Shown one piece after another: positions 1 through 64,000 of a DNA stretch of 64,000 bases (positions are counted from its first letter, which is position 1; the number at the start of each line of letters is the position of its first letter). Under the pieces are notes generated by a model. The model was not told the origin of the DNA, made no database searches, and saw only the letters and a program-made list of their open reading frames with translations. Made by a program: the position numbers and the translations under genes. The DNA comes from an uncultured Candidatus Saccharibacteria bacterium. Lineage in GTDB: Bacteria; Patescibacteriota; Minisyncoccia; Minisyncoccales; UBA5738. The stretch is from the NCBI GenBank assembly GCA_964470995.1, contig CAYYEP010000004.1:2846-66845 (forward strand). Reading direction: 5' to 3'.

Positions 1-998
1 AATCTGAACAGCAAAATAATTTTGAAATACTATTAACATCCGATAAAATTTCTGAGGGCTTCAATCTTAACCGCGCAGGAATGGAGATTAATTACGATAT
101 TCCTTGGAACCCGGTGCGAGTTATTCAGAGATTGGGACGCATTAATCGCATAAGCAAGAAAGTTTTTGCAGACCTTTACATCGTAAATTTTTTCCCAACC
201 GAAAGAGGCGCAGAGTTAGTGAAGTCTCGCGAGATTGCAGCAAATAAAATGTTTCTTATACATACCGCTCTTGGCGAAGATTCAAAGATTTTTGATATTG
301 ACGAAGAACCAACGCCCGCAGGATTATTTAACCGTTTCAAGCAAAATCCAGATGAACAGGAAGGGGAGAGTTTTTACACTAAAGCGCTTAAAGAATTCTT
401 GAAGATAAAAAGAGAGCATCCTGAGATAATTGATAGTCTGAAAAACTATCCTCCAAGGATCAAGGTAGCCAAAAAATACAGAGAAGGCGAGCTATTGGTA
501 TTTTTCAAGAAAGGTCGTCTATACGTAAGCGCCGCCAAAGTTACCAACGATAAGATCGAGCCATATCAAACTACTTTTGAAGATACTTTCGATAAAATTG
601 TTTGTCTTCCAAACGAAGAATCTCTGGATTGGAACAATGAACAATTTTGGCAAGCTTATAGGGCAATCCAAGATTTCAAGGAGTACCGCTTGGGTCCAAT
701 CAGCGAACAAAGTCTTGAGCAGAAAGCGTTAAACAACCTCGATTCCCTTATAAAGAGTCCGCGGGAGGAGCTAATGCCGTTTAAGAGTTTTTTGCGCACA
801 CTTCGCGAAGATATTTTAGACTATGGAACATTAGTAGATTACACCTTGCGCCGTATTGCGGATTTTAGCGAGAATAGCATTAACGATATTCAAAATTTAT
901 TGAATGAACTGGGCGAAAATTATTTGATTACAGAAAAAAAATTACAGAAAGATCAGGAGAGGGAAATTATAATCGCGATTGAAAATCAAAAAATATGA
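1..998 (+). CDS. SNF2-family helicase, C-terminal part (5' end outside window)
   Basis: The frame is open from nt 3. The translation ...ILLTSDKISEGFNLNRAGMEINYDIPWNPVRVIQRLGRINRI shows helicase motifs V-VI with the SNF2-type D-x-P-W-N-P ... Q-R-x-G-R-x-x-R signature. The stop overlaps the next start (ATGA at 995-998). Confidence 0.8.
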   Translation, partial: SEQQNNFEILLTSDKISEGFNLNRAGMEINYDIPWNPVRVIQRLGRINRISKKVFADLYIVNFFPTERGAELVKSREIAANKMFLIHTALGEDSKIFDIDEEPTPAGLFNRFKQNPDEQEGESFYTKALKEFLKIKREHPEIIDSLKNYPPRIKVAKKYREGELLVFFKKGRLYVSAAKVTNDKIEPYQTTFEDTFDKIVCLPNEESLDWNNEQFWQAYRAIQDFKEYRLGPISEQSLEQKALNNLDSLIKSPREELMPFKSFLRTLREDILDYGTLVDYTLRRIADFSENSINDIQNLLNELGENYLITEKKLQKDQEREIIIAIENQKI

Positions 999-3900
999 GC
1001 CAAGCCCGCGAAATTTTGGAGGATATAATAAGAAATTTTTCACCCGAAAAATTTGGACGGTTCTTTCGCGAAAAAAGCCGTCATTTTGTTATCTTAAACG
1101 AAGAATATTCCTTTTGCGATGATATTGATTTTGAAAGCGGAATAAAATTAGGTGAAATTAATTTTCCCGATAGTGATAGTTTAATTATATGTAATTTTGA
1201 GATAAAGAAAGGACTTTCCGAGCGGGCTGGTAAAAAAGTGCAATATGAAAAAGCCAGGAATATTTTAAAACTTGTAGAAAACCAAAAATATGCTGGCGGG
1301 ATTTTCATTTTTCACGACAAAAATGGTAATTTCCGTTTTTCATTGGTATATCGCGAATCGGCGGGAACTCACCGGCAATGGAATAATTTTCGTCGCTTCA
1401 CCTATTTTGTAAGCAAAGACCTCACAAACAAAACTTTCCTACAAAGGATCGGAGAAGGTGATTTGGATTCATTGGATGATATTAAAGACTCTTTTTCGGT
1501 AGATAAAGTTACCAACAAATTTTTTGACGAATTTCGGCAAATATTTGATAAAACAAAACAAGAATTTGAGAAAACAAACAAAAATACCGTTTGCCTATGG
1601 TTAAAAGATAGATATTCGGATGATGATTATAGAGAGCAAATAAACAAATTTACTTTTACATTCTTGGGGCGCATAATTTTTCTTTACTTTTTGCTGCGTA
1701 AGGGCTGGATTGAGAACAAAAAAGATTACATTAGGAAGATAGTAGAAGATAAGAATCAGATAAATTTATATTTTAATATCTTCGAGCCGTTATTTTTTGA
1801 AGTATTCGCCAGGAAAGAGGATGAAAGAAGTCGGGAAATAAGGAGCAGCTATAAAGATACTCCATATCTCAATGGCGGGCTTTTTGAGCGAAGTGAAATA
1901 GAGGGCGCAATGCACAGAGCAGGAATTTCGGTTCTTTTCGAAGATAAATTTATTAGAGAAATAGTCCTCGAATTTTTTGAAGCATATAATTTTACTGTTG
2001 ATGAAAATTCGCCGGATGACCAAGAAGTGTCAATCGATCCGGAGATGCTTGGGAAGGTTTTCGAAAACACACTGGCAGAAGAAGAAAGAGGCAAAAAGGG
2101 TACTTTTTATACGCCAAGAGAGATAGTTCACTTTATGGTGAAAGACTCTTTATGGCAATATTTGAAAAACGAAACTGATATTAAACCAGAGCTATTGCAC
2201 GAGCTTATTTATCATGAAGATTTTGATTTAGATATTTTACCGAAAGATAAAATTCGCCAGATAGATACAATATTAGAAGGTATCAAAATTCTTGATCCAG
2301 CCGTAGGTTCGGCTGCTTTTCCGGTGGAAATGATGCAAGTCTTAGTGAAGATTCGCAAACGTCTTAATGTAAAGGTTGGAAACAATATTAATGAAGTTAC
2401 TCTTAAAAAGAGCTTCATTAAGAACAATTTATACGGCGTAGATATTGATCCTTCAGCAATAGAGATCGCCAAATTACGTTTATGGTTATCCTTGATTGTT
2501 GATTATGAAAAATCCGAGGCTGAACCGTTGCCTAATCTTGATTTTCAATTTCGGGTAGGAAATTCTTTGCAGGAAAAAATTGATGATGTAGATATCTTTG
2601 GGGAAAATAACTCAGGAATACAAGAATTATTCAAGAAAGAGTCTGATTATGAAAGAGTAAAGATTCGAATGATAGATATTAAAGATCAATTTTATACCGA
2701 AGACGAAGCTAAAAAAAGAAAACTTAAGAAAGAATTTGATAATCTTGAAAGGCAGTTAATAGAAAAGGCATTAACAAAGCACCGTCAAAGCTTAGACGCA
2801 CAATTAAAGAATTCGCATTTCGCAAAGATAGCAAAGGAAGTAGAAAAAACTATTGCCAAGATAAATCAATTAGAGCAAAAAATTAAGGACGGTACTTATA
2901 AGTTATTTAAACCCGACTTTCACTTCTCTGAAGTTTTTGATCGTAAAGACCAAAATAATAAGAAAATTGACGGCTTTGATATTGTTATTGGCAATCCTCC
3001 ATACGGAGTAAAGATCGAAGAAGATATTAAAGAATGGCATAGGCTTGGGAGCAAAGATAGTTACGGTGTATTTATTTCCACTGCCTTAAAAAGATTTTTA
3101 AGGCCCGGAGGTGTTTTGTCGTATATCGTTTCAGACACTTGGCTAACAATAAAAACGCACAAGCCTTTAAGAGAGCAAGTTTTGTCGAAACAACTACATA
3201 AAGTAATTCGTGTGCATCAAGATTGTTTTGAAGCAACGGTAAATGCTTGCATAGTTAGCTTAACAAATAAGCTTAATGATAATGGAAAATTATTAGGGGC
3301 AGACTTAACAAATATTTCAACCCGAAAGGAAGTTGAAGAAATGAGGAGTAAATTATATCATCTATCTGATTTTATTAATCAATCAACTCCCAAATTTGCG
3401 GTATATGAGTATGACCAAGATTTAATCAAAATAAATTCTAATATTCCTATCTTTATAGGAAGTCCGAAATTATTTTTGTTAATGAATGATACAACCTGTA
3501 AAATAAAAGAAAGGGAGGTTTGTGGTAAAAAAATAAAGGTAAGATGTATCAATTTCAATAATAAAATTATCGAGCTGGTTAGATTCGGCGACATATCAGA
3601 TGTAAGAGTGGGGTTGCAAACAGGGAAAAATAAGGCTTATCTCTTTCAAAATCAAAATACACGCGGTAGTTACCGCGACATTAATCATTTTAAAGAATTT
3701 CTTATAACAAGTGCCGATCTAAATAAAATCGTAAACAATGATGGATTGCGTTTAAAAATTATCTCGAAGGGATTTCATAAATCGATAAATGATAAAAGTT
3801 TCGATAGCGATCTATGGTTCAGTGGAAAATACATTATACCTTACGATAAGGGCGGAGAAAGCGACACTGAAACTGGCTGGCTACCAAATTATTATGTACC

Positions 3901-4426
3901 AACGGACTTTTTCATTGATTGGAGTTGTGAAGCAGTAAAAAATCTTTCAACAAACGAAAATGCTAGATTTCAAAATACTGATTATTATTTTAAAGATGGG
4001 CTTACCCTATCCTATACAGGTCAATATGCTCCAAACTTAAGATTAAATTCAACGAGTGTTTTTGATGTCGGTGGTTCCTGTATCTTCCCTGATATTGTCG
4101 ACAAGTACCAAATCCTCGGGAATTTTGTTTGTAAAATAACAAAATATTTTGGCAAAAATTGGATAGATCATTCGGTTAACTTTCAGATAGATGAAAATAA
4201 AGAGTTACCGATGTTAATTAGTGAGAATAAGGAAATTATCAATATTGTTCTTAAGATTATTAATGCTCAAAGGAAAAACTGCCGTTATGACTACATGTCC
4301 AACGAACAAAAAGAGATTGATAAATTAGTTTACAAAATGTACGGGCTGAATGCCGATGATATTAAGGAAGTCGAAACTTGGTATGCAAGACGTTATCCAA
4401 AGTTAGCAAGATTCTGCAATATTTAA
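995..4426 (+). CDS. Fused restriction-modification-type enzyme: N-terminal PD-(D/E)xK-like motif + gamma-class N6-adenine DNA methyltransferase (Eco57I/MmeI/PglX-like) + large C-terminal target-recognition region
   Basis: 1143 aa. It carries P58-D59-x9-E69-I-K71 (INFPDSDSLIICNFEIKK, nt 1166-1207), SAM motif I ILDPAVGSAAFP, FQFRVGNSL and catalytic motif IV DIVIGNPPYG. A C-terminal region of about 450 aa follows, as in type IIG/IIL enzymes. Confidence 0.8.
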   Translation: MSQAREILEDIIRNFSPEKFGRFFREKSRHFVILNEEYSFCDDIDFESGIKLGEINFPDSDSLIICNFEIKKGLSERAGKKVQYEKARNILKLVENQKYAGGIFIFHDKNGNFRFSLVYRESAGTHRQWNNFRRFTYFVSKDLTNKTFLQRIGEGDLDSLDDIKDSFSVDKVTNKFFDEFRQIFDKTKQEFEKTNKNTVCLWLKDRYSDDDYREQINKFTFTFLGRIIFLYFLLRKGWIENKKDYIRKIVEDKNQINLYFNIFEPLFFEVFARKEDERSREIRSSYKDTPYLNGGLFERSEIEGAMHRAGISVLFEDKFIREIVLEFFEAYNFTVDENSPDDQEVSIDPEMLGKVFENTLAEEERGKKGTFYTPREIVHFMVKDSLWQYLKNETDIKPELLHELIYHEDFDLDILPKDKIRQIDTILEGIKILDPAVGSAAFPVEMMQVLVKIRKRLNVKVGNNINEVTLKKSFIKNNLYGVDIDPSAIEIAKLRLWLSLIVDYEKSEAEPLPNLDFQFRVGNSLQEKIDDVDIFGENNSGIQELFKKESDYERVKIRMIDIKDQFYTEDEAKKRKLKKEFDNLERQLIEKALTKHRQSLDAQLKNSHFAKIAKEVEKTIAKINQLEQKIKDGTYKLFKPDFHFSEVFDRKDQNNKKIDGFDIVIGNPPYGVKIEEDIKEWHRLGSKDSYGVFISTALKRFLRPGGVLSYIVSDTWLTIKTHKPLREQVLSKQLHKVIRVHQDCFEATVNACIVSLTNKLNDNGKLLGADLTNISTRKEVEEMRSKLYHLSDFINQSTPKFAVYEYDQDLIKINSNIPIFIGSPKLFLLMNDTTCKIKEREVCGKKIKVRCINFNNKIIELVRFGDISDVRVGLQTGKNKAYLFQNQNTRGSYRDINHFKEFLITSADLNKIVNNDGLRLKIISKGFHKSINDKSFDSDLWFSGKYIIPYDKGGESDTETGWLPNYYVPTDFFIDWSCEAVKNLSTNENARFQNTDYYFKDGLTLSYTGQYAPNLRLNSTSVFDVGGSCIFPDIVDKYQILGNFVCKITKYFGKNWIDHSVNFQIDENKELPMLISENKEIINIVLKIINAQRKNCRYDYMSNEQKEIDKLVYKMYGLNADDIKEVETWYARRYPKLARFCNI

Positions 4427-4473
4427 ACGCGTTCTTATCCGAAGGATAAAAGATAACAAGAACAATTACGGAT

Positions 4474-6300
4474 ATGTATATAAAGGAGCTTTATATTAAG
4501 AATTTTCGTGGTGTAGAGGAATTGAATTTTGAATTTAAACCAGGAGTGAATGTATTGATCGGCAAGAATAATTCTTCAAAAACTGCACTCATTGATGCTA
4601 TTCGTCTTTGCCTTTCAGGAAAGAATCCAGACGGAAAGCGAGATATATGGTTTGATAAGGATAAGGATTTGAGAATTAATTTATTAAGCAAACCACCAAA
4701 AAGGGAAGAAGAATCTTTTTTTAAATTTATTTTAGGCTTTAATGCTTCCGAATTAAATGTCGCGGATAAGGAAGCATTAAGGGAGGCATCAAAAAAAGGC
4801 GAAGGCCAAAATCTTTTTGACGATTTAAAGATTAAATATACTGCTCCATATTTTCACCTAGCAAGTTTGAAAGACGGAGAAATAATATTTACAATTAATG
4901 TTCGTTATTACATCGAAAAAAGCACAGTTGATGGGCAAGAAAGAATAAAGAGTGAATTTTGGGTAGGCGATGATAAGCAACGATTGATTCCCCAGGAGAT
5001 GTGGGAATATTTTTATGTGGTCTATTTGCAGCCGTTAAGAGATGCTGTTGCTGCTTTGCAACCTCCTTATAGTAAATTAGGAGAACATTTTGAGTTTATT
5101 TCAGGAACAAAAAGTGAAAGGGATGAATTGGCCGAAAAAATTCATAAAAAAATGGATGAAGCTGATGGATGGAAAGCACTTAGACTAAAAGGGATGAAGA
5201 ATATAAACGAAGTTCATTTCCAGAACCTATTGGATGCTGACAACCAAGATCAAATAGACATCGGCTTTTTGCCATTTGATTTTCGTAGGATCGCGAATCA
5301 ACTTAGGATTAGATTGCCGTATGGCGAAAGCGCGACCAGGAAAGATAATGATTTCTTTGAATTAGATCAAAATGGACTGGGATACAATAATCTAATATTC
5401 GCTTCAACCGTACTGGCAAATATTGAAGAAAAGAAAAATGATAATATAAGTTCATTTCTACTCATCGAAGAACCCGAAGCTCATCTACATCCACAACTTC
5501 AAAATCAATTTTTCCAATACCTTAATGATTTAAGTAGCAGGGGTTATCAAATTTTTTTGACATCTCATTCTCCAACGATAACAGCAAAGGCCAATATAAA
5601 TAGAATTATAGTGTTGCAAGGCTTAAACCGTCAGGTATCCGTATGTCATATATCAAAGCTTAAACTTGAGGAAAGTGCAAAATTTTTGCATAAGTTTCTT
5701 GATGTTACTAAGTCTCAACTATTTTTTGCGAATGGCGTTATCTTCGTTGAAGGATATTCTGAAGCAATCTGCCTAGAGATATTTGCGAAGAGGCTAGGTT
5801 TTGATTTAGTTAGAGCAGGAATTGAGATCGTTAATATTCGCGGTGTTTCGTTTAGACATTTTCTTAAACTTTTTAACTGCGACAATGGATTGAAAAATCG
5901 TTTCGCAGTCATTACCGATAGAGATACAGACAAAGGAAAAAGTAAAGATCGGATTGAAAAATTGGAACGGATGATAAAGGATAATTCAAATGGAATAATA
6001 GCCGTATCTGGTCAAACTAATTTTGAAGCAGAGCTTTATACCTCGGAAAATAGAACTGCTATCGATGGGATTTGGCAAAATATAAGGCCAGAAGCTGGAG
6101 GCAAAGACATTGAATATTTTAAAGATGATCCCCAAAAGTTTGCAGAGAAAGTTAACGACCTCGATTTGAAAACTGAATTGGCGTTTAATTTATCAGAAAC
6201 ACTTCAAGATCATAGAAATAGTTTCGTAACTCCGAAATACATCGAAGAAGCAATACGTTTTGTGATAACAGGAAATAAAGATGAGCCTAAGACGGCCTAG
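4474..6300 (+). CDS. gajA: OLD-family ABC-type ATPase + Toprim nuclease (Gabija GajA-like, class 2 OLD)
   Basis: 608 aa. Walker A is GKNNSSKT. Walker B and H-loop are LLIEEPEAHLHPQLQ ... FLTSHSP. The Toprim glutamate context is GVIFVEGYSEAI and the DxD is AVITDRDTD. A UvrD-type helicase gene follows immediately. Confidence 0.8.
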   Translation: MYIKELYIKNFRGVEELNFEFKPGVNVLIGKNNSSKTALIDAIRLCLSGKNPDGKRDIWFDKDKDLRINLLSKPPKREEESFFKFILGFNASELNVADKEALREASKKGEGQNLFDDLKIKYTAPYFHLASLKDGEIIFTINVRYYIEKSTVDGQERIKSEFWVGDDKQRLIPQEMWEYFYVVYLQPLRDAVAALQPPYSKLGEHFEFISGTKSERDELAEKIHKKMDEADGWKALRLKGMKNINEVHFQNLLDADNQDQIDIGFLPFDFRRIANQLRIRLPYGESATRKDNDFFELDQNGLGYNNLIFASTVLANIEEKKNDNISSFLLIEEPEAHLHPQLQNQFFQYLNDLSSRGYQIFLTSHSPTITAKANINRIIVLQGLNRQVSVCHISKLKLEESAKFLHKFLDVTKSQLFFANGVIFVEGYSEAICLEIFAKRLGFDLVRAGIEIVNIRGVSFRHFLKLFNCDNGLKNRFAVITDRDTDKGKSKDRIEKLERMIKDNSNGIIAVSGQTNFEAELYTSENRTAIDGIWQNIRPEAGGKDIEYFKDDPQKFAEKVNDLDLKTELAFNLSETLQDHRNSFVTPKYIEEAIRFVITGNKDEPKTA

Positions 6301-8044
6301 CGAAAAACAACAACATATAATTGATAGTATTCGCTCTAATAAAGGGAAATTTATTATTAGAGCTTGTCCTGGAAGCGGAAAAACATTTACCGTTGCCAGC
6401 CTTTTTTGTGGTGAACTTAGAGAATGGAATAACCGCGGCGAGGGGATTGCAGTGGTCTCTTTTACGAATGTTGCACATCAAGAGATTCATCAAAAAATTG
6501 AAGAAATAATGGGGAGCCGTCTTTCTTTAGGGTATCCTCATTTCATAGGGACAATTGATTCTTTTTTAAATCAAAATATTTTTTTACCATTTGGTTGCGA
6601 ATCAATGGAGTATACTTCCAGACCAAAACTCGTTGGAAGACCACATGGCGAATGGCATTATCTACCAGGGATTAAATGGTCAAGTTATTTTGAATATATT
6701 AACTATAAAATTGATGGATCGTTTGAGAGTATAGATTGCAGAATGGCCGGTATCGATAGTGCCGTTGAAAAGAAGAATAGAGCAGATATCATTAATGCGA
6801 AAAAATTAGTAAATAAATCTGGATTTGCCACCCAGAGCGATGCGAACTATTTTTCCTATAGAACATTAGCTAATAATCCAAAACTCTCTAAGTTAATCGC
6901 GACGAGATATCCTTACCTTTTAATTGATGAAGCCCAAGATTCGACCGAAATACAAATGGCTATAATCGATATATTAATAGCGAATGGATTGAAAAAAATA
7001 GTGCTTGTTGGCGATCCGGATCAAGCAATATTTGAATGGAATAATGCAAAACCAAAGTTGTTTGAGGATAAATTTAAAAATGACGGGTGGAAAAACTTTA
7101 AGTTAGATGAAAGCTACAGAAGCTCGGCTAATATTTGCAAATTTGCTTCAAAATTTAGAGGTGGTGAAGGATTCAGTCCTTCGGATTTGTGTGATTCTAA
7201 AGATTGTTCATTTATGCCTTGCTTTAAATCTTATGAGGATAGCAAAGATATCCAAAGCATAAAGAATGAATTTAAAGATATTTGTTTGAGAGAAAAGATT
7301 GATTTTGCATCGAAAGCGACGGCAATTTTATATAAAGCTTCAACTGATTTACCGGTATTAAATAACTGCGAAGATAAAGATAGCGGAAAGGTGAATAAGA
7401 AAAAAAAGTACATTGACTGGGGAAAATGTAAATTGCCTTATACACAAGATTTATGTAAAGCGAAATATTTATTTGATTACGGCAATTTTGAACAATCTGG
7501 AAAATTATTTATTGATGTTGTCTCCAAAAAGAAGTACAAAAAGGCAACTTTAAATGCGGAACAAATAAATCAAATCATTTTAGGCTATGGGGGTAAAATG
7601 AATCTCTTTATAAAAGGCATTAACGTATTAAATGAATTATCTCCAATTAGCAATAAGAAAATTTCAGACTGGATCAAAGAAAACGGTAGTTATTTCCCAG
7701 GAGAAGACTTAAATTTGTTTGGAGATAACGTTTTTGATGACATTTTTTCTTATGGCAAACCTCAAACAATAGACGAAAAATTACCTTTGTATTCAACGAT
7801 ACACGGAGTGAAGGGAAGAACTTTTGATGCGGTTTTAGTATATTTAAAAAGTAAAGTAAAAGACGGAAAAAATTTCATTACTTATTTGAAAGATGGCTAT
7901 TTGTTATCCGACGAGAAAATGGAAGCCATGCGGATTGTTTACGTTGCAATTACCAGGCCTCGTAAAATACTAATGCTTGCTGTTCCCAAAAAAGATATAG
8001 ATTTCTGGAAAAATTATTTTAAAAGCACAATACCGTCAGAATGA
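6281..8044 (+). CDS. gajB: UvrD/PcrA/Rep-type superfamily 1 helicase (Gabija GajB-like)
   Basis: 587 aa. Motifs seen: ACPGSGKTFT (Walker A), LLIDEAQDS (motif II), VGDPDQAIFEW (III), SYRS (IV), TIHGVKGRTFDAV (V), VYVAITRPRKIL (VI). It overlaps gajA-like by 20 nt. Confidence 0.8.
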   Translation: MSLRRPSEKQQHIIDSIRSNKGKFIIRACPGSGKTFTVASLFCGELREWNNRGEGIAVVSFTNVAHQEIHQKIEEIMGSRLSLGYPHFIGTIDSFLNQNIFLPFGCESMEYTSRPKLVGRPHGEWHYLPGIKWSSYFEYINYKIDGSFESIDCRMAGIDSAVEKKNRADIINAKKLVNKSGFATQSDANYFSYRTLANNPKLSKLIATRYPYLLIDEAQDSTEIQMAIIDILIANGLKKIVLVGDPDQAIFEWNNAKPKLFEDKFKNDGWKNFKLDESYRSSANICKFASKFRGGEGFSPSDLCDSKDCSFMPCFKSYEDSKDIQSIKNEFKDICLREKIDFASKATAILYKASTDLPVLNNCEDKDSGKVNKKKKYIDWGKCKLPYTQDLCKAKYLFDYGNFEQSGKLFIDVVSKKKYKKATLNAEQINQIILGYGGKMNLFIKGINVLNELSPISNKKISDWIKENGSYFPGEDLNLFGDNVFDDIFSYGKPQTIDEKLPLYSTIHGVKGRTFDAVLVYLKSKVKDGKNFITYLKDGYLLSDEKMEAMRIVYVAITRPRKILMLAVPKKDIDFWKNYFKSTIPSE

Positions 8045-8322
8045 ATTACTTAGTTTCCAATTTATTAAGAATTCATACACCGCACCATTCACAGGTTCAA
8101 TGGCTCATCAGGAATTATTTTTTACAGATTGGATATGATTCGCGGACAGAAAAACAGGTTTGGCCGGGGCGTAAATCGCGGATAGACGTGTGGGCTCAAA
8201 GGGGTAGTTATTCTATAGGGGTGGAAGTTGATGACTGCACGATTCGCATTAATTCAATTGAAAAGTTAAACGCACTCAAACCGTCTCTGGCGGTTTTTGG
8301 TTGTGTCTATTCTCTTTGTTGA
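8041..8322 (+). CDS. Small hypothetical protein coupled to GajB-like gene; weak restriction-endonuclease-fold-like core
   Basis: 93 aa. Its ATG overlaps the helicase stop (ATGA at 8041-8044). The segment RIDVWAQRGSYSIGVEVDD resembles the D...(D/E)xK strand pair of PD-(D/E)xK or YraN-like proteins, but the Lys position is Asp. Confidence 0.45.
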   Translation: MNYLVSNLLRIHTPHHSQVQWLIRNYFLQIGYDSRTEKQVWPGRKSRIDVWAQRGSYSIGVEVDDCTIRINSIEKLNALKPSLAVFGCVYSLC

Positions 8323-8362
8323 CAAAATATCGTTTATGGCTTAATAGAACTATGGTGGTTAT

Positions 8363-8560
8363 ATGAAAACTGTTACGCCGACAAAGCAGTCATTATATGA
8401 GATGTTAATGAGATCAGCGGTCTTTATTGGAGACCTGCAAACCGCTCTTGTTGTGGCTGGCGAACTCGAAAGAGACATCAGTGAAAAAGAATTAGAAACA
8501 CTCATAACGGGATATAACGCGAAGCATAGCATCCCAAATCGAATACAAAATAATTTATGA
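8363..8560 (+). CDS. Hypothetical protein
   Basis: A 65-aa ORF with no recognisable motif, followed by a terminator hairpin. Confidence 0.3.
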   Translation: MKTVTPTKQSLYEMLMRSAVFIGDLQTALVVAGELERDISEKELETLITGYNAKHSIPNRIQNNL

Positions 8561-8593
8561 GCGTTATATCCTTTCCCTTTTTTAGATTCAATT

Positions 8594-8620
8594 CCGCATT
8601 AAAATGCGGTTTTTATTTTT
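8594..8620 (+). terminator. Rho-independent terminator
   Basis: Stem ccgcatt/aatgcgg with an aaa loop, followed by the run tttttattttt. Confidence 0.6.
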
Positions 8621-8822
8621 TGACAATTGGAGATAATAAATAAAAATGGTGTCAATTCTGGTTTTTGAAGGTTCCGCGAGGAATGGTTGTGCTAAAATCG
8701 AAGAAAATTTGGCGGTTCGTTAAAGGCGGGAGGAGTTGGGGGGGTTGTTTGCCGCGCGAAACGGGGGTAAGGCGGTAATTTTTATTATTTTTTGCAAAGC
8801 CGGCGAGCTTCGTTTTTTTAAT

Positions 8823-8850
8823 TTGACAAACATTTTAAACGGGATAAAAT
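8823..8850 (+). promoter_or_regulatory. Sigma-70-type promoter of the ArsR operon
   Basis: TTGACA (8823-8828), a 16-nt spacer, then TAAAAT (8845-8850), 19 nt upstream of the arsR-family ATG. Confidence 0.5.
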
Positions 8851-8868
8851 ATCAATGGGGATTGATAT
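8849..8868. promoter_or_regulatory. Candidate ArsR/SmtB operator (perfect 8-4-8 inverted repeat)
   Basis: atatcaat-gggg-attgatat lies between the -10 element and the start codon at 8869. Confidence 0.45.
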
Positions 8869-9171
8869 ATGAAACCGGAATATAGCAAAAAAAACTATCG
8901 TGAGGAAGAATTCGCGCAAACCGCGGCGATTTTGAAACTATTGGCCCAAGAAAACCGGCTTAAAATACTTTGCATTTTGCAAGGCGGCGAACATTGCGCC
9001 TGCCGGATCATCAAACATCTTGGATTGCCGCAAAATTTGGTTTCGCACCATTTGAACAAATTGAGGAAGGCGGGAATGATCGCGGGCCGCAAGGACGGGG
9101 TTTGGATCCATTATTCGCTAACCGAAAAAGGGAAAAAAATAACGGAAAATATTTTTAAAATAATCAAATGA
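8869..9171 (+). CDS. ArsR/SmtB-family metalloregulatory transcriptional repressor
   Basis: 100 aa. Winged-HTH signature LKILCILQGGEHCACRIIKHLGLPQNLVSHHLNKLRKAGMI, including a C-x-C in the metal-site position. Confidence 0.85.
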   Translation: MKPEYSKKNYREEEFAQTAAILKLLAQENRLKILCILQGGEHCACRIIKHLGLPQNLVSHHLNKLRKAGMIAGRKDGVWIHYSLTEKGKKITENIFKIIK

Positions 9172-9228
9172 AATATTCCAGCATTCTTGAGAATGTTGGA
9201 ATGTTGTTAATTGCTAATAATCAAAAAA

Positions 9229-9534
9229 ATGGAGAACAAAATTATTTCAATTGAGGTTATCGGATCGGGATGCGCCAATTGCAAGAAACTGTACGAATTG
9301 GCGGTTTTGGCGGTTAAAGAGTTAAATATCGGGGTTGAGGTTGTATATTCTAATGAAGTTCAAAAGGCTTTGGCAATGGGCGTCCTGCAATTGCCGGTAC
9401 TGGCGGTGAACGGCAAGGCCGTGCTGACCGGGACGGCAGATGCTGATAAGGTTAAAAAAGCGTTGAGCCAGCGTAAGAGCGGCGATAATCAATCGGAATG
9501 CTGTCCTTGCGGCGGGGATTGCGGCTGTTTATAA
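9229..9534 (+). CDS. Thioredoxin-fold 'redox-active disulfide protein 2'-like protein with Cys-rich C-terminal tail
   Basis: MENKIISIEVIGSGCANCKKLYE contains a CxxC. The tail is SECCPCGGDCGCL. ATG at 9229 is preferred over the TTG at 9211 used by the ORF track. Confidence 0.7.
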   Translation: MENKIISIEVIGSGCANCKKLYELAVLAVKELNIGVEVVYSNEVQKALAMGVLQLPVLAVNGKAVLTGTADADKVKKALSQRKSGDNQSECCPCGGDCGCL

Positions 9535-9656
9535 TTTTCTTGAATCGCGCGCTTAGATTCAAATGCTATTGGGGGTGAGTCCTGTGATTATCCCTCGGAT
9601 TAGCTTGAAAAGAGATATATCCGAAAATATAAAGTCAAAATGATTTATAATGTCTT

Positions 9657-10637
9657 ATGGATTTTTTTTCACCCATCCAATCGTTTGCTGATCTGGCGGT
9701 TAATAATTGGTTTGGCATAACCAATGAATATTGGGCCAATGCGCTGATTTTTTTCATTTACGACACGATCAAGATCGGCCTGCTTTTGGTGGTTATCAAC
9801 TATTTGATGGCGATTGTGCGCTATTATCTGCCGGTGCAGAAAGTACGTGCTATTTTAGCTGGCCGCAAATGGTACGGGCTTGATTATTTTTTGGCGGCGA
9901 TGCTTGGAACAATAACTCCGTTTTGTTCTTGTTCGTCGATTCCGCTTTTTGTCGGATTTGTGGGTGCGGGCATACCGTTAGGCGTGACTTTTACGTTTCT
10001 TGTCGCATCGCCTTTGGTAAACGAAGCCTCTCTTTTCATCTTCCCTTCGATTTTTGGCTTGAAGATGGCATTTTTATATAACGGCTTGGGAATTTTAATC
10101 AGCGTTTTGGCGGGTCTGGCGATTCAAAAATTGAAATTGGAGAAGAGCGTTAATCCGGCTTTTTTGCAATATAAAACCCGGCAGGACGCGATTAAGGAAA
10201 ACGGCGGCCGCAAAGTACCATTGGCTAAAAAAACCTTGATTTGGCGGCAGGATGCTTGGCATATCACCAAAGAGATTTTTCCTTACGTGGTTTTTGGAGT
10301 GGGTATCGGCGCTTTAATTCATGGTTTTGTTCCCAAGGAATTTGTGCAAAACAATTTGTCGGCGGCCGATTGGTGGGGGGTGCCGCTGGCAACGATTTTA
10401 GGTTTACCTCTTTACGCCAATTCAGTGAGCGTGCTCCCGATAGTGGAGGTGCTGACCGGCAAAGGCGTGCCGCTGGGAACCGCGCTGGCTTTTATGACCG
10501 CCACGGTGACGTTATCGATTCCCGGATTGCTGATATTGAAGAAGGCGATGGATTGGAAACTGCTTTCGGCGTTTGTCGCGGTTACGAGTATTGGAATCGT
10601 ATTAATGGGCTATTTTTTTAATTTGGTAAAAATTTAA
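9657..10637 (+). CDS. Multi-TM permease of the DUF318/ArsP-like family
   Basis: 326 aa and strongly hydrophobic. It has the hallmark TPFCSCSSIPLF vicinal-cysteine motif. The genomic context (ArsR plus small thioredoxin-like protein) is typical of this family. Confidence 0.7.
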   Translation: MDFFSPIQSFADLAVNNWFGITNEYWANALIFFIYDTIKIGLLLVVINYLMAIVRYYLPVQKVRAILAGRKWYGLDYFLAAMLGTITPFCSCSSIPLFVGFVGAGIPLGVTFTFLVASPLVNEASLFIFPSIFGLKMAFLYNGLGILISVLAGLAIQKLKLEKSVNPAFLQYKTRQDAIKENGGRKVPLAKKTLIWRQDAWHITKEIFPYVVFGVGIGALIHGFVPKEFVQNNLSAADWWGVPLATILGLPLYANSVSVLPIVEVLTGKGVPLGTALAFMTATVTLSIPGLLILKKAMDWKLLSAFVAVTSIGIVLMGYFFNLVKI

Positions 10638-10648
10638 ATTCAATAGAA

Positions 10649-11149
10649 ATGAAAAAATTAGCTTTAATTCTAATAATTTTGTTAATCGCCGGAATTTTAG
10701 GGATATTGTCGGCAATTCCAAAAAATGATGCGGAAAACAGCCAAAATGCGGGATTAAATAATGCGGCCAGCCGACAAAAAAACACCGGCAATATGTCAAT
10801 CGCGGTCGCGCCCGCCCAAAAAGTGGAAGTTTTTCTGTTCCACCGCACGCAAAGATGCGTTACTTGCATAACTATCGGCAAACTATGCGGCCAAACTATC
10901 GAAGAAAGATTTGCTTCGGAGGTTTTGAACGGTAAAGTGATGTTCCGGGAGGTGAATATCGATGAACCGCAAAACAAGGAATTGGCGGAAAAATTTAAAG
11001 CCGGCGGTTCGGCTCTGTTTATCAATGCCGTTAGAGAGGGAAGTGATAATATTCAAGAAGATATTGAGGTGTGGCGTTTGACCAATGATCCGCAAGCCTT
11101 TAAAAATTACCTGGCGGGAAAGATAAACGGCTTGCTGGGCAAACAGTGA
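10649..11149 (+). CDS. Membrane-anchored thioredoxin-like CxxC protein (ArsF-family-like)
   Basis: 166 aa. N-terminal TM/signal segment LALILIILLIAGILGIL, followed by HRTQRCVTCITIG (CxxC). Confidence 0.55.
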   Translation: MKKLALILIILLIAGILGILSAIPKNDAENSQNAGLNNAASRQKNTGNMSIAVAPAQKVEVFLFHRTQRCVTCITIGKLCGQTIEERFASEVLNGKVMFREVNIDEPQNKELAEKFKAGGSALFINAVREGSDNIQEDIEVWRLTNDPQAFKNYLAGKINGLLGKQ

Positions 11150-11853
11150 TGGATATTTTAAATGTTTTAATAAGTAACAATGCCTTCCCCGCGCTTACAG
11201 CCTTTTTGTTGGGCATTTTAACTTCGATCAGTCCTTGCCCGCTAGCTACCAATATCGCGGCTGTTGCTTATCTTTCCAAGAGCCTGAAAACCGTAAAAAA
11301 TACTTTGGCCAATGGCGCGTATTATGCCTTGGGCCGCACGGCCAGCTATACCTTTCTGGCAATCTTGATCTATTACGGATTATCCGCTTTCCAAATTTCA
11401 AAATCAGTCCAAGGCTGGGGCGAAAAATTGCTAGGCCCGTTGTTGGTATTTATGGGATTGGCGATGCTTAATGTTATTAAGATCAAATTACCTTCCGGCG
11501 GGGGCAAATCGGAAAAAATCAAATTTTGGCTGGCTAATAAGGGAGGCTTGGGAGCGTTTCTGTTGGGCGCGCTGTTTGCTTTGGCTTTTTGTCCGTACAG
11601 CGCGGTGTTGTTCTTCGGCGCGCTCATTCCATTGGTGCTGAAATCGTCCGGTGGCCTGCTTTTACCGTTTTTGTTTGCCTTGGGTACCGGCTTGCCGGTT
11701 ATTGTTTTTTCTTTCTTGATCGCGTTTGGGGCGCAAAAGATCGGCGCAGCTTTTCAAATTATGCGGAAAATAGAAAAAGCAATGCGCCATATTGTTGCTT
11801 TAATTTTTCTTGCGATTGGATTATATTATTTGCGTTTTTTAGTAGGTTTATAA
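11146..11853 (+). CDS. CcdA/DsbD-type transmembrane thiol-disulfide transporter (ArsG-family-like)
   Basis: 235 aa with about 6 TM segments. The two family-typical membrane cysteines are present (SISPCPLA and LAFCPYSA). Its start overlaps the upstream stop (GTGATG). Confidence 0.65.
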   Translation: MMDILNVLISNNAFPALTAFLLGILTSISPCPLATNIAAVAYLSKSLKTVKNTLANGAYYALGRTASYTFLAILIYYGLSAFQISKSVQGWGEKLLGPLLVFMGLAMLNVIKIKLPSGGGKSEKIKFWLANKGGLGAFLLGALFALAFCPYSAVLFFGALIPLVLKSSGGLLLPFLFALGTGLPVIVFSFLIAFGAQKIGAAFQIMRKIEKAMRHIVALIFLAIGLYYLRFLVGL

Positions 11854-12396
11854 TCCGGGAAACTTATTGTTTCAAAATGGCGGCTTTTTGATAAGCCAAT
11901 GATAATTTTTGACTTGTGTATTATGATTATTTTGGGGCAAAAATGACCGGCTAGGATTGGCTCGGCAAATTTTTTGAATGGATAAGAATTAATGTGATGG
12001 AAGAGGGAAAAAATATCGCAGTCGTTAAAGATAGGCCGCGTTAAGCGGAGGCCGCGTTAATTTTAATGTATATACTTAGATATGTATTGCGGAACGCGCG
12101 ATATTTGATCTTGCTCATTATTTGTAATAAATTTGCAGTAAACAACCGAAAGAAGCTGGAGCCAATTGCGTATAGGGATACCAATCATTATCAGATAACC
12201 AAGGGTTTTTTGGATAATCCCGACCGGTATTTGAAATATCTGTTCGCGGAATAAATGTCTTTCTTTGTTGGGGGGGTGACTTCTGCGGAGTTTTGGAAAT
12301 TAGGAGAAAAACGAGTTTTGGTATATAGTCAAGGGGTAGTTAAAAACGCGAAAAAATAGTCGGCTTTCCGTTGTTCATAAAAGCAAAAACAAAAAA

Positions 12397-12594
12397 ATGC
12401 AAGGTACAATCAAAACTCTTACGGAAAGAGGATTTGGATTCATCTCCCGCGAGGGGGAGGCCAAGGATCTTTTTTTCCATTCCAAGGAATTGAAGGGCGT
12501 CACTTATGACGAGCTGAAGGTTGGCGATACAGTAACCTTTGAGATCGTTAATGGCGAAAAGGGCTTGGCGGCGGTGAACGTTTCCCGCTTGTAA
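12397..12594 (+). CDS. Cold-shock domain protein (CspA family)
   Basis: 65 aa. MQGTIKTLTERGFGFISREGEAKDLFFH carries the RNP1-like GFGFI and RNP2-like FFH motifs. Confidence 0.9.
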   Translation: MQGTIKTLTERGFGFISREGEAKDLFFHSKELKGVTYDELKVGDTVTFEIVNGEKGLAAVNVSRL

Positions 12595-12606
12595 GCAAAA
12601 ACAGGA

Positions 12607-12635
12607 GCCGTCCCGAGTTGTCGGGGCGGTTTTTG
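12607..12635 (+). terminator. Rho-independent terminator
   Basis: Stem gccgtcccga/tcggggcgg (one G-U pair), loop gttg, then ttttt. Confidence 0.6.
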
Positions 12636-12794
12636 GTATATTCCCCATGTGGGTAATGTATTGCTTTTTTTTGGTTTTTGATCTATAATTAAGTTACGCG
12701 AGTTTTGACTACAAATTGGAGTCCGTTTAAAAGCGGGCTGGCGACCATATTTGCGACTCATGTGTTAATAAGTCGTTTTTTTGTATAAAAATAT

Positions 12795-13061
12795 ATGGCT
12801 AAAACATTGGAAGAATTTATGGCGGAGCATAATCGGCTTTCTCCGGCCAATTTACAAGTGACCAAAGAAGTGCTTTTGCGTTTTCGGGAAGAAAAAAGCT
12901 CGCTTTTTCGGGAAGGAGATTGGTCGATTGAGAAGATAAGGCGGCCTTTTATAGAGTGGCTATGCGCCGCTTCGCTTGATAAGAAAATAAAGGACCGTTC
13001 CAAGGACAATGGCTGGATAACATTTCCCCGTCCGGCAGAAGAAAATAAGGGCTTATATTAA
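12795..13061 (+). CDS. Hypothetical protein
   Basis: An 88-aa ORF with balanced composition and no recognised motif. Confidence 0.4.
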   Translation: MAKTLEEFMAEHNRLSPANLQVTKEVLLRFREEKSSLFREGDWSIEKIRRPFIEWLCAASLDKKIKDRSKDNGWITFPRPAEENKGLY

Positions 13062-13335
13062 AATAAAGAAACAAAAGCGAAATGAAAAATTCAAGAAATC
13101 CCAACCAGATCAAAAATAAATCGGCGCATAAGCGCTTGACTATTAAGCACAGGCCAAGAAAAAAGAATCGGCGCAAGTAAACTACCCCGGGTAAAGCTTC
13201 GAGGCATTGCGCCAGTTAAATAACTTTTTAAAGGCGGAGAGCATTTTTTGGTTTCCGCCTTTTTTTGCAAGAAAAACTATTACTAATCGAGGTTTTTCAA
13301 GAGCTTGAACGCGTTATTTAATTTTAGCGGAAAAA

Positions 13336-14604
13336 TTACGGCAGAATTATGGAGGCTAGGCCCAAGAATGCCAAAAAACCAAGTACGTCGGTAGCGGTGG
13401 TGATAAAAATAGTCGCCGAAGAGGCCGGGTCTTTACCGAGCCGGTGCATTACCAGGGGGATCAGCGTTCCGGCTGCGGCCGCGACAACAAGGTTTACCAC
13501 CATGGCGGCGAAGAGGATTGCGGAAATTAAAGGGTCGCGGTTGGCGATAAAAGAGATCGCGGCGACTATAAATCCGTTTATGACTCCATTGACGAATCCG
13601 GAAATTATCTCATTTTTTAATATTTCGGGTACCGATCCATTCTCGATTTGTTTTAGGGTTATGCCTCTGACCATGACTGCCATTGCCTGGGTTCCGGCAT
13701 TTCCGCCCATTCCCGCGATGATGGGCATATATATGGCTAAAATAACGTATTTGGAGATTTTTTCATTAAATATGCCTACCGTAAAGGATGCCAGAAATGA
13801 AGTTGCCAAATTGATGATCAGCCATTTGTAGCGGAATTTTATTTTACTGGTGGCGCTATCAAAGACGCTTTCTTCTTCCGAGACTCCGGCAAAGTCATAT
13901 AAAGACATTGATTCGCGCTCTTTCAGCAGGCGCAGAACATCGTCGGAGTAGATTATCCCCATAACTTGCCCTTTGCTTCCGAGTACCGCGACTTTTGTAT
14001 TTGGGCGGTTGTGGAATAGGGCGATAACGTCTTCGTGGGTTGCTTGGGATGAAACCGCGGAAATTTTTCGGATGTATTTTTTAACTTTGTCCCGAGGCCG
14101 CGCAAAGCCCAGGTCGTGGCCGGGCAGATATCCGGATATTATTTTTTTATCCCTGTTTGGTTTCATCGCGATAATTGCCGGAGGCCGGCCGGTGCGTTTT
14201 TCGTGGGATCTAAACCGTTTTGATACTTCGGCGATACTGTTAATTTCATCAACTAGGATGAAGTCGGGGTTCATCAATCCGGCCGCCGATTCGGGATCGA
14301 AATCAAGCAATGTTTTAAGAGCATCCCGGGTTTCTTGGCCAACTAGATTTAAAATTTTTTTTTGTTTCTCCTTTGCGAAAAGCTGAAGGATGTCGGTAGC
14401 TTCATCGGGTTCGGCGAATTCGATCAAGGCAGATAATTCTTCTTCGGTCAGGTTCGAAAGCAGGCCGTAAATAATATATTTGTTCAGGGTCAAGCAGGCT
14501 TGGACCTGATCGGCAGGGTCCATTTTCTTGAAAATCTCAATTCGTTTTTCGGGATTGAGGATGATCTCTGAAAACGGCTCAATTTTCTTTTTATTGGATT
14601 TCAC
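13336..14604 (-). CDS. mgtE: Magnesium transporter MgtE
   Basis: 422 aa. It has an N-terminal MgtE-N-like region, a CBS pair and a C-terminal TM domain with MPIIAGMGGNAGTQ. Confidence 0.85.
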   Translation of the reverse strand: MKSNKKKIEPFSEIILNPEKRIEIFKKMDPADQVQACLTLNKYIIYGLLSNLTEEELSALIEFAEPDEATDILQLFAKEKQKKILNLVGQETRDALKTLLDFDPESAAGLMNPDFILVDEINSIAEVSKRFRSHEKRTGRPPAIIAMKPNRDKKIISGYLPGHDLGFARPRDKVKKYIRKISAVSSQATHEDVIALFHNRPNTKVAVLGSKGQVMGIIYSDDVLRLLKERESMSLYDFAGVSEEESVFDSATSKIKFRYKWLIINLATSFLASFTVGIFNEKISKYVILAIYMPIIAGMGGNAGTQAMAVMVRGITLKQIENGSVPEILKNEIISGFVNGVINGFIVAAISFIANRDPLISAILFAAMVVNLVVAAAAGTLIPLVMHRLGKDPASSATIFITTATDVLGFLAFLGLASIILP

Positions 14605-14751
14605 GCCTTTGGAAAATTATTTGTATCGTACATTTTAACTATATCCTTGATCGCTGTTTAGGCAAAATTATTTTTTTGCGTCGTAATGTTGCAAAAATTA
14701 GGGACGTAAACTATTTCCATATAGCGGGTAAGGTAGTAAAATGGCGGTATT

Positions 14752-15330
14752 ATGGATAAAATCGCTTTGATAAACGAGGAAAAAAAATTTGATGGAACCG
14801 GTTTCGCGACGGATCATGTCAGTGGCAAGGAGTTTTTGCATTGCGAATTCATAAGATGCGATTTTTCGGATTGCAAACTGGCGGGAGCGGTATTTTGCGG
14901 ATGCAAATTCTTGAATTGTAATTTTTCCAACGCGCGCGTCGAAAACTGCAGTTTTAGGGGTGCGGTATTCGAAGGATGCAAGTTGATGGGGATATTGTTC
15001 AATGAAATAAACCAATTTATGCTGGATTGGGAATTTAGGAATTGTTTGATTGAATTTTGCAATTTTGACGGACTTAAAATCAAGGGCGGAAAATTCGCAG
15101 GTTGTACGATACGCGAATCGGATTTCACCAATACCAACTTGCAGAAATGCGATTTTAGCTGCGCGGATTTGCAAGGAAGCATATTCCGGAGCGCCAACCT
15201 GACAGGGGCGAATTTTACCGGCGGCAGGAATTATTATATCGATCCGACGCAGAATAAAATGAAAGGAGCGAGATTTTCCCAGCCGGAGGTGTTGGTGTTG
15301 TTGGCGGCGTTTGAAATAAAAATTGAATAA
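14752..15330 (+). CDS. Pentapeptide-repeat protein (Qnr/MfpA-like size and layout)
   Basis: 192 aa. It contains continuous A(D/N)LxX-type repeats, e.g. CEFIRCDFSDCKLAGAVFCGCKFLNCNFSNARVENCSF. Confidence 0.8.
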   Translation: MDKIALINEEKKFDGTGFATDHVSGKEFLHCEFIRCDFSDCKLAGAVFCGCKFLNCNFSNARVENCSFRGAVFEGCKLMGILFNEINQFMLDWEFRNCLIEFCNFDGLKIKGGKFAGCTIRESDFTNTNLQKCDFSCADLQGSIFRSANLTGANFTGGRNYYIDPTQNKMKGARFSQPEVLVLLAAFEIKIE

Positions 15331-15335
15331 GCCAT

Positions 15336-15770
15336 ATGGACAAAATGGAACAAGAGAAAAAAACGAAGGTGGGTGTGGGGGTAATGATTGTTAAAAACGG
15401 CAAGGTGCTTATGGGCAAGAGAAAGGGTTCGCATGGCGCGGGCGAGTTTGCTTTTCCGGGCGGGCACTTGGAGTACATGGAGTCGTTCGAGGCGTGCGCC
15501 AAAAGGGAGGCGGCCGAAGAAACCGGGATAGAAATAGAAAACGTTCGTTTTTTGATGCTGGCCAACGTGGCCAAATACGCGCCCAAGCATTACGCGCACG
15601 TTACGTTGATGGCGGATTGGAAATCGGGTGAACCACGAGTTTTGGAGCCGGAAGTATGCGAGTTGTGGGGGTGGCATAGTTTGAGCAATCTGCCCGAACC
15701 ATTGTTTGAGACGTGCAAGTTGTCGATCGACAGTTACAAAACCGGCAGGAATTATTATGATAAATATTAA
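15336..15770 (+). CDS. NUDIX hydrolase
   Basis: Nudix box GGHLEYMESFEACAKREAAEETGIE. Confidence 0.85.
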   Translation: MDKMEQEKKTKVGVGVMIVKNGKVLMGKRKGSHGAGEFAFPGGHLEYMESFEACAKREAAEETGIEIENVRFLMLANVAKYAPKHYAHVTLMADWKSGEPRVLEPEVCELWGWHSLSNLPEPLFETCKLSIDSYKTGRNYYDKY

Positions 15771-15781
15771 AAAGGTTTTTT

Positions 15782-16231
15782 ATGGAGAAGTTAATTCGAA
15801 ATAATTTAGTGGTTGAGCTGCACGTGCCAGATTTGAGGCTGGCAAGGGATTTTTACGGCAAGCTTGGCTTTGAGCTGGCGTTGGATGATTCACCCAATGA
15901 AGCGCAGCCGGGATATATGACGATGGCGCGCAAGGACGGTGCCGGCGTTACGATGCTTAACTTTTATGGCGGCGATGAGAGGGTTTATAATCAGGCATAC
16001 TTTAAACAATTCCCAAAAGGCACAAAAAGGGGTTACGCGGTGAGCGTGACGATACCGGTGGCGGATATTGATGAAGTTTACGGCCAGGCGCAAAATTTTT
16101 TAGCCAAAAGCATCGTACGCGAATTAAAAGGGGTCGAAGACCATAGCAAGATGTGGAAAGATTTTCGAATGATCGATCCGTTCGGATTTTACCTGCGGTT
16201 TACCGAATTGTTGGATTGGGGCCAGCAATAG
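15782..16231 (+). CDS. VOC (glyoxalase/bleomycin-resistance-type) family protein
   Basis: 149 aa. The N-terminal VELHVPDLRLARDFYGKLGFE is typical of the VOC beta-alpha-beta-beta-beta module. Confidence 0.6.
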   Translation: MEKLIRNNLVVELHVPDLRLARDFYGKLGFELALDDSPNEAQPGYMTMARKDGAGVTMLNFYGGDERVYNQAYFKQFPKGTKRGYAVSVTIPVADIDEVYGQAQNFLAKSIVRELKGVEDHSKMWKDFRMIDPFGFYLRFTELLDWGQQ

Positions 16232-16269
16232 TGTTATGCTAGGGTTATCATTATTTAAGCGCAAAAACC

Positions 16270-17235
16270 ATGAATAAAAAACTAGTCGGGATCGCGGTTG
16301 CAGTGGTTCTTATAGCGGGATTTTTTTGGTATTTGTCGAATGAGAACAAAAAAGTTCAGGTTGATAATTCGCTTGAGTCGGCAACCGAACAGGAAGAAGC
16401 GCAAGCGACGCTTCCCGCGGTAGAAGAAGGAACGGAAGAACCGCAGACGGAGGCGGCGACGGAAGAAGATCAGGTTAAAGAAGCGGAAAACAAGCCCGAA
16501 GAGACAATTGGCACATCTGCCGGAGGACGTAAAATTATGGCTTACCATTACGGCACCGGTTCCAAGGAAGTTTTGCTGGTGGGAGGAATCCATGGCGGAT
16601 ATTCTTGGAATACGGCGCTGTTGGCTTATCAAATGATGGATTATTTTGATGCCAATCCCAAGGCGGTTCCGGATGGAGTCAAGGTGACGATTGTTCCGGT
16701 GCTGAATTCCGACGGGTTGAGCCGAGTCGTAGATTCGGCCGGACGTTTTAAACCCACCGATGTTTCGACTTCACAGGAGGACAGGATCGCCGGACGTTTT
16801 AATGCCAATAACGTGGATTTAAACCGCAATTTTGACTGTAATTGGCAGGCAACGGCGGTGTGGCAGAATAAGACGGTGAGCGGCGGAACCAGCGTCTTTT
16901 CTGAGCCGGAGGCGCGGGCAATCCGCGATTACGTCCAGAAGCCGGAGATCACCGCGGTGGTGGCGTGGTATAGTTCGGCGGGAGGAGTATTTTCTTCAAG
17001 TTGCAATGGCGAGGTGGCGGCGGCGACAAAGGAAATGACTGATATTTACGCCAAAGCTTCGGGTTATCCGGCGCACAAGGATTTTGATTATTACGAAATT
17101 TCGGGTGATATGACGAATTGGTTTGCCAAGAATAATGTGCCGGCGGTGGGCGTGGTATTGACCACGGCCGACGATGTGGAGTGGGATAAAAACTTGGCTG
17201 GGGTGAAGGCGGTGTTGAATCATTTCGCCAAATAG
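16270..17235 (+). CDS. Membrane-anchored M14-like carboxypeptidase paralogue with substituted putative zinc ligands
   Basis: 321 aa with an N-terminal TM segment and an E/T-rich linker. Family motifs VDLNRNFDCNW and SEPEARAIRDY are present. It has HGGYSWN and AWYSSAG where the downstream paralogue has HGGYEWN and FWHSKSG. Confidence 0.7.
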   Translation: MNKKLVGIAVAVVLIAGFFWYLSNENKKVQVDNSLESATEQEEAQATLPAVEEGTEEPQTEAATEEDQVKEAENKPEETIGTSAGGRKIMAYHYGTGSKEVLLVGGIHGGYSWNTALLAYQMMDYFDANPKAVPDGVKVTIVPVLNSDGLSRVVDSAGRFKPTDVSTSQEDRIAGRFNANNVDLNRNFDCNWQATAVWQNKTVSGGTSVFSEPEARAIRDYVQKPEITAVVAWYSSAGGVFSSSCNGEVAAATKEMTDIYAKASGYPAHKDFDYYEISGDMTNWFAKNNVPAVGVVLTTADDVEWDKNLAGVKAVLNHFAK

Positions 17236-17237
17236 CG

Positions 17238-18161
17238 ATGGCCGCAAAAAACCGTAAATTTTTTTTGATCGCAGCGATCGGAGTTGCCGCGCTTGGCGCG
17301 GCAACGCTGTTGATGCTGGATAAGTTTATAAAAGAAACGAAAATTGAAATTGAAACGCCTAAAATTGAGGAACCGGTGCCAGAATCTCCGGCGCCGGTAA
17401 CAATGGAAACCCCCGGGCCGCGGCAGGCAATAATCGGATTCTCGGTGCAAGGAAGACAGATTGAAGCGTATACATTCGGCGGCGGGGTAAAAGAGCTGCT
17501 TTTTGTGGGCGGTATGCATGGCGGTTATGAATGGAATAGTATTCTGCTGGCTTACGAATTCATTGATTATTTACAGCAGAATCCGGATGCTGTTTCGGAG
17601 AATTTAACAGTAACAGTGATTCCTGACGCGAATCCCGACGGTGTTTATAAGATTGTGGGCAAAGAAGGGCGGTTTATTGCGGCGGAAGTGCCGGCAGGTA
17701 CAAGCGGCGACGGCCGATTTAATGCCCGCGGAGTTGATCTTAACCGGAATTTTGACTGCAATTGGCGGCCTGACGGCGTTTGGCAGAATAAAACCGTGAG
17801 CGGCGGGAGCAGTGCATTCTCCGAGCCGGAGGCGGCGGCGATTCGCGATTATGCGCTTGCCTACAGGCCGGCGGCAGTGATATTTTGGCATAGCAAGTCG
17901 GGGACGGTTTATGGCTCGGGATGCAATGCGGATATGCTGGATGAGACTGGTGATATTATGAACGCTTACGCAAAGGCGGCGGGTTATAAGACCGCACCGA
18001 CGTTCGACAGCTACGTAGTCAACGGTGATGCCTCGGATTGGCTGGCGTCAATCGGTATTCCGGCGATAACAGCTGAATTGGCAACCCACAGCTCGATAGA
18101 ATGGGACAATAATCTGGCCGGTATAAAGGCGGTACTGAAATACTACGAGAGCAAGGATTAA
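17238..18161 (+). CDS. Membrane-anchored M14-family zinc carboxypeptidase
   Basis: 307 aa. Motifs MHGGYEWNS, VDLNRNFDCNW, SEPEAAAIRDY and FWHSKSG. It starts 3 nt after the stop of the upstream paralogue. Confidence 0.75.
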   Translation: MAAKNRKFFLIAAIGVAALGAATLLMLDKFIKETKIEIETPKIEEPVPESPAPVTMETPGPRQAIIGFSVQGRQIEAYTFGGGVKELLFVGGMHGGYEWNSILLAYEFIDYLQQNPDAVSENLTVTVIPDANPDGVYKIVGKEGRFIAAEVPAGTSGDGRFNARGVDLNRNFDCNWRPDGVWQNKTVSGGSSAFSEPEAAAIRDYALAYRPAAVIFWHSKSGTVYGSGCNADMLDETGDIMNAYAKAAGYKTAPTFDSYVVNGDASDWLASIGIPAITAELATHSSIEWDNNLAGIKAVLKYYESKD

Positions 18162-18339
18162 GCCAGGGTATTTAAAATGTAAATTTACGCAAGGTTTTAG
18201 CTTGTACTTTGCAAACTTTAAGGTGAAACCTTGGAGCGCGCCGATGGTTGCCACCTGGGAAAAATTGGTATAGAATAATGTGAATGTTGAAAAGCATTCT
18301 TTATTTTGTTTAAAAGCTATTTTAGGTAGCAGAAATCAA

Positions 18340-20457
18340 ATGTTTGAAAAATTTTTAAAACCGTACAATCCGAGCGAAAATGAGGGGCCCATTTATAAAA
18401 TATGGGAGGAAAGCGGTTATTTTAATCCCGATAATCTGCCAGCAAGGTATGAAGGGTATTACAGCATTATTATGCCGCCGCCGAACGCCAACGGCAGGTT
18501 GCACGCTGGCCACGGGCTGGATATGACGCTTAAAGATATTGCGGCGCGTTTTAACAGGATGCGCGGCAAGCGAGTGTTATTTTTGCCGGGAGCCGACCAC
18601 GCGGGATTTGAGACCCAGATGGTGTTTGAAAAAAAAATGGCCAAGGAGGGCCGCTCGCGTTTTGGTATGTTGCCGGACCAGCTATATAAGGAGATTTGGG
18701 AATTTACGATGACCAACCGCGATACCATGGAGGACGATATCCGCCGCCTGGGAACGTCGTGCGATTGGTCGCGCAAAAAATTTACACTGGACAATGATAT
18801 TGTCAGGCGCGTTCAGGATACCTTTTTAAAGATGTATGAAGACGGCCTGATTTATCGCGGCGAGCGGATTGTGAACTGGAATTCCAAATTCCAGACTTCG
18901 TTATCGGATATCGAGGTACAGTTTGTGGAGCAGAAGGATCCTTTCTATTATTTTCAATACGGGCCGTTCGTGATCGGGACGGTGCGGCCGGAAACCAAAT
19001 TCGGCGATAAATATGTAGTGATGCATCCAGATGACCGAAGATATGCCGGATACAAACACGGCCAGAAGATCGACTTGGAATGGATTAACGGGCCGATAAC
19101 CGCGACGATCATCAAAGACTCGTGTATTGATATGGAGTTTGGCACCGGGGTAATGACAATCACGCCGTGGCATTCGGCGGTTGATTTCGAGATCGCCGAA
19201 AGGCATAACCTGGACAAGGAACAGATTATTGATTTTAACGGCCGACTTTTGCCGGCGGCGGGAGAATTCGCGGGAATGAAAATTGCTGAGGCCAGGCCAA
19301 AGATTGTGGAGAAATTGAAGAGCAAGGGGTTGTTGGTGAAGGTGGATCCAAATTACGTCCATTCGGTGCCGGTTTGCGAACGTACCAAGGCGGCGATTGA
19401 GCCGCAGGTCAAAAAACAGTGGTTCGTGAGAATGAAGCCGCTGGCGGAAATGGTGATCGATTCGGTTGAAAAGAGAAACGAGATCAATATTTTGCCGGAG
19501 TATCAGAAGACCATTTTGCTGCATTGGATGCATAATACGATTGACTGGAATATTTCGCGCCAAATCGTGTGGGGAATTCCGATTCCGGCATGGTTTAGGG
19601 GGGATGAGGCTAAGGTTGGTTGCGATTGCCCGGGCGAAGGCTGGGAAAAAGACCCGGACACTTTTGATACGTGGTTTTCTTCGGGCCAGTGGCCGCTGTT
19701 GACTTTAGGCTATCCGAAAGGGGACGATTATAGAAATTATTATCCGACCGACCTGATGGAAACGGGTTCGGATTTGGTGTTTAAATGGGTGCCAAGAATG
19801 ATCATTTTTGGTTTGTATCTGGGAAAGCAAATTCCGTTCAAGAATGTTTATTTCCATGGGATGGTCAATGACGAGAAGAACCAGAAAATGTCCAAATCAA
19901 AGGGGAACGTGGTTAGCCCGATCGATATGAGCGATAAATTTGGAACTGATGCATTGCGGATGGCACTGGTGGTGGGCAATACGCCGGGAGGAAGCGTGCC
20001 ATTGTCGGAAAACAAAATCAAGGGTTACAAGCATTTTTCCAATAAGGTTTGGAATATTGCGCGTTTCGTGCTGACCAATACCCAGGATTACGATACCAAT
20101 AGCCAGCCCGAATTATTGGAGAAAGATAAATCCCGGCTGGAAGAATTGGATCAGGTTTCGAGGGAGATGACGCAGGAATTGGAAGCATTGCGATTTGATT
20201 TGGCGGCGGATAAAATTTATCACTATGTTTGGCATACTTTTGCGGACGTAATATTGGAGGACAGCAAGAAATATCTTGCCGAAGGTAGCGAAGCCGAAAA
20301 AAGATCGACACAGAGAATGCTTTACGAAATATTTTGCCGGTTGTTAAAACTTTTACATCCGTTTATACCGTTTGTGACGGAAACAATTTGGCAGGAGATA
20401 CCACAATCCAAGTTTAAAGAGTCCGAATTGCTGATGCTGGCCGAATGGCCGGCGTAA
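18340..20457 (+). CDS. valS: Valine--tRNA ligase (short form)
   Basis: Motifs PPPNANGRLHAGH (HIGH), editing-domain TVRPETKFGDKYVVMHPDD and GTGVMTITPWH, DTFDTWFSSGQWP, and KMSKSKGN. ATG at 18340 is preferred over the upstream GTG. It ends soon after the anticodon-binding region. Confidence 0.85.
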   Translation: MFEKFLKPYNPSENEGPIYKIWEESGYFNPDNLPARYEGYYSIIMPPPNANGRLHAGHGLDMTLKDIAARFNRMRGKRVLFLPGADHAGFETQMVFEKKMAKEGRSRFGMLPDQLYKEIWEFTMTNRDTMEDDIRRLGTSCDWSRKKFTLDNDIVRRVQDTFLKMYEDGLIYRGERIVNWNSKFQTSLSDIEVQFVEQKDPFYYFQYGPFVIGTVRPETKFGDKYVVMHPDDRRYAGYKHGQKIDLEWINGPITATIIKDSCIDMEFGTGVMTITPWHSAVDFEIAERHNLDKEQIIDFNGRLLPAAGEFAGMKIAEARPKIVEKLKSKGLLVKVDPNYVHSVPVCERTKAAIEPQVKKQWFVRMKPLAEMVIDSVEKRNEINILPEYQKTILLHWMHNTIDWNISRQIVWGIPIPAWFRGDEAKVGCDCPGEGWEKDPDTFDTWFSSGQWPLLTLGYPKGDDYRNYYPTDLMETGSDLVFKWVPRMIIFGLYLGKQIPFKNVYFHGMVNDEKNQKMSKSKGNVVSPIDMSDKFGTDALRMALVVGNTPGGSVPLSENKIKGYKHFSNKVWNIARFVLTNTQDYDTNSQPELLEKDKSRLEELDQVSREMTQELEALRFDLAADKIYHYVWHTFADVILEDSKKYLAEGSEAEKRSTQRMLYEIFCRLLKLLHPFIPFVTETIWQEIPQSKFKESELLMLAEWPA

Positions 20458-20529
20458 AGCAAGCAGAACGCTTTTTATCGAGCGGCTTTTGCAGGGTTGG
20501 ATATTTGGGCGCAATTTGGATAAGTTGCC

Positions 20530-21213
20530 ATGGATATAATTTACGAAGATAACCATTTGATTGCGGTTAATAAGAAAGCGGGTGAAATTGTGCAGGGCGA
20601 TAAGACCGGAGATGAGCCGCTGTCCGATAAGGTTAAGGCTTACCTTAAGAAAAAATATAACAAGCCGGGGAATGTGTTTTTAGGCGTGGCGCACCGTATT
20701 GACCGGCCGGTGAGCGGCGCGGTTCTGTTTGCGCGAACGAGTAAGGCATTGGAAAGGATTAATGAGGTGATAAAAAAGCGCGAGATTAAAAAAATTTACT
20801 GGGCGGTAGTGAAAAACCGGCCGGCGGCCGATGCAGGAATGCTGACGCATTATTTGGTGCGTGATACCGAGAAGAATATTTCGGTGGTATATGACCGGGA
20901 GGTGCCTGGTTCACAAAAGGCGGTGTTGTCGTATAGTGTCGCGGGAAGCAATAGCGGATATTATTATCTCAAGATCGATCTGGAAACAGGGAGGCACCAC
21001 CAGATAAGGGCGCAATTGGCTAAAATCGGCTGTCCGATCGTGGGAGACGTGAAATACGGTTATGAACGGCCAAACACAGGTGGGGGGATCAAACTGCATT
21101 CTTGGCGCATGGAGTTTGTCCATCCGGTGACCAAGGTGCCAATGATGATTACGGCAGCGGTTCCAAGCGATCCGGTTTGGAGTGGAGTTGTTTTGAAAGT
21201 CAAACCGATTTAA
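20530..21213 (+). CDS. RluA-family pseudouridine synthase
   Basis: 227 aa. Motifs HRIDRPVSG (catalytic Asp) and GRHHQIRAQL. No S4 domain. Confidence 0.85.
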   Translation: MDIIYEDNHLIAVNKKAGEIVQGDKTGDEPLSDKVKAYLKKKYNKPGNVFLGVAHRIDRPVSGAVLFARTSKALERINEVIKKREIKKIYWAVVKNRPAADAGMLTHYLVRDTEKNISVVYDREVPGSQKAVLSYSVAGSNSGYYYLKIDLETGRHHQIRAQLAKIGCPIVGDVKYGYERPNTGGGIKLHSWRMEFVHPVTKVPMMITAAVPSDPVWSGVVLKVKPI

Positions 21214-21245
21214 GTATATACTTGGTATATACTTAGTATATACTT
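21213..21245. repeat. 3 x 11-bp tandem repeat, each unit containing the palindrome gtatatac
   Basis: The units agtatatactt, ggtatatactt and agtatatactt begin at the rluA-family stop codon. Confidence 0.9.
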
Positions 21246-21520
21246 GATGCTTGGAAAAACATAACTAAGTCGGCAATATTGCCGAATTCGGAAAGGCGAT
21301 CAAGGGATTTCTTACAGGCGAGAGGCTGGGCTTTATATTAATACGAAAGGCGAAAGCGGAGCGGCTTACAATACTATCAACAAGGCGGGACTGGAGTTGC
21401 TGGCAAGCTTGAGGTATAGGCCACCAAAAGATACGAATTTTGATGGTTTTTTTGGTATTTGATCGTTAAAACGAGTCCAAAAAGTTAATAATGACCCGGA
21501 ACCATCATCCAAAGTTTTTT

Positions 21521-21696
21521 TATCTGCCAGAATGCTTCGCCGGCTTTACCGCGGGGATGAATGGTTGCCAGTAGCGTAGCGGAGGCTATAAACAAACTCT
21601 TTTCCTAGCGCGTAGCGTAAGCGGAGCGGGAGGAAAACCTCGGGGCTTTGCCCGAGGCAGTTTATTTACAAGCTAAATCCCCGGCTTTAGCAGGGG
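21521..21696 (+). repeat. Copy A of a ~176-bp dispersed element (possible IS200/IS605-type end or MITE/REP-like element)
   Basis: It aligns by eye with the reverse complement of 36568-36747. Exact shared blocks are tatctgccagaat, cgcggggatgaat, gtagcgtagcg and ctataaacaaact. It contains the hairpin cctcggg-gctttg-cccgagg and ends 10 nt before the tnpA fragment. Confidence 0.75.
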
Positions 21697-21706
21697 TGTA
21701 TGTTTG

Positions 21707-21886
21707 ATGGCAACGCCGTATACTAAAGCCATCCGGCTGGGTGGCTTTGGTGACAATTATGTCTGCAAATTACCGCCTTTTTACGAATTAAAATACCATA
21801 TAGTTCGGACGCCAAAGTACCGCGGAAAAGTATTGGCCCACACCAAGGTAAAAGATGAATTGAGAAGAATTTTTGAACTGATTTAA
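21707..21886 (+). pseudogene. tnpA: Truncated IS200/IS605-family TnpA (Y1 transposase) N-terminal fragment
   Basis: YELKYHIVRTPKYRGKVL matches the conserved HxVxxxKYRxxxL start of IS200 TnpA. The ORF stops after 59 codons, far short of the roughly 130-150 aa expected. Confidence 0.6.
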
Positions 21887-21944
21887 TCCGGTTTTGGCGC
21901 AGTTTAATTAAAGCTCCCGGCGGTTTGCGGGAGCATTGATTGTT

Positions 21945-22523
21945 CTAAATATCGATTTGTAAGCTGTTTTTGATAAAATCCAGGCATAACTTCAATAGGA
22001 TCGGGTGAGTATATGAGAAGCACCAAGGCTTGTTTTGCAATGCTTCTAAAAGCCTTTCGGGCGACCACCAAGAGAATCCTTTCACCTCTTTGCGGGTGTT
22101 TAGTTTGGGAACGAACAATGTTGGCGCAACCGCGATAAAAACGGGTGCGAAACGGGGACGCGACCCTTCTAAGGTTTGATAGAAAGTGTAAGGATCGACG
22201 ACCATCATTCGGTCATGTCCGCTAGTGGTGGTTATCAGCGGGACGGCGATTTTACCGCCAGCGCCCAGAATTATAAAACCGTCCGGATTTGCGCTGATTT
22301 CTTCCCATATACCCCTTTCGGCAGTTTTTAGAACACATTCCAGTCTCGGGAATGTTTTTCCGGGCAATATAGCACTTCTTTCGCCGATGCATTCTTGGGT
22401 GTTGTTGTATATCGCGTCTTCTGGTTTTTCGCGGCAGTTGCGTGTTTGCGTTAGGATTTTGAATCCACCATTCTTTTTTTGGATAATAATTACAAACGCT
22501 CCTGTGAGCAGTTCGGTCTCCAT
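21945..22523 (-). CDS. Hypothetical protein with weak Nudix-box-like segment
   Basis: 192 aa. GKTFPRLECVLKTAERGIWEEI loosely resembles GX5EX7REUXEEXGU, but the spacing is off. A hairpin at 21912-21933 lies downstream of the gene. Confidence 0.4.
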   Translation of the reverse strand: METELLTGAFVIIIQKKNGGFKILTQTRNCREKPEDAIYNNTQECIGERSAILPGKTFPRLECVLKTAERGIWEEISANPDGFIILGAGGKIAVPLITTTSGHDRMMVVDPYTFYQTLEGSRPRFAPVFIAVAPTLFVPKLNTRKEVKGFSWWSPERLLEALQNKPWCFSYTHPILLKLCLDFIKNSLQIDI

Positions 22524-23007
22524 AACAATCCTCCGGGTTTACTTTAATTAATCGGATAGAGCTTGTCAATCACCTGTACGTTTTTGTTCTTGACACGGTA
22601 AATTAATTTGTTGGCGTTTGTGGTAGGAGGTTATAATTTTGGAATCTGATGTATTTGTTAGGCGGGCAGTGGAAGGCTTTCCGACTGGAGCCGGCACAAA
22701 AGATTTTGAGAAGGATGTATTTAACCTTATCGATAAGGTGATTGATGTTTGTTGCGAAATGGACGAAGCAATAGTGTATCCGGGAAGCCATGAGGCAAAG
22801 ATCGTTTTGGGAGGTTTTAGTGGTTGACGGTGTCCCCGAATTGCTTGAGAAAATCGATGAACCGAGAGAAGCTAATTACTATTTGAATATGTCGCTAAAC
22901 TTTTTTATTTCATTGGACAAGAGATGCCATAAATTTCTCTTGGCCTTTTTTTATACAAATGGCATTATATTTGATATGATTTAGACATTAATTTTTACAC
23001 TACGGTT

Positions 23008-23640
23008 ATGGATTGTATTTTTTGCGATCGAGCTTTGGATAACGGCCAGCGTCTTTACGAGTCGGAAAATTTTTTTGTTAACGCGGGCGTCGGGATGGCG
23101 GCGCCGGGCCATGTGATGCTTATTCCGAAAATGCATTGCGATTGTTACGCCGAAATGCCCGCAGAATTACGGGCGGAGTTTTTGGAATTGAAGGAGTTTG
23201 TTTATCGCAAGATTAAGGGCGCTTTTAGCGCTCCTTTCATGGTTGAATACGGCATAATGCAGCAAAGCGTGCGCCATGCCCATTTGCATTTTATTCCCAA
23301 GGAACGGCAGGCGACGAAATATTTTTGCGGTTACAAGATTGATGATTTGTTCGAAGCGATGGGAATATCCCGGGTTTTGGCAGGCCAAGACGCAACCTGG
23401 GATAACGCGGCCAGGATGAATAAAATTAACGGCGGTTATATTTATTTGGAGGACGGAGTGTCCCGATTGTTTTCAGAATTCCCGGAAGGATTTAATCCCA
23501 AAAATTTGTCGTATAGAGATCTTTTCAGCCGGAGGATGAAAATCGGCGATATTCCGGCGGCTTGGAAGGGAATGCCGGAAAAATACCGGCAGGCAGATAC
23601 GGCCAAAAGAAGAATAACCGAAACACGGTTAAAGTTTTGA
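23008..23640 (+). CDS. HIT-family (histidine triad) nucleotide hydrolase/transferase with C-terminal extension
   Basis: Motifs GHVMLIPKMH and the histidine triad HAHLHFIP. Confidence 0.75.
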   Translation: MDCIFCDRALDNGQRLYESENFFVNAGVGMAAPGHVMLIPKMHCDCYAEMPAELRAEFLELKEFVYRKIKGAFSAPFMVEYGIMQQSVRHAHLHFIPKERQATKYFCGYKIDDLFEAMGISRVLAGQDATWDNAARMNKINGGYIYLEDGVSRLFSEFPEGFNPKNLSYRDLFSRRMKIGDIPAAWKGMPEKYRQADTAKRRITETRLKF

Positions 23641-23712
23641 GGCCGTAGTGTTTTGTGTTTCGGGGGATTGCGGCTTTCGTTTTTTAATTTCTTAAAAAAT
23701 CAGATTGGATAA

Positions 23713-24213
23713 TTACTCCGGCGAAATAGCTTTTGCGCGTTCAAGCATAGCCGCGGCGACGGTATCGTTTAACAATTCTAGAAGCGCGGCGCGGTCGCCT
23801 GCCAGAGCGGCGGCGCGGGCTTTAGTGGATGAGATATTATTAAATTTTTTTTCACAAAGAACGTAATGATAATGGCGGATGCCGAATTCTTGGCAGTTAT
23901 AAAGGATGACGTCGTTTTCGTAGATAATGTCGTTGTTGTCGCGGATGCCGCGCACCATTACCGACGGGATGGCGCGGTTCCATTTTTTTAAAAATTCGTC
24001 GAGGGTTACCACTTCGATATCGGGTCCCAGATCGTAGGTTTGCCACATTTGCGCGCATTCGGCGGGCGTGAAAAATACCTTGTCTTTTTTTACCGGATTT
24101 ATAGAGCAAATAACGATAACTTTGCCCAGAAGCCGCGCGGTTTCTTTGGCGATTGCGATATGGCCGTAGTGGGGAGGGCAAAACGTGCCCGGGTAGATAT
24201 AGATTGGATTCAT
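23713..24213 (-). CDS. coaD: Phosphopantetheine adenylyltransferase
   Basis: 166 aa. YPGTFCPPHYGH is a variant of GxFxPxTxGH. VMVRGIRDNNDIIYE and the ISSTKAR region are colinear with CoaD. Confidence 0.7.
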   Translation of the reverse strand: MNPIYIYPGTFCPPHYGHIAIAKETARLLGKVIVICSINPVKKDKVFFTPAECAQMWQTYDLGPDIEVVTLDEFLKKWNRAIPSVMVRGIRDNNDIIYENDVILYNCQEFGIRHYHYVLCEKKFNNISSTKARAAALAGDRAALLELLNDTVAAAMLERAKAISPE

Positions 24214-24347
24214 ATTGATTTTATTTTAGCAAAAAATTTTTTTTGCCATAGGCGTATTGCGGTTTTATGGTTTAAATGTTAATATTGTAATGTTAAATTT
24301 ATTCTTAGTCAAGATCGCTTTTGGGTTTATTTTACCAGAATTAAGCA

Positions 24348-25280
24348 ATGTGGAAATATAAATTTACTGTTTTTACTCCGACTTTTAACCGTGCCGCAAC
24401 ATTAAAGCGATGTTACGAACATTTGCTGGGACAGACGTTTAAGGATTTTGAATGGCTGGTTGTGGATGACGGTTCCACTGATGATACCCAATCGGTCGTG
24501 AATGGTTTTATTTTGGAAAATAAAATCAATATCCGGTATTACCGGCAGCATAATTTTGGCAAACCAACCGCGATCAATTGGGGCGTGTCTTTGGCGGCGG
24601 GGGAATTTTTTGTAATTTTGGATTCCGATGATGCTTTGCGCCATGATTATATGGAAATATTGCTCAAGGAATATGACGCTATAGATGCCGCAAAAATAAA
24701 TAAATTTGCCGGAGTGGAAGGATCGACGTGTTCTTTTGGGGGAAAGCTTATCGGAACCGAATTTCCGGTGGGTTACGGATGTGATTTTTTGGATTCGGAT
24801 TTTATGGAGATTCGTTTAAAGCATAAAGTGCGGGGAGATAAACATGGTTTTATAAAGACCGAGATAATGAAGGAATATCCGATGCCGATATTTCCGGGGG
24901 AAAAATATATTACCGAAGCTGTTATTTGGAATCGGATGGCGCAGAAATATTGCGTTAGATTCATTAACGAAAATATTTATTTGGCCGAGTACCGACGCGA
25001 TGGGCTCACGAAAAATTGGGTAAGGATGAGGATGAATAATCCTAAAGGAGGAATGGTTTATTGCCGCGAATTTTTAGGATTTGGGGTAAAAATTCCGATT
25101 TCGGCCATATTGGTGAAGTATAATAATCTGGTGCGTTTTTCTTTGCATGCCGGTAAATTGCCGGATGTGATTTCCGGCATCAAGGGGCCGCGGTTATTGC
25201 TGGCGCCGGTAGCGATTGCGGTGGGAATTTTATTATATTTTAAGGATATATTATTTGTTAGCCGGGAGCTGAAATCTTAA
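24348..25280 (+). CDS. Family 2 glycosyltransferase
   Basis: Motifs FTPTFNRAATLKRCYEHLLGQTFKDFEWLVVDDGSTDDT and ILDSDD, plus a C-terminal TM segment. Confidence 0.8.
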   Translation: MWKYKFTVFTPTFNRAATLKRCYEHLLGQTFKDFEWLVVDDGSTDDTQSVVNGFILENKINIRYYRQHNFGKPTAINWGVSLAAGEFFVILDSDDALRHDYMEILLKEYDAIDAAKINKFAGVEGSTCSFGGKLIGTEFPVGYGCDFLDSDFMEIRLKHKVRGDKHGFIKTEIMKEYPMPIFPGEKYITEAVIWNRMAQKYCVRFINENIYLAEYRRDGLTKNWVRMRMNNPKGGMVYCREFLGFGVKIPISAILVKYNNLVRFSLHAGKLPDVISGIKGPRLLLAPVAIAVGILLYFKDILFVSRELKS

Positions 25281-25290
25281 ATTGATTGTT

Positions 25291-25938
25291 ATGGCAAAGC
25301 TTTTATTATTCGACATAGATGGAACTTTGTTTATCAACGAGGGAGTCTGCTGGCTGATGGAAAATGAGGTTGCTTTAAGTTTGGGGCTTTCTCCGGCGCC
25401 GCGCGGGGCATACCGGGCCAGTTGGCACCAGCCAACGAAGCGAAGGCGGGCAATTAATTATCCCGTTGCCAATCAAAAAATTTTTTCTGATCGTTTTGAG
25501 GAAATGTTTTGCGAACGTTTTAAAAAAAAGCAGATGGATGCATTGAGCGGTGCGACAATTATGACGCTTGAGATTTTAAAGAAACGGCGGAATAAATTAT
25601 CCGTGCTGACGTCGCGCCATTTCCGGGATATGGTCCATTTAACGGGAAAGGATTCGCAGTTTGGCGCGCTATTTGACGGAATTTACCATTCGAATAATGT
25701 AAAATATGGAAAACCCGATCCGCGGGTTTTCGATGGCCCGCTTAGAGATTTTAATACAGAACCCTATGAGGCGGTGTATGTGGGCGATACGGTTGCCGAT
25801 GGTATTTGCGCAAAACAAGCCGGGCTTGGATTTGTGGCGGTATTAGCGGAGGGAGTGTCGGTGCGTGCCGATTTTGAGGGGGTTGCCGTCGATTTTTTTG
25901 CGGATAAGTTTGAGGATATTCTTGATTACTTAAAATGA
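25291..25938 (+). CDS. HAD-superfamily phosphatase (possible sugar-phosphate phosphatase)
   Basis: HAD motif I is LLLFDIDGTL and motif IV is YVGDTVAD. The stop overlaps the otsA start (ATGA at 25935). Confidence 0.75.
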   Translation: MAKLLLFDIDGTLFINEGVCWLMENEVALSLGLSPAPRGAYRASWHQPTKRRRAINYPVANQKIFSDRFEEMFCERFKKKQMDALSGATIMTLEILKKRRNKLSVLTSRHFRDMVHLTGKDSQFGALFDGIYHSNNVKYGKPDPRVFDGPLRDFNTEPYEAVYVGDTVADGICAKQAGLGFVAVLAEGVSVRADFEGVAVDFFADKFEDILDYLK

Positions 25939-28160
25939 AGCAAACCGTATTATTGATATTGGGGATGATCGCCATTATTAGTGTGATTATTTTTGGGTTT
26001 GCCCTAAACCAGGTGCGCGTCGAGCAGATTTCATTGGCTTCGGATCTTGAGTCGCGAACGCGCTTGCTGGCGGAAAGCCTGAAAGAATCAGTTGAGCCGC
26101 TTTATCTTTCGAATTCCGAGGAAGCCCTGCAAAGCGTTATGGATAGATTCACCGACCGGCAACGGTTGCTTGGATTGGCGGTTTACGACAATAAGGGGAA
26201 TTTGGTGGCGGCTTCCGCGGGCTTGCCTGAGGCCGCGATCCAAGGAGCGGTTCTTGCCGGTAAAGTGATGGATGCCAACAAGGAGGCGGGCTTATTCGTG
26301 GAAACCGTGGGCGGAAAAGTCTATGATCTGGCAGTTCCTCTCTACCAAGAAAATGTGGTGGTTGGCGCGTTATTGGTAGTGCAGCGGGCGGATTATATCG
26401 ATGTGGCGATATCGGAAATATGGACAAGCAATTTTTATCGTTTTTTAGTCCAATCCTTGGTTGTGGCATTGACGATAATGATAATCTTGAGGTTCTTTAT
26501 TTTTCGGCCGGTGGCAATGATGGTGTTGTCCATACGCGCGGCGCTATCCGGGAAGATAGATCAAAGATTGGCTAAAGCGAATTATAACTTTTTTAATCCG
26601 TTGGCGCGAGAAATCTCGAGGATAACCAAAAGTTTACTTCAGGCAAGATCGGCGGCAAGCGAAGAAGCAAGAATGCGGCTAAAAAAAATTGATACGCCTT
26701 GGACGGCGGAAAGACTGCAAGAATTCATTAAGGCTTATATGAAAGATAGGAAGATATTCGCAGTTTCCAATACGGAGCCTTATATGCATAAAAAAATCAA
26801 TGGCAAGATCCAATATATTATTCCCGCCAGTGGAGTAATTACGGCAATGGAGCCTGTAATGAGAGCTTGCGGAGGCTTGTGGCTAACTCGCGGCGTTACC
26901 GAAGAAGACAAAATTGTGGTCGGAGCGGATAACAAAATACAAGTTCCTCCGGAAGAGCCGAGGTATATTCTGAAGCGAATATGGCTGACGGAGCAAGAGA
27001 ATAATGGTTTTAATGTTGGTTTTTGCAGTGAGACTTTATGGCCTTTATGCCATTCGGTGTATGTGAGGCCGGTTTTTCGTAAGGATGATTGGCTGGAATA
27101 CCGCCGGGTTAACGGTAAATTTACCGAAAATATTTTGTCGGAAATAAGAAATGTTCAGAGGCCACTAATTTTGGTTCAGGATTATCATTTCGCACTTTTG
27201 CCGCAAATGGTCAAGAAGGCTCGTCCGGATGCGCAAGTAAGCATTTTTTGGCATATACCTTGGCCGAGCGCCGATATTTTTAATGTTTGTCCTTGGAAAA
27301 AGGAAATTTTAGAGGGCATATTGGGAGCGGATGTGATTGGTTTTCACACGCGGCAGTATTGCAATAATTTCATGGATACGGTTTCGAGAGAGATCGAAGC
27401 GGTGGTAGATATGGAGCAATTTTCAATTACGCGGAGCGGCCATACGTCGTATATTAAGCGTATTCCGATAAGCGTGGCATTTAGTAACGGAAAGCCAGTT
27501 TTAAATAATGAAGAAAATAGAAATGCTGATTACGCCAAGCGTTATGGGATCAAAACAAAATATTTGGGGCTGGGGGTCGACAGGCTTGATTATATTAAGG
27601 GTATCCCAGAGCGCTTTAAGGCAATCGAGTTTTTTTTCGATCGGTATCCGCATTATCGGGAGCAGCTTACATTTTTGCAAATTTCACCTTTGAGCCGGCA
27701 GCAAGTTGTCCAATACCAGATTTTCGGCAAAGAAGTTGTCGCAGAAATGGAAAGAATAAATTTAAAATTCGCAACCGATAAATGGCAGCCGATAAGGCTT
27801 GTCAGGGAAAATTTATCGCATGAAGAATTGCATTTTCTTTATCGGCAGGCAAATTTTTGTCTTATTACTTCTTTGCATGATGGAATGAATATGGTGGCGA
27901 AAGAGTACGCGGCGGCGCGTCACGACGATGCGGGAGTCTTGATATTAAGCCAGTTTACCGGCGCTTCGCGCGATATGAAAGGGGCGGTCATTGTGAATCC
28001 ATATAGTGCCGAACAGACGGCGGCGGCGATGCATACCGCAATAACCATGCCTTTGAGCGAGCAGCGGCGGCGAATGGTGAAAATGAGGGAGGCTGTAAAA
28101 AACTATAATGTTTACCGTTGGTCGGCCGAGTTAATTAAAGCAACTGCCGGTTGCGATTAA
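25935..28160 (+). CDS. otsA: Trehalose-6-phosphate synthase (GT20) fused to an N-terminal two-TM sensor-like domain and HAMP-like linker
   Basis: 741 aa. GT20 motifs: LILVQDYHFALLP, FWHIPWPS, DVIGFHT, LGVDRLDYIKGIPERF, TSLHDGMNMVAKEY. N-terminus: TM aa 5-24, a ~142-aa loop, TM aa 167-190, then RPVAMMVLSIRAALSGKIDQRL...NPLAREISRITKSL. Confidence 0.85.
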   Translation: MKQTVLLILGMIAIISVIIFGFALNQVRVEQISLASDLESRTRLLAESLKESVEPLYLSNSEEALQSVMDRFTDRQRLLGLAVYDNKGNLVAASAGLPEAAIQGAVLAGKVMDANKEAGLFVETVGGKVYDLAVPLYQENVVVGALLVVQRADYIDVAISEIWTSNFYRFLVQSLVVALTIMIILRFFIFRPVAMMVLSIRAALSGKIDQRLAKANYNFFNPLAREISRITKSLLQARSAASEEARMRLKKIDTPWTAERLQEFIKAYMKDRKIFAVSNTEPYMHKKINGKIQYIIPASGVITAMEPVMRACGGLWLTRGVTEEDKIVVGADNKIQVPPEEPRYILKRIWLTEQENNGFNVGFCSETLWPLCHSVYVRPVFRKDDWLEYRRVNGKFTENILSEIRNVQRPLILVQDYHFALLPQMVKKARPDAQVSIFWHIPWPSADIFNVCPWKKEILEGILGADVIGFHTRQYCNNFMDTVSREIEAVVDMEQFSITRSGHTSYIKRIPISVAFSNGKPVLNNEENRNADYAKRYGIKTKYLGLGVDRLDYIKGIPERFKAIEFFFDRYPHYREQLTFLQISPLSRQQVVQYQIFGKEVVAEMERINLKFATDKWQPIRLVRENLSHEELHFLYRQANFCLITSLHDGMNMVAKEYAAARHDDAGVLILSQFTGASRDMKGAVIVNPYSAEQTAAAMHTAITMPLSEQRRRMVKMREAVKNYNVYRWSAELIKATAGCD

Positions 28161-28239
28161 CCGATGGGCGGTATTGCGGCGGCGGCGATAATAATTGCGC
28201 CATTGCTACGATTTAGACTTAATCCTTTATATTGGAATG

Positions 28240-28315
28240 CCTGAAGCGTAAGCGAAGGGAGGTTTAACAATGATTACCGCGGCGTAATCCCGGAAGATTC
28301 ATTTATTATAAGTTC
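28240..28315 (+). repeat. Possible degenerate partial third copy of the 21.5/36.6-kb element
   Basis: It shares agcgtaagcg, gattaccgcgg and atttatta blocks in the same order as copy A and reverse-complemented copy B. The alignment is weak and done by eye only. Confidence 0.3.
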
Positions 28316-28326
28316 GCAAGGGTGTA

Positions 28327-29571
28327 TCAATGGATAATTTGTTTCATTTTTTGGATCCGAACGTGGGCTTGTTCGATGCGATTGCGCGAGATGCGGCCGT
28401 CGCGCACGGCTTTTAGGATTGCATCCTTGGCGCGATAAGGCATAGTTTCGTCGTAAACCGCGCTGTTGTTGGAGAATACAAGTATGTCGCAGCCGGCATT
28501 AATAGCACTAACAATGGCGTCTTCGAACCCATAGTTGTCAACAATGGCGCCCATTTGCATATCGTCGGAAAAAACTACGCCGTCAAAACCAAGTTTCTGG
28601 CGCAGGATTCCCTGTATGATTTTTTCGGAAAGTGTGGCGGGACAATCAGGGTCGATTTTTTTGTTGATGATGTGGGCGGTCATTACCGAATCGGCGGCGC
28701 CGCCGTCAATAAGTTTTTCGTAGGGGGTAAGTTCGGTTTCGTTCCAGGTAAGCGTGACGTCGGCCAATCCCAGGTGGCTGTCGCGGTCTGAACTTCCGTG
28801 GCCGGGAAAATGCTTTAGCGAAGTTATAATCCCAAAACTTTTATGTGCCGCGATCATGGAGCGAGCAAGTGTGGCGACGGTTTGAGGGTCAGCCGAGTAT
28901 GACCGTTCCAGGCCGCCGATTACCGGGTTGTCGGGATTTGTGTCCAGATCAATTACGGGCGCAAAATTAACGTTAAATCCAAGATCATCGAGTTCTCTAG
29001 CCAATTCCCAGTATGAATTTATGGCGGTGGCGGGATCTTGTCCTAAAGTTTTCGCGCTGGGTATATTTATAAAACCAAGAGAAGGTTTCAAGCGGTTGAT
29101 AAGGCCGCCTTCGGCATCAACCGCGACCAGGAGCGGCAGCTCCTTTGAATAAGTTTTCAATTGGAAAACGAGATCTTTGGTTTGTTCGTAATTGGCAATA
29201 TTGCGGCCGCCGGTACTGGTTGGGACATCGCGGTCAAAAAGGATTACGCCGCCCAGGTTAAGTTCGGAAATTGTATTGGCGATATATGACTCCGGTTGAG
29301 CCTGGGTGCCGCGAAAGCCGATCATAAGCATTTGGCCTACCTTGGCGGAAATATCATCGGCTGGGGCGGCAGGACGCGACTCGAAATATTCCAAAATGAG
29401 CGCGGTTACAAATAAGGCGATAATTGCGGATTTGAATACAGGCCAGTGGTTGCGGGGCACGATTATTTTTTTGAGTAAAGGTTTAAACGGGGCGGATATT
29501 TTTTTTAATGATTTGGCGCAAAAAATATTAACGCTCCGGATCGTGCGTTTGGTTTTTTTTCCGATATTCAT
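28327..29571 (-). CDS. Membrane-anchored GH3 beta-N-acetylhexosaminidase (NagZ-like)
   Basis: 414 aa. Motifs KHFPGHGSSDRDSH, VMTAHI and GVVFSDDMQMGA, with an N-terminal TM segment. Confidence 0.8.
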   Translation of the reverse strand: MNIGKKTKRTIRSVNIFCAKSLKKISAPFKPLLKKIIVPRNHWPVFKSAIIALFVTALILEYFESRPAAPADDISAKVGQMLMIGFRGTQAQPESYIANTISELNLGGVILFDRDVPTSTGGRNIANYEQTKDLVFQLKTYSKELPLLVAVDAEGGLINRLKPSLGFINIPSAKTLGQDPATAINSYWELARELDDLGFNVNFAPVIDLDTNPDNPVIGGLERSYSADPQTVATLARSMIAAHKSFGIITSLKHFPGHGSSDRDSHLGLADVTLTWNETELTPYEKLIDGGAADSVMTAHIINKKIDPDCPATLSEKIIQGILRQKLGFDGVVFSDDMQMGAIVDNYGFEDAIVSAINAGCDILVFSNNSAVYDETMPYRAKDAILKAVRDGRISRNRIEQAHVRIQKMKQIIH

Positions 29572-29635
29572 AGGTTGGCAAGTAAGATTGTTGTTTCTTT
29601 ATATATAGCAGGAATGGTGCTGATGCAAAGAGGCA

Positions 29636-29677
29636 AACAAAAAACCCGCCGTTTCGCGTCGGCGGGTTTTTTGTTTT
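29636..29677. terminator. Bidirectional rho-independent terminator
   Basis: Stem acccgccg/cggcgggt, flanked by an A-run on the left and a T-run on the right. It lies 6 nt downstream of the minus-strand stop at 29683. Confidence 0.7.
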
Positions 29678-29682
29678 TGAGA

Positions 29683-32600
29683 TTATTGAACCGATGTTTC
29701 GGTGATTGCCTGGCTCATAGGCAACACGGTTATCCCTGATGATTTAAGAGCTTCTATTTGTTTGGCAAAGTCGGCGGTTGTGGTGTCGTAGGGTTCGAGG
29801 TCGTCGTTGGTGACGCGATGGTAAACAATAACAAGCCAGGAGTTATCCCTTTTGGCTTGGTCGATCCAGCTTTGGTATTCGGCCAGAGTGGTTGTGGTTT
29901 TTATGTTTTGCACCTTGATGCGGTCGATGTCGTAATTGTTTTGCAGGTTATATCCTTCGTCGGTCGGCCGGTGGGAAGTATAGTATTTTTTAATCGCAGT
30001 CAAAACGGTTTCGTTATAATCGCCGTACGGGGTGGCAAAGCTTTTTATGTTGCCGCTGCCAACAATATTTTCAAGGTAAGTTTTGGATTCGGATAGTTCT
30101 TGATCAAGTTGGGCGGAATCAATTTGTGTTAAAAAAGGATGGGTGATGGAGTGCGATCCGATTTCGTGGCCTTGCTCGTAGATTGATTTGACTGCGGCGG
30201 GGCCGTTCTGGCCAAGATTGTCAATGTTGGCGTTATCCTGCAAATAAGTGGTGGCGAAATAGTAGGTGGATTTGTAGCCATAGTTTGCCAGGGCGGGAAT
30301 AGCAGTCGACGTGTTGGTTTCCCAACTGTCGTCAAAAGTGAGGCTTACTATTGGGCGGGTAAAGCCTTCCGGAACGATTTTGACGTAGGAATAGTCATCG
30401 GTGATCAAGGTGCCGGTGTGCTTGAGCGAATGCAGGATAGTCATTGTATTGGCACCGTAGGGCACGGTGACTATTCCTGAATATCTGGCCCAGCTGTTGT
30501 TGGTTGCGGGCGCGGTTCCCAGTTCAAGATAGCGCGGAATGCCGGATAAATAATTGAAGGCAACGATGAAGTGGGTGGGATCAGTGGCTTTATACCAGTC
30601 GGAGACCATATAAGTTTCGCCAGGTGTAACCTCAATCGGGTCGAAATACCATTTCGCGTCACCATCGGCGCCGTATTTGGTAACTGTTGTTTGCACAGAT
30701 CGATCGCCGCTGTGGCCGCTATCTAGATAAGTGAAATCGGCTTTAATGTCGTCTTTTAGCGTGCTCCAGGCGCTAGTGTGCCAGAGATCGGGGGTGTTGC
30801 CGGCGGGAGAGATTTCGAGTGATGCGTTAGCCGGATTGCCGACGGGGACGGGGGCGACGGTAATCGAATAGTCGTCGGTTGTCAGCGAACAGTTCCCGCG
30901 TTCAATAAGATGCAGGACGGTTATAGTTTTGGCATTGGCGGGAGCGGTGACTACTCCGGCAAACCGGGTCCAATCAGCGCTTTGTGATGCGTTGCCAATT
31001 TCCGGATAAGAGGAGTCTGTGCCATTGTCGTATGTGATCATTGCCGCAACGCGGGTGTCGCAATCAGATTTGTACCAGTCAGTGATTAGATAGCGCAGAC
31101 CGGGGGTTACAGCTACCGGATCAGGATACCATTTCGCGTCCCCGTCGATATAGGAAGTTATCTCAACTCTAGCGCTTTTAGAGCCGTTGTGGGCGTCGTC
31201 ACTATAGTTATAATTTGCCGTATTGTTGCCCCAACCGCCTTGGTTCCAATTGATTGGCAGGGTACTGGAAGCTGCGGTTTCTTCAAGTGATGGATTAAGT
31301 AAAAGATTATCGGTAGGATAATTCCGCCGCACCAAGGCAATTAAGCAGGTTTTGCTATCATTACTAGCTAGGTTTATGCCACCATCGGCGGCACAATCGC
31401 CGCCAAAGGTTATTTTGTATTCAGCCGGGTTAGTGTTTCCGCGGCCGATCACACTGACCGCGTAATTTCCGGCGGCTAGGGTGAGGTGCGAGGTGCTGTT
31501 GCCAAGGTTTTCCATTTCAGCGGCGCCGTTGATCAGCAGGTCGAATTTGCCGTTGTCGCTGACATCAAGACTAATGTTGAGTTTGGCTGGCCCCGGGTTG
31601 TAAGTGTTTGTGAAAGTGCAGGTGACGGTCATACCGTCGGCGATAATAATATTATTTGGAGTTTGACTGTTGTCGCATTTGCCGCCGTCAGAATTCCAGT
31701 TATCGGCCGGCATTTCGGTGATCGAGTAGGTTCCGGCGGCCAGAGTTTGGCGGTTTTCCTGGCCGTTGGAAAGGGCGAATCCTTGATAGCCGCTTCCGGT
31801 GGCAGTGAACATAAAGGCGTTATCTCCGCCCGAAGTTATTTTTTTAACGACAATTGTTCCGGTTGGCGTTTGTTCGGTAAAGGATAGGTCATCCAAAGTG
31901 AGGTTGCCGATTTTGCTTATTGTGTGCAGGACCGAGTATTTGACGGTTTCGGCGGGCAAACAGATACTGGCCGAATATTGCTTCCATGCGGTTGAAGCCG
32001 GAGCATCGGCTAATTTAATGGTAGAGGCGACATTGGATGAGTTGTAGGCGACGACCGATACCTGCGATACAATGTTTGATTTGTACCAGTCGCTAAAAAC
32101 ATAGCATTTGCCGCCGGTTATTGCTTGCGGCGCAAAATACCAGCGAGCAAAGCCGTTGGTATATCTGGTAATTGTGGTTTTAACACTCATTGATCCGGTG
32201 TGGCCGGTGCCGGACGCGTAAGTGAACGCGGCTGAGTTGGTGCCGTTTTTTTCTTTAATCCATCCCAGGGGAAGATTGGTGCGGGGGTCGGTTTCTTCAA
32301 GCGAGGAGTTGGGGACATTCCCGTTGACGGTTGGGTCGGGAATTTGGATTAGCGAGTAATTATCGGTTTGTAGGGTGCCTTTCGCGGCGAGCAATTGGAA
32401 GACGGTTGCTTTTACCGCGCCCGCGGGGGCGGTAAACGAGTAGGCGGATTTGGTCCAAATAATTTTTGCTGCATTATTTCCCAAAAGCGCGTAGGTTTTA
32501 ATTCCCGCTGAATTTTGGAATTCGGCGTAGGTTTTGGTGGGGGCGGTGGCTTTATAGTAATTCGTAAAATAATAAGTTTTTCCCGCGGTTACCTCCACCG

Positions 32601-32877
32601 GATCAAAAAACCATCGGGTGTCGCCGTTTGTATAGGCCGAAACGGTGATTTTGACCGATTTGGAACCGTTTTGCGCGCTGCCGGTGACGTAATAAAATGA
32701 TGAGGTATTTGTTCCGGATTTGGCCGCGGTCCAACCGGAAGGAGTCTTGCGCGTTGAAGCGGCGGTTTCCAGTGATGGGTTGGAAATCAAGTTGGTGGCG
32801 GCGGTAACGTGTCCCGCATAGAACGCGATTGGGACAATAAGCGACAGAATGAAGCCGGTTATTTTTGTTTTTTGCAT
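29683..32877 (-). CDS. Secreted multi-domain protein: four CBM4_9-like modules, a prealbumin/SpaA-like fold domain and a C-terminal NodB-type polysaccharide deacetylase
   Basis: 1064 aa with a signal peptide. Repeated NxSLE...GW...W(Y/F)FxP...Y modules are present. The segment TGTIVVKKIT...TCTFTN is prealbumin/SpaA-like. Deacetylase motifs are VSLTFDDSW and GHEIGSHSITHP. Confidence 0.75.
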   Translation of the reverse strand: MQKTKITGFILSLIVPIAFYAGHVTAATNLISNPSLETAASTRKTPSGWTAAKSGTNTSSFYYVTGSAQNGSKSVKITVSAYTNGDTRWFFDPVEVTAGKTYYFTNYYKATAPTKTYAEFQNSAGIKTYALLGNNAAKIIWTKSAYSFTAPAGAVKATVFQLLAAKGTLQTDNYSLIQIPDPTVNGNVPNSSLEETDPRTNLPLGWIKEKNGTNSAAFTYASGTGHTGSMSVKTTITRYTNGFARWYFAPQAITGGKCYVFSDWYKSNIVSQVSVVAYNSSNVASTIKLADAPASTAWKQYSASICLPAETVKYSVLHTISKIGNLTLDDLSFTEQTPTGTIVVKKITSGGDNAFMFTATGSGYQGFALSNGQENRQTLAAGTYSITEMPADNWNSDGGKCDNSQTPNNIIIADGMTVTCTFTNTYNPGPAKLNISLDVSDNGKFDLLINGAAEMENLGNSTSHLTLAAGNYAVSVIGRGNTNPAEYKITFGGDCAADGGINLASNDSKTCLIALVRRNYPTDNLLLNPSLEETAASSTLPINWNQGGWGNNTANYNYSDDAHNGSKSARVEITSYIDGDAKWYPDPVAVTPGLRYLITDWYKSDCDTRVAAMITYDNGTDSSYPEIGNASQSADWTRFAGVVTAPANAKTITVLHLIERGNCSLTTDDYSITVAPVPVGNPANASLEISPAGNTPDLWHTSAWSTLKDDIKADFTYLDSGHSGDRSVQTTVTKYGADGDAKWYFDPIEVTPGETYMVSDWYKATDPTHFIVAFNYLSGIPRYLELGTAPATNNSWARYSGIVTVPYGANTMTILHSLKHTGTLITDDYSYVKIVPEGFTRPIVSLTFDDSWETNTSTAIPALANYGYKSTYYFATTYLQDNANIDNLGQNGPAAVKSIYEQGHEIGSHSITHPFLTQIDSAQLDQELSESKTYLENIVGSGNIKSFATPYGDYNETVLTAIKKYYTSHRPTDEGYNLQNNYDIDRIKVQNIKTTTTLAEYQSWIDQAKRDNSWLVIVYHRVTNDDLEPYDTTTADFAKQIEALKSSGITVLPMSQAITETSVQ

Positions 32878-33121
32878 ATTATTTTGATTTTATGAAGCCG
32901 ATGGTTCATTTCCCGGGTATGGCCGGGCGAATAACTAATGAATAAGAATTAATGGATTAATAATAGCCGATAATCGTTAATTAGCAATTAAAGATGTTAA
33001 TAATGTCCGCCATTAGTTGTCCTATGCAGATATTGTACTATAATATTTATCTTTTTAAAAAGAGTTGTCTTTCTAATTTGGATAACAGCGGTATTTTGTT
33101 AAATCGGTTATGGGATTTTTG

Positions 33122-33150
33122 TTGACAAATGATTGGTTGGTTTCTAGAAT
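33122..33150 (+). promoter_or_regulatory. Sigma-70-type promoter upstream of the sensor kinase gene
   Basis: TTGACA (33122-33127), a 17-nt spacer, then TAGAAT (33145-33150). Confidence 0.45.
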
Positions 33151-33216
33151 GAGATACCAGTCAGATCTCTTTAATCGCCAGAATATTTGTCCGCATAAGG
33201 GGGGTTCATCATCCAT

Positions 33217-36200
33217 ATGAGCGGAGCGCGGAAAAAAATTACCGAAGCTGGCATTGAGCAAGCAGCCGAACAAGTTGCTGGTTTTGAGTTGAGTCGCGCT
33301 AACAAGGCCAAATCCGGGGACATAGGTAATCCGATGATTGTCGAATACGAAGCATCGGGTAAGATAACCTTGTTTAATAAACGAGCCAGCGAATTTTTTG
33401 GGTATGCCGCCAAAGAGGTGTTGGGTAAGGATATTTCAATTCTGGCGTACGGGCGGAGCCGTACGGATGATGCCAAAAGGGGGATCACCGGTATCCATCA
33501 AAACATTTTTAACGATCCGGCGGATGGGGGATCTCATATTAACGCAAACAGGCGGCGCGATGGCCGGCGGGTATGGGTATCCTGGCAAAGCCGTCCAATT
33601 GTTTTTAAGAACGGGAAGCCGGCGATAATAGCGGCCGCGGGACGCGATGTCACATACCAAATTGAAAATGATGATTCCTTAAGGGATCTAAAAAAAATTG
33701 TCGGATCGATTAACGACGGGGTGGGGATAGCCGATAGAGACGGCGTATTGGTTTTTGCCAACGAACAAGCGGCAAAGATGATTGGTTACCGTTCCAAAGA
33801 GATGGTCGGAAAACGGATTATGGATTTTGTTGTGGATGAGGACAAAAAAATTATTGAGGAAGCTTTCGTAAGGAGGCGGGAAGGGTTTGCCGGGAGTTAC
33901 GAATTACGAATGAAACATCGGAGCGGCGGTGTTGTGGAAACGTCGATTTTTGGGGCGCCCCGTTATGGTCGGAAGGGTTCTTATATTGGATCTTATGCAA
34001 TAATCAGCGATATAACAGAGCGTAATCGCAACGAGCGGAATTTGCGCCGGATGAATCGGACATTACGAGCTTTGGGGAGGGCCAATAAGGCGCTTTTGCG
34101 CGCCGGCGACGAAAAAAATCTTTTACAGGACGTGTGCAAAATAATTGCTGAAGAATGCGGTAATTCGATGGTTTGGATTGGTTTTGCGCGCGAAGATGAA
34201 GAAAAAGGCGTTGATGTGGCGGCGCAAATCGGCATGGCTCGGGATTATTTGCAAACAATAAATATATCTTGGGGGGACAATGATCGAGGGCGCAGCCCGA
34301 TGGGGACTTGTATCAGAACAGGTAAGATGCGAATTTGCCGAAATATTAAAAAAGATCCGAATTTTAATCTTTGGCGTCCGATAGCGGAACGTTACGGTTA
34401 CGCGTCTGCGGCCGCTTTTCCGTTGCGAAGCAACGGAAATACTTTTGGCGCGATTGGGATATATTCGCGCAACGTGGATGGTTTTTCGGATGATGAGACT
34501 GTTCTTTTGGGTGATTTGGCAGATAATCTAGCGTATGGCATTGTTTCGTTGCGATTACGCAACGAACGCCAGCAAAATGAGGATATGCTTCGCAAGGCAA
34601 CGCGCTATCTGGACAGTCTTTTGAGCTTTGCCAATTCGCCAATCATTGTTTGGGGCCCGGATTTCAGGGTTACGCGCTTTAATACCGCGGCTGAACGTTT
34701 AACCGGAATAAAGGCGGCGCAGGCTTTGGGCAAGGATGCGGATTTTTTCTTTTCATGCACAGGGATTGGCCGTAGGCGTGGCAGTTTTAAATCGGTGTCT
34801 TTGGATCAGCGATGGAAAACCATGGAGGCAGATTTTTGCCGGGCCGACGGATCAAGGCGCGCCGTGGTGTGGAATTTGGCCAATATTTATGGTTACGGCA
34901 CTGAGATAGACAAGGTAGTGGCAACGATTGCGCTGGGCCAGGATATTACCGATCGCAAGATTGCCCAGGAACAAATCGAGAAATATTTGGCGGAACTTTC
35001 CCGCGAGAAGAAAAGGATCGAAAATTTGATGTTGCGAATCGCTGATGAGAAGAAAATATTGGACGGTATCATTGAAAATACCGAGGCTCTGATTGCCTAT
35101 TTGGATAACCGTTTTAATTTTGTGAAAGTTAATACGGGTTATTGCCGAGAGTATAATCTTGCGCCGAAGGACATGATCGGCAAGAATTTTTTTTCTTTTT
35201 TTGCCGATTCGGAAGAAGAAGTGAAAGCGATGTTGAAGAAGCTGCGCCGGGAAGGCGTAGCGATAAAGCAGTTGGCGATACCGTATTATAATGAGCGGCA
35301 TCCGGAGAGGGGGATAGTCTATCGGGATCTTATGGCGTCGCCGATAAAAGATGCCGCCGGAAACGTATCCGGGATAGTGCTGCTTTATCTTGACGCGACA
35401 CAGCGCGTGCGCAATGAGAAGACCCTGGCGCTGCATTCCAGGCGGTTGCAGCAAATGGTCAGCGATCTTCGAAAGCTTCAAATGGCGGTCGAAAATGCTT
35501 CAGATATTATTTTTACCGCCGATCCGCATGGAATGATTACTTCGATCAATAACGCGGTATTGTCGATACTGGGCTGGTGCCCCCAGGATCTTATCGGGAA
35601 ATCAGTAACGGTGCTGGGCGGTACGGAAAGACGGCAGGAGCACGGTGCGGTTTGGGATTCAATACGAAAGCAAAAAAAACCGTTTTCCGGTGAAATAGCG
35701 AACACTAGGATCGATGGCCGGACAGCTGATTTTGAATTGCATGTGTCTCCGATTATCGATTTGCGGGGCGAAGTTATTTCATATATTGGAATCGAACGTG
35801 ATTTGACCGAAGCCAAGGCGGTGAGCCGAGCCAAAGAGGAATTTATTTCCATGGCGTCGCACCAGTTGCGTACGCCGTTGGCCACAATCAGTTTAAGCGC
35901 TCAAATGCTGGCTAACGGGGCGATTGGCAATATTGACAATGAAGCCCGAGGACAAATTGAGGAGATATTCAAGATTACGCACCAAATGGCATCGCTTATC
36001 GATCTTTTTCTGAATGCTTCCCGCATCGAGATGGGCCGTTTGGAAATAGATCCTCATCCGCTTGAAGTCGCTCCGTTTCTTCATGAAATTATTAAGTCGA
36101 TTGGTTCTTTGGCCGCGGTTAAAAAGATTGAGTTGAAGGATGAGATCGCGCCTGATGTTCCGGTTTTAAGCATTGACCGCAAAGTTATGAATATGGTTTT

Positions 36201-36537
36201 GGAAAATTTACTGACGAATGCTCTAAAATATACGCCGTCGGGCGGTATTGTAACCCTGTCGGCCAAAAAGCAAGGGCAGGAGGTAGTTTTTGGCGTGGCG
36301 GATACGGGCAGGGGCATACCCAAGAAGCAATTTCATTTGTTGTTTAGCAAGATGTTCCGTGCCAGTAATGTTGGTGATGCCACTGGTTACGGATTGGGTC
36401 TTTCGATGGCTAAAAGCGTAGTAGAACAGAGCGGCGGGAGAATTTGGGCGCAGACGAAGTTGAACCGGGGATCTACGTTTTTTGTAGCGATTCCGGTTTC
36501 CGGCATGAAGCGCAGGCAAATTACCTTCGAGTCTTAA
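33217..36537 (+). CDS. Soluble multi-PAS/GAF sensor histidine kinase
   Basis: 1106 aa with no TM segment. It contains several PAS-like repeats and a GAF-like region. The H-box is FISMASHQLRTPL and the HATPase motifs are LLTNALKYTP, DTGRGIP and GYGLGLSMAK. Confidence 0.85.
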   Translation: MSGARKKITEAGIEQAAEQVAGFELSRANKAKSGDIGNPMIVEYEASGKITLFNKRASEFFGYAAKEVLGKDISILAYGRSRTDDAKRGITGIHQNIFNDPADGGSHINANRRRDGRRVWVSWQSRPIVFKNGKPAIIAAAGRDVTYQIENDDSLRDLKKIVGSINDGVGIADRDGVLVFANEQAAKMIGYRSKEMVGKRIMDFVVDEDKKIIEEAFVRRREGFAGSYELRMKHRSGGVVETSIFGAPRYGRKGSYIGSYAIISDITERNRNERNLRRMNRTLRALGRANKALLRAGDEKNLLQDVCKIIAEECGNSMVWIGFAREDEEKGVDVAAQIGMARDYLQTINISWGDNDRGRSPMGTCIRTGKMRICRNIKKDPNFNLWRPIAERYGYASAAAFPLRSNGNTFGAIGIYSRNVDGFSDDETVLLGDLADNLAYGIVSLRLRNERQQNEDMLRKATRYLDSLLSFANSPIIVWGPDFRVTRFNTAAERLTGIKAAQALGKDADFFFSCTGIGRRRGSFKSVSLDQRWKTMEADFCRADGSRRAVVWNLANIYGYGTEIDKVVATIALGQDITDRKIAQEQIEKYLAELSREKKRIENLMLRIADEKKILDGIIENTEALIAYLDNRFNFVKVNTGYCREYNLAPKDMIGKNFFSFFADSEEEVKAMLKKLRREGVAIKQLAIPYYNERHPERGIVYRDLMASPIKDAAGNVSGIVLLYLDATQRVRNEKTLALHSRRLQQMVSDLRKLQMAVENASDIIFTADPHGMITSINNAVLSILGWCPQDLIGKSVTVLGGTERRQEHGAVWDSIRKQKKPFSGEIANTRIDGRTADFELHVSPIIDLRGEVISYIGIERDLTEAKAVSRAKEEFISMASHQLRTPLATISLSAQMLANGAIGNIDNEARGQIEEIFKITHQMASLIDLFLNASRIEMGRLEIDPHPLEVAPFLHEIIKSIGSLAAVKKIELKDEIAPDVPVLSIDRKVMNMVLENLLTNALKYTPSGGIVTLSAKKQGQEVVFGVADTGRGIPKKQFHLLFSKMFRASNVGDATGYGLGLSMAKSVVEQSGGRIWAQTKLNRGSTFFVAIPVSGMKRRQITFES

Positions 36538-36567
36538 GAAACGTCTGAGTTGGTAAAAAATTCATCG

Positions 36568-36747
36568 CCCTGCTAAATGCAAGGGGTATTAAAGTTTGTT
36601 TTAATAAATTACCCCGGGGCAGAGCCCCGCGGTAATCTTTATGTTTCGCTTATGCTACGCGTTAGGAAAAGTTTGTTTATAGTTTTCGCTACGCTACGGG
36701 CAGTTATTCATCCCCGCGTCAAAGCAGGCAGGGTATTCTGGCAGATA
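36568..36747 (-). repeat. Copy B (inverted) of the ~176-bp dispersed element
   Basis: Its reverse complement aligns with 21521-21696. It has the hairpin cggggc-aga-gccccg at the position equivalent to the hairpin in copy A. It sits between the convergent kinase and regulator genes. Confidence 0.75.
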
Positions 36748-36904
36748 AATAAACTATTTTGGGGGTTAAATAAGACCTTTGCAAATTTTTCCGTGTCCGG
36801 GCGCCTTTTTTTTGAAAAACATCTTTGAGGTATTCTTTTAAAATATAGACTCGATCATGCAAAATCAAAAATCAACTTCGCAGAGGTTTTTTGAGTTTAG
36901 AGCA

Positions 36905-37582
36905 TTATTTGGAGCGGAGGCGGTAACCAACTCCGCGGATAGTTTCTAAAAGTTTGCGGGAGCGGTTTTTGTCGATTTTGGAGCGCAAGCGGTTAATATA
37001 GACATCGACAATGTTGGACATTGAATCGAAGTCGAAGTCCCAGATATTTTGCAAGATGTCTTCGCGTTCGAGTACTTGGTCGGGATGGCGCATAAAATAT
37101 TCCATCAGCCTGAATTCTTTGAGGGTGAGTTTAAGCGTTTTACCGCCGCGCGAGGCGCTTTTCATAGATGGCACCAGAATAAGATCGTTGACCTTGAGTT
37201 CTGTAGCGATCACCGGTTTGGGCCGGCGGGTGAGGGCGCGGATACGTGCCAGCAGTTCGTTAAAGTGAAATGGTTTCACCAGATAATCATCGGCGCCGGC
37301 ATCCAGCAGGGTGACTTTGTCTTCAAGCGAATCGCGCGCGGTCAGAACCAGAATGGGGAGGGAGATGTTGAGTTTGCGGACATCGCGGCAGACTTCCAAA
37401 CCGCTTTTTTGGGGCAGGGTGAGGTCGGCAATGACCAGATCGTAATCCTGGTGGTGCATTTCAATGCGCCGCTGGCCGGTTTCTCCATCGAGAACGTAAT
37501 CGACGGCATAGCCTTCGCGAGTGAGGCCGATTTTGACGATCTTGGCCAGGTTTTCCTCGTCCTCGATAATAAGAATTTTCAT
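36905..37582 (-). CDS. OmpR/PhoB-family response regulator
   Basis: 225 aa. The receiver domain shows MKILIIEDE...DLVIADLTLP. The winged-helix C-terminus shows LTLKEFRLMEYF...TIRGVGYRL. Confidence 0.9.
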   Translation of the reverse strand: MKILIIEDEENLAKIVKIGLTREGYAVDYVLDGETGQRRIEMHHQDYDLVIADLTLPQKSGLEVCRDVRKLNISLPILVLTARDSLEDKVTLLDAGADDYLVKPFHFNELLARIRALTRRPKPVIATELKVNDLILVPSMKSASRGGKTLKLTLKEFRLMEYFMRHPDQVLEREDILQNIWDFDFDSMSNIVDVYINRLRSKIDKNRSRKLLETIRGVGYRLRSK

Positions 37583-37879
37583 GGTTTTAAGGATTGATTT
37601 TACTTTAGAGTATATTCGTACAATAATTAATATTTCATTAATTTAAAACTGGCAAGCGAGATGTTGCCGGAGATAGAGTTTAAAAAACAACCCCTTATCG
37701 GGCTGGTTTTTTTGTATTTTGGAGTTGTTTTCTGTGTTCTTTTGACGATTCGGCAGCGCGACCCTTTCAATAACACCGGATACTAAAAACACAGAAAATA
37801 CTACTTTATGGAGACCGCGCTATTGGAAGCGGAGTTTTTTGGGGGTATGATTTAATAATAATTTTAAATTATCGAATAA

Positions 37880-38476
37880 ATGGGTTTTTTAAATGTGGTT
37901 GCTTACTTATTTCCGCCACGGAAGCTGAATAAGAGTTTGCGGATATTGATATCGGTCAATACGATAATGGTATTTATCGTGGCGATGCTGGCTCCTTTTT
38001 ACGCGATTTTCGTAAAAGAGATTGGAGGTGATTTGGCGGTGGCGGGTTTTACTTGGGCGGTTTATCCGATTGTGGCGGGAATGCTGACGTTCTTTTTCAG
38101 CCGGTGGGAAATGAGGGTAAAAGAGCAGGAATTATTAATGGCGGTGGGCTATTTTATTCGCGGACTGGTATTTTTGAGCTATGCTTTTATGGGGGGGGTT
38201 GCGCAATTGATATTCACGCAGATATTATGGGGGATCGGCACGGCATTGAGCACTCCGGCTTTTGACGCGACTTACAGTTCCCATACCAGTCGGGAGGGTT
38301 CAATCGCCGAATGGGGCCAGTGGGAGGGAATGGCTAATGTTGCGAGTGGCATTGCGGCGCTGATTAGCGGTATCGTGATTCAGCAGGTGGGGTATTTTTG
38401 GCTTTTTTTGGGAATGTCGGCGGCATCAATAATTCTGGGTATTTATATTTGGCTGTTGCCGCGCGATTTATTATGA
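37880..38476 (+). CDS. Six-TM membrane protein, half-size MFS-like
   Basis: 198 aa with about 6 hydrophobic helices. There is no definitive motif. Confidence 0.45.
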   Translation: MGFLNVVAYLFPPRKLNKSLRILISVNTIMVFIVAMLAPFYAIFVKEIGGDLAVAGFTWAVYPIVAGMLTFFFSRWEMRVKEQELLMAVGYFIRGLVFLSYAFMGGVAQLIFTQILWGIGTALSTPAFDATYSSHTSREGSIAEWGQWEGMANVASGIAALISGIVIQQVGYFWLFLGMSAASIILGIYIWLLPRDLL

Positions 38477-38519
38477 TGTGAATAGATTTCAAGCGGAGTT
38501 TGAGAAATAAAACCTGGTT

Positions 38520-39320
38520 ATGGTGGAAAATATCATTGAAGTCAAGCGTCTGGTAAAAAAATTCGGAGAATTAAATGCTGTGGACGATATAAGTTTTTCG
38601 GTGGGTACGGGAGAGATATTTGCTTTTTTGGGGCCGAATGGCGCCGGTAAGTCGACAACAATAAAGATGATGACAACGCTGTTGCTGCCGACTTCGGGAA
38701 GCATTGTTATTGATGGCCATGATGCGGTCAAGGACCCGGCGGCGGCGAGGAGGTCGTTTGGTATCGTATTTCAGGATCCCAGCTTAGACGACGAGCTGAC
38801 GGCGCAGGAAAACATGGAGTTTCATGGAATTTTGTACGACATTCCGGCGAAAACGCGGCGGGAACGGGTGGAGCAGCTCTTGAAATTTGTGGAAATGTGG
38901 GATCGGCGCAATAGATTGGTTAAGGAATTTTCCGGCGGGATGAAACGGCGGCTTGAGATAGCGCGAGGTTTGTTGCATCATCCGAAAGTTATTTTTTTGG
39001 ATGAGCCGACAATAGGGCTTGATCCTCAAACGCGCAATCATATGTGGAATTACCTGCGCGGTTTGAATCGAACCGAAGGAACGACGGTTTTTTTAACGAC
39101 GCATTATATGGATGAGGCCGAGCAGATCGCGGGCCGGGTGGCGATAATGGATCATGGGCATATTGTCGCGATAGGTTCGGCGCAAGATCTAAAGGCAAAA
39201 ACCGCTTCCAAGACTCTCGAAGAAGCGTTTTTGTGTTTGACCGGAACCCAATTAAGGGAAGAGAACGCTGATTCAAATAAGGGACGGCGTATGCAGATGT
39301 GGCATGGGGGCCGCCGTTAG
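38520..39320 (+). CDS. ABC transporter ATP-binding protein (ABC-2/DrrA-like)
   Basis: Motifs GPNGAGKST, FSGGMKRRLEIA and VIFLDEPT. Confidence 0.9.
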   Translation: MVENIIEVKRLVKKFGELNAVDDISFSVGTGEIFAFLGPNGAGKSTTIKMMTTLLLPTSGSIVIDGHDAVKDPAAARRSFGIVFQDPSLDDELTAQENMEFHGILYDIPAKTRRERVEQLLKFVEMWDRRNRLVKEFSGGMKRRLEIARGLLHHPKVIFLDEPTIGLDPQTRNHMWNYLRGLNRTEGTTVFLTTHYMDEAEQIAGRVAIMDHGHIVAIGSAQDLKAKTASKTLEEAFLCLTGTQLREENADSNKGRRMQMWHGGRR

Positions 39321-39342
39321 GCTTGGTTTTTTTTAAAACAAT

Positions 39343-40092
39343 ATGTTCGATAAAATCTATATTTTGTGGTTGCGCCAGTTGAAGCGATATTGGCGGTCCA
39401 AACCGAGAATGATCGGTTCTTTGGGACAGCCGTTGCTTTTTTTGTTGGCTTTGGGGTATGGCATGGGCTCGGTTTACCAAAAAGCCGGACAGGGGAATTA
39501 TATCGATTTTCTCGCGCCGGGAATTATCGGGATGAGCATAATTTTTACGGCGATATTCTCGGGAATAGAAATTATCTGGGATCGGCAGTTTGGTTTTTTG
39601 AAGGAGGTGATGGCGGCGCCGATGTCGCGTTTGGAAATAATGATCGGTTGGACGCTGGGCGGAGCGACGGTGGCATTCCTCCAGGGGATGATTGTTTTAG
39701 TAATTTCGATTTTTGCGGGTTTTTGTCCGCAAAGCGCGGGCGGAGTGGCGGCGGTATTGCCGGTAATGTTTTTGGTGGCGGTTCTATTTACGGCGTTAGG
39801 GATTGCAATTGCGTCGCCGTTAAATGATATGCAGGGATTTCAGTTAATTATGAATTTTTTGGTGATGCCATTATTCTTCCTTTCGGGGGCGTTGTTTCCG
39901 TTGCAGGACGCACCACCGGTTCTTTCGATAATTGCCTCGTTTGACCCATTGTCTTATGGCGTAGATGCTTTTCGGGGATTACTGATTGGTACGACCCATT
40001 ACGGTTTGAGTATGGATATTGCGGTATTATGCGTATTTACGGTGCTGTTTGTTTGGATCGGAAGCTACCTTTTTAACCGGATACAGATTTGA
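39343..40092 (+). CDS. ABC-2-type transporter permease
   Basis: 249 aa with 6 TM segments, immediately downstream of the ATPase gene. Confidence 0.75.
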   Translation: MFDKIYILWLRQLKRYWRSKPRMIGSLGQPLLFLLALGYGMGSVYQKAGQGNYIDFLAPGIIGMSIIFTAIFSGIEIIWDRQFGFLKEVMAAPMSRLEIMIGWTLGGATVAFLQGMIVLVISIFAGFCPQSAGGVAAVLPVMFLVAVLFTALGIAIASPLNDMQGFQLIMNFLVMPLFFLSGALFPLQDAPPVLSIIASFDPLSYGVDAFRGLLIGTTHYGLSMDIAVLCVFTVLFVWIGSYLFNRIQI

Positions 40093-40401
40093 TTTGGTTT
40101 TTGGGAACGGATTGCCAATGATAAATTCAAGACAGTCGTTGAGGAGCGACATTAAAATGCAAATAAATTTGGCAATTGGAGATGCGTTTTTTTTGACAAA
40201 TACTTATTATTATGTTTTTTAAAGGTAGTAATTCAATAGGAAGTGATACGAATGGATTTTCAAATGGATTTTCAAATATGGAATGCGTGGGTTAAATCGT
40301 GCCGGCTGGAATTCCGGGAGTTGCTCAAGTAGCGGTGTCCGGAGTTCGGACTCGAATTATATGAATTAGCGGATTTTGAATCGGGTTGCGGCGATCTGTG
40401 C

Positions 40402-40881
40402 TTGCGGGCTTTGATAGGCAGCCCGGCTGGGGCATTTATAGGCGTCGCGTGGGTTCAGACGAGTCTTTGGTCTTTTATGTGTTCTTCGGATTTATACGCG
40501 ATTATCCAGCCGTGGGAAAATTTGGTAGTTCCTATGGGTATCAGCTTGAATCTGAAGCAGGATAACCGCGGCATAGCTGTACTTAATGTGGCGCAAAGCC
40601 GCGGGGTAACAACCCGGTATTTGGAGCAGAGGATCGGCGAGGGGTTCTATGCGCTGACAAAATTGCTGGAAGTCAACGCGCTTAGACCCAGATTCACGGG
40701 TCGGGTCGATTTTTCGCCAATGCTTCCGCCGCTAGACTGCCAGATACGCGACTGGTTGCGCGAAAAGTGGGGATTACGGGCGGATCAATATCTAAAAGCG
40801 ACCGCGGCGCTGAAATTCTCTTCTTTGTTATGGGATGACCAGCGAAAAGAACTTGAAAACGCGGCAGTGGCGGTTCCGTAA
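40402..40881 (+). CDS. Hypothetical protein (start uncertain)
   Basis: A 159-aa ORF beginning at TTG, with a terminator directly downstream and no recognised motif. Confidence 0.35.
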   Translation: MRALIGSPAGAFIGVAWVQTSLWSFMCSSDLYAIIQPWENLVVPMGISLNLKQDNRGIAVLNVAQSRGVTTRYLEQRIGEGFYALTKLLEVNALRPRFTGRVDFSPMLPPLDCQIRDWLREKWGLRADQYLKATAALKFSSLLWDDQRKELENAAVAVP

Positions 40882-40901
40882 TCATAGCGATTGCGACTGT
40901 C

Positions 40902-40925
40902 GGGACTTTTTAAGTCCTTTTTTTG
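40902..40925 (+). terminator. Rho-independent terminator
   Basis: Stem ggactt/aagtcc, loop ttt, then ttttttt. Confidence 0.55.
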
Positions 40926-40966
40926 TAAAAATATGCGCGCATATTATTTTTTGCGGCTGGCTTGGC

Positions 40967-40975
40967 TGTGGATAA
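40967..40975 (-). promoter_or_regulatory. Perfect DnaA-box 9-mer (complement orientation)
   Basis: tgtggataa is the reverse complement of TTATCCACA. Confidence 0.5.
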
Positions 40976-41228
40976 CTTTGCCTATTGTATTTTTTGATAA
41001 TACCGCTAGACTAATGTAATGGTTTCGGTGAATCCGGGGCCAGAATATTGGTTCTGCACCCAATTTGATTGGAATCTCTGGAGTTTGGATTCGTTTAATA
41101 ATTTCTCTTTTTTCCGCGCGGCGGAAAAATCTTTTTTGGCAGAATTTTGCCAGTTGTTTTTTGAGTTTTAAGTATGTATTTTCCGGGTTGGCCGGTTTTT
41201 TAGTTAATTAACGCAGTCAAGAACCCGG

Positions 41229-41237
41229 TTATCCACA
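41229..41237 (+). promoter_or_regulatory. Perfect DnaA-box 9-mer
   Basis: ttatccaca lies 6 nt upstream of the glyA -35 element. Confidence 0.5.
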
Positions 41238-41242
41238 ACGTT

Positions 41243-41272
41243 TTGCAAATGAACCGCGAGACACGCTATAAT
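41243..41272 (+). promoter_or_regulatory. Sigma-70-type promoter of glyA
   Basis: TTGCAA (41243-41248), an 18-nt spacer, then TATAAT (41267-41272). Confidence 0.5.
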
Positions 41273-41330
41273 CAAAAGACACTAACGGCAACGGGCTCGC
41301 GAAAAACGGGCGGTTGCGGGCAAAAACGTT

Positions 41331-42560
41331 ATGGAAAAAATGATGTCGCTGATAGAGCAGCATAACAAGTGGCGGAGCAGTTGTATTAACCTTATCGCGT
41401 CGGAAAACGTGATGTCGCCGATCTGCGAAAAGATGTATGTGTCGGATTTAATGCACCGCTACGCGGAAGGCGTGCCTTTTAAACGTTTTTACCGCGGTTT
41501 GACATTTGTTGATCAAATTGAAGATATTACCCAGCAGGAATTTAAGAAACACTTCGGCGCGAATTTTTGCGACGTAAGGCCTTTATCGGGCACGATCGCT
41601 AATTACGCGGCATTCGCGGCGATTTCGCAACGGGGCGACAAAATTTTATCTCTAGGGATAGAGCACGGTTCGCACGTGTCGCATGAAAAACCGGGCGCGG
41701 CGGGTACTTTGGGGTTGGAAGTCGGCGGTTTGATTTTTAACGATGACTGCACTATGAACGCCGAAGTTTCGTGCCGGAAAATCCTTGACGAGAAACCGAA
41801 ATTTATTGTGATTGGCGGGTCGGTCATCTTGTTTCCACAGCCGATAAGGGAATTGCGCCAGGCGTGCGATCAGGTAGGCGCCAAGATTATTTACGATGCG
41901 GCTCATGTTCTGGGTTTGATTGCCGCGGGTATTTTTCAGGATCCGCTGGCTGAAGGGGCGGATTTGATTACGACTTCGACCCATAAAACGTTTCCCGGGC
42001 CGCAGGGCGGCATTATCATGGGCAATGTCGATGAGGCGACCCAAAAAAAGATCCAGCTGGCGGTATTTCCGCAATTTTCGTCGAATCATCATTTGCACCG
42101 GATGCCGGCTTTGTACGCCGCGTTGCGTGAAATGCAAATGTACGGAAGAGATTACGCGGCGCAGATTGTAAAAAATGCCCAGGCGCTGGCCGGTGCGCTT
42201 TACGAGATTGGTTTTAATGTATTGGCCAAGGATCGCGGTTTTACCCAATCGCATCAGGTATTGGTTGATTGCGGGCAGCCGGGGGCGGGCCATGAAGCGG
42301 CGGTGGCGCTGGAGGCGGCCAATATAATTTTGAATAAAAATATTATTCCGGGCGAAGGGCAGAGCGTAAAAAATCCCCGCGGTATTCGCATCGGGGTGCA
42401 GGAAATGACTCGGTTTGGGATGAAAGAAAGTGAAATGAAGGATATTGCCAGGTTTATCAAGCGCGTGGTATTGGATAAAGAAAATACGGAGGCAGTCAAA
42501 AAAGACGTGATTGCATTCCGCCAAAATTTCCAGGTTATCAAATATTCCCATAACCAATGA
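41331..42560 (+). CDS. glyA: Serine hydroxymethyltransferase
   Basis: Motifs INLIASENVMSP and TTSTHKTFPGPQGG (PLP lysine). Confidence 0.9.
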   Translation: MEKMMSLIEQHNKWRSSCINLIASENVMSPICEKMYVSDLMHRYAEGVPFKRFYRGLTFVDQIEDITQQEFKKHFGANFCDVRPLSGTIANYAAFAAISQRGDKILSLGIEHGSHVSHEKPGAAGTLGLEVGGLIFNDDCTMNAEVSCRKILDEKPKFIVIGGSVILFPQPIRELRQACDQVGAKIIYDAAHVLGLIAAGIFQDPLAEGADLITTSTHKTFPGPQGGIIMGNVDEATQKKIQLAVFPQFSSNHHLHRMPALYAALREMQMYGRDYAAQIVKNAQALAGALYEIGFNVLAKDRGFTQSHQVLVDCGQPGAGHEAAVALEAANIILNKNIIPGEGQSVKNPRGIRIGVQEMTRFGMKESEMKDIARFIKRVVLDKENTEAVKKDVIAFRQNFQVIKYSHNQ

Positions 42561-42823
42561 ATATGCTCAACGAAGCCAATCCGGAACAAATATATCCTGC
42601 AGAAACCACGGAGTTTGAGTTAAAGCTATCAGAGAAGAAAGAAGTTACTATTGATTTTGCGCCGCTTACATTGAAGATTGGACAGGAGGGAAAAATAGTT
42701 GCGAAAATGCTTGGCGGCCAAAAAATTAAAGCAATAATTTATCAAATTGCGGCGGTTGCATTGGAAATTAATAAAGATTGCGATCCGCGCGAAGTCGTTA
42801 GCCGATATATGGAAAATAGATAA
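42557..42823 (+). CDS. Hypothetical protein, coupled to glyA
   Basis: 88 aa. Its start overlaps the glyA stop (ATGA). No recognised motif. Confidence 0.4.
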   Translation: MNMLNEANPEQIYPAETTEFELKLSEKKEVTIDFAPLTLKIGQEGKIVAKMLGGQKIKAIIYQIAAVALEINKDCDPREVVSRYMENR

Positions 42824-43142
42824 ACGATGATTCGAGAGGAACTGAAAGCGGCGATCAAATCCGGTTTCATTAAAATTTGACTGCTGTATCGGTCGCGCAA
42901 ATTGGTCTTTGGATTTAAATTCTGGAAGGGCAGTTGCCTGCGTTTTGGGAGAGGCTGGCCTCAAAAATAGAAAATACAATCCTTTGGCGACGGTAACTAT
43001 GGGCTGTATTGCAATCTTGACCATAAATGCTATACTACGGGTGCAAGCGCAGCGCTTGCGTAGGTGTACTCATAGGTTTCTTCAACTGCAAAGTTAAGTT
43101 CAGCCGGCGAGTGGTCGGACCTACCAAAAATATTTCAATTCA

Positions 43143-43445
43143 ATGAACAAGAAATTATACGTAGGTGGTTTGCCTTACAGCACCACTCAGGACGGCTTGA
43201 GAGAAGGATTCGCGGCCGCCGGCAACGTCGTTTCGGCGATTATTATCACCGATAAGATGTCCGGTCGCTCGAAAGGTTTCGGATTCGTAGAGTTCGATAC
43301 CGAAGAGGAGGCTACGAAAGCTATCGAGATGTTCAACGGCAAGGATTTCGAAGGTCGCCGCATCACGGTAAGTGAGGCGCGCCCGATGGAGCCCCGCCCG
43401 AGACGCGACTTCAATCGGAATGACGATTTCGGCAACGAACAATAG
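43143..43445 (+). CDS. RRM-type RNA-binding protein
   Basis: RNP2 is KLYVGGLPY and RNP1 is KGFGFVEF. Confidence 0.9.
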   Translation: MNKKLYVGGLPYSTTQDGLREGFAAAGNVVSAIIITDKMSGRSKGFGFVEFDTEEEATKAIEMFNGKDFEGRRITVSEARPMEPRPRRDFNRNDDFGNEQ

Positions 43446-43456
43446 TTTTTGCCAAC

Positions 43457-43487
43457 AAAGCTCTCCCGCTTAGCGGGAGAGCTTTTG
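43457..43487 (+). terminator. Rho-independent terminator
   Basis: Stem gctctcccgc/gcgggagagc, loop tta, then tttt. Confidence 0.7.
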
Positions 43488-43549
43488 ATTGCAGTTTGGG
43501 ATTCTTTTTTGTGGTCGGTAAGAGTTTATAAGCGGATAATCCAAATTAT

Positions 43550-44284
43550 ATGGATAAAAAAAGTTTGATTACTGTGGGTGCGGCGGTGCTTGCTGCGATT
43601 GCGGTGTTGGTTTTGGCCAATGGTGGTTTGCCTGCCGGAACGGCAAAAGGTGGCAATTCAGCCGGGTTAATGCCGTTGGATCCGGCGGCTAAGAAAAATT
43701 TGCCCGATTCGGAGCCGGCAGGGGAAGCGGTTTTACCCGGTAAGGAGGCAACAGAGACGGAGACGGAAACCGTTGCTGTTTCGGCGGAAGACAATAATTA
43801 CAAAAAAGTCATGAACGCAACCATTAAAACCAGTTTGGGACAGATTAAGGTGGAATTGTATGGCGACAAAATGCCGGTTACGGCGGGGAATTTTGCCAAG
43901 CTGGCTGATTCCGGATTTTATAACGGGATAAAATTTCATCGCGTGATTAAGGATTTCATGATCCAGGGCGGTGATCCGTTAAGCAAGGACGATTCGCTAA
44001 AAACACGCTGGGGAACCGGCGGCCCGGGATACCAATTTGACGATGAAAAATTTGATGGGGATTACACGCGCGGTACACTAGCGATGGCCAATGCCGGGCC
44101 AAATACCAATGGCAGCCAGTTTTTTATAATGCATAATGATATGCCGTTACCCAAAGCTTATGTGATTTTCGGCAAGGTTGTCGAAGGGATTGAGGTGGTG
44201 GACAAAATTGCCAGTTTGGCGACGGATTCGCGAGATTGTCCTCTTGTCCCGCCGGTCATTGAAAGCATTACCGTCGAGAAGTAA
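43550..44284 (+). CDS. Membrane-anchored cyclophilin-type peptidyl-prolyl isomerase
   Basis: Motifs FHRVIKDFMIQGGDP and GTLAMANAGPNTNGSQFFI, with an N-terminal TM segment. Confidence 0.9.
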   Translation: MDKKSLITVGAAVLAAIAVLVLANGGLPAGTAKGGNSAGLMPLDPAAKKNLPDSEPAGEAVLPGKEATETETETVAVSAEDNNYKKVMNATIKTSLGQIKVELYGDKMPVTAGNFAKLADSGFYNGIKFHRVIKDFMIQGGDPLSKDDSLKTRWGTGGPGYQFDDEKFDGDYTRGTLAMANAGPNTNGSQFFIMHNDMPLPKAYVIFGKVVEGIEVVDKIASLATDSRDCPLVPPVIESITVEK

Positions 44285-44522
44285 AACTTACGCGTTTGGC
44301 GGTGAGCGAAAATTAAAAATATGACGAATAACGCGGGGCCGAAATCGTGCAGGTTTTGGAAAAATATTTTCGCGGGTTTTTAGAAATACGAATACAAAGT
44401 TTGTAACCGCGTAGGTTTGGGGGGGCAAAAATCACAGGCAAGACTTGTGATTTTTGATTTTGAGATCCATTTTGTTTATTTTGGGATTAAGAGTATTATA
44501 AAAATGAATTTTCGAGGAATTC

Positions 44523-45593
44523 ATGGACGATAACAAAAAAATCAGGGTGACGTGCGCAATGTCGGGCGGCGTGGACAGTGCGGTCAGCGCGGCTTTGCTT
44601 AAAAAAGCCGGTTTTGGGGTAACCGGGGTGTTTATGAAGTTCTGGACTGAACCGGCCGCTACCGGGGTGTATTTGCCCGAAAACCGATGCTGTTCGGGCG
44701 AAGCTGAATTGCGGGCGCGCAAAACCGCATTCCAACTGCGGATTCCGTTTTATGTTTTGGATGTAAAAGACGAGTTTAAGAAAATGGTCGTTGACCGGTT
44801 TGTCGCGGATGCCAAAACCGGCCTGACCGCCAATCCCTGCGTTGTTTGCAACCAAGAAATCAAATTCGGGTTGTTAATTGACAAAGCCCTGCAAATGGGC
44901 GCGGATTATGTGGCCACCGGCCATTATGTCCGAATGAAAAAGGCCCGGAACGGGATTTATCATTTGTTGAAAGGAAAGGACAAAGAAAAAGACCAGTCGT
45001 ATTTTTTGTGGCGGTTAAACCAGGATCAGTTGGCGCGGGTGATATTCCCGGTGGGTTGTTTTGAAAAAAACGAAGTGCGAAAATTGGCCAAGAAATGGAA
45101 ATTGCCTTCCGCGGCCACGCCCGAATCGCAGGAAGTTTGTTTTGCACCGGCTGGCATGGATGTTTTTCTGGAAAAACATTGCGGCAAAAAACCGGGAAAT
45201 ATCATTGATGCGGAGGGGTGTATCATTGGACGGCATAATGGATTATGGTTCTATACCATAGGACAGCGCAAAGGGATTAAATTGTCCGGCGGGCCGTTCT
45301 ATGTTAGGGCCAGAGATATTGCAAAAAACGAGTTGATAGTTGCGCGAAGCGCAAAAGAGCTGGGGCGCGGACAGGCAATTTTGTCGGATATAAATTGGGT
45401 TGCGGGAATGATGCCGGATTTACCGCTGACAGCCCAAGTAAGAATCCGTTACCGGGCAAAGGAGGTTTTTTCGGTTTTGGGTAAAGACAGTTTATTAAGA
45501 TTTGATAAGCCGCAATTTGCGGTTACGCCGGGCCAGTCGGCGGTGTTTTATAAGAGGGGCGAAGTCATCGGGGGCGGTGTTATCCGGGGTTAA
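44523..45593 (+). CDS. mnmA: tRNA 2-thiouridine(34) synthase
   Basis: The PP-loop is CAMSGGVDSAV. The protein is colinear with MnmA (DQSYFLW, GQRKG). Confidence 0.85.
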   Translation: MDDNKKIRVTCAMSGGVDSAVSAALLKKAGFGVTGVFMKFWTEPAATGVYLPENRCCSGEAELRARKTAFQLRIPFYVLDVKDEFKKMVVDRFVADAKTGLTANPCVVCNQEIKFGLLIDKALQMGADYVATGHYVRMKKARNGIYHLLKGKDKEKDQSYFLWRLNQDQLARVIFPVGCFEKNEVRKLAKKWKLPSAATPESQEVCFAPAGMDVFLEKHCGKKPGNIIDAEGCIIGRHNGLWFYTIGQRKGIKLSGGPFYVRARDIAKNELIVARSAKELGRGQAILSDINWVAGMMPDLPLTAQVRIRYRAKEVFSVLGKDSLLRFDKPQFAVTPGQSAVFYKRGEVIGGGVIRG

Positions 45594-45687
45594 TAAAAAA
45601 GAGATTAAATTTGATAAAAAACGGTGATAATGTGTTTTTTTTGTGGGGGGCGGGAGAAATTGCTTGGTTTGAGGCAGGGGTTGATTT

Positions 45688-47367
45688 ATGTTATTGTTAA
45701 TGAATCTAGATAATCCAGAATCCATGAAGAAATCAGCTTCAAAAAGGAAAAGCGAAAAAAAGATCAACAAAGAAAGCAGGAACGCAAGATTTGCGCAAGA
45801 TACGGTGGCCAAGCCGCTGGTTAAGATCGCATCCGGTATTAGGCCGCGGATAGTCAATGCGGCGGCGTTGGAAGCCAAGTTTATTCCGGCGCCCAAGATC
45901 GTGCCCAAACCGGTAGTAAAGAAAGGAGTGTCCGAAATTCAGAAACCCAAAGCCGAGGAAGCCGAGTCGGAATTTGAATTAAAGAAGACTAGAATCAGGA
46001 TTATCGGAATCGGCGGAGGCGGCGGGAATATTGTTTCGGAAATCGCCGAAAAAGTAAAAAAATCTTCTTTTTGCATTGCCAATACCGATTTTGCGGCTTT
46101 GCGCAACGCTCCCAAGAATGTAACGGTTTTTCAATTCGGTGAAAATGTGACCCATGGTTTGGGTACCGGTATGGATGCGCGGATTGCCGAGGAGGCCGCG
46201 ACTGCCGAGAGAGAAGCGATCAAAAAGCTGGTGGAGGATCAGGATTTAGTAATTATTGTGGCGTCGCTGGGCGGCGGCGCGGGTTCGGGTGCGGCGCCGG
46301 TGTTTGCGCAAATATCGAAAAGCTTGGGGAATCTGACGTACGGTATTTTTACAATGCCTTTTGTTTTTGAAGGATCAAAAAAAAGCGATATTGCCAAGGC
46401 CGCGTTGGAGCGGTTGAAGCCATATTTGAATGCGCTTACGGTTTTACCGAATGAGCGCGTGTTTGAGGTGGTTCCCAAAACGACGCCATTTTCCAAAACT
46501 TTGTCTTATGTTAATTCGATGTTATCGGACAGCTTGGAGGGGTTAATTGAGACAATTTATGATACTGGACTGATAAATATTGATTTTGCCGATTTGCGAA
46601 CGATCTTGGCTGGCAACGGCAAGATAGCTTTTTTAAATACCGTGTCTTTCAAAAAGGGGGAAGAAACAGATTTAGAAGCGTTTGAAAAAGTTTTCGGGTC
46701 GCCGCTTTATCCATATACAATCGATAAAGCGCGGGGTATGTTATTGAATATCGTGGCGCAAAAGGATTTAAAACTTCTCGAGGTAAATAAAATACTGACT
46801 AGTGTTGCCGGGCGCATACACAAAGACGCGAGGATAATTTTTGGCATAGGACATGAAGGTGCTAAAGACGGTTCCGTGCGGGTGACGGTATTGGCAACGG
46901 GTTGTATATACGGGGATATCCAGGATAATGGCGCGGCCAAAGAGGTGATGCCGGTTCCAGTTCCCAATCCCAGGCCAAACAAAATTTTGGAGCCGCCAAA
47001 ACCGATAAACGCGGCAAAAAAATCAAAACCGGCGGGAAAGACAAAAAAAATCGTGGCCAAGGCGCTAAAGGTGCGGGTGGATAAAAAAAAGATCGAGGTA
47101 AAAAAAGAGATTCCGGCGAAAAAAGAGGTTCCCGCCAAGATTGAAAAAATAGTGCCTGCAGTTAAACCGAAGGTGGGGGCGCCGGTCGAGTTTTTTGGTG
47201 AGGCGGAGCCGGGTGCTTATCAGGATCAGCAAAGTATTGTTGAACAGTTTGCGCCGGTGAGGCGAAATGCGCTTCAGGTTAAGAAAGAGATCGAGATGGA
47301 AGAAAAGCAGATGATGGAGAAAGAGAAAGAGTGGGATGTTCCCGCTTTTCTCCGCAAGAAGAAATAA
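45688..47367 (+). CDS. ftsZ: Cell division GTPase FtsZ with N-terminal extension and long basic linker
   Basis: Motifs IGIGGGGGN, GLGTGMD and SLGGGAGSGAAPV. The linker is K-rich and the C-terminal peptide is WDVPAFLRKK. Confidence 0.85.
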   Translation: MLLLMNLDNPESMKKSASKRKSEKKINKESRNARFAQDTVAKPLVKIASGIRPRIVNAAALEAKFIPAPKIVPKPVVKKGVSEIQKPKAEEAESEFELKKTRIRIIGIGGGGGNIVSEIAEKVKKSSFCIANTDFAALRNAPKNVTVFQFGENVTHGLGTGMDARIAEEAATAEREAIKKLVEDQDLVIIVASLGGGAGSGAAPVFAQISKSLGNLTYGIFTMPFVFEGSKKSDIAKAALERLKPYLNALTVLPNERVFEVVPKTTPFSKTLSYVNSMLSDSLEGLIETIYDTGLINIDFADLRTILAGNGKIAFLNTVSFKKGEETDLEAFEKVFGSPLYPYTIDKARGMLLNIVAQKDLKLLEVNKILTSVAGRIHKDARIIFGIGHEGAKDGSVRVTVLATGCIYGDIQDNGAAKEVMPVPVPNPRPNKILEPPKPINAAKKSKPAGKTKKIVAKALKVRVDKKKIEVKKEIPAKKEVPAKIEKIVPAVKPKVGAPVEFFGEAEPGAYQDQQSIVEQFAPVRRNALQVKKEIEMEEKQMMEKEKEWDVPAFLRKKK

Positions 47368-47531
47368 AATTTTGTTGTTCGGCCATATAAAAAATGCAGA
47401 TTGGCCGAACCCTTCAGTTTCGGTTTTGTTTTGTATCTACGGCAACCACGGAAATTTCAGCAAAGCATTTTTGAGATGCTTTTCGGGATTCGTGGTTGTG
47501 GGAAGTGAGCAGTACTACTAAACAAAAAAAT

Positions 47532-48416
47532 ATGGCGACGGTAACCATATCCAAGGAGATATTGGATAAAATATACGTTAAGCGTCCGGAAGACAGCAAA
47601 AAATACGATTTTGGCTACGTTTTGATTATCGGGGGTTCGGAATATTATTCGGGTGCGCCGGCAATGGCGGCAATGGCGGCGTTTAACGCGGGAGCGGATA
47701 TGGTGCGTATCGTGGCGCCGCGGCGCGCCAGCGATATTATTGCTTCGTTTTCGCCAGTGATGGCAACGACTTCTCTGGATGGCCCAAGGCTGTGTTTGGA
47801 TAACGTAAGCGTGTTACTGGAAGCGATGGAATCGATAAAATTGTTTTCGGAGGGAAAATGCGCCGCAGTAATTGGCGGCGGCATCGGGCGGTCGCCGGAG
47901 ACAATGGAGGCAGTGCGCGAATTCATTAAAGGAATTGATGGAATACCGGTGGTGGTTGACGCGGATGCCATCCGATCGCTGGCGGATAAAATTGAATTAG
48001 CCAGAGGTAAGAATTTGGTTTTTACGCCGCATGCGCGAGAATTTAATACGATGACAGGAAATAAATGCGATGGATTATCCGATGAGCAATTGGCCGAAAT
48101 TGTGCGAAACCAGGCGGCAAATTTGGGCGCGGGGATTATTTTGAAGGGTAAGACCGATTTTATTTCTAATGGTGTTGACGTGGCTTACAATATTACCGGA
48201 AATGCGTTAATGACCAAGGGCGGGACGGGTGATACGCTGGCGGGATTATTGGGCGCGATGTTGGCGCGCGGCGTTAATATGTTTGATGCCGCGTGCGCGG
48301 CGGCGTATATTAACGGTGCGGCGGGCGATTTGGCGGGAGTGCGGCGCGGCGAAGCGGTGACGGCAATGGACTTGATCGATGAGATTCCCAATGTTTTGCC
48401 TAAATATCAATATTAA
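47532..48416 (+). CDS. ADP-dependent NAD(P)H-hydrate dehydratase (YjeF C-terminal type)
   Basis: Motifs YSGAPAMAA and KGGTGDTLAGLLGA. ATG at 47532 is preferred over the upstream alternative start. Confidence 0.8.
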   Translation: MATVTISKEILDKIYVKRPEDSKKYDFGYVLIIGGSEYYSGAPAMAAMAAFNAGADMVRIVAPRRASDIIASFSPVMATTSLDGPRLCLDNVSVLLEAMESIKLFSEGKCAAVIGGGIGRSPETMEAVREFIKGIDGIPVVVDADAIRSLADKIELARGKNLVFTPHAREFNTMTGNKCDGLSDEQLAEIVRNQAANLGAGIILKGKTDFISNGVDVAYNITGNALMTKGGTGDTLAGLLGAMLARGVNMFDAACAAAYINGAAGDLAGVRRGEAVTAMDLIDEIPNVLPKYQY

Positions 48417-48540
48417 ACAACAAAATGCCAAATTTCAAATTACAAACAAATATAAATTAGGATAAAAAATGTAAATGGGAACATTTTACATTTGATTATC
48501 GGTAATCGTTTGTGATTTATGAGTTGGGATTCAGCAATTT

Positions 48541-49464
48541 ATGCATGACCTTATTATAATTGGTGGCGGACCGGCTGGGATGAGCGCGGCGATTTACGCG
48601 GCGCGCCAGAAACTTGATTTTATGTTGCTAACCAAGGAATTTGGCGGCCAAATGGCGAAAAAGGAGGTGGCGATTGAAAATTATCCCGGCTTAGGCAGTA
48701 TTTCGGCGTTGGATTTGATCGCTAAGTTTCGGGATCATCTTAAATTATTGAATGTTGAAGTTGTTTTTGGCGAGGCGGTGAGGTTGGCAAAGATGGCGGG
48801 CGGATTTTCGATTAAGACCGAAAAAGAATTTTTTGAGAGCCGGGCGGTGATTTTGGCAACCGGAGCGTCGCCGAGAATGTTGAATATTCCCGGAGAAAAG
48901 GAATTTATCGGTCGGGGAGTCGGTTATTGCGCCACTTGCGACGGTCCGTTATTTGCACGGAGGCGCACGGCGGTAATCGGGGGGGGAAATTCGGCGTTTG
49001 AGGCGGCAATTTTTTTGGCAAAATTCGCGGCAGAGGTTTTTTTGATCGAACGCGGGCCGAAGATTTTTGCCGATCATACCAACCAGGAGTTGGCACAGGC
49101 GACCGGAAAGGTAAAAATCATTACCAATGCGAAGATCGCGCGGATTGAGGGAGCAAATTTTGTGAGCGGGCTGGTTTACACCGATGCGGAAAATAACGAA
49201 GCGAAATTGCCGGTAGAAGGGATATTTATCAAGGCCGGGTCGGAACCGGCATCGGTGTTTGCGGGAGAATTGGCCGAATTAAACGAGCGGGGCGAGATAA
49301 AATTCGATTATGCGACTCAGACGACCAAGACTCCGGGATTATTTGCGGCGGGCGATGTGTCGGCTATTAAATTCAAGCAAATCGTGGTTGCGGCGGGCGA
49401 AGGCGCCAAGGCGGCGATGGCGGCAAATGACTATTTGATCAATCTCGGCCAAAAAAATAATTAA
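48541..49464 (+). CDS. trxB: Thioredoxin-disulfide reductase
   Basis: Motifs IIIGGGPAGMSAA, the redox-active CATCDG, and GGGNSAFEAA. Confidence 0.9.
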   Translation: MHDLIIIGGGPAGMSAAIYAARQKLDFMLLTKEFGGQMAKKEVAIENYPGLGSISALDLIAKFRDHLKLLNVEVVFGEAVRLAKMAGGFSIKTEKEFFESRAVILATGASPRMLNIPGEKEFIGRGVGYCATCDGPLFARRRTAVIGGGNSAFEAAIFLAKFAAEVFLIERGPKIFADHTNQELAQATGKVKIITNAKIARIEGANFVSGLVYTDAENNEAKLPVEGIFIKAGSEPASVFAGELAELNERGEIKFDYATQTTKTPGLFAAGDVSAIKFKQIVVAAGEGAKAAMAANDYLINLGQKNN

Positions 49465-49498
49465 CAAACCGGCGTATAAAAAATCGGCGGTCATCCAA

Positions 49499-50734
49499 AT
49501 GTTTTCGGGGTCAAAGACAAAAATCAAATCCGTGCGCGCGCGCGAGATTCTTGATTCGCGCGGGAATCCAACCGTTGAGACAGAGATTGTTACCGGCGGC
49601 GGGAGGTTTGTTTCGGCAGTAGCTTCGGGGGCGTCGACGGGCGCGCATGAGGCTTGTGAGTTGCGCGACGGCGATCCAAAACGTTACGGCGGCAAAGGTG
49701 TTTTGAGGGCGGCTGGCAACGTTAATAATATGATCGCGCCAAAAATTGTCGGATTGGACGCGCGTGAACAGCAAAAGATCGATGCGTTGATGATCGGTTT
49801 GGACGGTACCGAAAATAAATCCAAATTAGGCGCTAACGCGATCTGCAGCGTTTCAATGGCGGCAGCCAAGGCCGGGGCGGGAGAGAGAGATGTTTGGCGG
49901 CACATAGCTGAACTGGCACAAAACGAAAAACCGGCATTATCTAACCCGTGTTTTAACATCATTAATGGCGGCGCGCACGCGGGCAACCAGCTGGATGTGC
50001 AGGAATTTATGATTGTGCCGCAGGGGCAGAAATTTTCCGCCAATTTACGCGTGGCGGTGGAAGTTTACCATTGCCTGAAGGAAATCCTGGAAAGGGCGTA
50101 CGGCAAGTCGGCGACCAATTTGGGAGATGAGGGCGGATTCGCGCCAGACCTAAAAACTCCCGAGGAGGCATTGGCGCTGATAATGCAGGCGGCGGAGGCG
50201 GCGCAAGCCAAAGAGAACATCAAGATAATCATGGATGTGGCTTCGACACAATTTTTTGAGGGCGGCAAATATAAAATGCATATCGGGGAATTTGCGGCGG
50301 CACAGTTGGGGGAATTATATAAAAAGCTGGCCAACGACTTCCCTATTATCGGTTTTGAGGATCCGTTTGGCGAGGATGACTGGGCGGCCTGGGCGGCGTT
50401 TAAACCGATGAACGCGATAGTTATCGGTGATGATTTGTTGGTAACCAATCCAAAACGCATTAAGGAAGCCAACGAGAAAAATGCCTGTAATGCCATGATC
50501 CTGAAGCTTAACCAGATCGGGACAGTTTCCGAAGGGCTTGAGGCGGCCAGATTGGCCGACCTTAACGGCTGGAAAGTCATTGTATCGCATCGTTCCGGGG
50601 AAACTAACGATGATTTTATCGCTGATTTTGCCGTGGGTATTGGTGCGGATTTCATCAAATCCGGGGCGCCGGCGCGCGGTGAACGCTTAGCTAAATACAA
50701 TCGCTTAAGCAAGATCGAGGAAGAATTGCATTGA
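49499..50734 (+). CDS. eno: Enolase
   Basis: Motifs REILDSRGNPTVE, ILKLNQIGT and SHRSGETND. Confidence 0.95.
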   Translation: MFSGSKTKIKSVRAREILDSRGNPTVETEIVTGGGRFVSAVASGASTGAHEACELRDGDPKRYGGKGVLRAAGNVNNMIAPKIVGLDAREQQKIDALMIGLDGTENKSKLGANAICSVSMAAAKAGAGERDVWRHIAELAQNEKPALSNPCFNIINGGAHAGNQLDVQEFMIVPQGQKFSANLRVAVEVYHCLKEILERAYGKSATNLGDEGGFAPDLKTPEEALALIMQAAEAAQAKENIKIIMDVASTQFFEGGKYKMHIGEFAAAQLGELYKKLANDFPIIGFEDPFGEDDWAAWAAFKPMNAIVIGDDLLVTNPKRIKEANEKNACNAMILKLNQIGTVSEGLEAARLADLNGWKVIVSHRSGETNDDFIADFAVGIGADFIKSGAPARGERLAKYNRLSKIEEELH

Positions 50735-50758
50735 TTTATGAATCGCGATTTATGATTT

Positions 50759-51520
50759 ATGAATGAATCAAAAAAATTCAAAATTGTTTTATTGCGTCAT
50801 GGGGAGAGTGCTTGGAACCGCGAGAACCGGTTTACCGGGTGGACGGATGTGGAGCTGTCGGATTTGGGCGTAAGCGAAGCTAAAGATGCCGGGCAAATCC
50901 TTAAAAAAGAGGGCTGGGTTTTTGATTTGGTTTTTACTTCGGTATTGAAACGGGCGGTTTTGACTACGGATATTGTTTTGGAACAGATGGATCGGGCCGA
51001 TATTAAAATAAAATGCGCATGGCAGTTGAATGAGAGGCATTACGGCGCTTTGCAAGGATTGGATAAAGCGGAAATGGCAAAAAAATACGGCGAAGAACAG
51101 GTGTTGTCCTGGCGTCGGAGCTATGCGGTGCGGCCGCCCGAATTGAGCGACGCGCAGTATGTTGAGCAAAACCGGCAAACGATATTTAAAACCGTGCCGG
51201 CAGATAAAATGCCGCGGACCGAATCGCTGGCCGATACTTATGAACGCGCGGTGGGTTATTGGAATTCCGATATTGCGCCAGCGATCAGGGACGGCAAAAA
51301 GATACTGATCTCGGCGCACGGCAACAGCTTGCGCGCGATTATTAAGTTTTTGGATGGAATTTCGGACGAAAAAATTTCGGAATTGAATATACCGACGGGG
51401 GTGCCTCTGGTTTACGAGCTGGATGAGAGGCTAGAGCCAATAAATCATTATTATTTGGGCGACCAAAGCGAGATCGAAGTTAAGATCGATAAGGTAAAAA
51501 ATCAGGCAAAGCCGATATGA
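50759..51520 (+). CDS. gpmA: 2,3-bisphosphoglycerate-dependent phosphoglycerate mutase
   Basis: Motifs LLRHGESAWNRENRFTGW, ERHYG and SAHGNSLR. Confidence 0.9.
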   Translation: MNESKKFKIVLLRHGESAWNRENRFTGWTDVELSDLGVSEAKDAGQILKKEGWVFDLVFTSVLKRAVLTTDIVLEQMDRADIKIKCAWQLNERHYGALQGLDKAEMAKKYGEEQVLSWRRSYAVRPPELSDAQYVEQNRQTIFKTVPADKMPRTESLADTYERAVGYWNSDIAPAIRDGKKILISAHGNSLRAIIKFLDGISDEKISELNIPTGVPLVYELDERLEPINHYYLGDQSEIEVKIDKVKNQAKPI

Positions 51521-51626
51521 ACGATTTTTTTAGGCATTATTTTTGTGATTATTGCGGTGTGTTTTTTTGTTTATAATTATGAATATATATGCATTTGTTT
51601 TTGGCTGATTGAGAATTAGTTTTGGA

Positions 51627-51654
51627 TTGACAGGCGGATTGTATGTTCTATAAT
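51627..51654 (+). promoter_or_regulatory. Consensus sigma-70-type promoter
   Basis: TTGACA (51627-51632), a 16-nt spacer, then TATAAT (51649-51654), about 280 nt upstream of the ferredoxin ATG. Confidence 0.5.
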
Positions 51655-51934
51655 TAAAACAATTTTAAAAATCCATGTTCGTGGCGAAAAACCGTATTTG
51701 TGCTTCGCAATGGCGGTCAGAATCGGTTTTGAAGAAATGGATGTGTGTTTTGTTAAATTGGATAAAGCGGGCGTTGATATCGAGGCGTTTGGGCAAGGGT
51801 GGGAACAGATTGAAATGAGCGGTAAATAGTTGTTTATCAGTTGGAGTTGGACGCGGGTTTGAATCGGGTTGAGGTTTTGGAGAATTAAGTAAAATCATTA
51901 CTTAAAAGAAATTAAATTAATTAAATAAAAAAAT

Positions 51935-52117
51935 ATGGCTAAATACCAGGTCAACAAAGATAAATGCTTGGGATGTTTTATTTGCACTGTTAATTGTCCC
52001 AGCGGTATGCAGCAGGATGGCGACGGCAAGGCTAAGGTGGCGGATTCCGACGCGGTGGAGGCGTGCGGCGGTGAGAGCGTGTGCCCGCACGGCGTGATCG
52101 AAAAAACCGAAGAATAG
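51935..52117 (+). CDS. Small 4Fe-4S ferredoxin
   Basis: 60 aa. CLGCFICTVNCP plus a distal CP. Confidence 0.8.
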   Translation: MAKYQVNKDKCLGCFICTVNCPSGMQQDGDGKAKVADSDAVEACGGESVCPHGVIEKTEE

Positions 52118-52126
52118 TTTTTGGAG

Positions 52127-52150
52127 AAAACGCCCGTCCGGGCGTTTTTG
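52127..52150 (+). terminator. Rho-independent terminator
   Basis: Stem acgcccg/cgggcgt, loop tc, then tttt. Confidence 0.7.
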
Positions 52151-52407
52151 AGTTTGACTTAGTCCGTAATTTAAAATATTCTAAATTATCAGATGCACAG
52201 AGGCGTGCAATGATTGATTTTCTTGAATTACGAATCCTTAAACTTAAATGCCATTGGAGCGGCCTAATTGTCCGCGTTTCTCTCGGGTTATTTTGGGATT
52301 AACCTAGGATAAGGGCGAAGGATAGGCTTCCAAAAAACAAAGCGTTTCGCAATTCAAAGCAATCAATAACGATGATGTTACCCGTGAGCGGGTTTTTTAG
52401 TTTGCGT

Positions 52408-52435
52408 TTGACAACCATTGCGGGTTAGCTATAAT
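52408..52435 (+). promoter_or_regulatory. Consensus sigma-70-type promoter
   Basis: TTGACA (52408-52413), a 16-nt spacer, then TATAAT (52430-52435), upstream of the GltB-like gene. Confidence 0.5.
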
Positions 52436-52497
52436 TCTATTGTTTTGGGTCCTAATTATGAATATATAGTCATTATAATAATTAAAAATTAATAATT

Positions 52498-53688
52498 ATG
52501 GTTAATTGGACGAAAAAAGTGCAGGATCGAATTGTCAAGGTGCCGGTGCGGGGCGGGCGGTCGGTAAAAGAAATTAAAAACAGTCTGGAGGATTTGGTAT
52601 TTTTGCCGGCGCAAATTGCTAAGCGCCCGGTAGACTATTTCCGGGAGCCGATATCGGCAAAAACTGTTTTGGGTAAGAATTCAAAAAAACCGGTTGAAAT
52701 CGAAACGCCAATACTGATTGCGGCGATGTCGTTTGGGGCATTGTCAAAGAACGCCAAGGTGGCGCTGGCAAAAGGTTCGGCATTGGCCGGTACGGTGGCG
52801 AATACCGGCGAAGGCGGAATGCTGGCGGAGGAACGGCAATATGCCAAAAGGCTGGCAATTCAGTATAGTACGGGGAGATTTGGCATTGATGAAGAAATTT
52901 TAAAGAAGGCCGATATTGTCGAGATAAAGATCGGCCAGGGGGCTAAGGGCGGCCAAGGCGGATTATTACAGAAAGAAAAAGTGACGTCCGAAATCGCGGC
53001 GGTGCGCCGGGTCAAGCTTGGAGTCGATGTGCACTCGCCTGCTTACCATCCGGATATCAAATCAGCCAGGGATTTGAAGTCTAAAGTTGATTGGTTGCGA
53101 AAATTAACCGGAGGCGTACCGATTATTATTAAGCTGGCGGCGGGCGATGTGGCAAATGACGTTAAGCTGGCGATCGCGGCCGATCCGGATATAATTGCCA
53201 TTGACGGTGGTTGGGGCGGTACGGGCGCGGCGCCCGAAGTGATGCTGGACGAAATGGGAATACCTGTTTTACCGGCATTGATTGCGGCGCGACGGGTTTT
53301 GAATGAGGCCGGCGCAAAACAGGAATTGCTGATCGCGGGCGGTTTTTATACCGGTGGCGACGTGGCTAAAGCGTTGGCGCTTGGAGCGGACGCGGTTTTT
53401 ATGGGTTCGGCGATGCTTGGGGCTTTGGGATGCGTGGGCTGTAATTTATGCTATTTGGGGAAATGCCCGAAGGGCGTGGCGACACAGGACCCGGAGTTGG
53501 CTAAAAATATGGATGTGGAGGCGGCCGCCAATAATGTGGCCAACTACATTAAACATTGTACCGAGGAGGTGAAAATGGTGGCGGGAGCAACGGGAAATGA
53601 TAATATTCATAGTTTGGGCAGCGATGATCTTCGCGCGGTAACGCTGGAAATGGCCAAGACAGCCAGAGTGAAATTTGCCGGGGAATAG
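52498..53688 (+). CDS. FMN-binding glutamate-synthase-related protein (GltB domain 2 family)
   Basis: 396 aa. Motifs MSFGALS, IEIKIGQGAKGGQGG and IAIDGGWGGTGAAP, plus a C-terminal Cys cluster CVGCNLCYLGKCP. Confidence 0.8.
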   Translation: MVNWTKKVQDRIVKVPVRGGRSVKEIKNSLEDLVFLPAQIAKRPVDYFREPISAKTVLGKNSKKPVEIETPILIAAMSFGALSKNAKVALAKGSALAGTVANTGEGGMLAEERQYAKRLAIQYSTGRFGIDEEILKKADIVEIKIGQGAKGGQGGLLQKEKVTSEIAAVRRVKLGVDVHSPAYHPDIKSARDLKSKVDWLRKLTGGVPIIIKLAAGDVANDVKLAIAADPDIIAIDGGWGGTGAAPEVMLDEMGIPVLPALIAARRVLNEAGAKQELLIAGGFYTGGDVAKALALGADAVFMGSAMLGALGCVGCNLCYLGKCPKGVATQDPELAKNMDVEAAANNVANYIKHCTEEVKMVAGATGNDNIHSLGSDDLRAVTLEMAKTARVKFAGE

Positions 53689-53781
53689 CGATTAATTTTT
53701 GAGGGATTCTTAATTTGCTGAGGTAATCTCCACAAAAGGCAAGAAAGGTCGCGCATAATCAATAGTTGCGCGATCCAAGTA

Positions 53782-53819
53782 ATTACTTGTGTCATTACAT
53801 ATGTAATGACACAAGTAAT
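53782..53819. repeat. 38-bp perfect palindrome with no spacer
   Basis: attacttgtgtcattacat|atgtaatgacacaagtaat. A second hairpin, tcgcgca/tgcgcga, lies at 53749-53773. Confidence 0.95.
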
Positions 53820-53950
53820 CTTTAATGGAAGAGGGGTTTGCAAGCAATGGCACGGTTAATGTGCGGGTACGGGCGCAAAAAAACGGCTTAGTTTTTAACC
53901 TGGGTTATTTTGCGATATTATGGTAATAACTAACAAGGAATGGATTTGAG

Positions 53951-54196
53951 GTGACGGTATTGTCGGCAAAGAAAATAGTTCTTTTGGTCTTTGTTTTGTT
54001 ATTAACCGCGGGTTGTTTGCAAAAAAATGACGGTGATGCAGCGGGCGGCATTGATGGCGTTGTTGATGACCGCCGCGACGATGATGGTAATGGTTCGAAA
54101 TTAGGAGTTTCGCCGATTCTGGAGGCCAGGCTGTATGGCCGGAGCGGCAAGCAGTGGGATCCGGGAGGCGCGGCGGATTGTCCGGCGTATATTTAG
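53951..54196 (+). CDS. Small putative lipoprotein
   Basis: 81 aa with a GTG start. The signal peptide carries a lipobox: LLVFVLLLTAGC. Confidence 0.45.
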   Translation: MTVLSAKKIVLLVFVLLLTAGCLQKNDGDAAGGIDGVVDDRRDDDGNGSKLGVSPILEARLYGRSGKQWDPGGAADCPAYI

Positions 54197-54264
54197 AACC
54201 GGGCGGGCCGGAAATTGATTCCGGTTTTTTTGTAGCGCGGCATTTTTTTTGATAAAATAAATCA

Positions 54265-54657
54265 ATGCGCGAGTCTGATTTGGAATATGCCCGGGAGAAG
54301 ATACTTTCGGGCAAACTGCCATTGGTGATAACGCCGTTGGTAATTAAAAAATACCGCCGCAAGCGGGTATTTTGGTTGATCTTGGGGGTTTTTCTTTTGG
54401 TGTTGTCGGGGTTGAACGCGAATGGTTATCTTTTGCCGGCGTTTTGGGGTGCGATATTGTTTTTTTTACCGGGACTGGGGTTGTTGATTGGTTTGCGCGC
54501 CGCCATTGTGAAGTCGGCGGCCGCCGATATGGCAGTAATCGCTTTTAGTATTATTTTTTATGGTTTCGCAGCCGCTTACGGGATGCTGGCAGTGCATTCG
54601 CCGGCGGCAGATTATTTGCCGTCGGTTTTGGTGAGGGCGGCCGAAGTCCTACCTTAA
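54265..54657 (+). CDS. Small membrane protein
   Basis: 130 aa with about 3 TM helices. No recognised motif. Confidence 0.5.
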   Translation: MRESDLEYAREKILSGKLPLVITPLVIKKYRRKRVFWLILGVFLLVLSGLNANGYLLPAFWGAILFFLPGLGLLIGLRAAIVKSAAADMAVIAFSIIFYGFAAAYGMLAVHSPAADYLPSVLVRAAEVLP

Positions 54658-54678
54658 CGATGATGCTTTTGAAACACT

Positions 54679-55056
54679 ATGATTGCTCAATTCGCGATAT
54701 GGTATTTTGGGGAGGTACCCAAAAAGATTAAAAAGATATGGGTTAATTATCTTTGGTTTTTTGCACAGTATTTTGAAATCGGCCAGCTTTGCCGAGAATT
54801 TTTAGCACCTTGGAAAGGACTGACATTCCATCGCCAGAAGCGCGGGTTTGAATTGAGCGACGCCTTTTCGGCGTGGTTTGGTAATTTTTTTGTAACACGG
54901 CCGATCGGGGCGGTTATGAGATTGTTTTTCATATTGATCGGGGCGGTAGTGGAAATTATGGTGCTGACAGCGGGTATTTTAGCTTTTCTGGGGTGGATAG
55001 TTTATATTCCGGCGATATTTTATCTATTGGCCGCGGGGTTATCTTTTTTAGGGTGA
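54679..55056 (+). CDS. Small membrane protein
   Basis: 125 aa. The N-terminal W/F-rich segment ends in LAPWKG, followed by 2 TM helices. The ORF ends 12 nt before the Clp-like gene. Confidence 0.5.
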   Translation: MIAQFAIWYFGEVPKKIKKIWVNYLWFFAQYFEIGQLCREFLAPWKGLTFHRQKRGFELSDAFSAWFGNFFVTRPIGAVMRLFFILIGAVVEIMVLTAGILAFLGWIVYIPAIFYLLAAGLSFLG

Positions 55057-55068
55057 TTTTATTAAGCA

Positions 55069-58000
55069 ATGCCTTACGATCCAAAAAAAAGTTTGATATT
55101 CCGTGGGGTTGATTATGTGCGGTTTATCCCGGCGGGGGCAATAGGTTTGGTTAAAAAAATAAACCAGGCGGTTTTGGCGGCAGTTTTTGTTTTTTGGGGA
55201 GCATTGGCGGCAATATTAAATTTTATGCCGGGATTGGGGGTGAGTTTGGGGCTTGACGCGCGCGCGGCGGCCGAATTGGGAGATTTTTTTTGGGGAGCAG
55301 GATTGGTATCGTTGGCGATGGTTATGGGGGCAAATCTGGTGCTTGGTTTTACGCGCCAGCGGTTAATGAGTTTTGGCAGGATAATCGAAGACGGGGTTTT
55401 ATTAGATGATAATTATCTTGAATATTTGGATTTTGAGGCGGCGCGCGTGTTTAAAATAACAATGGAGCGGGCCGGTGCGCCTTTTGCAACCGGCCTTTTG
55501 GAAAACATCATTAAGGGTCGCAAACTGGATTTTTCGATGCGCCGGCTTTGTATTGACGGGGCGTTTTTTGAAAAGATGGCGCGGGATTCGCTTAAAGAAC
55601 AGATGAAAGATGATTCGCCGCAAGCAAAAGCGGGTTTAAGCAACGATAACGCCAATAAAATTGAAGCGGTTCTAATCAGTGCGATTGACTTGGCGCGCCG
55701 CAACCAAGAGAAGAAGATCTCGATTTTTATACTTTTTTTGAGTTTAATGGAGATTGAACCCGCGTTTAAGGCGATATTGGATAAATATGAATTGTTGGAA
55801 GAGGATGTGGAATCGACGGTTGTGTGGCAAATGCGCATGGAAGCGTACCGCCGATGGCGCCAGCGGTATTGGGAGCGGGATAATTTGCGTTTGGCGCTGG
55901 CGTTTAAGCCGGTAGCGAGCTTGATCGGGGGCTATACGGTAACGTTGGATCAATATAGCCGCAATTTATCGGCGCATAATCCGTTGCGCCAGGGAGGGGT
56001 GGTATTGCATCAAAAGGAAATCGAAGAGCTGGAAGGAATGCTTTGCAAAGAGAATGGCAACGGGATATTGCTGGTGGGTGAAATGGGTTGCGGTCGTAAA
56101 AGCATTGTTCACAATTTTGCCAATCGGGTTGCCAGAGAGAACAGTTCGGGCGATTTGAAGATGTTGCGGATATTAGAATTGGATATGGTGGCGCTGATCG
56201 GTGCTTATAGCAATCGGGCTCATTTGGCGGCGGTGCTTGAAACAATATTTATGGAAGCGGTTAAGGCTAAGAATGTGGTGCTGGTGATCCCCCAGATAAA
56301 TAACTATTTTGGCGGTAAATACGGAACCGAAAAAATGGTGGCCGCGGATATCAGCGGCGTAATCAGCCAGTTTCTGAAAATAAAGGGGTTTCGTTTGATT
56401 GGCATTACCACCTACGAAGGATTGCACGGGTCGATTGAGCCCGCGGCCGATGCGGCGGCGCTTTTTACAAAGATTGAGGTAGCACCAGCGGGATCGGCCG
56501 ATGCGATACGCGTTTTAAAAGAGCTAAGCTTGCGGCTGGAAAAGAAAAATAGGTTGTTTATTCCGATAACCACTTTAAAAGAGATAGTTAAACTTTGTGA
56601 TTACTTTTTGGGTGACCGGGCGTTTCCGTTAAAGGCGGTTAATCTTTTGGATGAGGTGATTGCCAACAAAATGAGCCATCCGGGCATTTTACGGGCGATT
56701 ATGCCTGGAGATATAGATATGTTTTTCTCGCGTAAATATGAGGTGCCGGCCGGGATAGCGGGTGTTAAAGAAAAGGAAATTTTGCTTAATCTTGAAGATC
56801 ACATTCATGAAGGATTGATCAACCAAAAAGAAGCTGTGGAGGAATTGGCTAACGCATTGCGACGGGCGCGGGCTGAGATCAAGAAGCGCAAACGAACAAT
56901 TGGTAATTTTCTGTTCTTGGGGCCGACGGGAAGCGGTAAAACCGAGACGGCTAAACAGCTGGCGCGGGTTTATTTTGGGTCGGAGAAAAATATGATCAAG
57001 CTTAATATGGCCGAATATCAGACGGCGGAATCAATCAATAAGCTGTTGGGAAGCGCGGGGACGGCGGGGTTGCTGACTACGGCGGTGCGGGAAAATCCGT
57101 TTTCGCTTATTTTAGTTGATGAAATTGAAAAGGCTGATAAGGGGGTACTTGATCTTTTTTTGAACATTTTTGACGAAGGCGAACTGGCCGACGGTATGGG
57201 TAAGATTGTCGATTTTCGGCATACGATAATCATTGCGACATCGAATGCGGGTGCCGAGTACATCAAGGAAGCGGTGGAGCGCGGCAGTACGATGCGGAAT
57301 CTTAAGGATACAATGCTGGATAACCTGATGCGGCGCAATGTTTTTAAGCCGGAATTTTTGAATCGTTTCGATGCGATTGTGCTTTACAGGCCGTTGAACC
57401 GCGAAGAAATGAAACAGGTGGCCGGATTAATGGTCAAGGATATTAAGGACAGATTGCGCGATAAGCGGATCGAGCTGGTGGTGACCGATGAATTGTTGGC
57501 GGGTCTTGGCAAGATCGGATTTGATCCGGTATTCGGCGGCCGGGCAATGCGCCGCGCGGTACAGGATAAGATTGAAAACGCAGTGGCGCGGGCGTTGTTG
57601 CTGGAGAGGATAAAATCGGGAGATATTTGCGAGTTTGATCCAAAAAGCTGGGAATTGCTGGTAGGGGAGGAACGACGCAAACATTATGACAATAATGTTA
57701 ATGTCGTTGAAGGAGATGATCCGATTGCAAAGATATTGTTGCGGCTGGAGGACCGTATCCATGAGGGGTTGATCGACCAAGAAGAAGCGGTTAAGGAATT
57801 GGCTAATGCATTGCGACGGGCGCATGCTAATTTGAAAGAGCGAAAACGTACAATTGGCTGTTTCCTTTTTTTGGGGCCGACGGGGTGCGGAAAAACCGAG
57901 ACGGCTAAACAGCTGGCGCGGGTGTATTACGGTTCGGAGAGTAATATGGTTCGTTTGGATATGGCCGAATACCAGACACCCGATTCAATCGAGAAGTTGA

Positions 58001-58647
58001 TTGGCAACATTCAGACACCGGGATTGCTGACGACCCGGATAATAGAGAATCCGGATTCTTTAATCCTGATTGATGAGATTGAGAAATCAATTCCACAGGT
58101 ATTGAATATTTTTTTAAGCGTGTTCGATGACGGCCAATTATCCGACGGTATGGGACAGGCAGTAGATTTTACGAATACGATTATTGTTGCCACTTCTAAT
58201 GCGGGTGCCGAGTACATTAAGGAGGCGGTTCAAAAGGGAATATATCTGGACGGCAAGTTTAAGCGGAATTTTTTAGATTATCTTCTTGGGCGGGGAGTAT
58301 TTACGCCGGAATTTTTGAATCGTTTCGATGCCGTATCGCTTTACCGGCCGTTGAATGCCAAGCAAATGAGACAGGTGGCCAGTTTGATGTTGGGCGATAT
58401 CAAAAAAGGGTTGGCGCTCAAGGGTATCCGGCTTGAGACGGGAAACGAATTGTTGGATAAATTGGTACAAATCGGATTTGATCCGGTATTCGGCGGCCGG
58501 GAAATGCGGCGGACGGTGCAGGATAATGTTGAAAACGCGATTGCCACCGCTTTATTGTCGCGTTCGATCCGCGGGGGGGATGTTGTGGAAATCGACCCTT
58601 ATACGTGGCAGGCGGTAGTGGTAGGCAAGACCGCTGAAGGAAAATAA
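55069..58647 (+). CDS. Membrane-anchored Clp/Hsp100-like AAA+ protein with degenerate D1 and two tandem D2 modules
   Basis: 1192 aa. N-terminal TM helices are followed by Clp_N-like repeats. D1 has GEMGCGRKS in place of GxxGxGKT and VLVIPQINN in place of hhhhDE. D2a (from aa 571) has GPTGSGKT, LILVDEIEKA, ATSNAG and FGGRAMRR. D2b (from aa 889) has GPTGCGKT, LILIDEIEKS, ATSNAG and FGGREMRR. Confidence 0.8.
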   Translation: MPYDPKKSLIFRGVDYVRFIPAGAIGLVKKINQAVLAAVFVFWGALAAILNFMPGLGVSLGLDARAAAELGDFFWGAGLVSLAMVMGANLVLGFTRQRLMSFGRIIEDGVLLDDNYLEYLDFEAARVFKITMERAGAPFATGLLENIIKGRKLDFSMRRLCIDGAFFEKMARDSLKEQMKDDSPQAKAGLSNDNANKIEAVLISAIDLARRNQEKKISIFILFLSLMEIEPAFKAILDKYELLEEDVESTVVWQMRMEAYRRWRQRYWERDNLRLALAFKPVASLIGGYTVTLDQYSRNLSAHNPLRQGGVVLHQKEIEELEGMLCKENGNGILLVGEMGCGRKSIVHNFANRVARENSSGDLKMLRILELDMVALIGAYSNRAHLAAVLETIFMEAVKAKNVVLVIPQINNYFGGKYGTEKMVAADISGVISQFLKIKGFRLIGITTYEGLHGSIEPAADAAALFTKIEVAPAGSADAIRVLKELSLRLEKKNRLFIPITTLKEIVKLCDYFLGDRAFPLKAVNLLDEVIANKMSHPGILRAIMPGDIDMFFSRKYEVPAGIAGVKEKEILLNLEDHIHEGLINQKEAVEELANALRRARAEIKKRKRTIGNFLFLGPTGSGKTETAKQLARVYFGSEKNMIKLNMAEYQTAESINKLLGSAGTAGLLTTAVRENPFSLILVDEIEKADKGVLDLFLNIFDEGELADGMGKIVDFRHTIIIATSNAGAEYIKEAVERGSTMRNLKDTMLDNLMRRNVFKPEFLNRFDAIVLYRPLNREEMKQVAGLMVKDIKDRLRDKRIELVVTDELLAGLGKIGFDPVFGGRAMRRAVQDKIENAVARALLLERIKSGDICEFDPKSWELLVGEERRKHYDNNVNVVEGDDPIAKILLRLEDRIHEGLIDQEEAVKELANALRRAHANLKERKRTIGCFLFLGPTGCGKTETAKQLARVYYGSESNMVRLDMAEYQTPDSIEKLIGNIQTPGLLTTRIIENPDSLILIDEIEKSIPQVLNIFLSVFDDGQLSDGMGQAVDFTNTIIVATSNAGAEYIKEAVQKGIYLDGKFKRNFLDYLLGRGVFTPEFLNRFDAVSLYRPLNAKQMRQVASLMLGDIKKGLALKGIRLETGNELLDKLVQIGFDPVFGGREMRRTVQDNVENAIATALLSRSIRGGDVVEIDPYTWQAVVVGKTAEGK

Positions 58648-58721
58648 ACCGGATTGCTGGCGACCGTTTGCGTTAAGGAACGCGGTTATATGCCAGCAAT
58701 CAGTTTGCCAAAAGACATAAT

Positions 58722-60359
58722 ATGGGAAATTTACCAAACAAAATTAAAACTACGCAATTCATCTTCCTGGCAATTACGGCGGTTTTAGGTTTGGCGGCGG
58801 TTTTCGGCCGCGCGGCGGCAGAGTCATGTTCCGCTGATGATCCTTGCGGTTTTGGGAAAATTTGCTTTAACGGCAAATGCGCAGACAGCGGCAGTGTTGA
58901 TTGTACTAACCACAGCCAAATGGAATGTTATGATAATGATGTGTATTGGTACGATTCGTGCGGTACGCGCGAGGAAAAGTCCAAAGACTGCGGAGAGGAT
59001 TCTTATCTGACGGAATATCAGTGCAGTTCAACTATGGCACAACAGGGAGTGATTGCGCGAGGTTGCGATAAGGGTGAATGCCAGGAAGTGAGGGGCTGGA
59101 TTGATCTTCAAAATTGCGATGACACGGGGTTGGTTTGCCGTGACGGCGCCTGCCGGGCCGGAGATGCAACACCGCCGTTATTGTATTCTCTTTTGCCTTC
59201 GGGAGAAGTGAATTCTTCCCGGGTGGTGTTGTCGCTGGCCACTGATGAGAAGGCGGAGTGCCGGTATAGTTATTATGACGTAGGTTATGACCAAATGGGG
59301 ATGAAATTCGCCACAGGCGACGGCATACGTCATTCGGTGGCGACAAATTTGGCCGCCCCGGGAAATTATATTTTTTATGTGCGTTGCCGGAACGGGGCGG
59401 GAAACGTTAATCTGGTATCAAATAAAATATCATTTTCCTATGTTTTGGATTTAAAAAAAACAAATTCCGCGGAAATGACGGCTGTAGGCCAGGATTTAAC
59501 ACCGCCCGCAATATCGGCGTCAAGCCTAAAACCGTCCGGAAAAGTTTATACCGCAGTCGTGGAACTTTCATTGGTGACCGGCGAGAAGGCAAATTGCCGT
59601 TACGATACCCGGGATTTAATTTACGCGTCGATGACGAGCAATTTTAATCGCGACACGGGCGGGACCGTCCATTATAAAGCAGTAACCTTGCCTGGATCGG
59701 GGAGTTACGCGTATTATGCAAGGTGCCGGGACACCGCCGGAAATGAAAGTAATTCGTCGGCGGTTATTGAGTTTGAATATGCCGGAGATTCAACTAGCGG
59801 TTTATTAATTTCGGATACAAAGCCAGCTGGCGCTATTTATCAAAAGACGGTGGCATTGGAAGCGGTTACAGACAGCACGGCGATATGCCGTTATTCGGCA
59901 ACTGAAACTGATTTTGAATCGATGGTTGATGAATTTTCTTCAATTAACGGCGTGCAGCATCTGGCAGTGGTTACTTTGGATGATTTTGGCGATTATAATT
60001 TCAGTGTTGCGTGTGTCGGCGATGGCGCGCGGGATAAAAACGGAACGGCGCATATAGTTTTCCAGTATAAGGATTCGAATGGGATGGGAGCCGCGGTGCC
60101 GGAACCGGTCAAATGCGATAATGCGGTTTTGGGTAAAAGCGACGGGATTTGCGAAGCCATTGCCGATTGCGTATGCGATCCTGATTGCGGCGGCCAGGAT
60201 TCTGATTGCGCCAAAATTCAAGATAATAAGAAGATCGGCGTTCCGGTTTTGGGTTTGGCGGCGGCGGTTATTGCGGGGTTGGCGGGCGTTTATATGGTGA
60301 GAAAAAGGGCCGGAGGAAGATCGGAAGATTCCGGCGAGGACGATTCTTTGGGATTGTAA
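58722..60359 (+). CDS. Cys-rich surface protein with three ~95-aa repeat modules and C-terminal TM anchor
   Basis: 545 aa. It has a signal peptide and a Cys-rich N-terminal region. The repeats carry the paired motifs AECRYS...YVRCRNGAGN, ANCRYD...YARCRDTAGN and AICRYS...SVACVGDGAR. The C-terminus is VLGLAAAVIAGLAGVYMVRKR. Confidence 0.65.
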   Translation: MGNLPNKIKTTQFIFLAITAVLGLAAVFGRAAAESCSADDPCGFGKICFNGKCADSGSVDCTNHSQMECYDNDVYWYDSCGTREEKSKDCGEDSYLTEYQCSSTMAQQGVIARGCDKGECQEVRGWIDLQNCDDTGLVCRDGACRAGDATPPLLYSLLPSGEVNSSRVVLSLATDEKAECRYSYYDVGYDQMGMKFATGDGIRHSVATNLAAPGNYIFYVRCRNGAGNVNLVSNKISFSYVLDLKKTNSAEMTAVGQDLTPPAISASSLKPSGKVYTAVVELSLVTGEKANCRYDTRDLIYASMTSNFNRDTGGTVHYKAVTLPGSGSYAYYARCRDTAGNESNSSAVIEFEYAGDSTSGLLISDTKPAGAIYQKTVALEAVTDSTAICRYSATETDFESMVDEFSSINGVQHLAVVTLDDFGDYNFSVACVGDGARDKNGTAHIVFQYKDSNGMGAAVPEPVKCDNAVLGKSDGICEAIADCVCDPDCGGQDSDCAKIQDNKKIGVPVLGLAAAVIAGLAGVYMVRKRAGGRSEDSGEDDSLGL

Positions 60360-60431
60360 TCGCAGATAGTATCGCTATTTCCGTATGTCGGGTGCCATGC
60401 TAAAATTATTATATTTGTAATTCAAATTAAA

Positions 60432-61403
60432 ATGGATATCATCGATGAATTAAAGAAGGCGAATTTAAAAGGAAGAGGCGGCGCGGGGTTTCCTGCGTGG
60501 CAAAAGTGGCAGATGGTAAAAGATGCGCCGGGCGAAACCAAATATGTTGTTTGCAATGTGTCCGAAGGCGAGCCGGCGGTGGCCAAGGACGGCCACATTC
60601 TGGAAAAATGGCCCGATATTGTGGTTGAGGGGATTGAATTGGCGATGAATGAAGCGGGAGCAAAAAAGGGTTATTTATATTTGCGCCGGGATTATTTTGA
60701 TAAGTTTAAAAATGCGCTGGCCGAAATTATCGGCGCACGGGCGATAAAAATCATCCGCGAACCGGGCGGGTATCTGGGCGGCGAAGAAACCGCGCTGTTG
60801 GATTCCATTGAAGGAAAAGCCGTGGAGCCGCGGATCAAGCCGCCGTTTCCGCCTCAAGCGGGTCTTTGGGGCTGTCCCACTTTGATCAATAATTTGGAGA
60901 CCTTGTATTTTGCGGCAAGGATTGTCTGCGGCGAATATAAAAATACGCGCTTTTACACCATTGCCGGCGATTGCGCTTGCCCGGGAGTGTTTGAGCGGAG
61001 CGAAAGCTTGACAATCAAGGAAATTTTGGAAAAGACCGGCAATCTGCCGCAATTCAAATTTTTTGTGCAGGCCGGGGGCGGTGCCAGCGGCACCATTATG
61101 TTATCGGATGAATTGGAGGTTCCTTTGTCCGGCGCGGGATCAATCGTGATCTATGACAAAGCCAAAACCGATCCGCGGCAGTTGGGGTTGAAATGGATAA
61201 ATTTTTTCATCAACGAGAATTGCGGCAAGTGCGTTCCCTGCCGCGAAGGCGTTTATCGCCTGCGCGAGATTTTTTCAAAAGAGCCGCTTGACATTGCCCG
61301 GGCGCAAAGCATCGTCAAGCTGCTGGCGGTGGCCAGCTTCTGCCCCTTTGGCAAAGGCGTCGCGAATTCTTTTGGCAGTTTGTTGGAAAAAATAATCAAA
61401 TGA
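60432..61403 (+). CDS. NuoF/HydB-like flavoprotein subunit (FMN + 4Fe-4S), short form
   Basis: Motifs GRGGAGFPAWQKW, VCNVSEGEP, GEETALLDSIEG, PPFPPQAGLWGCPTLINNLET and NCGKCVPCREG. Confidence 0.8.
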   Translation: MDIIDELKKANLKGRGGAGFPAWQKWQMVKDAPGETKYVVCNVSEGEPAVAKDGHILEKWPDIVVEGIELAMNEAGAKKGYLYLRRDYFDKFKNALAEIIGARAIKIIREPGGYLGGEETALLDSIEGKAVEPRIKPPFPPQAGLWGCPTLINNLETLYFAARIVCGEYKNTRFYTIAGDCACPGVFERSESLTIKEILEKTGNLPQFKFFVQAGGGASGTIMLSDELEVPLSGAGSIVIYDKAKTDPRQLGLKWINFFINENCGKCVPCREGVYRLREIFSKEPLDIARAQSIVKLLAVASFCPFGKGVANSFGSLLEKIIK

Positions 61404-61786
61404 ATTATAAAGGCGTAATAATAGAAGAAAGCCTTGAAAATAAGGATATTTTAGATAAAATATCGATCTTAGCGACAAAAAAGGAAATTGTTACGGAAAA
61501 GCACAAAACTCCTTGGATAAGACAGTGGACGCTCCATACAGTGGAAATTGATTTGGATTCAGCGGAAGAAATTGCGCGCGAAATAAGCAAGTCGTTGGAT
61601 TCAATCCATGATTGGTATGCGGATTTCAAAAATGACAAATCCCATTATGTTGTTTTCAGGAATAAAGTTTTTAAAATCGATTTGGCAAAGCCAAAGTATC
61701 GGGACGCGATCGAATACGGGGTAAAACATGGAATTCCTTGGTATCAGCTTGATTTTTCGCCGGAAATAGAAGAATGGAAACGGTAA
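61400..61786 (+). CDS. Hypothetical protein (AT-rich insert)
   Basis: 128 aa. Its start overlaps the upstream stop (ATGA). No recognised motif. Confidence 0.45.
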   Translation: MNYKGVIIEESLENKDILDKISILATKKEIVTEKHKTPWIRQWTLHTVEIDLDSAEEIAREISKSLDSIHDWYADFKNDKSHYVVFRNKVFKIDLAKPKYRDAIEYGVKHGIPWYQLDFSPEIEEWKR

Positions 61787-61794
61787 TTTATTTT

Positions 61795-62297
61795 ATGAAA
61801 TCCAAAGAAAATAATTATGCGTTTATTGACAGCCAGAATTTGAATCTTGGGGTGAGAAGTCAGGGGTGGTTTTTGGATTTTTTAAAATTTCGCGTTTATT
61901 TGGCGGAAAAATATGGCGTGAAGGTTGCTTATTTGTTTATTGGCTATATTCAAAAAAATCAAGATTTGTATTCCAGTTTGCAAAAATGCGGTTATGTTTT
62001 AATCTTTAAACCGACATTGCCTGAGGGGATGGCAACATTAAGGGCAATGTTGATGCTGATTTGGTACTGCAAACGATGATTGAATTTCAAAATTACGATA
62101 AGGCCGTGATTATTTCCAGCGATGGCGATTTTTATTCGTTGGTTAAATATCTTTATGAGCATAATAAATTACGCGTGGTTATTAGTCCGTATCATAAAAC
62201 TTGTTCGTTATTGTTGAGGCAGTCGGCGAGAGAAAAAATGGTATTTATTGATAATTTGCGCCAGAAATTGGAATATACAAAAAACACCGCCAAATGA
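61795..62297 (+). pseudogene. NYN/LabA-like (PIN-fold) nuclease-domain gene interrupted by a frameshift at a G4 run
   Basis: Frame 1 gives NYAFIDSQNLNLG...VLIFKPTLPEG. The -1 frame continues from nt 62028 as DGNIKGNVDADLVLQTM...VIISSDGDF. The junction is at gagggga (62023-62029), and one extra G would restore a single ORF. Confidence 0.6.
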
Positions 62298-62387
62298 CGG
62301 AACATTTAGAGGTGTTTTTTATGTGAATTCTATTATAATTGTAGCAGTTTAATTTTTTTTGTCAAGCATAAATTTGGGACATGATAA

Positions 62388-62467
62388 TTAACGAAAAAAT
62401 ATGAAAATAACAATTGATAATCGGGAGGTGGAAGCAAGGGAGGGGCAGACAATATTGGAGGCGGCGC
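62388..62467 (+). repeat. 80-bp direct repeat, upstream copy
   Basis: It matches 63325-63404 at 78 of 80 positions (mismatches at 62411 and 62412). It covers 13 nt of leader plus the first 22 codons of the NuoG-like gene. Confidence 0.95.
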
Positions 62468-62484
62468 CGAAACTTTGCCGGTGA
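62401..62484 (+). pseudogene. Vestigial 5' fragment of the NuoG/hydrogenase-like gene
   Basis: The fragment MKITIDNREVEAREGQTILEAAPKLCR* compares with MKIIIDNREVEAREGQTILEAARENG... at 63338. Confidence 0.7.
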
Positions 62485-62688
62485 ATTTCAGCATTGTCAG
62501 AGCCCTTTCCTTAAAAGACCGGTTGCTGGTTTCTTCGCTTGCCCGCCTGCTCGCGGTCGGAATCGGAAGTTTGTGTTGGATAAAACTGAACAGCTACCGG
62601 AAATTCGCTTTTTATATTCCCTTGGATGTTGTATGATTGCAGTAATAATAATATTTTTCCGAATAGATAAGGAAAAATAATAAAGATT

Positions 62689-63138
62689 ATGTTAGGACCT
62701 GAAAATTGCATGGGAAGCGCCCCGTTGGAAGACATGGAAGAGGAATCGTTGAAAGAGGCGAAGGATAAGATGAGAGACGAAATAGTTTCCGAAGGTTTTG
62801 AAAAAGTCGAAATTTTCGGAAGCGAGGAGCCGATAGATCTATATGTTATCAGATTAAAATCACCCTACAAATGTACGGGGATAGACGGTAAGGAAGAAGT
62901 GAGATATATGGCTGATGCGATGATAGGTTTTAATGAGGAGCAAGCACGCAGATATGCGAGCCATACGGCGTTAACCAGGGAGGCTAATCACTGTGGCATT
63001 CTGGACGACGGCACGATCAAGCCATTCATGAGTCTAAGAAGTCTTCGGGAAGAACAAGAGAACTTTGAGAGGGAAAAAGCGAAACAAGACGAAATTGATC
63101 GGAAACAAAGCAATGCCGCGGAAAGGTTTGTCAAGTAA
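62689..63138 (+). CDS. Hypothetical acidic protein carried between the 80-bp repeats
   Basis: 149 aa with no recognised motif, followed by a 14-bp-stem hairpin. Confidence 0.5.
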   Translation: MLGPENCMGSAPLEDMEEESLKEAKDKMRDEIVSEGFEKVEIFGSEEPIDLYVIRLKSPYKCTGIDGKEEVRYMADAMIGFNEEQARRYASHTALTREANHCGILDDGTIKPFMSLRSLREEQENFEREKAKQDEIDRKQSNAAERFVK

Positions 63139-63208
63139 ATTTTTTGCCAAAAAATATTTCTGTCGCGCAAGGGCGCAATAACGGATGAAAGAAAGGGGTA
63201 TATTTCTC

Positions 63209-63240
63209 AACCAAAATCCGCCGAAAGGCGGATTTTGGTT
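63209..63240 (+). terminator. Strong hairpin / probable terminator
   Basis: aaccaaaatccgcc-gaaa-ggcggattttggtt (perfect 14-bp stem), followed by a T-rich tract. Confidence 0.55.
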
Positions 63241-63324
63241 CGACTTTGTTTATTTTCGGCAATATAGTATAAAGGAATTATGAGCTGGCTTCGGAAGTTT
63301 TGCGCAAAAATATAGATGCGGTTT

Positions 63325-63404
63325 TTAACGAAAAAATATGAAAATAATCATTGATAATCGGGAGGTGGAAGCAAGGGAGGGGCAGACAATATTGGAGGCG
63401 GCGC
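63325..63404 (+). repeat. 80-bp direct repeat, downstream copy
   Basis: See 62388-62467. This copy is continuous with the intact gene. Confidence 0.95.
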
Positions 63405-64000
63405 GGGAGAACGGGATTGAAATTCCGGCATTGTGTTATCATCCGGATCTGTGCGTGAAGGCAAATTGCCGGATGTGCGTGGTGGAGATTGAGGGGGTGG
63501 CGGCTCCACAGGCGGCCTGTGCGACAAAGATAAAAGAGGGAACGAAAGTGGTCACGCAAAGCGAAAATTTGACGGCGTTGCGCAAAAGCAATTTGGAATT
63601 GCTTTTGGGTCAGCATCGGCGCGATTGCGCCAAATGTATTTGGCAGGGCAAGTGCGCGCTGTTGAAATACGCGCTGGAACTGAAAGTTGATTTGAATGCC
63701 TATCCACTGCGCAATCCCGAGCCCGAAATTATCAAATTCGGGCCGATCATTCTTGACCGGTCAAAGTGCATCAATTGCCGCAATTGCGTGGATATGTGTT
63801 CGCGCCAGACCGGTTCCAAACGCGGGAACGAGGCTGAGTGCAAATCTGACGGCTTTTTGGAATTGGAAGGGCGGGGATATGAAAGCCGGATTTCGCCTTC
63901 CGCGGATGAGAAAAAAGATTGCATTTATTGTGCCCAGTGCGTGGTGCACTGCCCGGTGGGCGCGCTGGATGTGGAAAGCGCGGTGGAGGCGGTGGACGCG
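63338..64000 (+). CDS. NuoG/[FeFe]-hydrogenase-type iron-sulfur subunit, N-terminal part (3' end outside window)
   Basis: This ORF is not in the ORF track because it is open to the window edge. The translation MKIIIDNREVEAREGQTILEAARENGIEIPALCYHPDLCVKANCRMCVVEIEG is 2Fe-2S ferredoxin-like. It is followed by CAKCIWQGKC, CINCRNCVDMC and CIYCAQCVVHCP cluster motifs. Confidence 0.8.
   Translation, partial: MKIIIDNREVEAREGQTILEAARENGIEIPALCYHPDLCVKANCRMCVVEIEGVAAPQAACATKIKEGTKVVTQSENLTALRKSNLELLLGQHRRDCAKCIWQGKCALLKYALELKVDLNAYPLRNPEPEIIKFGPIILDRSKCINCRNCVDMCSRQTGSKRGNEAECKSDGFLELEGRGYESRISPSADEKKDCIYCAQCVVHCPVGALDVESAVEAVDA

Follow-up and report, generated by a model that had tools for sequence, protein, structure and literature searches.

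Closest described systems

Type ISP restriction-modification enzymes move on a type-I-like motor, and type III systems combine a beta-class Mod subunit containing an internal target-recognition domain (TRD) with a Res subunit that carries a C-terminal PD-ExK nuclease. The methylase of CglI is a separate, conventional protein. BREX shows that exclusion can be brought about by a PglX-like methylase although no cleavage has been demonstrated. For MmeI homologues without PD-ExK, the N-terminal domain has been proposed to dock a separate helicase and nuclease; YeeA showed no endonuclease activity, and the YeeA/YeeB/YeeC group was never characterized (Morgan et al. 2009, PMC2731913). In MANTIS, the PLD-helicase MtsD forms a dimer whose two chains share a single active site, and the system depends on a hemimethylating methyltransferase (10.64898/2026.09.23.753747).

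We analyzed a window of 64,000 nt, the whole stretch of DNA considered here. With a probability of roughly two in three, positions 1-4426 of the window cover the downstream two-thirds of an ATP-dependent, restriction-modification-like module for defence that consists of two genes, N-terminal adaptor included.

The helicase-nuclease subunit

Positions 1..998 (+ strand) hold the 3' end of an HKD(PLD)-SNF2 helicase-nuclease gene, identified from the open frame and Pfam. Frame 3 is open from the window edge (3-998) and encodes the C-terminal 331 aa, corresponding to aa 786-1116 of a 1116-aa protein. This part matches Pfam Helicase_C (E 3e-9) and contains helicase motifs V-VI, seen as QRLGRINR at nt 126-149, together with a C-terminal extension of ~270 aa that is conserved. 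The complete gene was located on an identical Logan contig (L001:186-3536). The HKD nuclease at the helicase N-terminus and ATPase lobe 1 are encoded upstream of the window, which is why the preliminary description had missed the nuclease.

The full-length protein matched PLDc_2, RE_NgoFVII, SNF2-rel_dom, ResIII, and Helicase_C in Pfam and has a single HxK motif only. Across 30 homologues of 50-91% identity, the HKD residues H131, K133, and G153-S-S-N156 were invariant, as were GxGK285, D357-E-x-H360, and Q827-R-x-x-R831. Judged from sequence, the N-terminus is a single-HKD phospholipase-D-type domain and the likely nuclease of the module. The curated helicase models scoring best were DrmD, BrxH, HmaA, and 'PLD_Helicase'; DrmD was the top-scoring curated family, yet reached only 160 against a cut-off of 610, and NF042964 (MtsD-like, PLD anti-phage family) gave 102 bits against a cut-off of 1100. 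The gene is immediately preceded by a terminator-like hairpin and a non-coding stretch.

As had been noted earlier, the helicase stop (TGA, 996-998) overlaps the methylase start (ATG, 995-997), forming a 4-nt ATGA (995..998, + strand) in the sequence. This overlap, the layout expected for translational coupling, is shared by about 10 homologous loci, among them L003, L004, L006, L007, L014, L020, L028, L036, and L038.

The methylase subunit

The second gene (995..4426, + strand) encodes a 1143-aa gamma-class N6-adenine DNA methylase, as assigned from Pfam, PADLOC, and an AF2 model (pLDDT 84). Pfam matches to Eco57I (E 2e-26), N6_Mtase, MmeI_Mtase, and DUF7814 were obtained. The best PADLOC models were REase_MTase_IIG (E 1e-57), with an alignment that begins only at aa 217. 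PglX and DrmMI models matched as well, NCBIfam PglX with 134 against a cut-off of 500. The top PDB fold was BREX PglX/BrxX (E 6e-24, ~1050 aligned columns), followed by CamA, DrdV, MmeI, and BpuSI; the architecture is like that of PglX and MmeI, presumably with the C-terminal recognition region built in.

A helical linker (aa 141-340; 1415..2014, + strand), recognized by DUF7814 at aa 208-314 in Pfam and by helices in the model, leads into the methyltransferase catalytic domain (aa 341-780; 2015..3334, + strand), which was delimited by motifs, an M.TaqI alignment, and secondary structure. Both motifs of the preliminary description were recovered there: SAM motif I, LDPAVGSAAF, at aa 433-442 (DPAVGSAAF at nt 2294-2320) and NPPY at aa 667-670 (nt 2993-3004), with D434, P435, A436, G438, S439, and N667-P-P-Y670 invariant in 40 orthologues. 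Between them is a helical hairpin insertion of ~100 aa (aa 551-632, nt 2645-2890). About 360-380 residues follow the catalytic domain. This C-terminal region (aa 781-1143; 3335..4423, + strand) is covered by the PglX/BrxX structural alignment, and presumably comprises a TRD and a C-terminal helical bundle. In loci that have 60-91% helicase identity to one another, this region reaches only 15-25%.

Pairing and gene neighbourhood

The HKD-SNF2 helicase and the ~1100-aa methylase form a nearly obligate pair. Both genes were present at 29 of 30 decidable genome loci from >15 phyla and, with the methylase as query, at 64 of 65 decidable metagenome loci. The pairing persists to ~25-30% identity; in one exception (L005), the helicase had no methylase within 10 kb. 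No third conserved gene cluster was found in about 95 loci with flanks of up to 10 kb, and the large flanking genes checked were mostly housekeeping genes (CPSase, IleRS, PurL, and similar). DUF499, DUF3780, PglZ, BrxC, DrmA, and DUF1998 neighbours were not found at the loci, which are therefore not DISARM, BREX, or MANTIS. The pair is a self-contained, widespread two-gene unit.

The proposal of a two-gene version with the SNF2 translocase as a separate subunit, beside a large gamma-class methylase, is supported by these results: no further gene is conserved from locus to locus, flanking genes are often housekeeping genes, and a terminator-like hairpin precedes the helicase gene. No canonical DISARM or BREX operon (DrmA/DUF1998, PglZ/BrxC) was found at the loci, nor was the helicase part of an unrelated operon.

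The N-terminal domain of the methylase

The N-terminal alpha/beta domain (aa 1-140; 995..1414, + strand; AF2 model, pLDDT 88) had been read as the nuclease part of a nuclease-like/methylase/TRD fusion by analogy with type IIG enzymes. The residues cited for this, P58-D59-x9-E69-x-K71, are literally present (nt 1169-1207), and the MmeI spacing given with them is correct (D70, E80, K82; PMC2731913). As a nuclease site, the triad did not hold: D59, E69, and K71 were conserved in 9, 17, and 7 of 40 orthologues, and in 150 representatives (50% clustering level) at 37%, 15%, and 19%, with the full [DE]-x9-[DE]-x-K in 5 of the 150 (~3%), the window protein among the carriers. Q83, R114, and R134 were invariant among representatives, and S116 was 99% conserved. 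Foldseek searches with the pLDDT-88 model returned no significant fold match; several weak, non-significant matches, viral ones among them, were to proteins annotated as PD-(D/E)XK nucleases (E 0.006-0.15, TM <0.3). Neither Pfam MmeI_N nor other nuclease families matched the methylase at E <= 1. Because the triad is not conserved and neither MmeI_N nor a significant Foldseek match was obtained, neither the reading as a nuclease fusion nor the comparison with type IIG holds at this point: the methylase chain has no conserved PD-(D/E)xK, and its N-terminus probably lacks a nuclease fold. In view of the weak PD-(D/E)XK-annotated matches, the domain, with a predicted alpha-alpha-beta-beta-beta-alpha-beta topology, may be a degenerate nuclease-like fold. 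Overall, the preliminary observation was confirmed in part, and its interpretation was partly supported.

The domain was found only at the N-terminus of ~1000-1250-aa methylases (1909 representatives). Across 63 related, non-independent loci, its identity followed helicase identity with Pearson r = 0.98, whereas the methylase core and the C-terminal region gave r = 0.16 and r = 0.18. L003, for example, shares 91% identity with the window in the helicase and 69% in the N-terminal domain, against 20-40% in the remaining methylase. Genetic linkage alone could give much of r = 0.98 because the coding region of the domain adjoins the helicase gene in most loci; the trend persists in the reversed-order loci L076, L064, and L109, where this region does not adjoin the helicase gene. 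The difference in correlation fits an adaptor that docks interchangeable methylase/specificity modules on a conserved motor-nuclease, and we propose from this co-variation that aa 1-140 couple the methylase to the helicase.

A Gabija system downstream

Directly 3' of the helicase/methylase pair is a Gabija system. Beginning 47 nt after the methylase gene on the same strand, gajA (4474..6300, + strand) encodes an OLD-family ABC ATPase with a TOPRIM nuclease (PADLOC GajA, E 6e-114; Pfam AAA_15 and OLD-like_TOPRIM), and gajB (6281..8044, + strand) encodes a UvrD-like helicase (PADLOC GajB, E 6e-147; Pfam UvrD-helicase). No terminator-like site was found between 4426 and 4474. A 93-aa ORF (8041..8322, + strand) overlaps the gajB stop and closes the low-GC island; it had no family match in profile searches, and a terminator-like hairpin lies within its region at 8278-8296. 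L003 has a 168-aa counterpart, 64% identical, after a Gabija-like pair.

Proposed mechanism and alternative readings

The best reading is that the module follows a type ISP/type III-like logic. One subunit (1116 aa) combines a single-HKD phospholipase-D-type nuclease, an SNF2-family ATPase motor, and the conserved C-terminal extension, and the other (1143 aa) is a gamma-class N6-adenine methylase that itself carries a recognition region, presumably at its C-terminus. The methylase subunit would read a short, probably asymmetric site and methylate host DNA, probably on one strand. At an unmethylated site, it would physically recruit or license the motor-nuclease by means of the ~140-aa domain at its N-terminus, which would therefore be an adaptor and not a nuclease. 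ATP would then drive the SNF2 motor along DNA, or DNA remodelling, and two single-HKD domains would join into one PLD active site and cleave, probably once complexes from two sites have come together. Such a module would act against phage, and evolution would swap methylase/specificity 'bodies' behind the N-terminal domain.

Were the 1143-aa chain to carry an active PD-(D/E)xK site (D59/E69/K71), the helicase would be solely a translocase and the pair a split type ISP/IIG enzyme. The triad with MmeI spacing in the window protein, a predicted topology compatible with a restriction-endonuclease-like fold, several weak viral Foldseek matches annotated as PD-(D/E)XK, and 'REase_MTase_IIG' as the best PADLOC models point in this direction. 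We consider it very improbable, however, given a triad in ~3% of representatives with single residues at 15-37%, a IIG alignment that begins only at aa 217, the lack of any MmeI_N or nuclease Pfam match at E <= 1 and of a significant fold match for the N-terminal domain, and a helicase partner with an invariant HKD nuclease. Slightly less credible still is a fragment or minimal form of class 1 DISARM, BREX, or the DUF499-centred BR type 2 (MANTIS/Hma) with its other genes upstream. The best-scoring helicase models and the PglX and DrmMI matches of the methylase agree with it, and an N-terminal HKD also occurs in BR type-2 helicases (PMC12839542). Against it, scores are far under the curated cut-offs (DrmD 160/610, NF042964 102/1100, PglX 134/500), the hairpin and non-coding stretch lie directly 5' of the helicase, and the conserved neighbourhood of about 95 loci holds no third gene cluster, the large neighbours checked being CPSase, IleRS, PurL, and similar.

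The pair could also be non-cleaving, as a BREX-like exclusion system or an epigenetic (phase-variable regulatory) methylase whose motor remodels or blocks DNA and whose HKD is no DNA nuclease. We think this improbable: the HKD catalytic residues are invariant over 50-91% identity, and single-HKD domains act as nucleases in BfiI and SauUSI and also in NgoAVII. BREX PglX is nevertheless the closest solved fold, related Cj0031-like methylases beside PLD+SNF genes undergo programmed inversions (PMC9881135), and MtsD cleavage was not reconstituted in vitro (10.64898/2026.09.23.753747). Finally, the helicase, methylase, GajA, GajB, and 93-aa ORF might form one integrated system with the OLD/UvrD pair as functional partner or backup effector. 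The five genes are co-oriented with a uniform GC of 34%, the 47-nt spacer has no terminator-like site, OLD plus UvrD-like pairs that are mutually only 23-30% identical lie directly downstream in at least 6 confirmed independent loci (the window, L037, L003, L006, L132, and L136), and OLD-ABC modules are described as auxiliary effectors in BREX/BR loci (PMC12839542). Roughly 85% or more of the loci, however, are without such a pair, which makes integration unlikely. Gabija is, moreover, an autonomous two-gene system, and defence genes gather in islands without functional coupling.

Comparison with known systems

Read as a two-gene restriction-modification-like module, the locus shares with class 1 DISARM (DrmD, DrmMI, DrmC PLD, DrmA/DrmB core) an SNF2 protein, a large N6-adenine methylase, and a PLD domain, but DrmA and the DUF1998 protein DrmB are absent, the PLD and SNF2 parts form one protein, and the DrmD score is under its cut-off (160 against 610). 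BREX PglX/BrxX, a single-chain methylase with recognition region, is the closest solved structure, but PglZ, BrxC, BrxA, BrxB, and BrxL are absent and PglX reaches 134 against 500. As in type III (Mod + Res), the methylase alone would recognize an asymmetric site and the helicase-nuclease subunit would depend on it; the parts described for type III are of another kind. As proposed for the pair, an SF2 ATPase drives a single-HKD PLD nuclease whose dimer builds one active site in SauUSI and in the ATP-dependent PLD restriction enzymes NgoAVII/CglI, but SauUSI is a type IV enzyme that depends on methylation and has an SRA-like reader of its own, and the R and H proteins are separate in CglI.

MANTIS, the type-2 DUF499-centred BREX-related system (methylase MtsC + HKD-helicase MtsD; formerly Gao_RL), resembles the pair in specificity given by an N6-adenine methylase, in an effector that joins an SF2 ATPase to a single-HKD/PLD nuclease at its N-terminus, and in a logic like that of restriction-modification; hemimethylation has been demonstrated for MANTIS. 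It requires, however, the AAA+ loader MtsA (DUF499) and MtsB (DUF3780 or DUF3870, depending on the source), neither of which is found here, whereas the helicase here is SNF2/DrmD-like (102 bits against the 1100 cut-off of NF042964) and the methylase has a dedicated N-terminal domain co-varying with the helicase. Type ISP enzymes (LlaGI, LlaBIII) bring together the same activities (those of a nuclease, an ATP motor, a gamma methylase, and a TRD), and their asymmetric site and requirement for two head-to-head sites are the behaviour expected of the pair; they consist of a single chain whose nuclease is of the Mrr type (PD-QxK), in contrast to two chains here, with a nuclease of the PLD type and a motor of the SNF2 family.

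The MmeI family (type IIL/IIG) likewise has a large gamma methylase, a helical arm, and a C-terminal TRD, but the methylase here is without conserved D/E/K and without an MmeI_N match. The outline of the module was foreseen by Morgan et al. 2009, yet it is an unnamed and uncharacterized family. In the nuclease-less YeeA/YeeB/YeeC group, the nuclease is a separate GIY-YIG protein, whereas here it is an HKD fused to the helicase; the N-terminal docking predicted for these MmeI homologues agrees with the co-variation observed here, which suggests a similar role for the N-terminal domain.

Low-GC island and gene layout

The GC content was 34% in the first 8.3 kb of the window compared with 44-50% across the remainder, and this sharp step marks the defense genes as a horizontally acquired island. 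Its right edge lies at approximately 8.3-8.6 kb, just 5' of an ArsR-like gene (8869-9171) that, together with a small, cysteine-rich thioredoxin-like ORF (9211-9534), falls beyond the island. No tRNA genes were identified in the 64-kb window, and hence no island-boundary marker of that kind. Within the first 8.3 kb, we identified five ORFs in one orientation. Frame 3, already open at the window edge, ends in a TGA at 996-998. Its product is the last 331 aa of a helicase, with a Pfam Helicase_C match and motif VI (QRLGRINR). The ATG of the next ORF (995-4426), encoding the 1143-aa methylase, overlaps this TGA as ATGA, confirming the overlap noted in the preliminary description; the two genes are separate ORFs with a stop codon between them.

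Directly downstream, on the same strand as the methylase, GajA (OLD ATPase-TOPRIM) and GajB (UvrD-like helicase) together span 4474-8044, with GajB ending at 8044. Both were matched at full length by PADLOC (E 6e-114 and 6e-147, respectively) and by the Pfam families AAA_15, OLD-like_TOPRIM, and UvrD-helicase, in the GajA-then-GajB order that defines Gabija. The 47-nt methylase-gajA spacer contained no terminator-like site. Pairs of OLD-family ATPase and UvrD-like genes, mutually 23-30% identical, were also identified directly downstream in at least 5 other very divergent related loci (L037:17166-19037, L003:10665-13433, L006:13276-15898, L132:8943-13114, and L136:14494-18677). This recurrent association could reflect functional coupling or plain defense-island clustering, and it may be more than island co-localization. 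The GajB stop is overlapped by a 93-aa ORF (8041-8322) with no family match, whose homolog in locus L003 (13443-13949), located after the Gabija-like pair, is 64% identical and longer (168 aa). A terminator-like hairpin was found at the island edge (8278-8296), where the 93-aa ORF may be truncated.

An HKD nuclease fused to an SNF2 motor

Exact look-up of the 1143-aa protein returned two Logan contigs with genes identical to those of the window, reaching 2.5 kb further upstream and yielding the complete helicase of 1116 aa. Its N-terminus was identified by Pfam as a phospholipase-D/HKD nuclease domain (PLDc_2 and RE_NgoFVII, aa 52-192), with the HKD signature HAK...GSSN at aa 131-156, followed by SNF2-rel_dom/ResIII, Helicase_C, and an extension of approximately 270 aa. 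The protein has a single HxK motif. Among 30 helicase homologs with 50-91% identity, the HKD residues H131, K133, and G153-S-S-N156 were invariant, as were the ATPase motifs GxGK285, D357-E-x-H360, TATP386-389, and Q827-R-x-x-R831. A PDB sequence search with the helicase returned generic SNF2/DEAD ATPases only. The helicase start codon is preceded by 185 nt with a terminator-like hairpin; therefore, the operon begins with the helicase gene, and this intergenic region leaves no space for further genes. The canonical DISARM or BREX genes that the preliminary description had suggested looking for upstream were absent.

Pairing of helicase and methylase

A scan with the helicase, using one genome per species, identified 44 loci in more than 15 phyla, and the ORFs in their flanks (up to 10 kb) were all clustered. 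Only two conserved clusters were obtained, the helicase and the methylase. Both genes were present in 29 of 30 decidable genome loci, mostly adjacent and often with the identical 4-nt overlap, with one or two unrelated small genes sometimes between them. The large flanking genes included carbamoyl-phosphate synthase, Ile-tRNA synthetase, PurL, trehalose synthase, and similar functions. In the reverse direction, the methylase alignment was scanned over metagenomes and yielded 80 loci (26-65% identity), with an HKD-SNF2 relative in 64 of the 65 decidable ones: it directly preceded the methylase gene in 46, directly followed it in 5, and was within a few genes of it in 13. Further, 11 IMG/VR contigs carried the helicase, with the methylase adjacent in 9, the other 2 stopping inside the helicase gene. 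None of DUF499, DUF3780, PglZ, BrxC, DrmA, or DUF1998 was seen in the flanks of these loci, and no third conserved gene was found in approximately 95 loci. The two-gene unit with the translocase as a separate subunit, as first proposed from the window, is thus borne out by the pairing in both surveys.

The sole genome locus with an HKD-SNF2 gene and no methylase within 10 kb downstream (L005:10001-23315) instead has an AlbA_2-like gene and an AAA-ATPase-like gene after it. Its ORF17 (1303 aa), considered as a divergent methylase, was rejected as having neither NPPY nor similarity, and the locus may represent a decayed or re-partnered system.

Unrelated small genes lie between helicase and methylase in approximately 9 related loci, among them L008:13318-15000, L009:13360-14145, L018:10794-11861, L027:10743-11654, L030:13269-13829, L040:13281-13829, and L015:3606-4570. 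Their sequence features were those of RhuM, Abi, DUF1016, DUF3800, IS200/REP-transposase, AlbA_2/Schlafen, and nucleotidyltransferase-like proteins, and, as these differ between loci, they were rejected as a third component. Such insertion-hotspot behavior also occurs in type I operons. The hma operon has been reported to show the same behavior.

Methylase core and N-terminal domain

The methylase matched the Pfam families Eco57I (E 2e-26), N6_Mtase, MmeI_Mtase, and DUF7814. Motif I (DPAVGSAAF) and NPPY, recognized already in the preliminary description, were both present and invariant in orthologs, and the gamma-class order (motif I before NPPY) with a C-terminal TRD is a feature of type IIG/IIL enzymes (MmeI family). 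The nearest fold to the full-length model (pLDDT 84, pTM 0.82) was BREX PglX/BrxX (E 6e-24, approximately 1050 columns), followed by CamA, DrdV, MmeI, and BpuSI. By sequence, only M.TaqI was found in the PDB, around NPPY, and the C-terminal 408 aa had no meaningful match in Pfam. A coiled-coil-like helical hairpin of approximately 100 aa lies between motif I and NPPY (aa 551-632, window 2645-2890), just after a low-confidence loop (aa 536-549), and could form another protein-protein contact.

A nuclease site had been proposed in the methylase N-terminus from the triad D59-x9-E69-x-K71, by its likeness to MmeI. The spacing equals that of D70/E80/K82 in MmeI (PMC2731913), and the triad is present but not conserved: of 40 orthologs with 49-74% identity, 9 retained D, 17 retained E, and 7 retained K. 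A search of 1.84 billion cluster representatives with an aa 1-205 profile identified 1909 proteins, and in the best 150 of these representatives D59 was found in 37%, E69 in 15%, and K71 in 19%, with the complete D/E/K triad in 5, while Q83, R114, S116, R134, and T147 were invariant or nearly so. Pfam annotation of aa 1-222 (E <= 1) identified neither MmeI_N nor any other nuclease family, and the best PADLOC "type IIG" model aligned from aa 217 only. The AF2 model of aa 1-205 was confident (pLDDT 88), and the fold comparison called for in the preliminary description returned nothing at E <= 0.001 in PDB and BFVD; the best Foldseek matches had nonsignificant E values of 0.006-0.15 and TM below 0.3. 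Several of the weak viral matches carry PD-(D/E)XK annotation, and a decayed nuclease-like fold is possible. A type IIG/IIL endonuclease domain in the methylase chain was rejected given the unconserved D/E/K residues and the lack of a Pfam or fold match, and we conclude that the N-terminal domain is not a conserved nuclease. Family members annotated as "type IIG restriction enzyme/methylase" probably cannot act as nucleases on their own.

The window pair served as the reference for all loci, with helicase identities of 23-91%. Identity in methylase aa 1-140 was almost linear with that of the helicase (Pearson r = 0.98, 63 loci that are non-independent, with linkage contributing), compared with r = 0.48 for the linker (aa 141-340), 0.16 for the catalytic core, and 0.18 for the C-terminal region. 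The helicase of L003 is 91% identical and its N-terminal domain 69%, with the remaining methylase at 20-40% and identity falling around aa 180-200. Among loci with helicases equally related to that of the window, the methylase body was alike in L047 (62-73%) and different in L004 (18-33%), and L076, L064, and L109, in which the gene order is reversed, fell on the same identity trend. In the 1909 proteins of the profile search, the domain was always N-terminal and always part of such a methylase.

The simplest reading of these sequence comparisons is that aa 1-140 would be a functional part of the helicase module, a putative docking or licensing adaptor behind which methylase bodies are exchanged. 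Morgan et al. (2009) speculated the same for helicase-flanked MmeI homologs without PD-ExK (PMC2731913). We give somewhat less than even odds (approximately 0.45) to the pair being a distinct, very widespread, plug-and-play class of ATP-dependent restriction-modification, in which the conserved HKD-SNF2 protein recognizes the small adaptor, unrelated methylase/specificity bodies (only 20-35% identical) are freely swapped, and the adaptor may derive from an MmeI-type nuclease domain that has decayed. If true, one effector could be re-targeted via module swapping, and a decayed MmeI-type adaptor would provide an evolutionary link among type IIL, type ISP, and BREX-related systems. An adaptor with an exchangeable body, if confirmed, would explain specificity diversification and be usable for re-targeting the motor-nuclease.

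In the IMG/VR locus L129, the gene for a 1241-aa methylase is closely followed by a 155-aa methylase fragment in opposite orientation, which may be an invertible specificity cassette. Invertible cassettes were reported for Cj0031-like methylases beside PLD+SNF genes (PMC9881135).

Proposed mechanism and occurrence

We infer each step of a possible mechanism by analogy. On the pattern of type ISP, type III, and MANTIS, the methylase subunit would read an asymmetric site and methylate one strand; at an unmodified site, it would engage the HKD-SNF2 subunit via the adaptor, and ATP hydrolysis would power translocation or remodeling. Because there is one HKD motif per subunit, it would take two HKD-SNF2 subunits to make an active PLD site (compare BfiI, SauUSI, and the MtsD dimer), which would provide a natural trigger for cleavage once two complexes meet. 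The pair is rated as putative ATP-dependent, methylase-guided restriction.

With approximately 1,900 clusters at 50% identity, the family is abundant; it spans many phyla and occurs in viral contigs as well. In the literature searched, we found no named or characterized two-gene HKD-SNF2 and methylase system, and passing mentions only, including one table row in Milman et al. 2023 (PMC9881135) and, in Shah et al. 2018, a "C3a139 HKD+Snf2" cluster listed as a neighbor of type III CRISPR loci. The restriction-modification reviews searched did not describe the pair, and a cluster look-up supplied a name for neither protein. NCBI labels its members "SNF2-related protein" and "N-6 DNA methylase," for example on a Parabacteroides distasonis plasmid.

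Comparison with known systems

Type IIG/IIL enzymes act alone, and true MmeI-family enzymes have no consistent neighbors (Morgan et al., PMC2731913), whereas the methylase here has its HKD-SNF2 partner in 64/65 and 29/30 decidable loci. Type ISP combines an Mrr-like nuclease, SF2 motor, gamma methylase, and TRD in one polypeptide; here, there are two ORFs and the nuclease is HKD/PLD instead of Mrr. The class 1 DISARM core (DrmA, DrmB [DUF1998], and DrmC) was absent, the large neighbors scanned being housekeeping or unrelated genes, and the helicase scored 159.9 bits against the DrmD family NF038317 (cut-off 610) and 83.7 bits against NF038318 (cut-off 950). The BREX genes PglZ and BrxC were likewise missing from the neighborhood, and the methylase scored below the curated threshold of the PglX family NF033452 (134.5 bits, cut-off 500). 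MANTIS (BR type 2) has the same effector layout, in which an HKD nuclease at the N-terminus is joined to an SF2/SNF2 helicase, but its DUF499 (MtsA) and DUF3780/DUF3870 (MtsB) components were absent from the window, from L001 (a Logan contig with genes identical to the window's), and from the clusters conserved among related loci; the helicase matched the MtsD-type PLD anti-phage family NF042964 at 102 bits (cut-off 1100), through its C-lobe only. With no third conserved gene and scores below cut-offs, the pair stands as a self-contained module and is no fragment of DISARM, BREX, Hma, or MANTIS as these are defined.

Textbook type III systems consist of a beta-class Mod with an internal TRD and a Res with a C-terminal PD-ExK nuclease, and by this description the pair is set apart by its gamma motif order, C-terminal TRD, and N-terminal HKD domain. 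Type III, type ISP, BREX, DISARM, and MANTIS are methylase-guided defense systems under active study, with a central question being what allows a hemimethylating methylase to license a separate effector. Next to them, the helicase and methylase family appears to be the simplest methylase-guided version, with no AAA+ loader, and would suit the study of methylase-to-effector coupling as a tractable model.

What the first reader, a model, noticed from the sequence alone, without database searches (positions are those of the whole stretch)
24348..28160. Trehalose-6-phosphate synthase fused to a transmembrane sensor and HAMP-like module, in a GT2-HAD-OtsA operon
Seen: the 741-aa protein has clear GT20 motifs (DYHFALLP, FWHIPWPS, RLDYIKGIPERF, HDGMNMVAKEY). 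These are preceded by a TM helix (aa 5-24), a loop of about 142 aa, a second TM helix (aa 167-190) and a HAMP-like segment beginning RPVAMMVLSIRAALSGKIDQRL. The HAD phosphatase stop overlaps its start (ATGA at 25935), and the GT2 gene ends 10 nt before the HAD ATG. Established: canonical OtsA is a soluble enzyme of about 470 aa. Two-TM plus HAMP is the input architecture of histidine kinases and chemoreceptors. Inference: the enzyme may be gated directly by an extracytoplasmic signal, a one-component sensor-enzyme. The HAD protein may act as the phosphatase in place of a canonical OtsB, and the GT2 may further modify the product.
Basis: partly seen in the sequence, partly recalled or inferred. 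Interest (0 to 1): 0.55.

Follow-up and report, generated by a model that had tools for sequence, protein, structure and literature searches.

The report
Membrane sensor fused to trehalose-phosphate synthase
This gene encodes a trehalose-6-phosphate synthase attached to a membrane-spanning sensor module of the kind found on the WalK histidine kinase; the fusion is real, widespread in several bacterial phyla and undescribed in the papers I could search, so it may let cells switch on a protective sugar directly from an outside signal, but this particular copy has lost two residues that normally hold the substrate.

Summary
All three ORFs, both gene junctions, the GT20 motifs, the two TM helices and the post-TM2 segment are as described.

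- **N-terminal module.** It consists of TM1, a WalK-type single Cache domain, TM2, a divergent HAMP-like helix-connector-helix, and a very conserved linker.
- **Not rare, not an artefact.** Proteins of ~740-760 aa with this architecture occur throughout Patescibacteria (213 matching stretches in species-representative genomes). They also occur in Nitrospirota, Acidobacteriota, Bacteroidota and Ignavibacteriae. All are annotated simply as "trehalose-6-phosphate synthase". I found no paper describing the architecture.
- **The "GT2-HAD-OtsA operon" is not typical of the family.** In 41 of 65 informative CPR loci a canonical otsB follows within a few nucleotides. In Nitrospira the gene lies between treT and otsB, next to MscS channel genes and an ion exchanger. 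Only the window's small subclade has an upstream HAD-IA gene (3 of 4 lineages) and no otsB.
This copy alone replaces the glucose-6-phosphate-binding Arg9 and Tyr76 equivalents (T280, N360) and a near-invariant Asn (S365). Donor-site residues are intact. Its substrate or activity is therefore uncertain.

The best reading is a receptor-type trehalose-phosphate synthase. Signal gating is inferred, not shown.

The parts
24348..25280 (+). GT2-family glycosyltransferase, 310 aa, with a hydrophobic C-terminal segment. Its stop lies 10 nt before the HAD ATG.
   Evidence: ORF; PF00535, E 4e-27; junction. An orthologue (57% identity) lies upstream of the fusion in the P0003 locus only. It is absent from P0002, P0004 and the 80 other loci.
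25291..25938 (+). HAD-IA-type phosphatase, 215 aa from the ATG (218 aa from TTG at 25282). Its stop overlaps the start of the fusion gene (ATGA).
   Evidence: Motifs seen: DIDGT, TSR, KPDP, GDTVAD. Orthologues (42-47% identity) lie directly upstream of the fusion in the P0002 and P0004 loci. It has no Trehalose_PPase (PF02358) hit.
25935..28160 (+). Whole fusion gene, 741 aa: TM1, Cache, TM2, HAMP-like segment, linker, GT20.
25947..26006 (+). TM1 (aa ~5-24). It continues into the long first helix of the Cache domain.
   Evidence: hydropathy. (helix 2-58).
26025..26393 (+). Extracytoplasmic single Cache (PDC-fold) domain, WalK-like (aa 31-153).
   Evidence: family profile against PDB 5is1/4ywz/7dud, E 5e-5 to 5e-4. 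(dCache_1 in 8/14 members, Cache_WalK in 7/14, SMP_2 in 7/14). (Foldseek prob 1.0, TMt 0.67-0.76).
26433..26504 (+). TM2 (aa ~167-190).
   Evidence: (continuous helix 153-205).
26505..26654 (+). Divergent HAMP-like helix-connector-helix (aa 191-240), with invariant P192, G206, P222 and E226.
   Evidence: H to 205, loop 206-220, H from 221. (the whole module aligns to the full-length WalK model 9a5d, TMq 0.70). (the five best PDB hits are Af1503 HAMP, E 0.12-0.95). (hhalign 79%, E 1.6e-5). (Pfam HAMP sub-threshold in 2 homologues). (invariants).
26655..26744 (+). Family-specific linker (aa 241-270, ASEEARMRL..D.PWTAERL...). It is the most conserved part of the N-terminal half and leads directly into GT20 strand 1.
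   Evidence: mean conservation 0.88. (W256, T257, R260, L261 and E263 invariant in the 15-sequence cross-phylum alignment).
26757..28139 (+). GT20 (OtsA/Tps1-like) catalytic domain, aa 275-735.
   Evidence: E 1e-111. (TIGR02400 397 bits, below its 565 cut-off). (C. albicans Tps1 5huv E 1e-70; E. coli OtsA 1gz5 E 1e-56).
26772..26774 (+). Codon ACG = T280, at the position of E. coli OtsA Arg9 (acceptor phosphate contact). Arg in 117/120 family members.
27012..27029 (+). Codons AAT (N360, the Tyr76 equivalent; Tyr in 115/120) to AGT (S365; Asn in 118/120), in the acceptor loop upstream of W369 (the Trp85 equivalent).

Best explanation
The 741-aa protein belongs to a large, cross-phylum, uncharacterised family of membrane-embedded 'receptor-type' trehalose-6-phosphate synthases. 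The topology is N-in: TM1, an extracytoplasmic WalK-like single Cache domain, TM2, a divergent HAMP-like module, a strongly conserved helical linker, and a cytoplasmic GT20 domain. For the family, gene context points to trehalose synthesis for osmotic or ionic stress adaptation: otsB directly downstream, with treT, MscS channels, cation pumps or exchangers and a GH63/trehalase-like hydrolase nearby. Proposed mechanism (inferred): the protein dimerises through the Cache stalk, TM helices and HAMP. A signal outside the membrane changes HAMP and linker packing. Because the linker runs straight into strand 1, which carries the acceptor-phosphate arginine, this changes how the acceptor-binding N-lobe closes on the donor lobe and so sets catalytic rate. 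Cue and synthesis would then be coupled in one protein, without transcription. In this window the gene belongs to a small CPR subclade in which otsB is absent next to the gene. A translationally coupled HAD-IA phosphatase gene lies upstream and probably supplies the phosphatase step. The GT2 is an occasional neighbour of unknown relation. This particular copy has remodelled its acceptor pocket (Arg9 to Thr, Tyr76 to Asn, plus 5 more unique changes nearby). It therefore either uses glucose-6-phosphate poorly, uses another acceptor, or is drifting.
For: Shown:
- Architecture.
- HAMP-like landmarks invariant in a 15-sequence alignment of CPR and non-CPR homologues, and weak but consistently placed HAMP signals.
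- Family size and taxonomic spread: all 120 best hits 672-798 aa, 114 of them 720-760; CPR; 213 stretches in species-representative genomes; Acidobacteriota, Nitrospirota, Thermodesulfovibrionales, Ignavibacteriae, Bacteroidota.
- OtsB directly downstream in 41/65 informative CPR loci, median gap 4 nt.
- Nitrospira locus order MscS, MscS/DUF5752, TreT, fusion, OtsB, Na/Ca exchanger. A second non-CPR locus has DUF5752, TreT, fusion, OtsB, CLC.
- Donor-site residues and 3 of 5 acceptor residues conserved: with residue roles from PMC1769515.
- The extracytoplasmic domain has residues invariant in the cross-phylum alignment.
- The same sensor module is fused to a different enzyme (GCS2) in P0203.
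- HAD orthologues with intact motifs adjacent in 3 of 4 close lineages, and no OtsB, TreT or MGH homologue in the 64-kb window.
- Substrate binding closes the N-lobe in Tps1 (PMC11317593), which makes the N-terminal linker a plausible lever.
Against: - No experiment or ligand is known, and gating is inferred from architecture alone.
- HAMP membership is sub-threshold by sequence: Pfam HAMP hits 0/26 family segments, and the best hit in a homologue has E 0.09.
- WalK-type Cache domains have no established small-molecule ligand (my own knowledge). Most invariant residues lie in the stalk helices and not in the sheet. The module could therefore be mainly an anchor or dimeriser.
- The window copy lacks the Arg9 and Tyr76 equivalents and is the most deviant of 120 members at conserved columns: 15 deviations against a median of 4. 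TPS paralogues lacking several such residues fail to complement tps1 mutants (PMC1769515).
- NCBIfam OtsA equivalog cut-offs are not reached.
- Only 64 kb of the genome is visible, so an otsB elsewhere cannot be excluded.
Confidence: 0.6

Rival explanations
1. Anchor or scaffold only. The N-terminal module merely tethers and dimerises the synthase at the membrane, for example to place trehalose synthesis near channels, transporters or envelope glycosylation. It does not transmit a signal, and activity is controlled by substrate supply or transcription.
For: No ligand is known for WalK-type Cache domains (my own knowledge). The invariant residues concentrate in the membrane-proximal helices. 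The HAMP signal is weak. AF2 confidence is lowest across the connector and linker (pLDDT 52-72).
Against: A plain anchor would not need a folded ~125-aa extracytoplasmic domain with residues invariant from CPR to Nitrospirota, nor the invariant P, G, P, E landmarks of HAMP and an 88%-conserved linker. The same module is reused on an unrelated enzyme, which is how input modules behave.
Confidence: 0.25
2. This window's copy is no longer a trehalose-6-phosphate synthase. Either it has shifted to a different acceptor, and the HAD-IA gene (possibly with the GT2) processes a different product, or it is catalytically weakened and on the way to a regulatory or pseudo-enzyme role like class II plant TPS or yeast Tsl1/Tps3.
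For: R280T, Y360N and N365S fall at positions that are 96-98% conserved. Four further unique changes (A318T, G322T, A324E, H376Y) lie beside the Trp40 and Trp85 equivalents. Deviations are enriched within 8 residues of acceptor contacts (7 of 15, post-hoc p 0.003) and not near donor contacts. Tyr76 binds the acceptor phosphate and positions Arg9 (PMC3288074). Paralogues lacking such residues do not complement (PMC1769515). No otsB is adjacent.
Against: The ORF is intact and full length. All donor residues and the W316, W369 and R588 acceptor residues are kept. The N-terminal module is as conserved as in relatives. The closest relative P0002 (74% identity) has the same HAD neighbour but canonical R, Y and N, so the HAD association predates the pocket changes. 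With a 5-residue window the enrichment is not significant (p 0.10). VldE/ValL tolerates Gln at the Tyr76 position with a phosphorylated acceptor.
Confidence: 0.35
3. Artefact: the fusion arises from a frameshift, a mis-assembly, or a wrongly merged sensor gene and otsA gene.
For: None found.
Against: It is a single uninterrupted ORF. The identical protein is on three contigs from NCBI and Logan assemblies. Hundreds of independent homologues have the same length and full coverage in many phyla.
Confidence: 0.01

Closest known systems
Canonical soluble OtsA / Tps1 (E. coli OtsA, PDB 1gz5/1uqt; C. albicans Tps1, 5huv/5hut)
   Same: The GT20 GT-B catalytic domain aligns end to end (E 1e-56 to 1e-70). 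Equivalents of the donor-site residues Gly22, Asp130, His154, Arg262, Lys267, Asp361 and Glu369, and of the acceptor residues Trp40, Trp85 and Arg300, are present. Family members are normally followed by otsB.
   Different: It has a 270-aa N-terminal TM, Cache, TM, HAMP-like and linker module that OtsA lacks. NCBIfam OtsA equivalog scores fall below their cut-offs. In this copy the Arg9 and Tyr76 equivalents are Thr and Asn. A HAD-IA gene takes the place of otsB.
WalK (YycG) sensor histidine kinase, N-terminal input region
   Same: Same order of TM1, single Cache, TM2 and HAMP. The family profile hits WalK extracellular domain structures (E 5e-5). NCBIfam WalK aligns to aa 5-252 (E 5e-7). Foldseek aligns all 271 residues to the full-length WalK model 9a5d (E 3e-11, TMq 0.70).
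   Different: The output is a glycosyltransferase and not a PAS-DHp-CA kinase core. There is no phosphorelay. Identity is only 13-20%. No YycH/YycI partners are evident near the gene.
Transmembrane Cache/HAMP receptors with enzymatic outputs (diguanylate cyclases, adenylate cyclases, Ser/Thr phosphatases or kinases, chemoreceptors)
   Same: The same design logic: an extracytoplasmic sensor, two TM helices and HAMP, then a cytoplasmic effector in one polypeptide.
   Different: GT20 is not among the recognised signalling output domains. The main Cache survey selected only proteins with such outputs (PMC4822843), so this class fell outside its design. No paper in the searchable library links HAMP or Cache to a glycosyltransferase output.
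Class II plant TPS and yeast Tsl1/Tps3 (GT20 paralogues lacking substrate-binding residues)
   Same: A GT20 domain with several acceptor or donor contacts replaced. Such proteins fail to complement tps1 mutants (PMC1769515). This parallels the T280/N360 state of the window copy.
   Different: Here only acceptor-side residues are changed and the donor side is intact. There is no fused TPP-like domain. The protein is bacterial and membrane-bound.
Bifunctional OtsA-OtsB fusion (NCBIfam PRK14501, ~730 aa)
   Same: Similar total length, and the best-scoring NCBIfam model over the GT20 part (449 bits).
   Different: The extra ~270 aa are N-terminal and form a sensor, whereas PRK14501 proteins carry a C-terminal phosphatase. 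The match covers only model positions 3-461 of 729.

Membership tests
GT20 / trehalose-6-phosphate synthase (OtsA) | GT20 domain above Pfam's gathering score | tested here: met
   PF00982, 374.5 bits against a cut-off of 32.5, aa 275-735.
GT20 / trehalose-6-phosphate synthase (OtsA) | Reaches the NCBIfam OtsA equivalog cut-off (TIGR02400, PRK10117 or PRK14501) | tested here: not met
   397 against 565, 240 against 759 and 449 against 634 bits. OtsA is still the best-scoring functional model; GgpS scores 278.
GT20 / trehalose-6-phosphate synthase (OtsA) | UDP-glucose-binding residues (Gly22, Asp130, His154, Arg262, Lys267, Asp361, Glu369 of E. coli OtsA) | tested here: met
   G300, D416, H440, R550, K555, D649 and E657 are all present and 99-100% conserved in the family. 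Residue list from PMC1769515; Lys267 is from my own knowledge.
GT20 / trehalose-6-phosphate synthase (OtsA) | Glucose-6-phosphate-binding residues (Arg9, Trp40, Tyr76, Trp85, Arg300) | tested here: not met
   The window has T280 and N360 at the Arg9 and Tyr76 positions. W316, W369 and R588 are kept. The rest of the family meets this feature (R in 117/120, Y in 115/120).
GT20 / trehalose-6-phosphate synthase (OtsA) | Genetic linkage to a trehalose-6-phosphate phosphatase (OtsB, PF02358) | tested here: not met
   No OtsB homologue in the 64-kb window. The feature is met for the family: 41/65 CPR loci and both non-CPR loci examined.
GT20 / trehalose-6-phosphate synthase (OtsA) | Catalyses NDP-glucose + glucose-6-phosphate to trehalose-6-phosphate | not testable with these tools
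   Needs an enzyme assay.
Cache superfamily (single Cache, WalK type) | Occupies the whole extracytoplasmic region between two TM helices | tested here: met
   The loop between TM1 and TM2 (aa ~25-166) holds one folded domain whose first and last helices are continuous with the TM helices. The criterion comes from PMC4822843.
Cache superfamily (single Cache, WalK type) | Sequence match to Cache models or solved Cache domains | tested here: met
   The family profile hits WalK extracellular domains at E 5e-5 to 5e-4. dCache_1 hits 8/14 members, Cache_WalK 7/14, and SMP_2 (a Cache-superfamily member) 7/14. The window sequence alone is marginal: SMP_2 scores 29.2 bits on the 271-aa N-terminal fragment and 28.2 on the full protein against a cut-off of 28.9, and dCache_1 has E 0.0035.
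Cache superfamily (single Cache, WalK type) | PDC/Cache fold: long N-terminal helix, five-stranded sheet, C-terminal helix | tested here: met
   AF2 secondary structure (pLDDT 73-93 over the domain). Foldseek prob 1.0 to WalK, KinD, Mlp24, Tlp3 and CitA sensor domains, TMt up to 0.76.
HAMP domain | Lies directly after the last TM helix; ~50 aa helix, connector, helix | tested here: met
   Helix to residue 205, loop 206-220, helix from 221. It aligns with the HAMP region of the full-length WalK model.
HAMP domain | Significant match to the Pfam HAMP model (PF00672) or to solved HAMP domains | tested here: inconclusive
   Pfam HAMP hits 0/26 family segments. It gives sub-threshold hits at the homologous place in 2/10 non-CPR homologues (E 0.09 and 0.23, 12-13 bits against a cut-off of 25). 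In the profile-against-PDB search the five best hits are all Af1503 HAMP, but with E 0.12-0.95. hhalign against Af1503 HAMP gives 79% probability and pairwise E 1.6e-5, with a connector 7 aa longer.
HAMP domain | Conserved landmark residues (Pro at the start of AS1, Gly at the end of AS1, Glu at the start of AS2) | tested here: met
   P192, G206 and E226 are invariant in the 15-sequence alignment of CPR and non-CPR members. They align to the P, G and E of Af1503 HAMP.
HAMP domain | Forms a parallel four-helix bundle in a homodimer and transmits conformational signals | not testable with these tools
   Only monomer prediction is available here. It needs a multimer model or an experiment.
HAD superfamily phosphatase (subfamily IA) | Four catalytic motifs (DxDxT, S/T, K, DD/GDxxxD) | tested here: met
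   FDIDGT, LTSR, KPDP and GDTVAD are conserved in the window and in the P0002 and P0004 neighbours. PF13419 E 2e-20; TIGR01549 is above its cut-off.
OtsB / trehalose-phosphatase (PF02358, HAD-IIB) | Match to the Trehalose_PPase model | tested here: not met
   No PF02358 hit for the window HAD. It would be a non-orthologous replacement and not an OtsB. Specificity for trehalose-6-phosphate cannot be tested here.

The most novel reading that the evidence does not exclude
A cross-phylum class of one-protein osmotic or envelope sensors in which an extracytoplasmic Cache domain controls a GT-B glycosyltransferase through a HAMP-like transducer. Compatible-solute (trehalose) synthesis would then be switched at the enzyme level by an external cue, without a kinase, a second messenger or transcription. 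This would add metabolic glycosyltransferases, and on the evidence of P0203 also carboxylate-amine ligases, to the list of HAMP/Cache outputs. It would also suggest that genome-reduced CPR bacteria rely on such direct sensor-enzyme wiring.
Probability: 0.4. Interest if true: 0.72.

Novelty: new variant of a known kind. Interest (0 to 1): 0.55.

Why it matters
How bacteria adjust compatible-solute synthesis quickly after an osmotic shift is usually explained by transcription or by ion effects on soluble enzymes. A synthase with its own extracytoplasmic sensor and transducer would be a direct, testable route from cue to product. The family is large, with hundreds of CPR lineages plus Nitrospirota, Acidobacteriota, Bacteroidota and Ignavibacteriae. 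Its members are annotated simply as 'trehalose-6-phosphate synthase', so the sensor half goes unnoticed in routine annotation, and signalling-domain surveys that require a classical output domain would not include it. For HAMP and Cache research it offers a new output type with an easy biochemical read-out. For CPR biology it concerns one of the few stress-response routes these small genomes keep. The window's own copy, with a remodelled acceptor pocket and a non-orthologous phosphatase partner, is a natural experiment on substrate specificity in GT20.

Tried and rejected
- **N-terminus-only homology search.** It returned just 26 truncated fragments of the same family, which gave no help in finding other outputs.
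- **Exhaustive representative search.** It gave 1629 hits, but only the best 150 are listed and most are fragments, so the distant tail (possible kinases sharing this sensor) could not be seen.
- **Window's neighbours in related loci.** I looked for the GT2, HAD, GH3, HIT and nucleotidyltransferase genes in 80 related loci and found none. The idea of a conserved GT2-HAD-GT20 operon is rejected.
- **OtsB, TreT, MGH, MscS, P-type ATPase or CLC homologues in the window.** tblastn found none.
- **HAD remnant in the 375-nt gap of the P0003 locus.** None found.
- **Promoter and terminator scan of 23.6-28.5 kb.** Counts were at shuffle level and uninformative.
- **Pfam HAMP on the isolated segment.** No hits.
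- **AFDB50 fold search.** The library was unavailable.
- **tRNA and Rfam scans of the window.** Nothing found.
- **Compensating arginine.** I considered R319 as a replacement for the lost R280, but Arg occurs there in 5/120 members, so it is not specific.
- **Mutational data for the Arg9 or Tyr76 equivalents.** The C. neoformans Tps1 paper reports only the Arg300 equivalent.

Full report

Yes. They are a GT2 glycosyltransferase (24348-25280), a HAD hydrolase (ATG 25291, or TTG 25282, to 25938) and a 741-aa protein (25935-28160). The GT2 stop is 10 nt before the HAD ATG, and the HAD stop overlaps the next start as ATGA.

Pfam places GT20 at aa 275-735 (E 1e-111), with clear GT2 and HAD_2 hits for the neighbours. 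A hydropathy scan finds exactly two strongly hydrophobic segments, aa ~2-28 and ~167-200. Basic residues follow TM2 and the loop is acidic. This fits an N-in topology with the loop outside and the GT20 domain in the cytoplasm, which is where its nucleotide-sugar and sugar-phosphate substrates are.

**2. What the N-terminal 270 residues are**

*Cache domain.*
- The window sequence alone gives only marginal hits. These are SMP_2 at about its cut-off, and an NCBIfam WalK alignment over aa 5-252 at E 5e-7.
- A profile of 14 family N-termini (A1) matches the solved extracellular domain of S. aureus WalK (5is1, 4ywz, 7dud) at E 5e-5 to 5e-4 over aa 31-153.
- Individual members hit dCache_1 (8/14), Cache_WalK (7/14), SMP_2 (7/14) and ArlS_N (6/14).
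- AlphaFold2 models of the full protein (pLDDT 82) and of the N-terminus (pLDDT 80) agree. They show helix 2-58 running out of TM1, a short helix, a five-stranded sheet (78-151), then one helix 153-205 running through TM2. A loop follows at 206-220, then helix 221-252, a break, and helix 258-269 leading into GT20.
- Foldseek aligns all 271 residues to the full-length B. subtilis WalK integrative model (9a5d_A, E 3e-11, TMq 0.70). It aligns the loop to WalK, KinD, Mlp24, Tlp3 and CitA sensor domains.

The loop is therefore a single Cache (PDC-fold) domain of the WalK type.

*HAMP-like segment.* The evidence here is weaker.
- For: its position, its length, the helix-connector-helix shape and the alignment to WalK's HAMP region. 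P192, G206, P222 and E226 are invariant in a 15-sequence alignment that includes Nitrospirota, Bacteroidota and Ignavibacteriae homologues.
- For: a profile of the segment ranks the archetypal Af1503 HAMP as its five best PDB hits, gapless over 50 residues, but at E 0.12-0.95.
- For: hhalign against the Af1503 HAMP gives 79% probability (pairwise E 1.6e-5) with a connector 7 residues longer.
- Against: Pfam HAMP hits none of 26 family segments. It hits only 2 of 10 non-CPR homologues, sub-threshold, at the homologous position.

I call it a divergent HAMP-like transducer. Strict membership is not settled.

*Linker.* The segment after it (aa 241-270, ASEEARMRL..D.PWTAERL) is the most conserved part of the N-terminal half. 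Canonical OtsA has no counterpart to it.

**3. How common the fusion is**

- All 120 best homologues of the full protein are 672-798 aa (114 of them 720-760), with 53-74% identity and 91-100% coverage. They come from many CPR lineages and are named simply "trehalose-6-phosphate synthase" where named at all.
- A scan of species-representative genomes with two N-terminal motifs found 213 stretches encoding the module. The best 80 are nearly all Patescibacteria. This is a lower bound, because the motifs are CPR-specific.
- A divergent member with a duplicated Cache module (P0150) led to hundreds of ~750-aa proteins of the same architecture. The named ones come from Acidobacteriota, Nitrospirota/Nitrospira, Thermodesulfovibrionales, Ignavibacteriae and Bacteroidota.
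- One relative (P0203) has the same sensor module on a GCS2 carboxylate-amine ligase domain instead of GT20.

The fusion is thus neither an artefact nor rare.

I found no paper that describes it. Searches combining trehalose-6-phosphate synthase with Patescibacteria, CPR, HAMP, Cache, transmembrane or output domain returned nothing relevant. The main Cache survey selected only proteins carrying classical signalling outputs (PMC4822843), so this class was outside its design.

**4. Gene context**

None of the 80 related loci contains a homologue of the window's GT2, HAD or other neighbours.

What does recur is a ~261-aa gene directly downstream on the same strand, with a median gap of 4 nt. It is a canonical trehalose-phosphatase (PF02358). 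Among 65 loci with a full-length gene and at least 900 nt downstream:

| Neighbour | Loci |
|---|---|
| OtsB (PF02358) | 41 |
| Inositol-monophosphatase-family gene in the OtsB position | 5 |
| TreT | 9 |
| MGH1/GH63-like hydrolase | 12 |
| P-type cation ATPase | 14 |

In a Nitrospira genome the order is Band7, MscS, MscS/DUF5752, TreT, fusion, OtsB, Na/Ca exchanger. A second non-CPR genome has DUF5752, TreT, fusion, OtsB, CLC channel. This is the context expected for compatible-solute synthesis under osmotic or ionic stress. It supports trehalose-6-phosphate as the family's product.

The window has no OtsB, TreT or related gene in its 64 kb. Its closest relatives show a different pattern:
- P0002 (74% identity) has an orthologous HAD-IA gene immediately upstream, with no intergenic gap.
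- P0004 (64%) also has an orthologous HAD-IA gene immediately upstream, with an 18-nt gap.
- P0003 (65%) has the GT2 orthologue (57% identity) but no HAD.
- None of them has OtsB.

The HAD catalytic motifs are intact in all three HADs. The GT2 link is weak.

**5.

In E. coli OtsA, glucose-6-phosphate is bound by Arg9, Trp40, Tyr76, Trp85 and Arg300 (PMC1769515). Tyr76 contacts the acceptor phosphate and positions Arg9 (PMC3288074).

I aligned the window protein to C. albicans Tps1 and counted back from the conserved LWP tryptophan. This gives three departures at near-invariant positions:

| Window residue | E. coli OtsA position | Family residue |
|---|---|---|
| T280 | Arg9 | Arg in 117/120 |
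| N360 | Tyr76 | Tyr in 115/120 |
| S365 | Asn81 | Asn in 118/120 |

- Even the 74%-identical P0002 keeps R, Y and N.
- W316, W369, R588 and every donor-site residue are retained.
- The window protein has the most deviations at columns conserved in at least 93% of the 120 members: 15, against a median of 4 and a next highest of 12.
- Seven of these lie within 8 residues of acceptor contacts (post-hoc hypergeometric p 0.003; p 0.10 with a 5-residue window). There is no excess near donor contacts.
- Each change is a single-nucleotide substitution.

The acceptor pocket of this copy has therefore been remodelled. Whether that means weaker activity, a new acceptor or incipient decay cannot be decided here. 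TPS paralogues lacking several of these residues do not complement tps1 mutants. On the other hand, VldE/ValL works with Gln at the Tyr76 position.

**6. Most likely mechanism**

*Shown:* the architecture, its conservation across phyla, and the trehalose and osmotic gene context of the family.

*Inferred:*
1. The protein dimerises through the Cache stalk, the TM helices and the HAMP-like bundle.
2. An extracytoplasmic cue alters HAMP and linker packing.
3. The linker leads within about ten residues into strand 1, which normally carries the acceptor-phosphate arginine.
4. The N-lobe is the part that moves on substrate binding in Tps1 (PMC11317593). The signal would therefore tune lobe closure and catalytic rate.

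Most invariant Cache residues lie in the membrane-proximal helices (R41, L45, E51, A152, I155, W163, N166, R169). This fits either transmission of a physical or envelope signal or a mainly structural role.

The main rival for the family is a passive membrane anchor and dimeriser (confidence 0.25). For this copy, the rival is loss or change of trehalose-6-phosphate synthase function (0.35). An artefact is excluded.

**7. Comparison with known systems and verdict**

- It works like a Cache-HAMP transmembrane receptor whose output is an enzyme.
- Its input module is closest to WalK's.
- Its output is a GT20 domain closest to OtsA/Tps1.
- It is a member of GT20 and of the Cache superfamily.
- It is not shown to be an equivalog of OtsA: the NCBIfam cut-offs are not reached, and in this copy two acceptor residues are missing.
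- HAMP membership is inconclusive.

I rate it a new variant of a known kind. The sensor-transducer-enzyme design is familiar, but a glycosyltransferase that makes a compatible-solute precursor is, as far as I could find, an undescribed output.

Interest is 0.55. The locus itself is an ordinary member of a very large family, which lowers the surprise. Against that, the family is widespread and unstudied, it is easy to test biochemically, and this copy adds a remodelled acceptor site and a replaced phosphatase partner.

Noticed in passing
window 1-64000: Very strong strand asymmetry. GC skew is +0.22 overall (G 17443, C 11183) and still +0.17 inside minus-strand genes, so it is not a coding-strand effect. 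29 of 33 ORFs of at least 200 aa are on the + strand.
   Followed up: partly
window 1-8000: GC content is 0.33-0.36, against 0.42-0.50 in the rest of the window. The region holds three large + strand ORFs (995-4426, 4474-6300, 6281-8044). It may be an island or a laterally acquired block.
   Followed up: no
L090:3373-5445 (protein P0203): The same TM, Cache, TM, HAMP-like module (profile positions 4-237) is fused to a GCS2 glutamate-cysteine-ligase-family domain instead of GT20. The gene is on a 6.9-kb metagenomic contig. This is a second enzymatic output for this sensor.
   Followed up: partly
proteins P0150, P0299-P0301 (913-931 aa, one named Acidobacteriota): A variant of the family with a duplicated Cache module (two tandem copies) ahead of TM2, the HAMP-like segment and GT20.
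   Followed up: partly
six of the 80 CPR loci, e.g. L035:4865-5689: An inositol-monophosphatase-family gene (PF00459) sits directly downstream of the fusion, where OtsB normally is. This is a second apparent non-orthologous replacement of the phosphatase, besides the HAD-IA in the window's subclade.
   Followed up: partly
L088 (Nitrospira) 1232-9311 and L089 3113-9616: In non-CPR members the fusion lies in a cluster with MscS channels, a DUF5752 protein, a TreT-like GT4, OtsB and a Na/Ca exchanger or CLC channel. DUF5752 recurs next to TreT in both loci and has no known function.
   Followed up: no
L084:5626-6001: The 375-nt intergenic region between the GT2 and the fusion gene in the P0003 locus contains a ~35-nt GC-rich direct repeat, present twice (AAACTAyCGCGC..CCCAAGGCGCCCCGGTA).
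   Followed up: no
window 28327-37582: Downstream, on the opposite strand, are a GH3 (NagZ-like) protein with an N-terminal hydrophobic segment and a 1064-aa protein with a C-terminal polysaccharide deacetylase domain and fourfold internal repeats. A 1106-aa PAS/GAF histidine kinase and a response regulator follow. These are envelope-related genes, but they are not conserved next to the fusion in other genomes.
   Followed up: no
window 1-64000: No tRNA genes (ARAGORN) and no Rfam family at gathering threshold anywhere in the 64 kb.
   Followed up: yes

Follow-up and report, generated by a model that had tools for sequence, protein, structure and literature searches.

The locus and its two genes

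The window analysed here, a stretch of DNA of 64,000 nucleotides, carries at 55069..58647 (+ strand) a complete open reading frame (ORF) for a membrane-anchored Clp/Hsp100-like ATPase with three AAA+ modules. The frame starts with ATG and runs through 1192 amino acids without interruption, in exact agreement with the coordinates and length given in an earlier note on this DNA. Immediately upstream, at 54679..55056 (+ strand), lies the gene of a small integral membrane protein of 125 aa, whose stop codon stands 12 nt before the start codon of the ATPase. This upstream gene had been overlooked in the first reading of the sequence.

The ATPase begins with a transmembrane (TM) helical hairpin of aa 22-52 and 64-99 (55132..55365, + strand). 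A Kyte-Doolittle scan finds two hydrophobic segments near the N-terminus, and both are modelled as helices over these ranges by AlphaFold2 (mean pLDDT 86.5), which bears out the membrane tether that was claimed earlier. Both ends of the hairpin are flanked by basic residues, and this charge distribution, as read from the sequence, is in keeping with an N-in/C-in topology that leaves the ATPase body on the cytoplasmic side. The hairpin is followed by a divergent, helical Clp N-domain-like region of aa ~113-295 (55405..55953, + strand). The 'two Clp_N-like repeats' of the earlier note stand only in part: profile-profile comparison with hhalign relates the family N-region to canonical Clp N-domains (probability 89%, E 2.4e-6, 113 columns), but Pfam Clp_N has no match to the ATPase of the window.

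The D1 pseudo-ATPase module covers aa 306-535 (55984..56673, + strand) and consists of a large subdomain and a lid, the latter recognized by Pfam as AAA_lid_9 at 477-534; for the P-loop region of D1 the Pfam search gave only sub-threshold generic P-loop matches (AAA_16 at 316-362, ATPase_2 at 315-355). The first D2 module, D2a (aa 570-865; 56776..57663, + strand), is built of AAA_2 and ClpB_D2-small, and a fast-evolving linker of 22 aa (57664..57729, + strand) with low pLDDT at aa 876-883 joins it to D2b (aa 888-1184; 57730..58620, + strand), a second complete D2 module. In the Pfam search AAA_2 is found twice (best stretch 610-770, total E 9e-83), ClpB_D2-small gives two matches, and PF00004 AAA matches three stretches, the best being D2b. 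The order D1 (AAA and AAA_lid_9) followed by D2 (AAA_2 and ClpB_D2-small) is that of class I Clp/Hsp100 proteins, with a third module added. The AlphaFold2 monomer model has a pTM of 0.64, and its top structural matches in Foldseek are ClpC and ClpB, with E values from 1e-46 to 1e-36.

The small partner protein has a conserved, W/F-rich N-terminal region (W8, F27, P44-W45, N69, G77 and R81) and two TM helices at the C-terminus, with a near-invariant Glu92 within the membrane segment. It matches no Pfam or NCBIfam entry, and its AlphaFold2 model is all-helical with low confidence (pTM 0.31).

Nucleotide sites, pore loops and class assignment

The D1 and D2 motifs quoted in the earlier note are all present in the modules to which they were assigned. 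In D1 the Walker A sequence is GEMGCGRKS (aa 337-345, nt 56077-56103), with K changed to R and T to K, and Walker B is VVLVIPQINNY (aa 403-413, nt 56275-56307), where VVLVIPQ has P and Q in place of D and E. The arginine fingers are lost, the stretch DAAALFTKIEV at aa 461-471 showing AALF where canonical proteins show ERRF, and the pore-loop tyrosine motif (KYRG) was not found in the degenerate D1 loop. D1 thus has none of the parts of a functional nucleotide site as defined by GxxGxGK[TS], hhhhDE and the trans arginine fingers ERRF. All 28 close clusters show the same GEMGCGRKS/VVLVIPQ/AALF-type state. The arginine fingers and the Walker A lysine are also lost in the wider family, with R at the lysine position in 53 of 58 genomes, and many distant members keep the D-E of Walker B; the conserved R-K-S of the P-loop, together with the D-E kept in distant members, may indicate that D1 still binds nucleotide or another phosphate ligand.

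The catalytic motifs of both D2 modules are intact. D2a has GPTGSGKT (aa 618-625), LILVDEIEKA (aa 680-689), ATSNAG and FGGRAMRRA, so that Walker A, Walker B, sensor 1, arginine finger and sensor 2 are all preserved, and D2b has GPTGCGKT, LILIDEIEK, ATSNAG and GGREMRR. The arginine-finger motif E-F-L-N-R-F-D is intact in both. Pore-loop-1 is six residues shorter in both D2 modules, reading G-x3-[PA]G-[LYFV]-LT as compared with GAPPGYVGYEEGGQLT; the truncated loop is LLGSAGTAGLLT in D2a (nt 57043-57087) and LIGNIQTPGLLT in D2b. Alignment with canonical Clp proteins shows that the tyrosine motif GYVG is absent from pore-loop-1 of D2a and D2b, a feature that had been overlooked before. The tip of the short loop is hydrophobic or aromatic, with Leu in the window protein and Tyr or Phe in several relatives.

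These loops bear on a rival reading in which the protein would genuinely thread its clients, as an unfoldase or extractase of the kind of Msp1, FtsH and Bcs1; it would pull membrane proteins through a three-tier channel and grip them with PG-L/Y/F. In favour of it, the anchor at the N-terminus would turn N-domain and D1, which form the customary entry face of an Hsp100, towards the bilayer, an arrangement known from Msp1 and FtsH, the ATPase motifs of both D2 copies are intact, and the region after Walker B, which we take to be the equivalent of pore-loop-2, is conserved between the copies (ADGMGKIVDF in D2a, SDGMGQAVDF in D2b). Because a hydrophobic or aromatic residue is kept at the loop tip, Tyr or Phe in those several relatives, threading of some form is conceivable. 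Against it, the aromatic-hydrophobic-Gly motif, searched as G[YFW][VIL]G downstream of Walker A in D2, is missing in 115 of 116 full-length cluster representatives of the family, the D2 loop lacks the six residues, its tip in the wider family is mostly Leu after acidic residues (EEGLLT), and D1 too is without a pore tyrosine. The short, GYVG-less pore-loop-1 of the family D2s weakens the reading as a threading unfoldase, which we regard as a serious but unlikely alternative; the term 'unfoldase' in the earlier note is not sustained, since a canonical aromatic pore loop is missing from every ring.

The earlier note had reported neither an M-domain nor a ClpP tripeptide loop, and both absences are confirmed. 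The connector from D1 to D2 is 27 aa long, compared with 86 aa in ClpC of Staphylococcus aureus, which has the shorter M-domain. At the position of the ClpP-docking loop of S. aureus ClpC the aligned ATPase is gapped, and the motif [ILV]G[FL] was not found in aa 728-760 nor in the matching stretch of D2b.

Class assignment was based on the curated equivalog cutoffs of NCBIfam, in bits. The scores are 617 for ClpB (TIGR03346, cutoff 1232), 532 for ClpB (PRK10865, cutoff 1417), 527 for ClpA (cutoff 993), 477 for ClpV/TssH (cutoff 885), 491 for ClpG (cutoff 1900) and 478 for ClpK (cutoff 1900); no curated Clp equivalog threshold in NCBIfam is reached, the scores being about half of the cutoffs or less. 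The protein was rejected as a ClpB for its score and for the lack of the M-domain coiled coil for DnaK coupling, as a ClpP-coupled unfoldase (ClpA, ClpC or ClpE) for the lack of the docking loop and the low ClpA score, and as ClpV/TssH, ClpG or ClpK for scores under the cutoffs. Membership in the Torsin family was likewise rejected, given the intact arginine finger in both D2 copies and the presence of three modules. These outcomes agree with the earlier note, which could match the architecture to no described Clp class.

Origin of the third module and distribution of the family

D2a and D2b share 65% identity in protein (aa 570-865 and 888-1184) and 72% in DNA over 785 nt, values which indicate a duplication that is old and diverged, as opposed to an assembly fault. 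Misassembly is a familiar hazard wherever tandem repeats occur, and the third module might in principle reflect a duplication or collapse where D2a meets D2b, or a pair of neighbouring genes mistaken for a single one. No positive sign of such an artefact was found here. The ORF is continuous, the repeats differ at more than a quarter of their nucleotides, and the architecture of TM hairpin, N-region, dead D1 and two D2 modules is kept in ten clusters at 90% identity from independent assemblies and in four GTDB species representatives besides the window (L008, L011, L013 and L014), with D2b forming a clade of its own. The nine clusters besides that of the window have proteins of 1163-1224 aa from independent metagenomes, the whole set being drawn from NCBI, JGI, ENA and Logan assemblies, and one three-module cluster recurs in independent assemblies (L002/L003, L004/L005). 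An artefact is therefore extremely improbable, and the objections raised beforehand against the gene, namely a frameshift, an assembly error or a canonical two-ring protein, the last countered by three modules in the profile searches, all fall.

D2b is monophyletic with a bootstrap of 93%, and the duplication was most likely a single event in a Paceibacteria-type subclade, as judged from the sequences compared. In the tree of the N-region and D1, proteins with two and three modules are interleaved: P0006 groups with P0025 (100%) and P0008-10 with P0018 (91%). P0013 and P0016 have a single D2, the N-terminal part of which shares 91-98% identity with D2a of their three-module sister P0005; the C-terminal part of this D2 is 71-84% identical to D2b of P0005 as compared with 47-67% to D2a. 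At least one lineage has evidently returned to two modules by recombination between D2a and D2b, leaving a single chimeric D2.

Such losses could be taken as a sign that D2b is a redundant, functionless duplicate heading for loss: the third module has been lost repeatedly, with two-module proteins nested among the others and the one chimeric-D2 lineage, and D2b is slightly more diverged among orthologues (mean pairwise identity of 65%, compared with 71% for D2a). All five catalytic motifs of D2b are nevertheless intact in ten of ten three-module clusters, and the D2b clade persists across the whole subclade. In nonsynonymous distance D2b and D2a are equal (0.05-0.17), and the value of D2b does not exceed that of D1 and is lower than that of the N/TM region, across lineages that are about 54% identical overall; the linker evolves fast. 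This pattern of substitution points to equal purifying selection on D2a and D2b, both of which appear to be functional, and a decaying D2b is improbable.

Relatives of the ATPase occur in at least 367 species-representative genomes, all labelled as Patescibacteria-type metagenome-assembled genomes. The typical member has about 830-870 aa, two TM segments, a D1 Walker A of the form GxxGxGR(K/R)S and a short D2 loop. We define this family of Patescibacterial membrane-anchored Hsp100-like proteins by TM segments at the N-terminus or fusion to the small-protein domain, a small membrane partner gene directly upstream, a D1 without arginine fingers or pore tyrosine, and a D2 with a short pore-loop-1; the window protein has these features and belongs to it. 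Among the 116 full-length cluster representatives a second D2 module is confined to the P0002 cluster. The unusual architecture emphasized in the earlier note is therefore particular to the clade of the window only in its third module, a rare form and the sole special feature; hundreds of Patescibacterial genomes with a single D2 likewise encode the membrane anchor, the dead D1 and the short D2 loop.

In 76 of 84 loci the gene directly before that of the ATPase, on the same strand, encodes a homologue of the partner protein, with a median gap of 1 nt between the two and overlaps of 4-23 nt in many pairs. The partner domain is fused to the N-terminus of the ATPase in L080 and L087, shares one open frame with the ATPase N-region in L052, and is fused in 35 of the 116 full-length representative clusters.

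In the wider family the pair often stands directly upstream of mraZ-rsmH-ftsL-ftsI: downstream of the pair MraZ is found in 46, RsmH in 40, an FtsL-like protein in 38 and FtsI in 37 of 81 loci. This adjacency to the dcw cluster may be plain synteny. The window's own clade shows no dcw adjacency, the neighbours being GltB-like, Ig-like secreted and Nuo51-like genes. Across the group the housekeeping synteny is conserved, including FtsZ, enolase, rplJ-rplL and the dcw cluster. A role in anti-phage defence, as part of a system whose ATPase resembles ClpB (Dodola DolB or PDC-M37 type), would agree with the matches of the D2 modules to the PADLOC models DolB (E 2.5e-56) and PDC-M37B (E 7.8e-56), yet these are confined to the generic D2 core, none of three scanned neighbouring proteins matches any PADLOC model, and synteny conserved across a phylum-level group is unlike a mobile defence island. 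Defence is accordingly very improbable, and Dodola (DolA/DolB), with a DolB match in the D2 core only and neighbours without PADLOC match, was rejected.

Proposed function and known counterparts

Hsp100/Clp machines are in the textbook view soluble, one- or two-ring unfoldases driven by pore loops. The family departs from this picture by its membrane anchor, dead D1, truncated pore loops and an obligatory small TM partner that is often fused. The sequence data show the window protein to be the ATPase subunit of a membrane machine of two genes that occurs across Patescibacteria, its other component being the integral membrane protein of ~125 aa. We regard it as an even call that the full account holds, in which this machine, with a dead D1 and one or more live D2 modules, is engaged in Torsin-like, short-stroke remodelling; its function would be that of a membrane-bound remodelling machine of two proteins.

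The ATPase would form a hexamer at the cytoplasmic side of the membrane, its N-domain/D1 side turned to the bilayer. For the window protein, three stacked rings would be a reading of the monomer model, next to the alternative ring registers suggested in the earlier note. D1 would serve as a non-hydrolysing assembly scaffold, like D2 of NSF or D1 of p97, and the D2 ring, here two D2 rings, would be the source of all ATP-driven motion. N-domain, TM hairpin and partner protein would relay this motion to clients located in the membrane or at its surface, with no substrate hand-over to ClpP and no switching-on by DnaK through an M-domain. As the aromatic pore loops are absent, the preferred alternative to processive threading is a Torsin-like action in short strokes that would remodel complexes of the membrane or envelope or take them apart; in the wider family the clients may be division or cell-wall complexes. 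Unlike in Torsins, the partner would not be needed for completing the active site, since the arginine finger of D2 is intact. The additional D2 ring would provide a second active tier, with more force or grip and unchanged function.

A bolder form of this proposal, which we put forward tentatively and with some doubt, is that the window protein is the first known case in nature of an Hsp100-type machine whose AAA+ modules stack in three tiers, of which one is dead and two are live, and at the same time the extreme form of an undescribed, Patescibacteria-wide two-protein membrane ATPase without aromatic pore loops that acts in a Torsin-like manner via its TM partner on envelope or division complexes. 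If so, it could represent lineage-defining cell biology in bacteria of extremely small size, and the Torsin-cofactor principle could have an equivalent among bacteria. The family is an uncharacterised and apparently near-universal membrane machine in Patescibacteria, whose genomes are very small, so that a gene conserved among them is probably important; the pair adjoins the division and cell-wall gene cluster in much of the group. In the clade of the window a third AAA+ module seems to have been gained once and removed at least once by recombination, and the natural series of two-module, three-module and chimeric-D2 proteins offers a handle on the contribution of an extra AAA+ ring. The family may also shed light on the way in which mechanical work is done by Torsins and other Clp-derived ATPases that lack aromatic pore loops.

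With the class I Clp/Hsp100 proteins ClpB, ClpC and ClpA the window ATPase shares the order of D1 and D2 after a putative N-domain, its best matches in sequence and fold being ClpC and ClpB; the ClpP loop is absent as it is from ClpB, and the M-domain as it is from ClpA. It differs from them in its membrane anchor, degenerate D1, lack of an aromatic pore loop, second D2 and obligatory small membrane partner. Dodola DolB and PDC-M37B have a similar ClpB-D2-like ATPase core, but the likeness is limited to that core and the context here is housekeeping. In NSF (D2), p97/Cdc48 (D1) and Pex1/Pex6 (D1) a degenerate or non-hydrolysing ring is thought to hold the hexamer together and the other ring does the work; these proteins, however, are of the classic AAA clade, soluble, with aromatic pore loops in the active ring and no third module.

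An N-terminal TM anchor places the ring entry face at the membrane in FtsH, Msp1/ATAD1 and Bcs1, the reference for Msp1 being PMC12793716. FtsH, Msp1/ATAD1 and Bcs1 differ from the window protein as single-ring classic AAA proteins with functional aromatic pore loops that are not of the Clp D2 type, and FtsH in addition carries a protease domain.

A functional parallel is provided by the Torsins of the eukaryotic ER and nuclear envelope with their partners LAP1/LULL1: these are membrane-associated, Clp/Hsp100-D2-related ATPases with an N-terminal hydrophobic segment and no aromatic pore loops, which depend on transmembrane cofactors (PMC5425593). Torsins have a single AAA+ module and lack an arginine finger of their own, which is supplied by the cofactor, whereas the window ATPase has an intact arginine finger (NRFD), a dead D1 and an N-domain, and its partner is a small helical membrane protein that is not AAA-like in fold. 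The likeness to Torsins is one of function only, and the common origin lies at the level of Clp D2 ancestry.

Domain architecture and the wider family

The ATPase gene (55069..58647, +) starts with ATG and runs unbroken for 1192 codons, exactly where the earlier note had placed it, and every motif quoted there was found at its place in the protein. Pfam assigns two copies each of AAA_2 (combined E 9e-83) and ClpB_D2-small, and PF00004 matches three stretches, best of all that of D2b, the second of the two D2-type modules. For D1, the degenerate AAA+ module, a D1-type lid is recognized (AAA_lid_9, aa 477-534); the large subdomain gave no clear AAA-family match in Pfam, and the P-loop region gave only generic, sub-threshold P-loop matches (AAA_16, 316-362; ATPase_2, 315-355). 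The best NCBIfam models are ClpB, ClpA, ClpG/K and ClpV; no curated cutoff was reached, all scores being about half of it or less (ClpB, 617 bits vs 1232). The AlphaFold2 model of the ATPase has a mean pLDDT of 86.5 and a pTM of 0.64, and a Foldseek search of the PDB with it returned ClpC and ClpB chains. A scan for promoters and terminators around the gene gave counts no higher than those in shuffled sequence.

The proposed membrane anchor was recovered in the model, where two hydrophobic segments, aa 22-52 and 64-99, fold as a helical hairpin. Basic residues border the hairpin on either side and its short loop is neutral to acidic, a pattern that fits an N-in/C-in orientation with a cytoplasmic ATPase body. 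The Clp_N-like repeats, also claimed earlier, are borne out in part: the N-domain escaped Pfam, and a profile-profile comparison with canonical Clp N-domains was positive (89% probability, E 2.4e-6).

Aligned with ClpC of Staphylococcus aureus, D1 reads GEMGCGRKS instead of GEPGVGKTA in the P-loop, VVLVIPQ instead of VILFIDE at Walker B, and AALF instead of ERRF in the arginine-finger stretch. The connector from D1 to D2 comprises 27 residues, whereas that of S. aureus ClpC comprises 86, and the window protein is therefore without an M-domain; at the position of the ClpP-docking loop it is gapped. Both absences had been noted earlier. The deviant D1 P-loop (56077-56103) keeps a basic-basic-[ST] triplet across the superfamily (R-K-S in the window protein; K-K-T, K-R-T or R-K-T elsewhere), which is not random decay and suggests that the 'dead' site retains a ligand-binding or structural role.

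Scanning a single genome for each GTDB species gave at least 367 genomes that encode relatives. Of the best 80 loci, nearly all are labelled as MAGs of Patescibacteria type (Paceibacteria, Nealsonbacteria, Minisyncoccales, Parcubacteria, Microgenomates and Beckwithbacteria). Among the loci L008-L087, many have record titles that read 'uncultured Candidatus Saccharibacteria bacterium ... binchicken', and in one case the title is 'Candidatus Pacearchaeota archaeon'; such names seem generic or mistaken, since the close relatives are of Paceibacteria, Nealsonbacteria or Parcubacteria type. Typical family proteins have 830-870 aa and two hydrophobic segments at the N-terminus. Among 58 distant members, 53 have Arg in place of the D1 Walker A lysine, and none keeps the D1 arginine fingers or the D1 pore tyrosine, while the D/E of D1 Walker B are often retained; the clade of the window protein is further degenerate, with Walker B D replaced by P. 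Neither the unusual D1 nor the membrane anchor is specific to the window gene. The databases searched name few of the family proteins, and then generically ('AAA family ATPase', 'ClpC', 'ClpA'); an exact look-up of the window protein gave no record.

The duplicated D2 module and its history

D2a (aa 570-865) and D2b (aa 888-1184) share 65% identity as proteins and 72% as DNA over 785 nt, a divergence which excludes the assembly collapse or duplication at the D2-D2 junction that the earlier note had considered. A search of 5.8 billion proteins delivered nine other three-module clusters (D1 plus two D2; 1163-1224 aa, full-length coverage, 54-70% identity), which originate from independent NCBI, JGI, ENA and Logan assemblies, and about 18 more clusters of 855-880 aa that share this N-terminus and D1 and have a single D2. 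On the contigs of clusters P0002 (that of the window protein), P0005, P0009 and P0012, three-module and two-module genes occupy a common syntenic slot. The duplication is genuine, and it is old. When the N+D1 region was run exhaustively by HMMER against 1.84 billion cluster representatives, a length of about 1190 aa occurred only in the cluster of the window protein, the other top matches having at most 913 aa; the three-module form is therefore rare.

All five catalytic motifs of D2b are intact in 10/10 three-module clusters. Synonymous sites are saturated between orthologues (pS 0.6-0.75), and nonsynonymous distances alone were compared across regions. These are equal for D2a and D2b (0.05-0.17), do not exceed those of D1 (0.06-0.28) and are lower than in the TM/N region (0.12-0.44), so that both D2 modules are under purifying selection; the 22-aa linker between them is fast-evolving.

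Neighbour-joining of the D2 modules, with Kimura-distance bootstrap, places the ten D2b copies in a single clade (93% bootstrap) and disperses the D2a copies among the single D2 modules of two-module proteins. The N+D1 tree likewise mixes three-module and two-module proteins, with well-supported mixed pairs such as three-module P0006 with two-module P0025 (100% support) and P0008-10 with P0018 (91% support). Most simply read, a single duplication was followed by repeated loss of the third module. For the two-module clusters P0013/P0016, the first ~60% of the single D2 is 91-98% identical to D2a of the three-module sister P0005 (loci L004/L005), and the rest shares 71-84% identity with P0005 D2b vs 47-67% with P0005 D2a. 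This D2 is a D2a/D2b chimera, as expected from unequal recombination between repeats, and in this one lineage a reversion from three modules to two can be traced directly. The chimera breakpoint lies near the boundary between large and small subdomains.

Membrane partner and genomic neighbourhood

Directly upstream of the ATPase gene, an ORF at 54679-55056 (+) encodes a membrane protein of 125 aa, the partner, and its stop lies 12 nt before the ATPase start codon. The partner has no match in Pfam or NCBIfam. With an HMM of the partner, a homologue was found immediately upstream on the same strand in 76/84 loci; six loci without a match have at most 1.1 kb of sequence upstream of the ATPase match, four of them less than 300 nt. 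The partner keeps this position across Patescibacteria. The gap between the two genes has a median of 1 nt, and overlaps of 4-23 nt are frequent. In loci L080 (Microgenomates) and L087 (Beckwithbacteria) the ATPase carries the partner domain as an N-terminal fusion, in place of its own hairpin, and in L052 partner domain and ATPase N-region share an open frame; such a fusion is also seen in 35 of the 116 full-length representatives. This pattern, split in some loci and fused in others, is strong evidence that partner and ATPase work as one unit. The N-terminus of P0030, by eye also like a fused partner, was discarded after BLASTP, hhalign with a 17-sequence profile and hmmsearch gave no support. 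Conserved residues of the partner include W8, F27, P44-W45, N69, G77 and R81, together with a near-invariant Glu92 within a TM segment. Its AF2 model, built from a shallow alignment, is all-helical and of low confidence (pTM 0.31).

In the wider family, mraZ, rsmH, an FtsL-like gene and ftsI lie directly downstream of the pair in 46, 40, 38 and 37 of 81 loci, respectively (dcw cluster context in L018-L087, e.g. L072:8497-8943, L069:8995-9879, L030:7554-9245), and in about a dozen loci the pair is located downstream of rplJ-rplL. The dcw neighbourhood may hint at a role in division or the envelope, or may be no more than synteny. In the clade of the window protein this context has been lost. 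There the pair stands between a GltB-like gene and the gene of an Ig-like secreted protein, after which come Nuo51-like and hydrogenase genes; FtsZ lies about 8 kb upstream. The GltB-like FMN protein (52498-53688) and the Nuo51-like gene (60432-61403) are Pfam-confirmed, and the latter precedes an [FeFe]-hydrogenase-like gene in related contigs. The gene order at 44523-53688 and 60432-61403 agrees with that of locus L001; judged from the size and order of the ORFs, the run at 44523-53688 would comprise MnmA-like, FtsZ, carbohydrate kinase, thioredoxin-reductase-like, enolase, phosphoglycerate-mutase-like and small ferredoxin genes.

The protein downstream of the ATPase (58722-60359, +; 545 aa) has a signal/anchor-like N-terminal hydrophobic segment, a Cys-rich N-terminal region, three internal repeats of ~100 aa, each with ...PSG.V....V.LSL.T.EKA.CRY..., and a C-terminal TM anchor. 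Its Ig-like matches (Big_13, Y_Y_Y) are weak and sub-threshold; counterparts downstream of orthologous ATPase genes have 555-1063 aa, some with PG_binding_1. Rfam gave nothing at gathering threshold over the full 64-kb window, with no tRNA, rRNA or riboswitch call. The D2 core of the window protein matches PADLOC DolB and PDC-M37B; a reading as a defence system was rejected, since these matches reflect the D2 core and the context is unlike a defence island.

Pore loops, proposed mode of action and comparison with known systems

Of what the earlier note missed, the short pore-loop-1 of D2 is the most consequential. Throughout the family, D2a and D2b alike, this loop has six residues fewer than its counterpart in canonical ClpA/B/C (G-x3-[PA]G-[LYFV]-LT vs GAPPGYVGYEEGGQLT). 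With this shortening the GYVG tyrosine motif is gone, and in 115/116 full-length family representatives no G[YFW][VIL]G follows the D2 Walker A. The substrate-threading element used by Hsp100 proteins is missing from every ring of the window protein. The main rival reading, a genuine extractase that threads substrates by the residue remaining at the loop tip, is judged less likely.

Read from its sequence, the window protein is a Clp-derived ATPase anchored in the membrane. Its D1 is non-catalytic, its two D2 modules are intact and its pore loops truncated; it lacks M-domain and ClpP loop, and it has a membrane partner that is co-encoded and elsewhere fused. It would form a hexamer with the N/D1 face toward the membrane, in which D1 would serve as assembly scaffold and the D2 ring(s) as motor, coupled neither to ClpP nor to DnaK. 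Membrane-proximal clients would probably be remodelled or disassembled via the N-domain, the TM hairpin and the partner, and not by processive threading.

Full-text searches of the literature brought up no account of an Hsp100 with a membrane anchor or with three modules, nor of this Patescibacterial family. Since it is assembled from standard Clp modules, the ATPase is not categorically new. What should interest researchers of AAA+ proteins and of Patescibacterial cell biology is how its traits are combined, and that two-module, three-module and chimeric forms make up a natural series. Torsins are Clp/Hsp100-related, membrane-associated ATPases which have no aromatic pore loops and require transmembrane cofactors (PMC5425593). 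Unlike in Torsin, the Arg finger is intact in the window protein, which is thus not a Torsin. In functional terms, the Torsin-LAP1/LULL1 system is the closest precedent for the ATPase and its partner.
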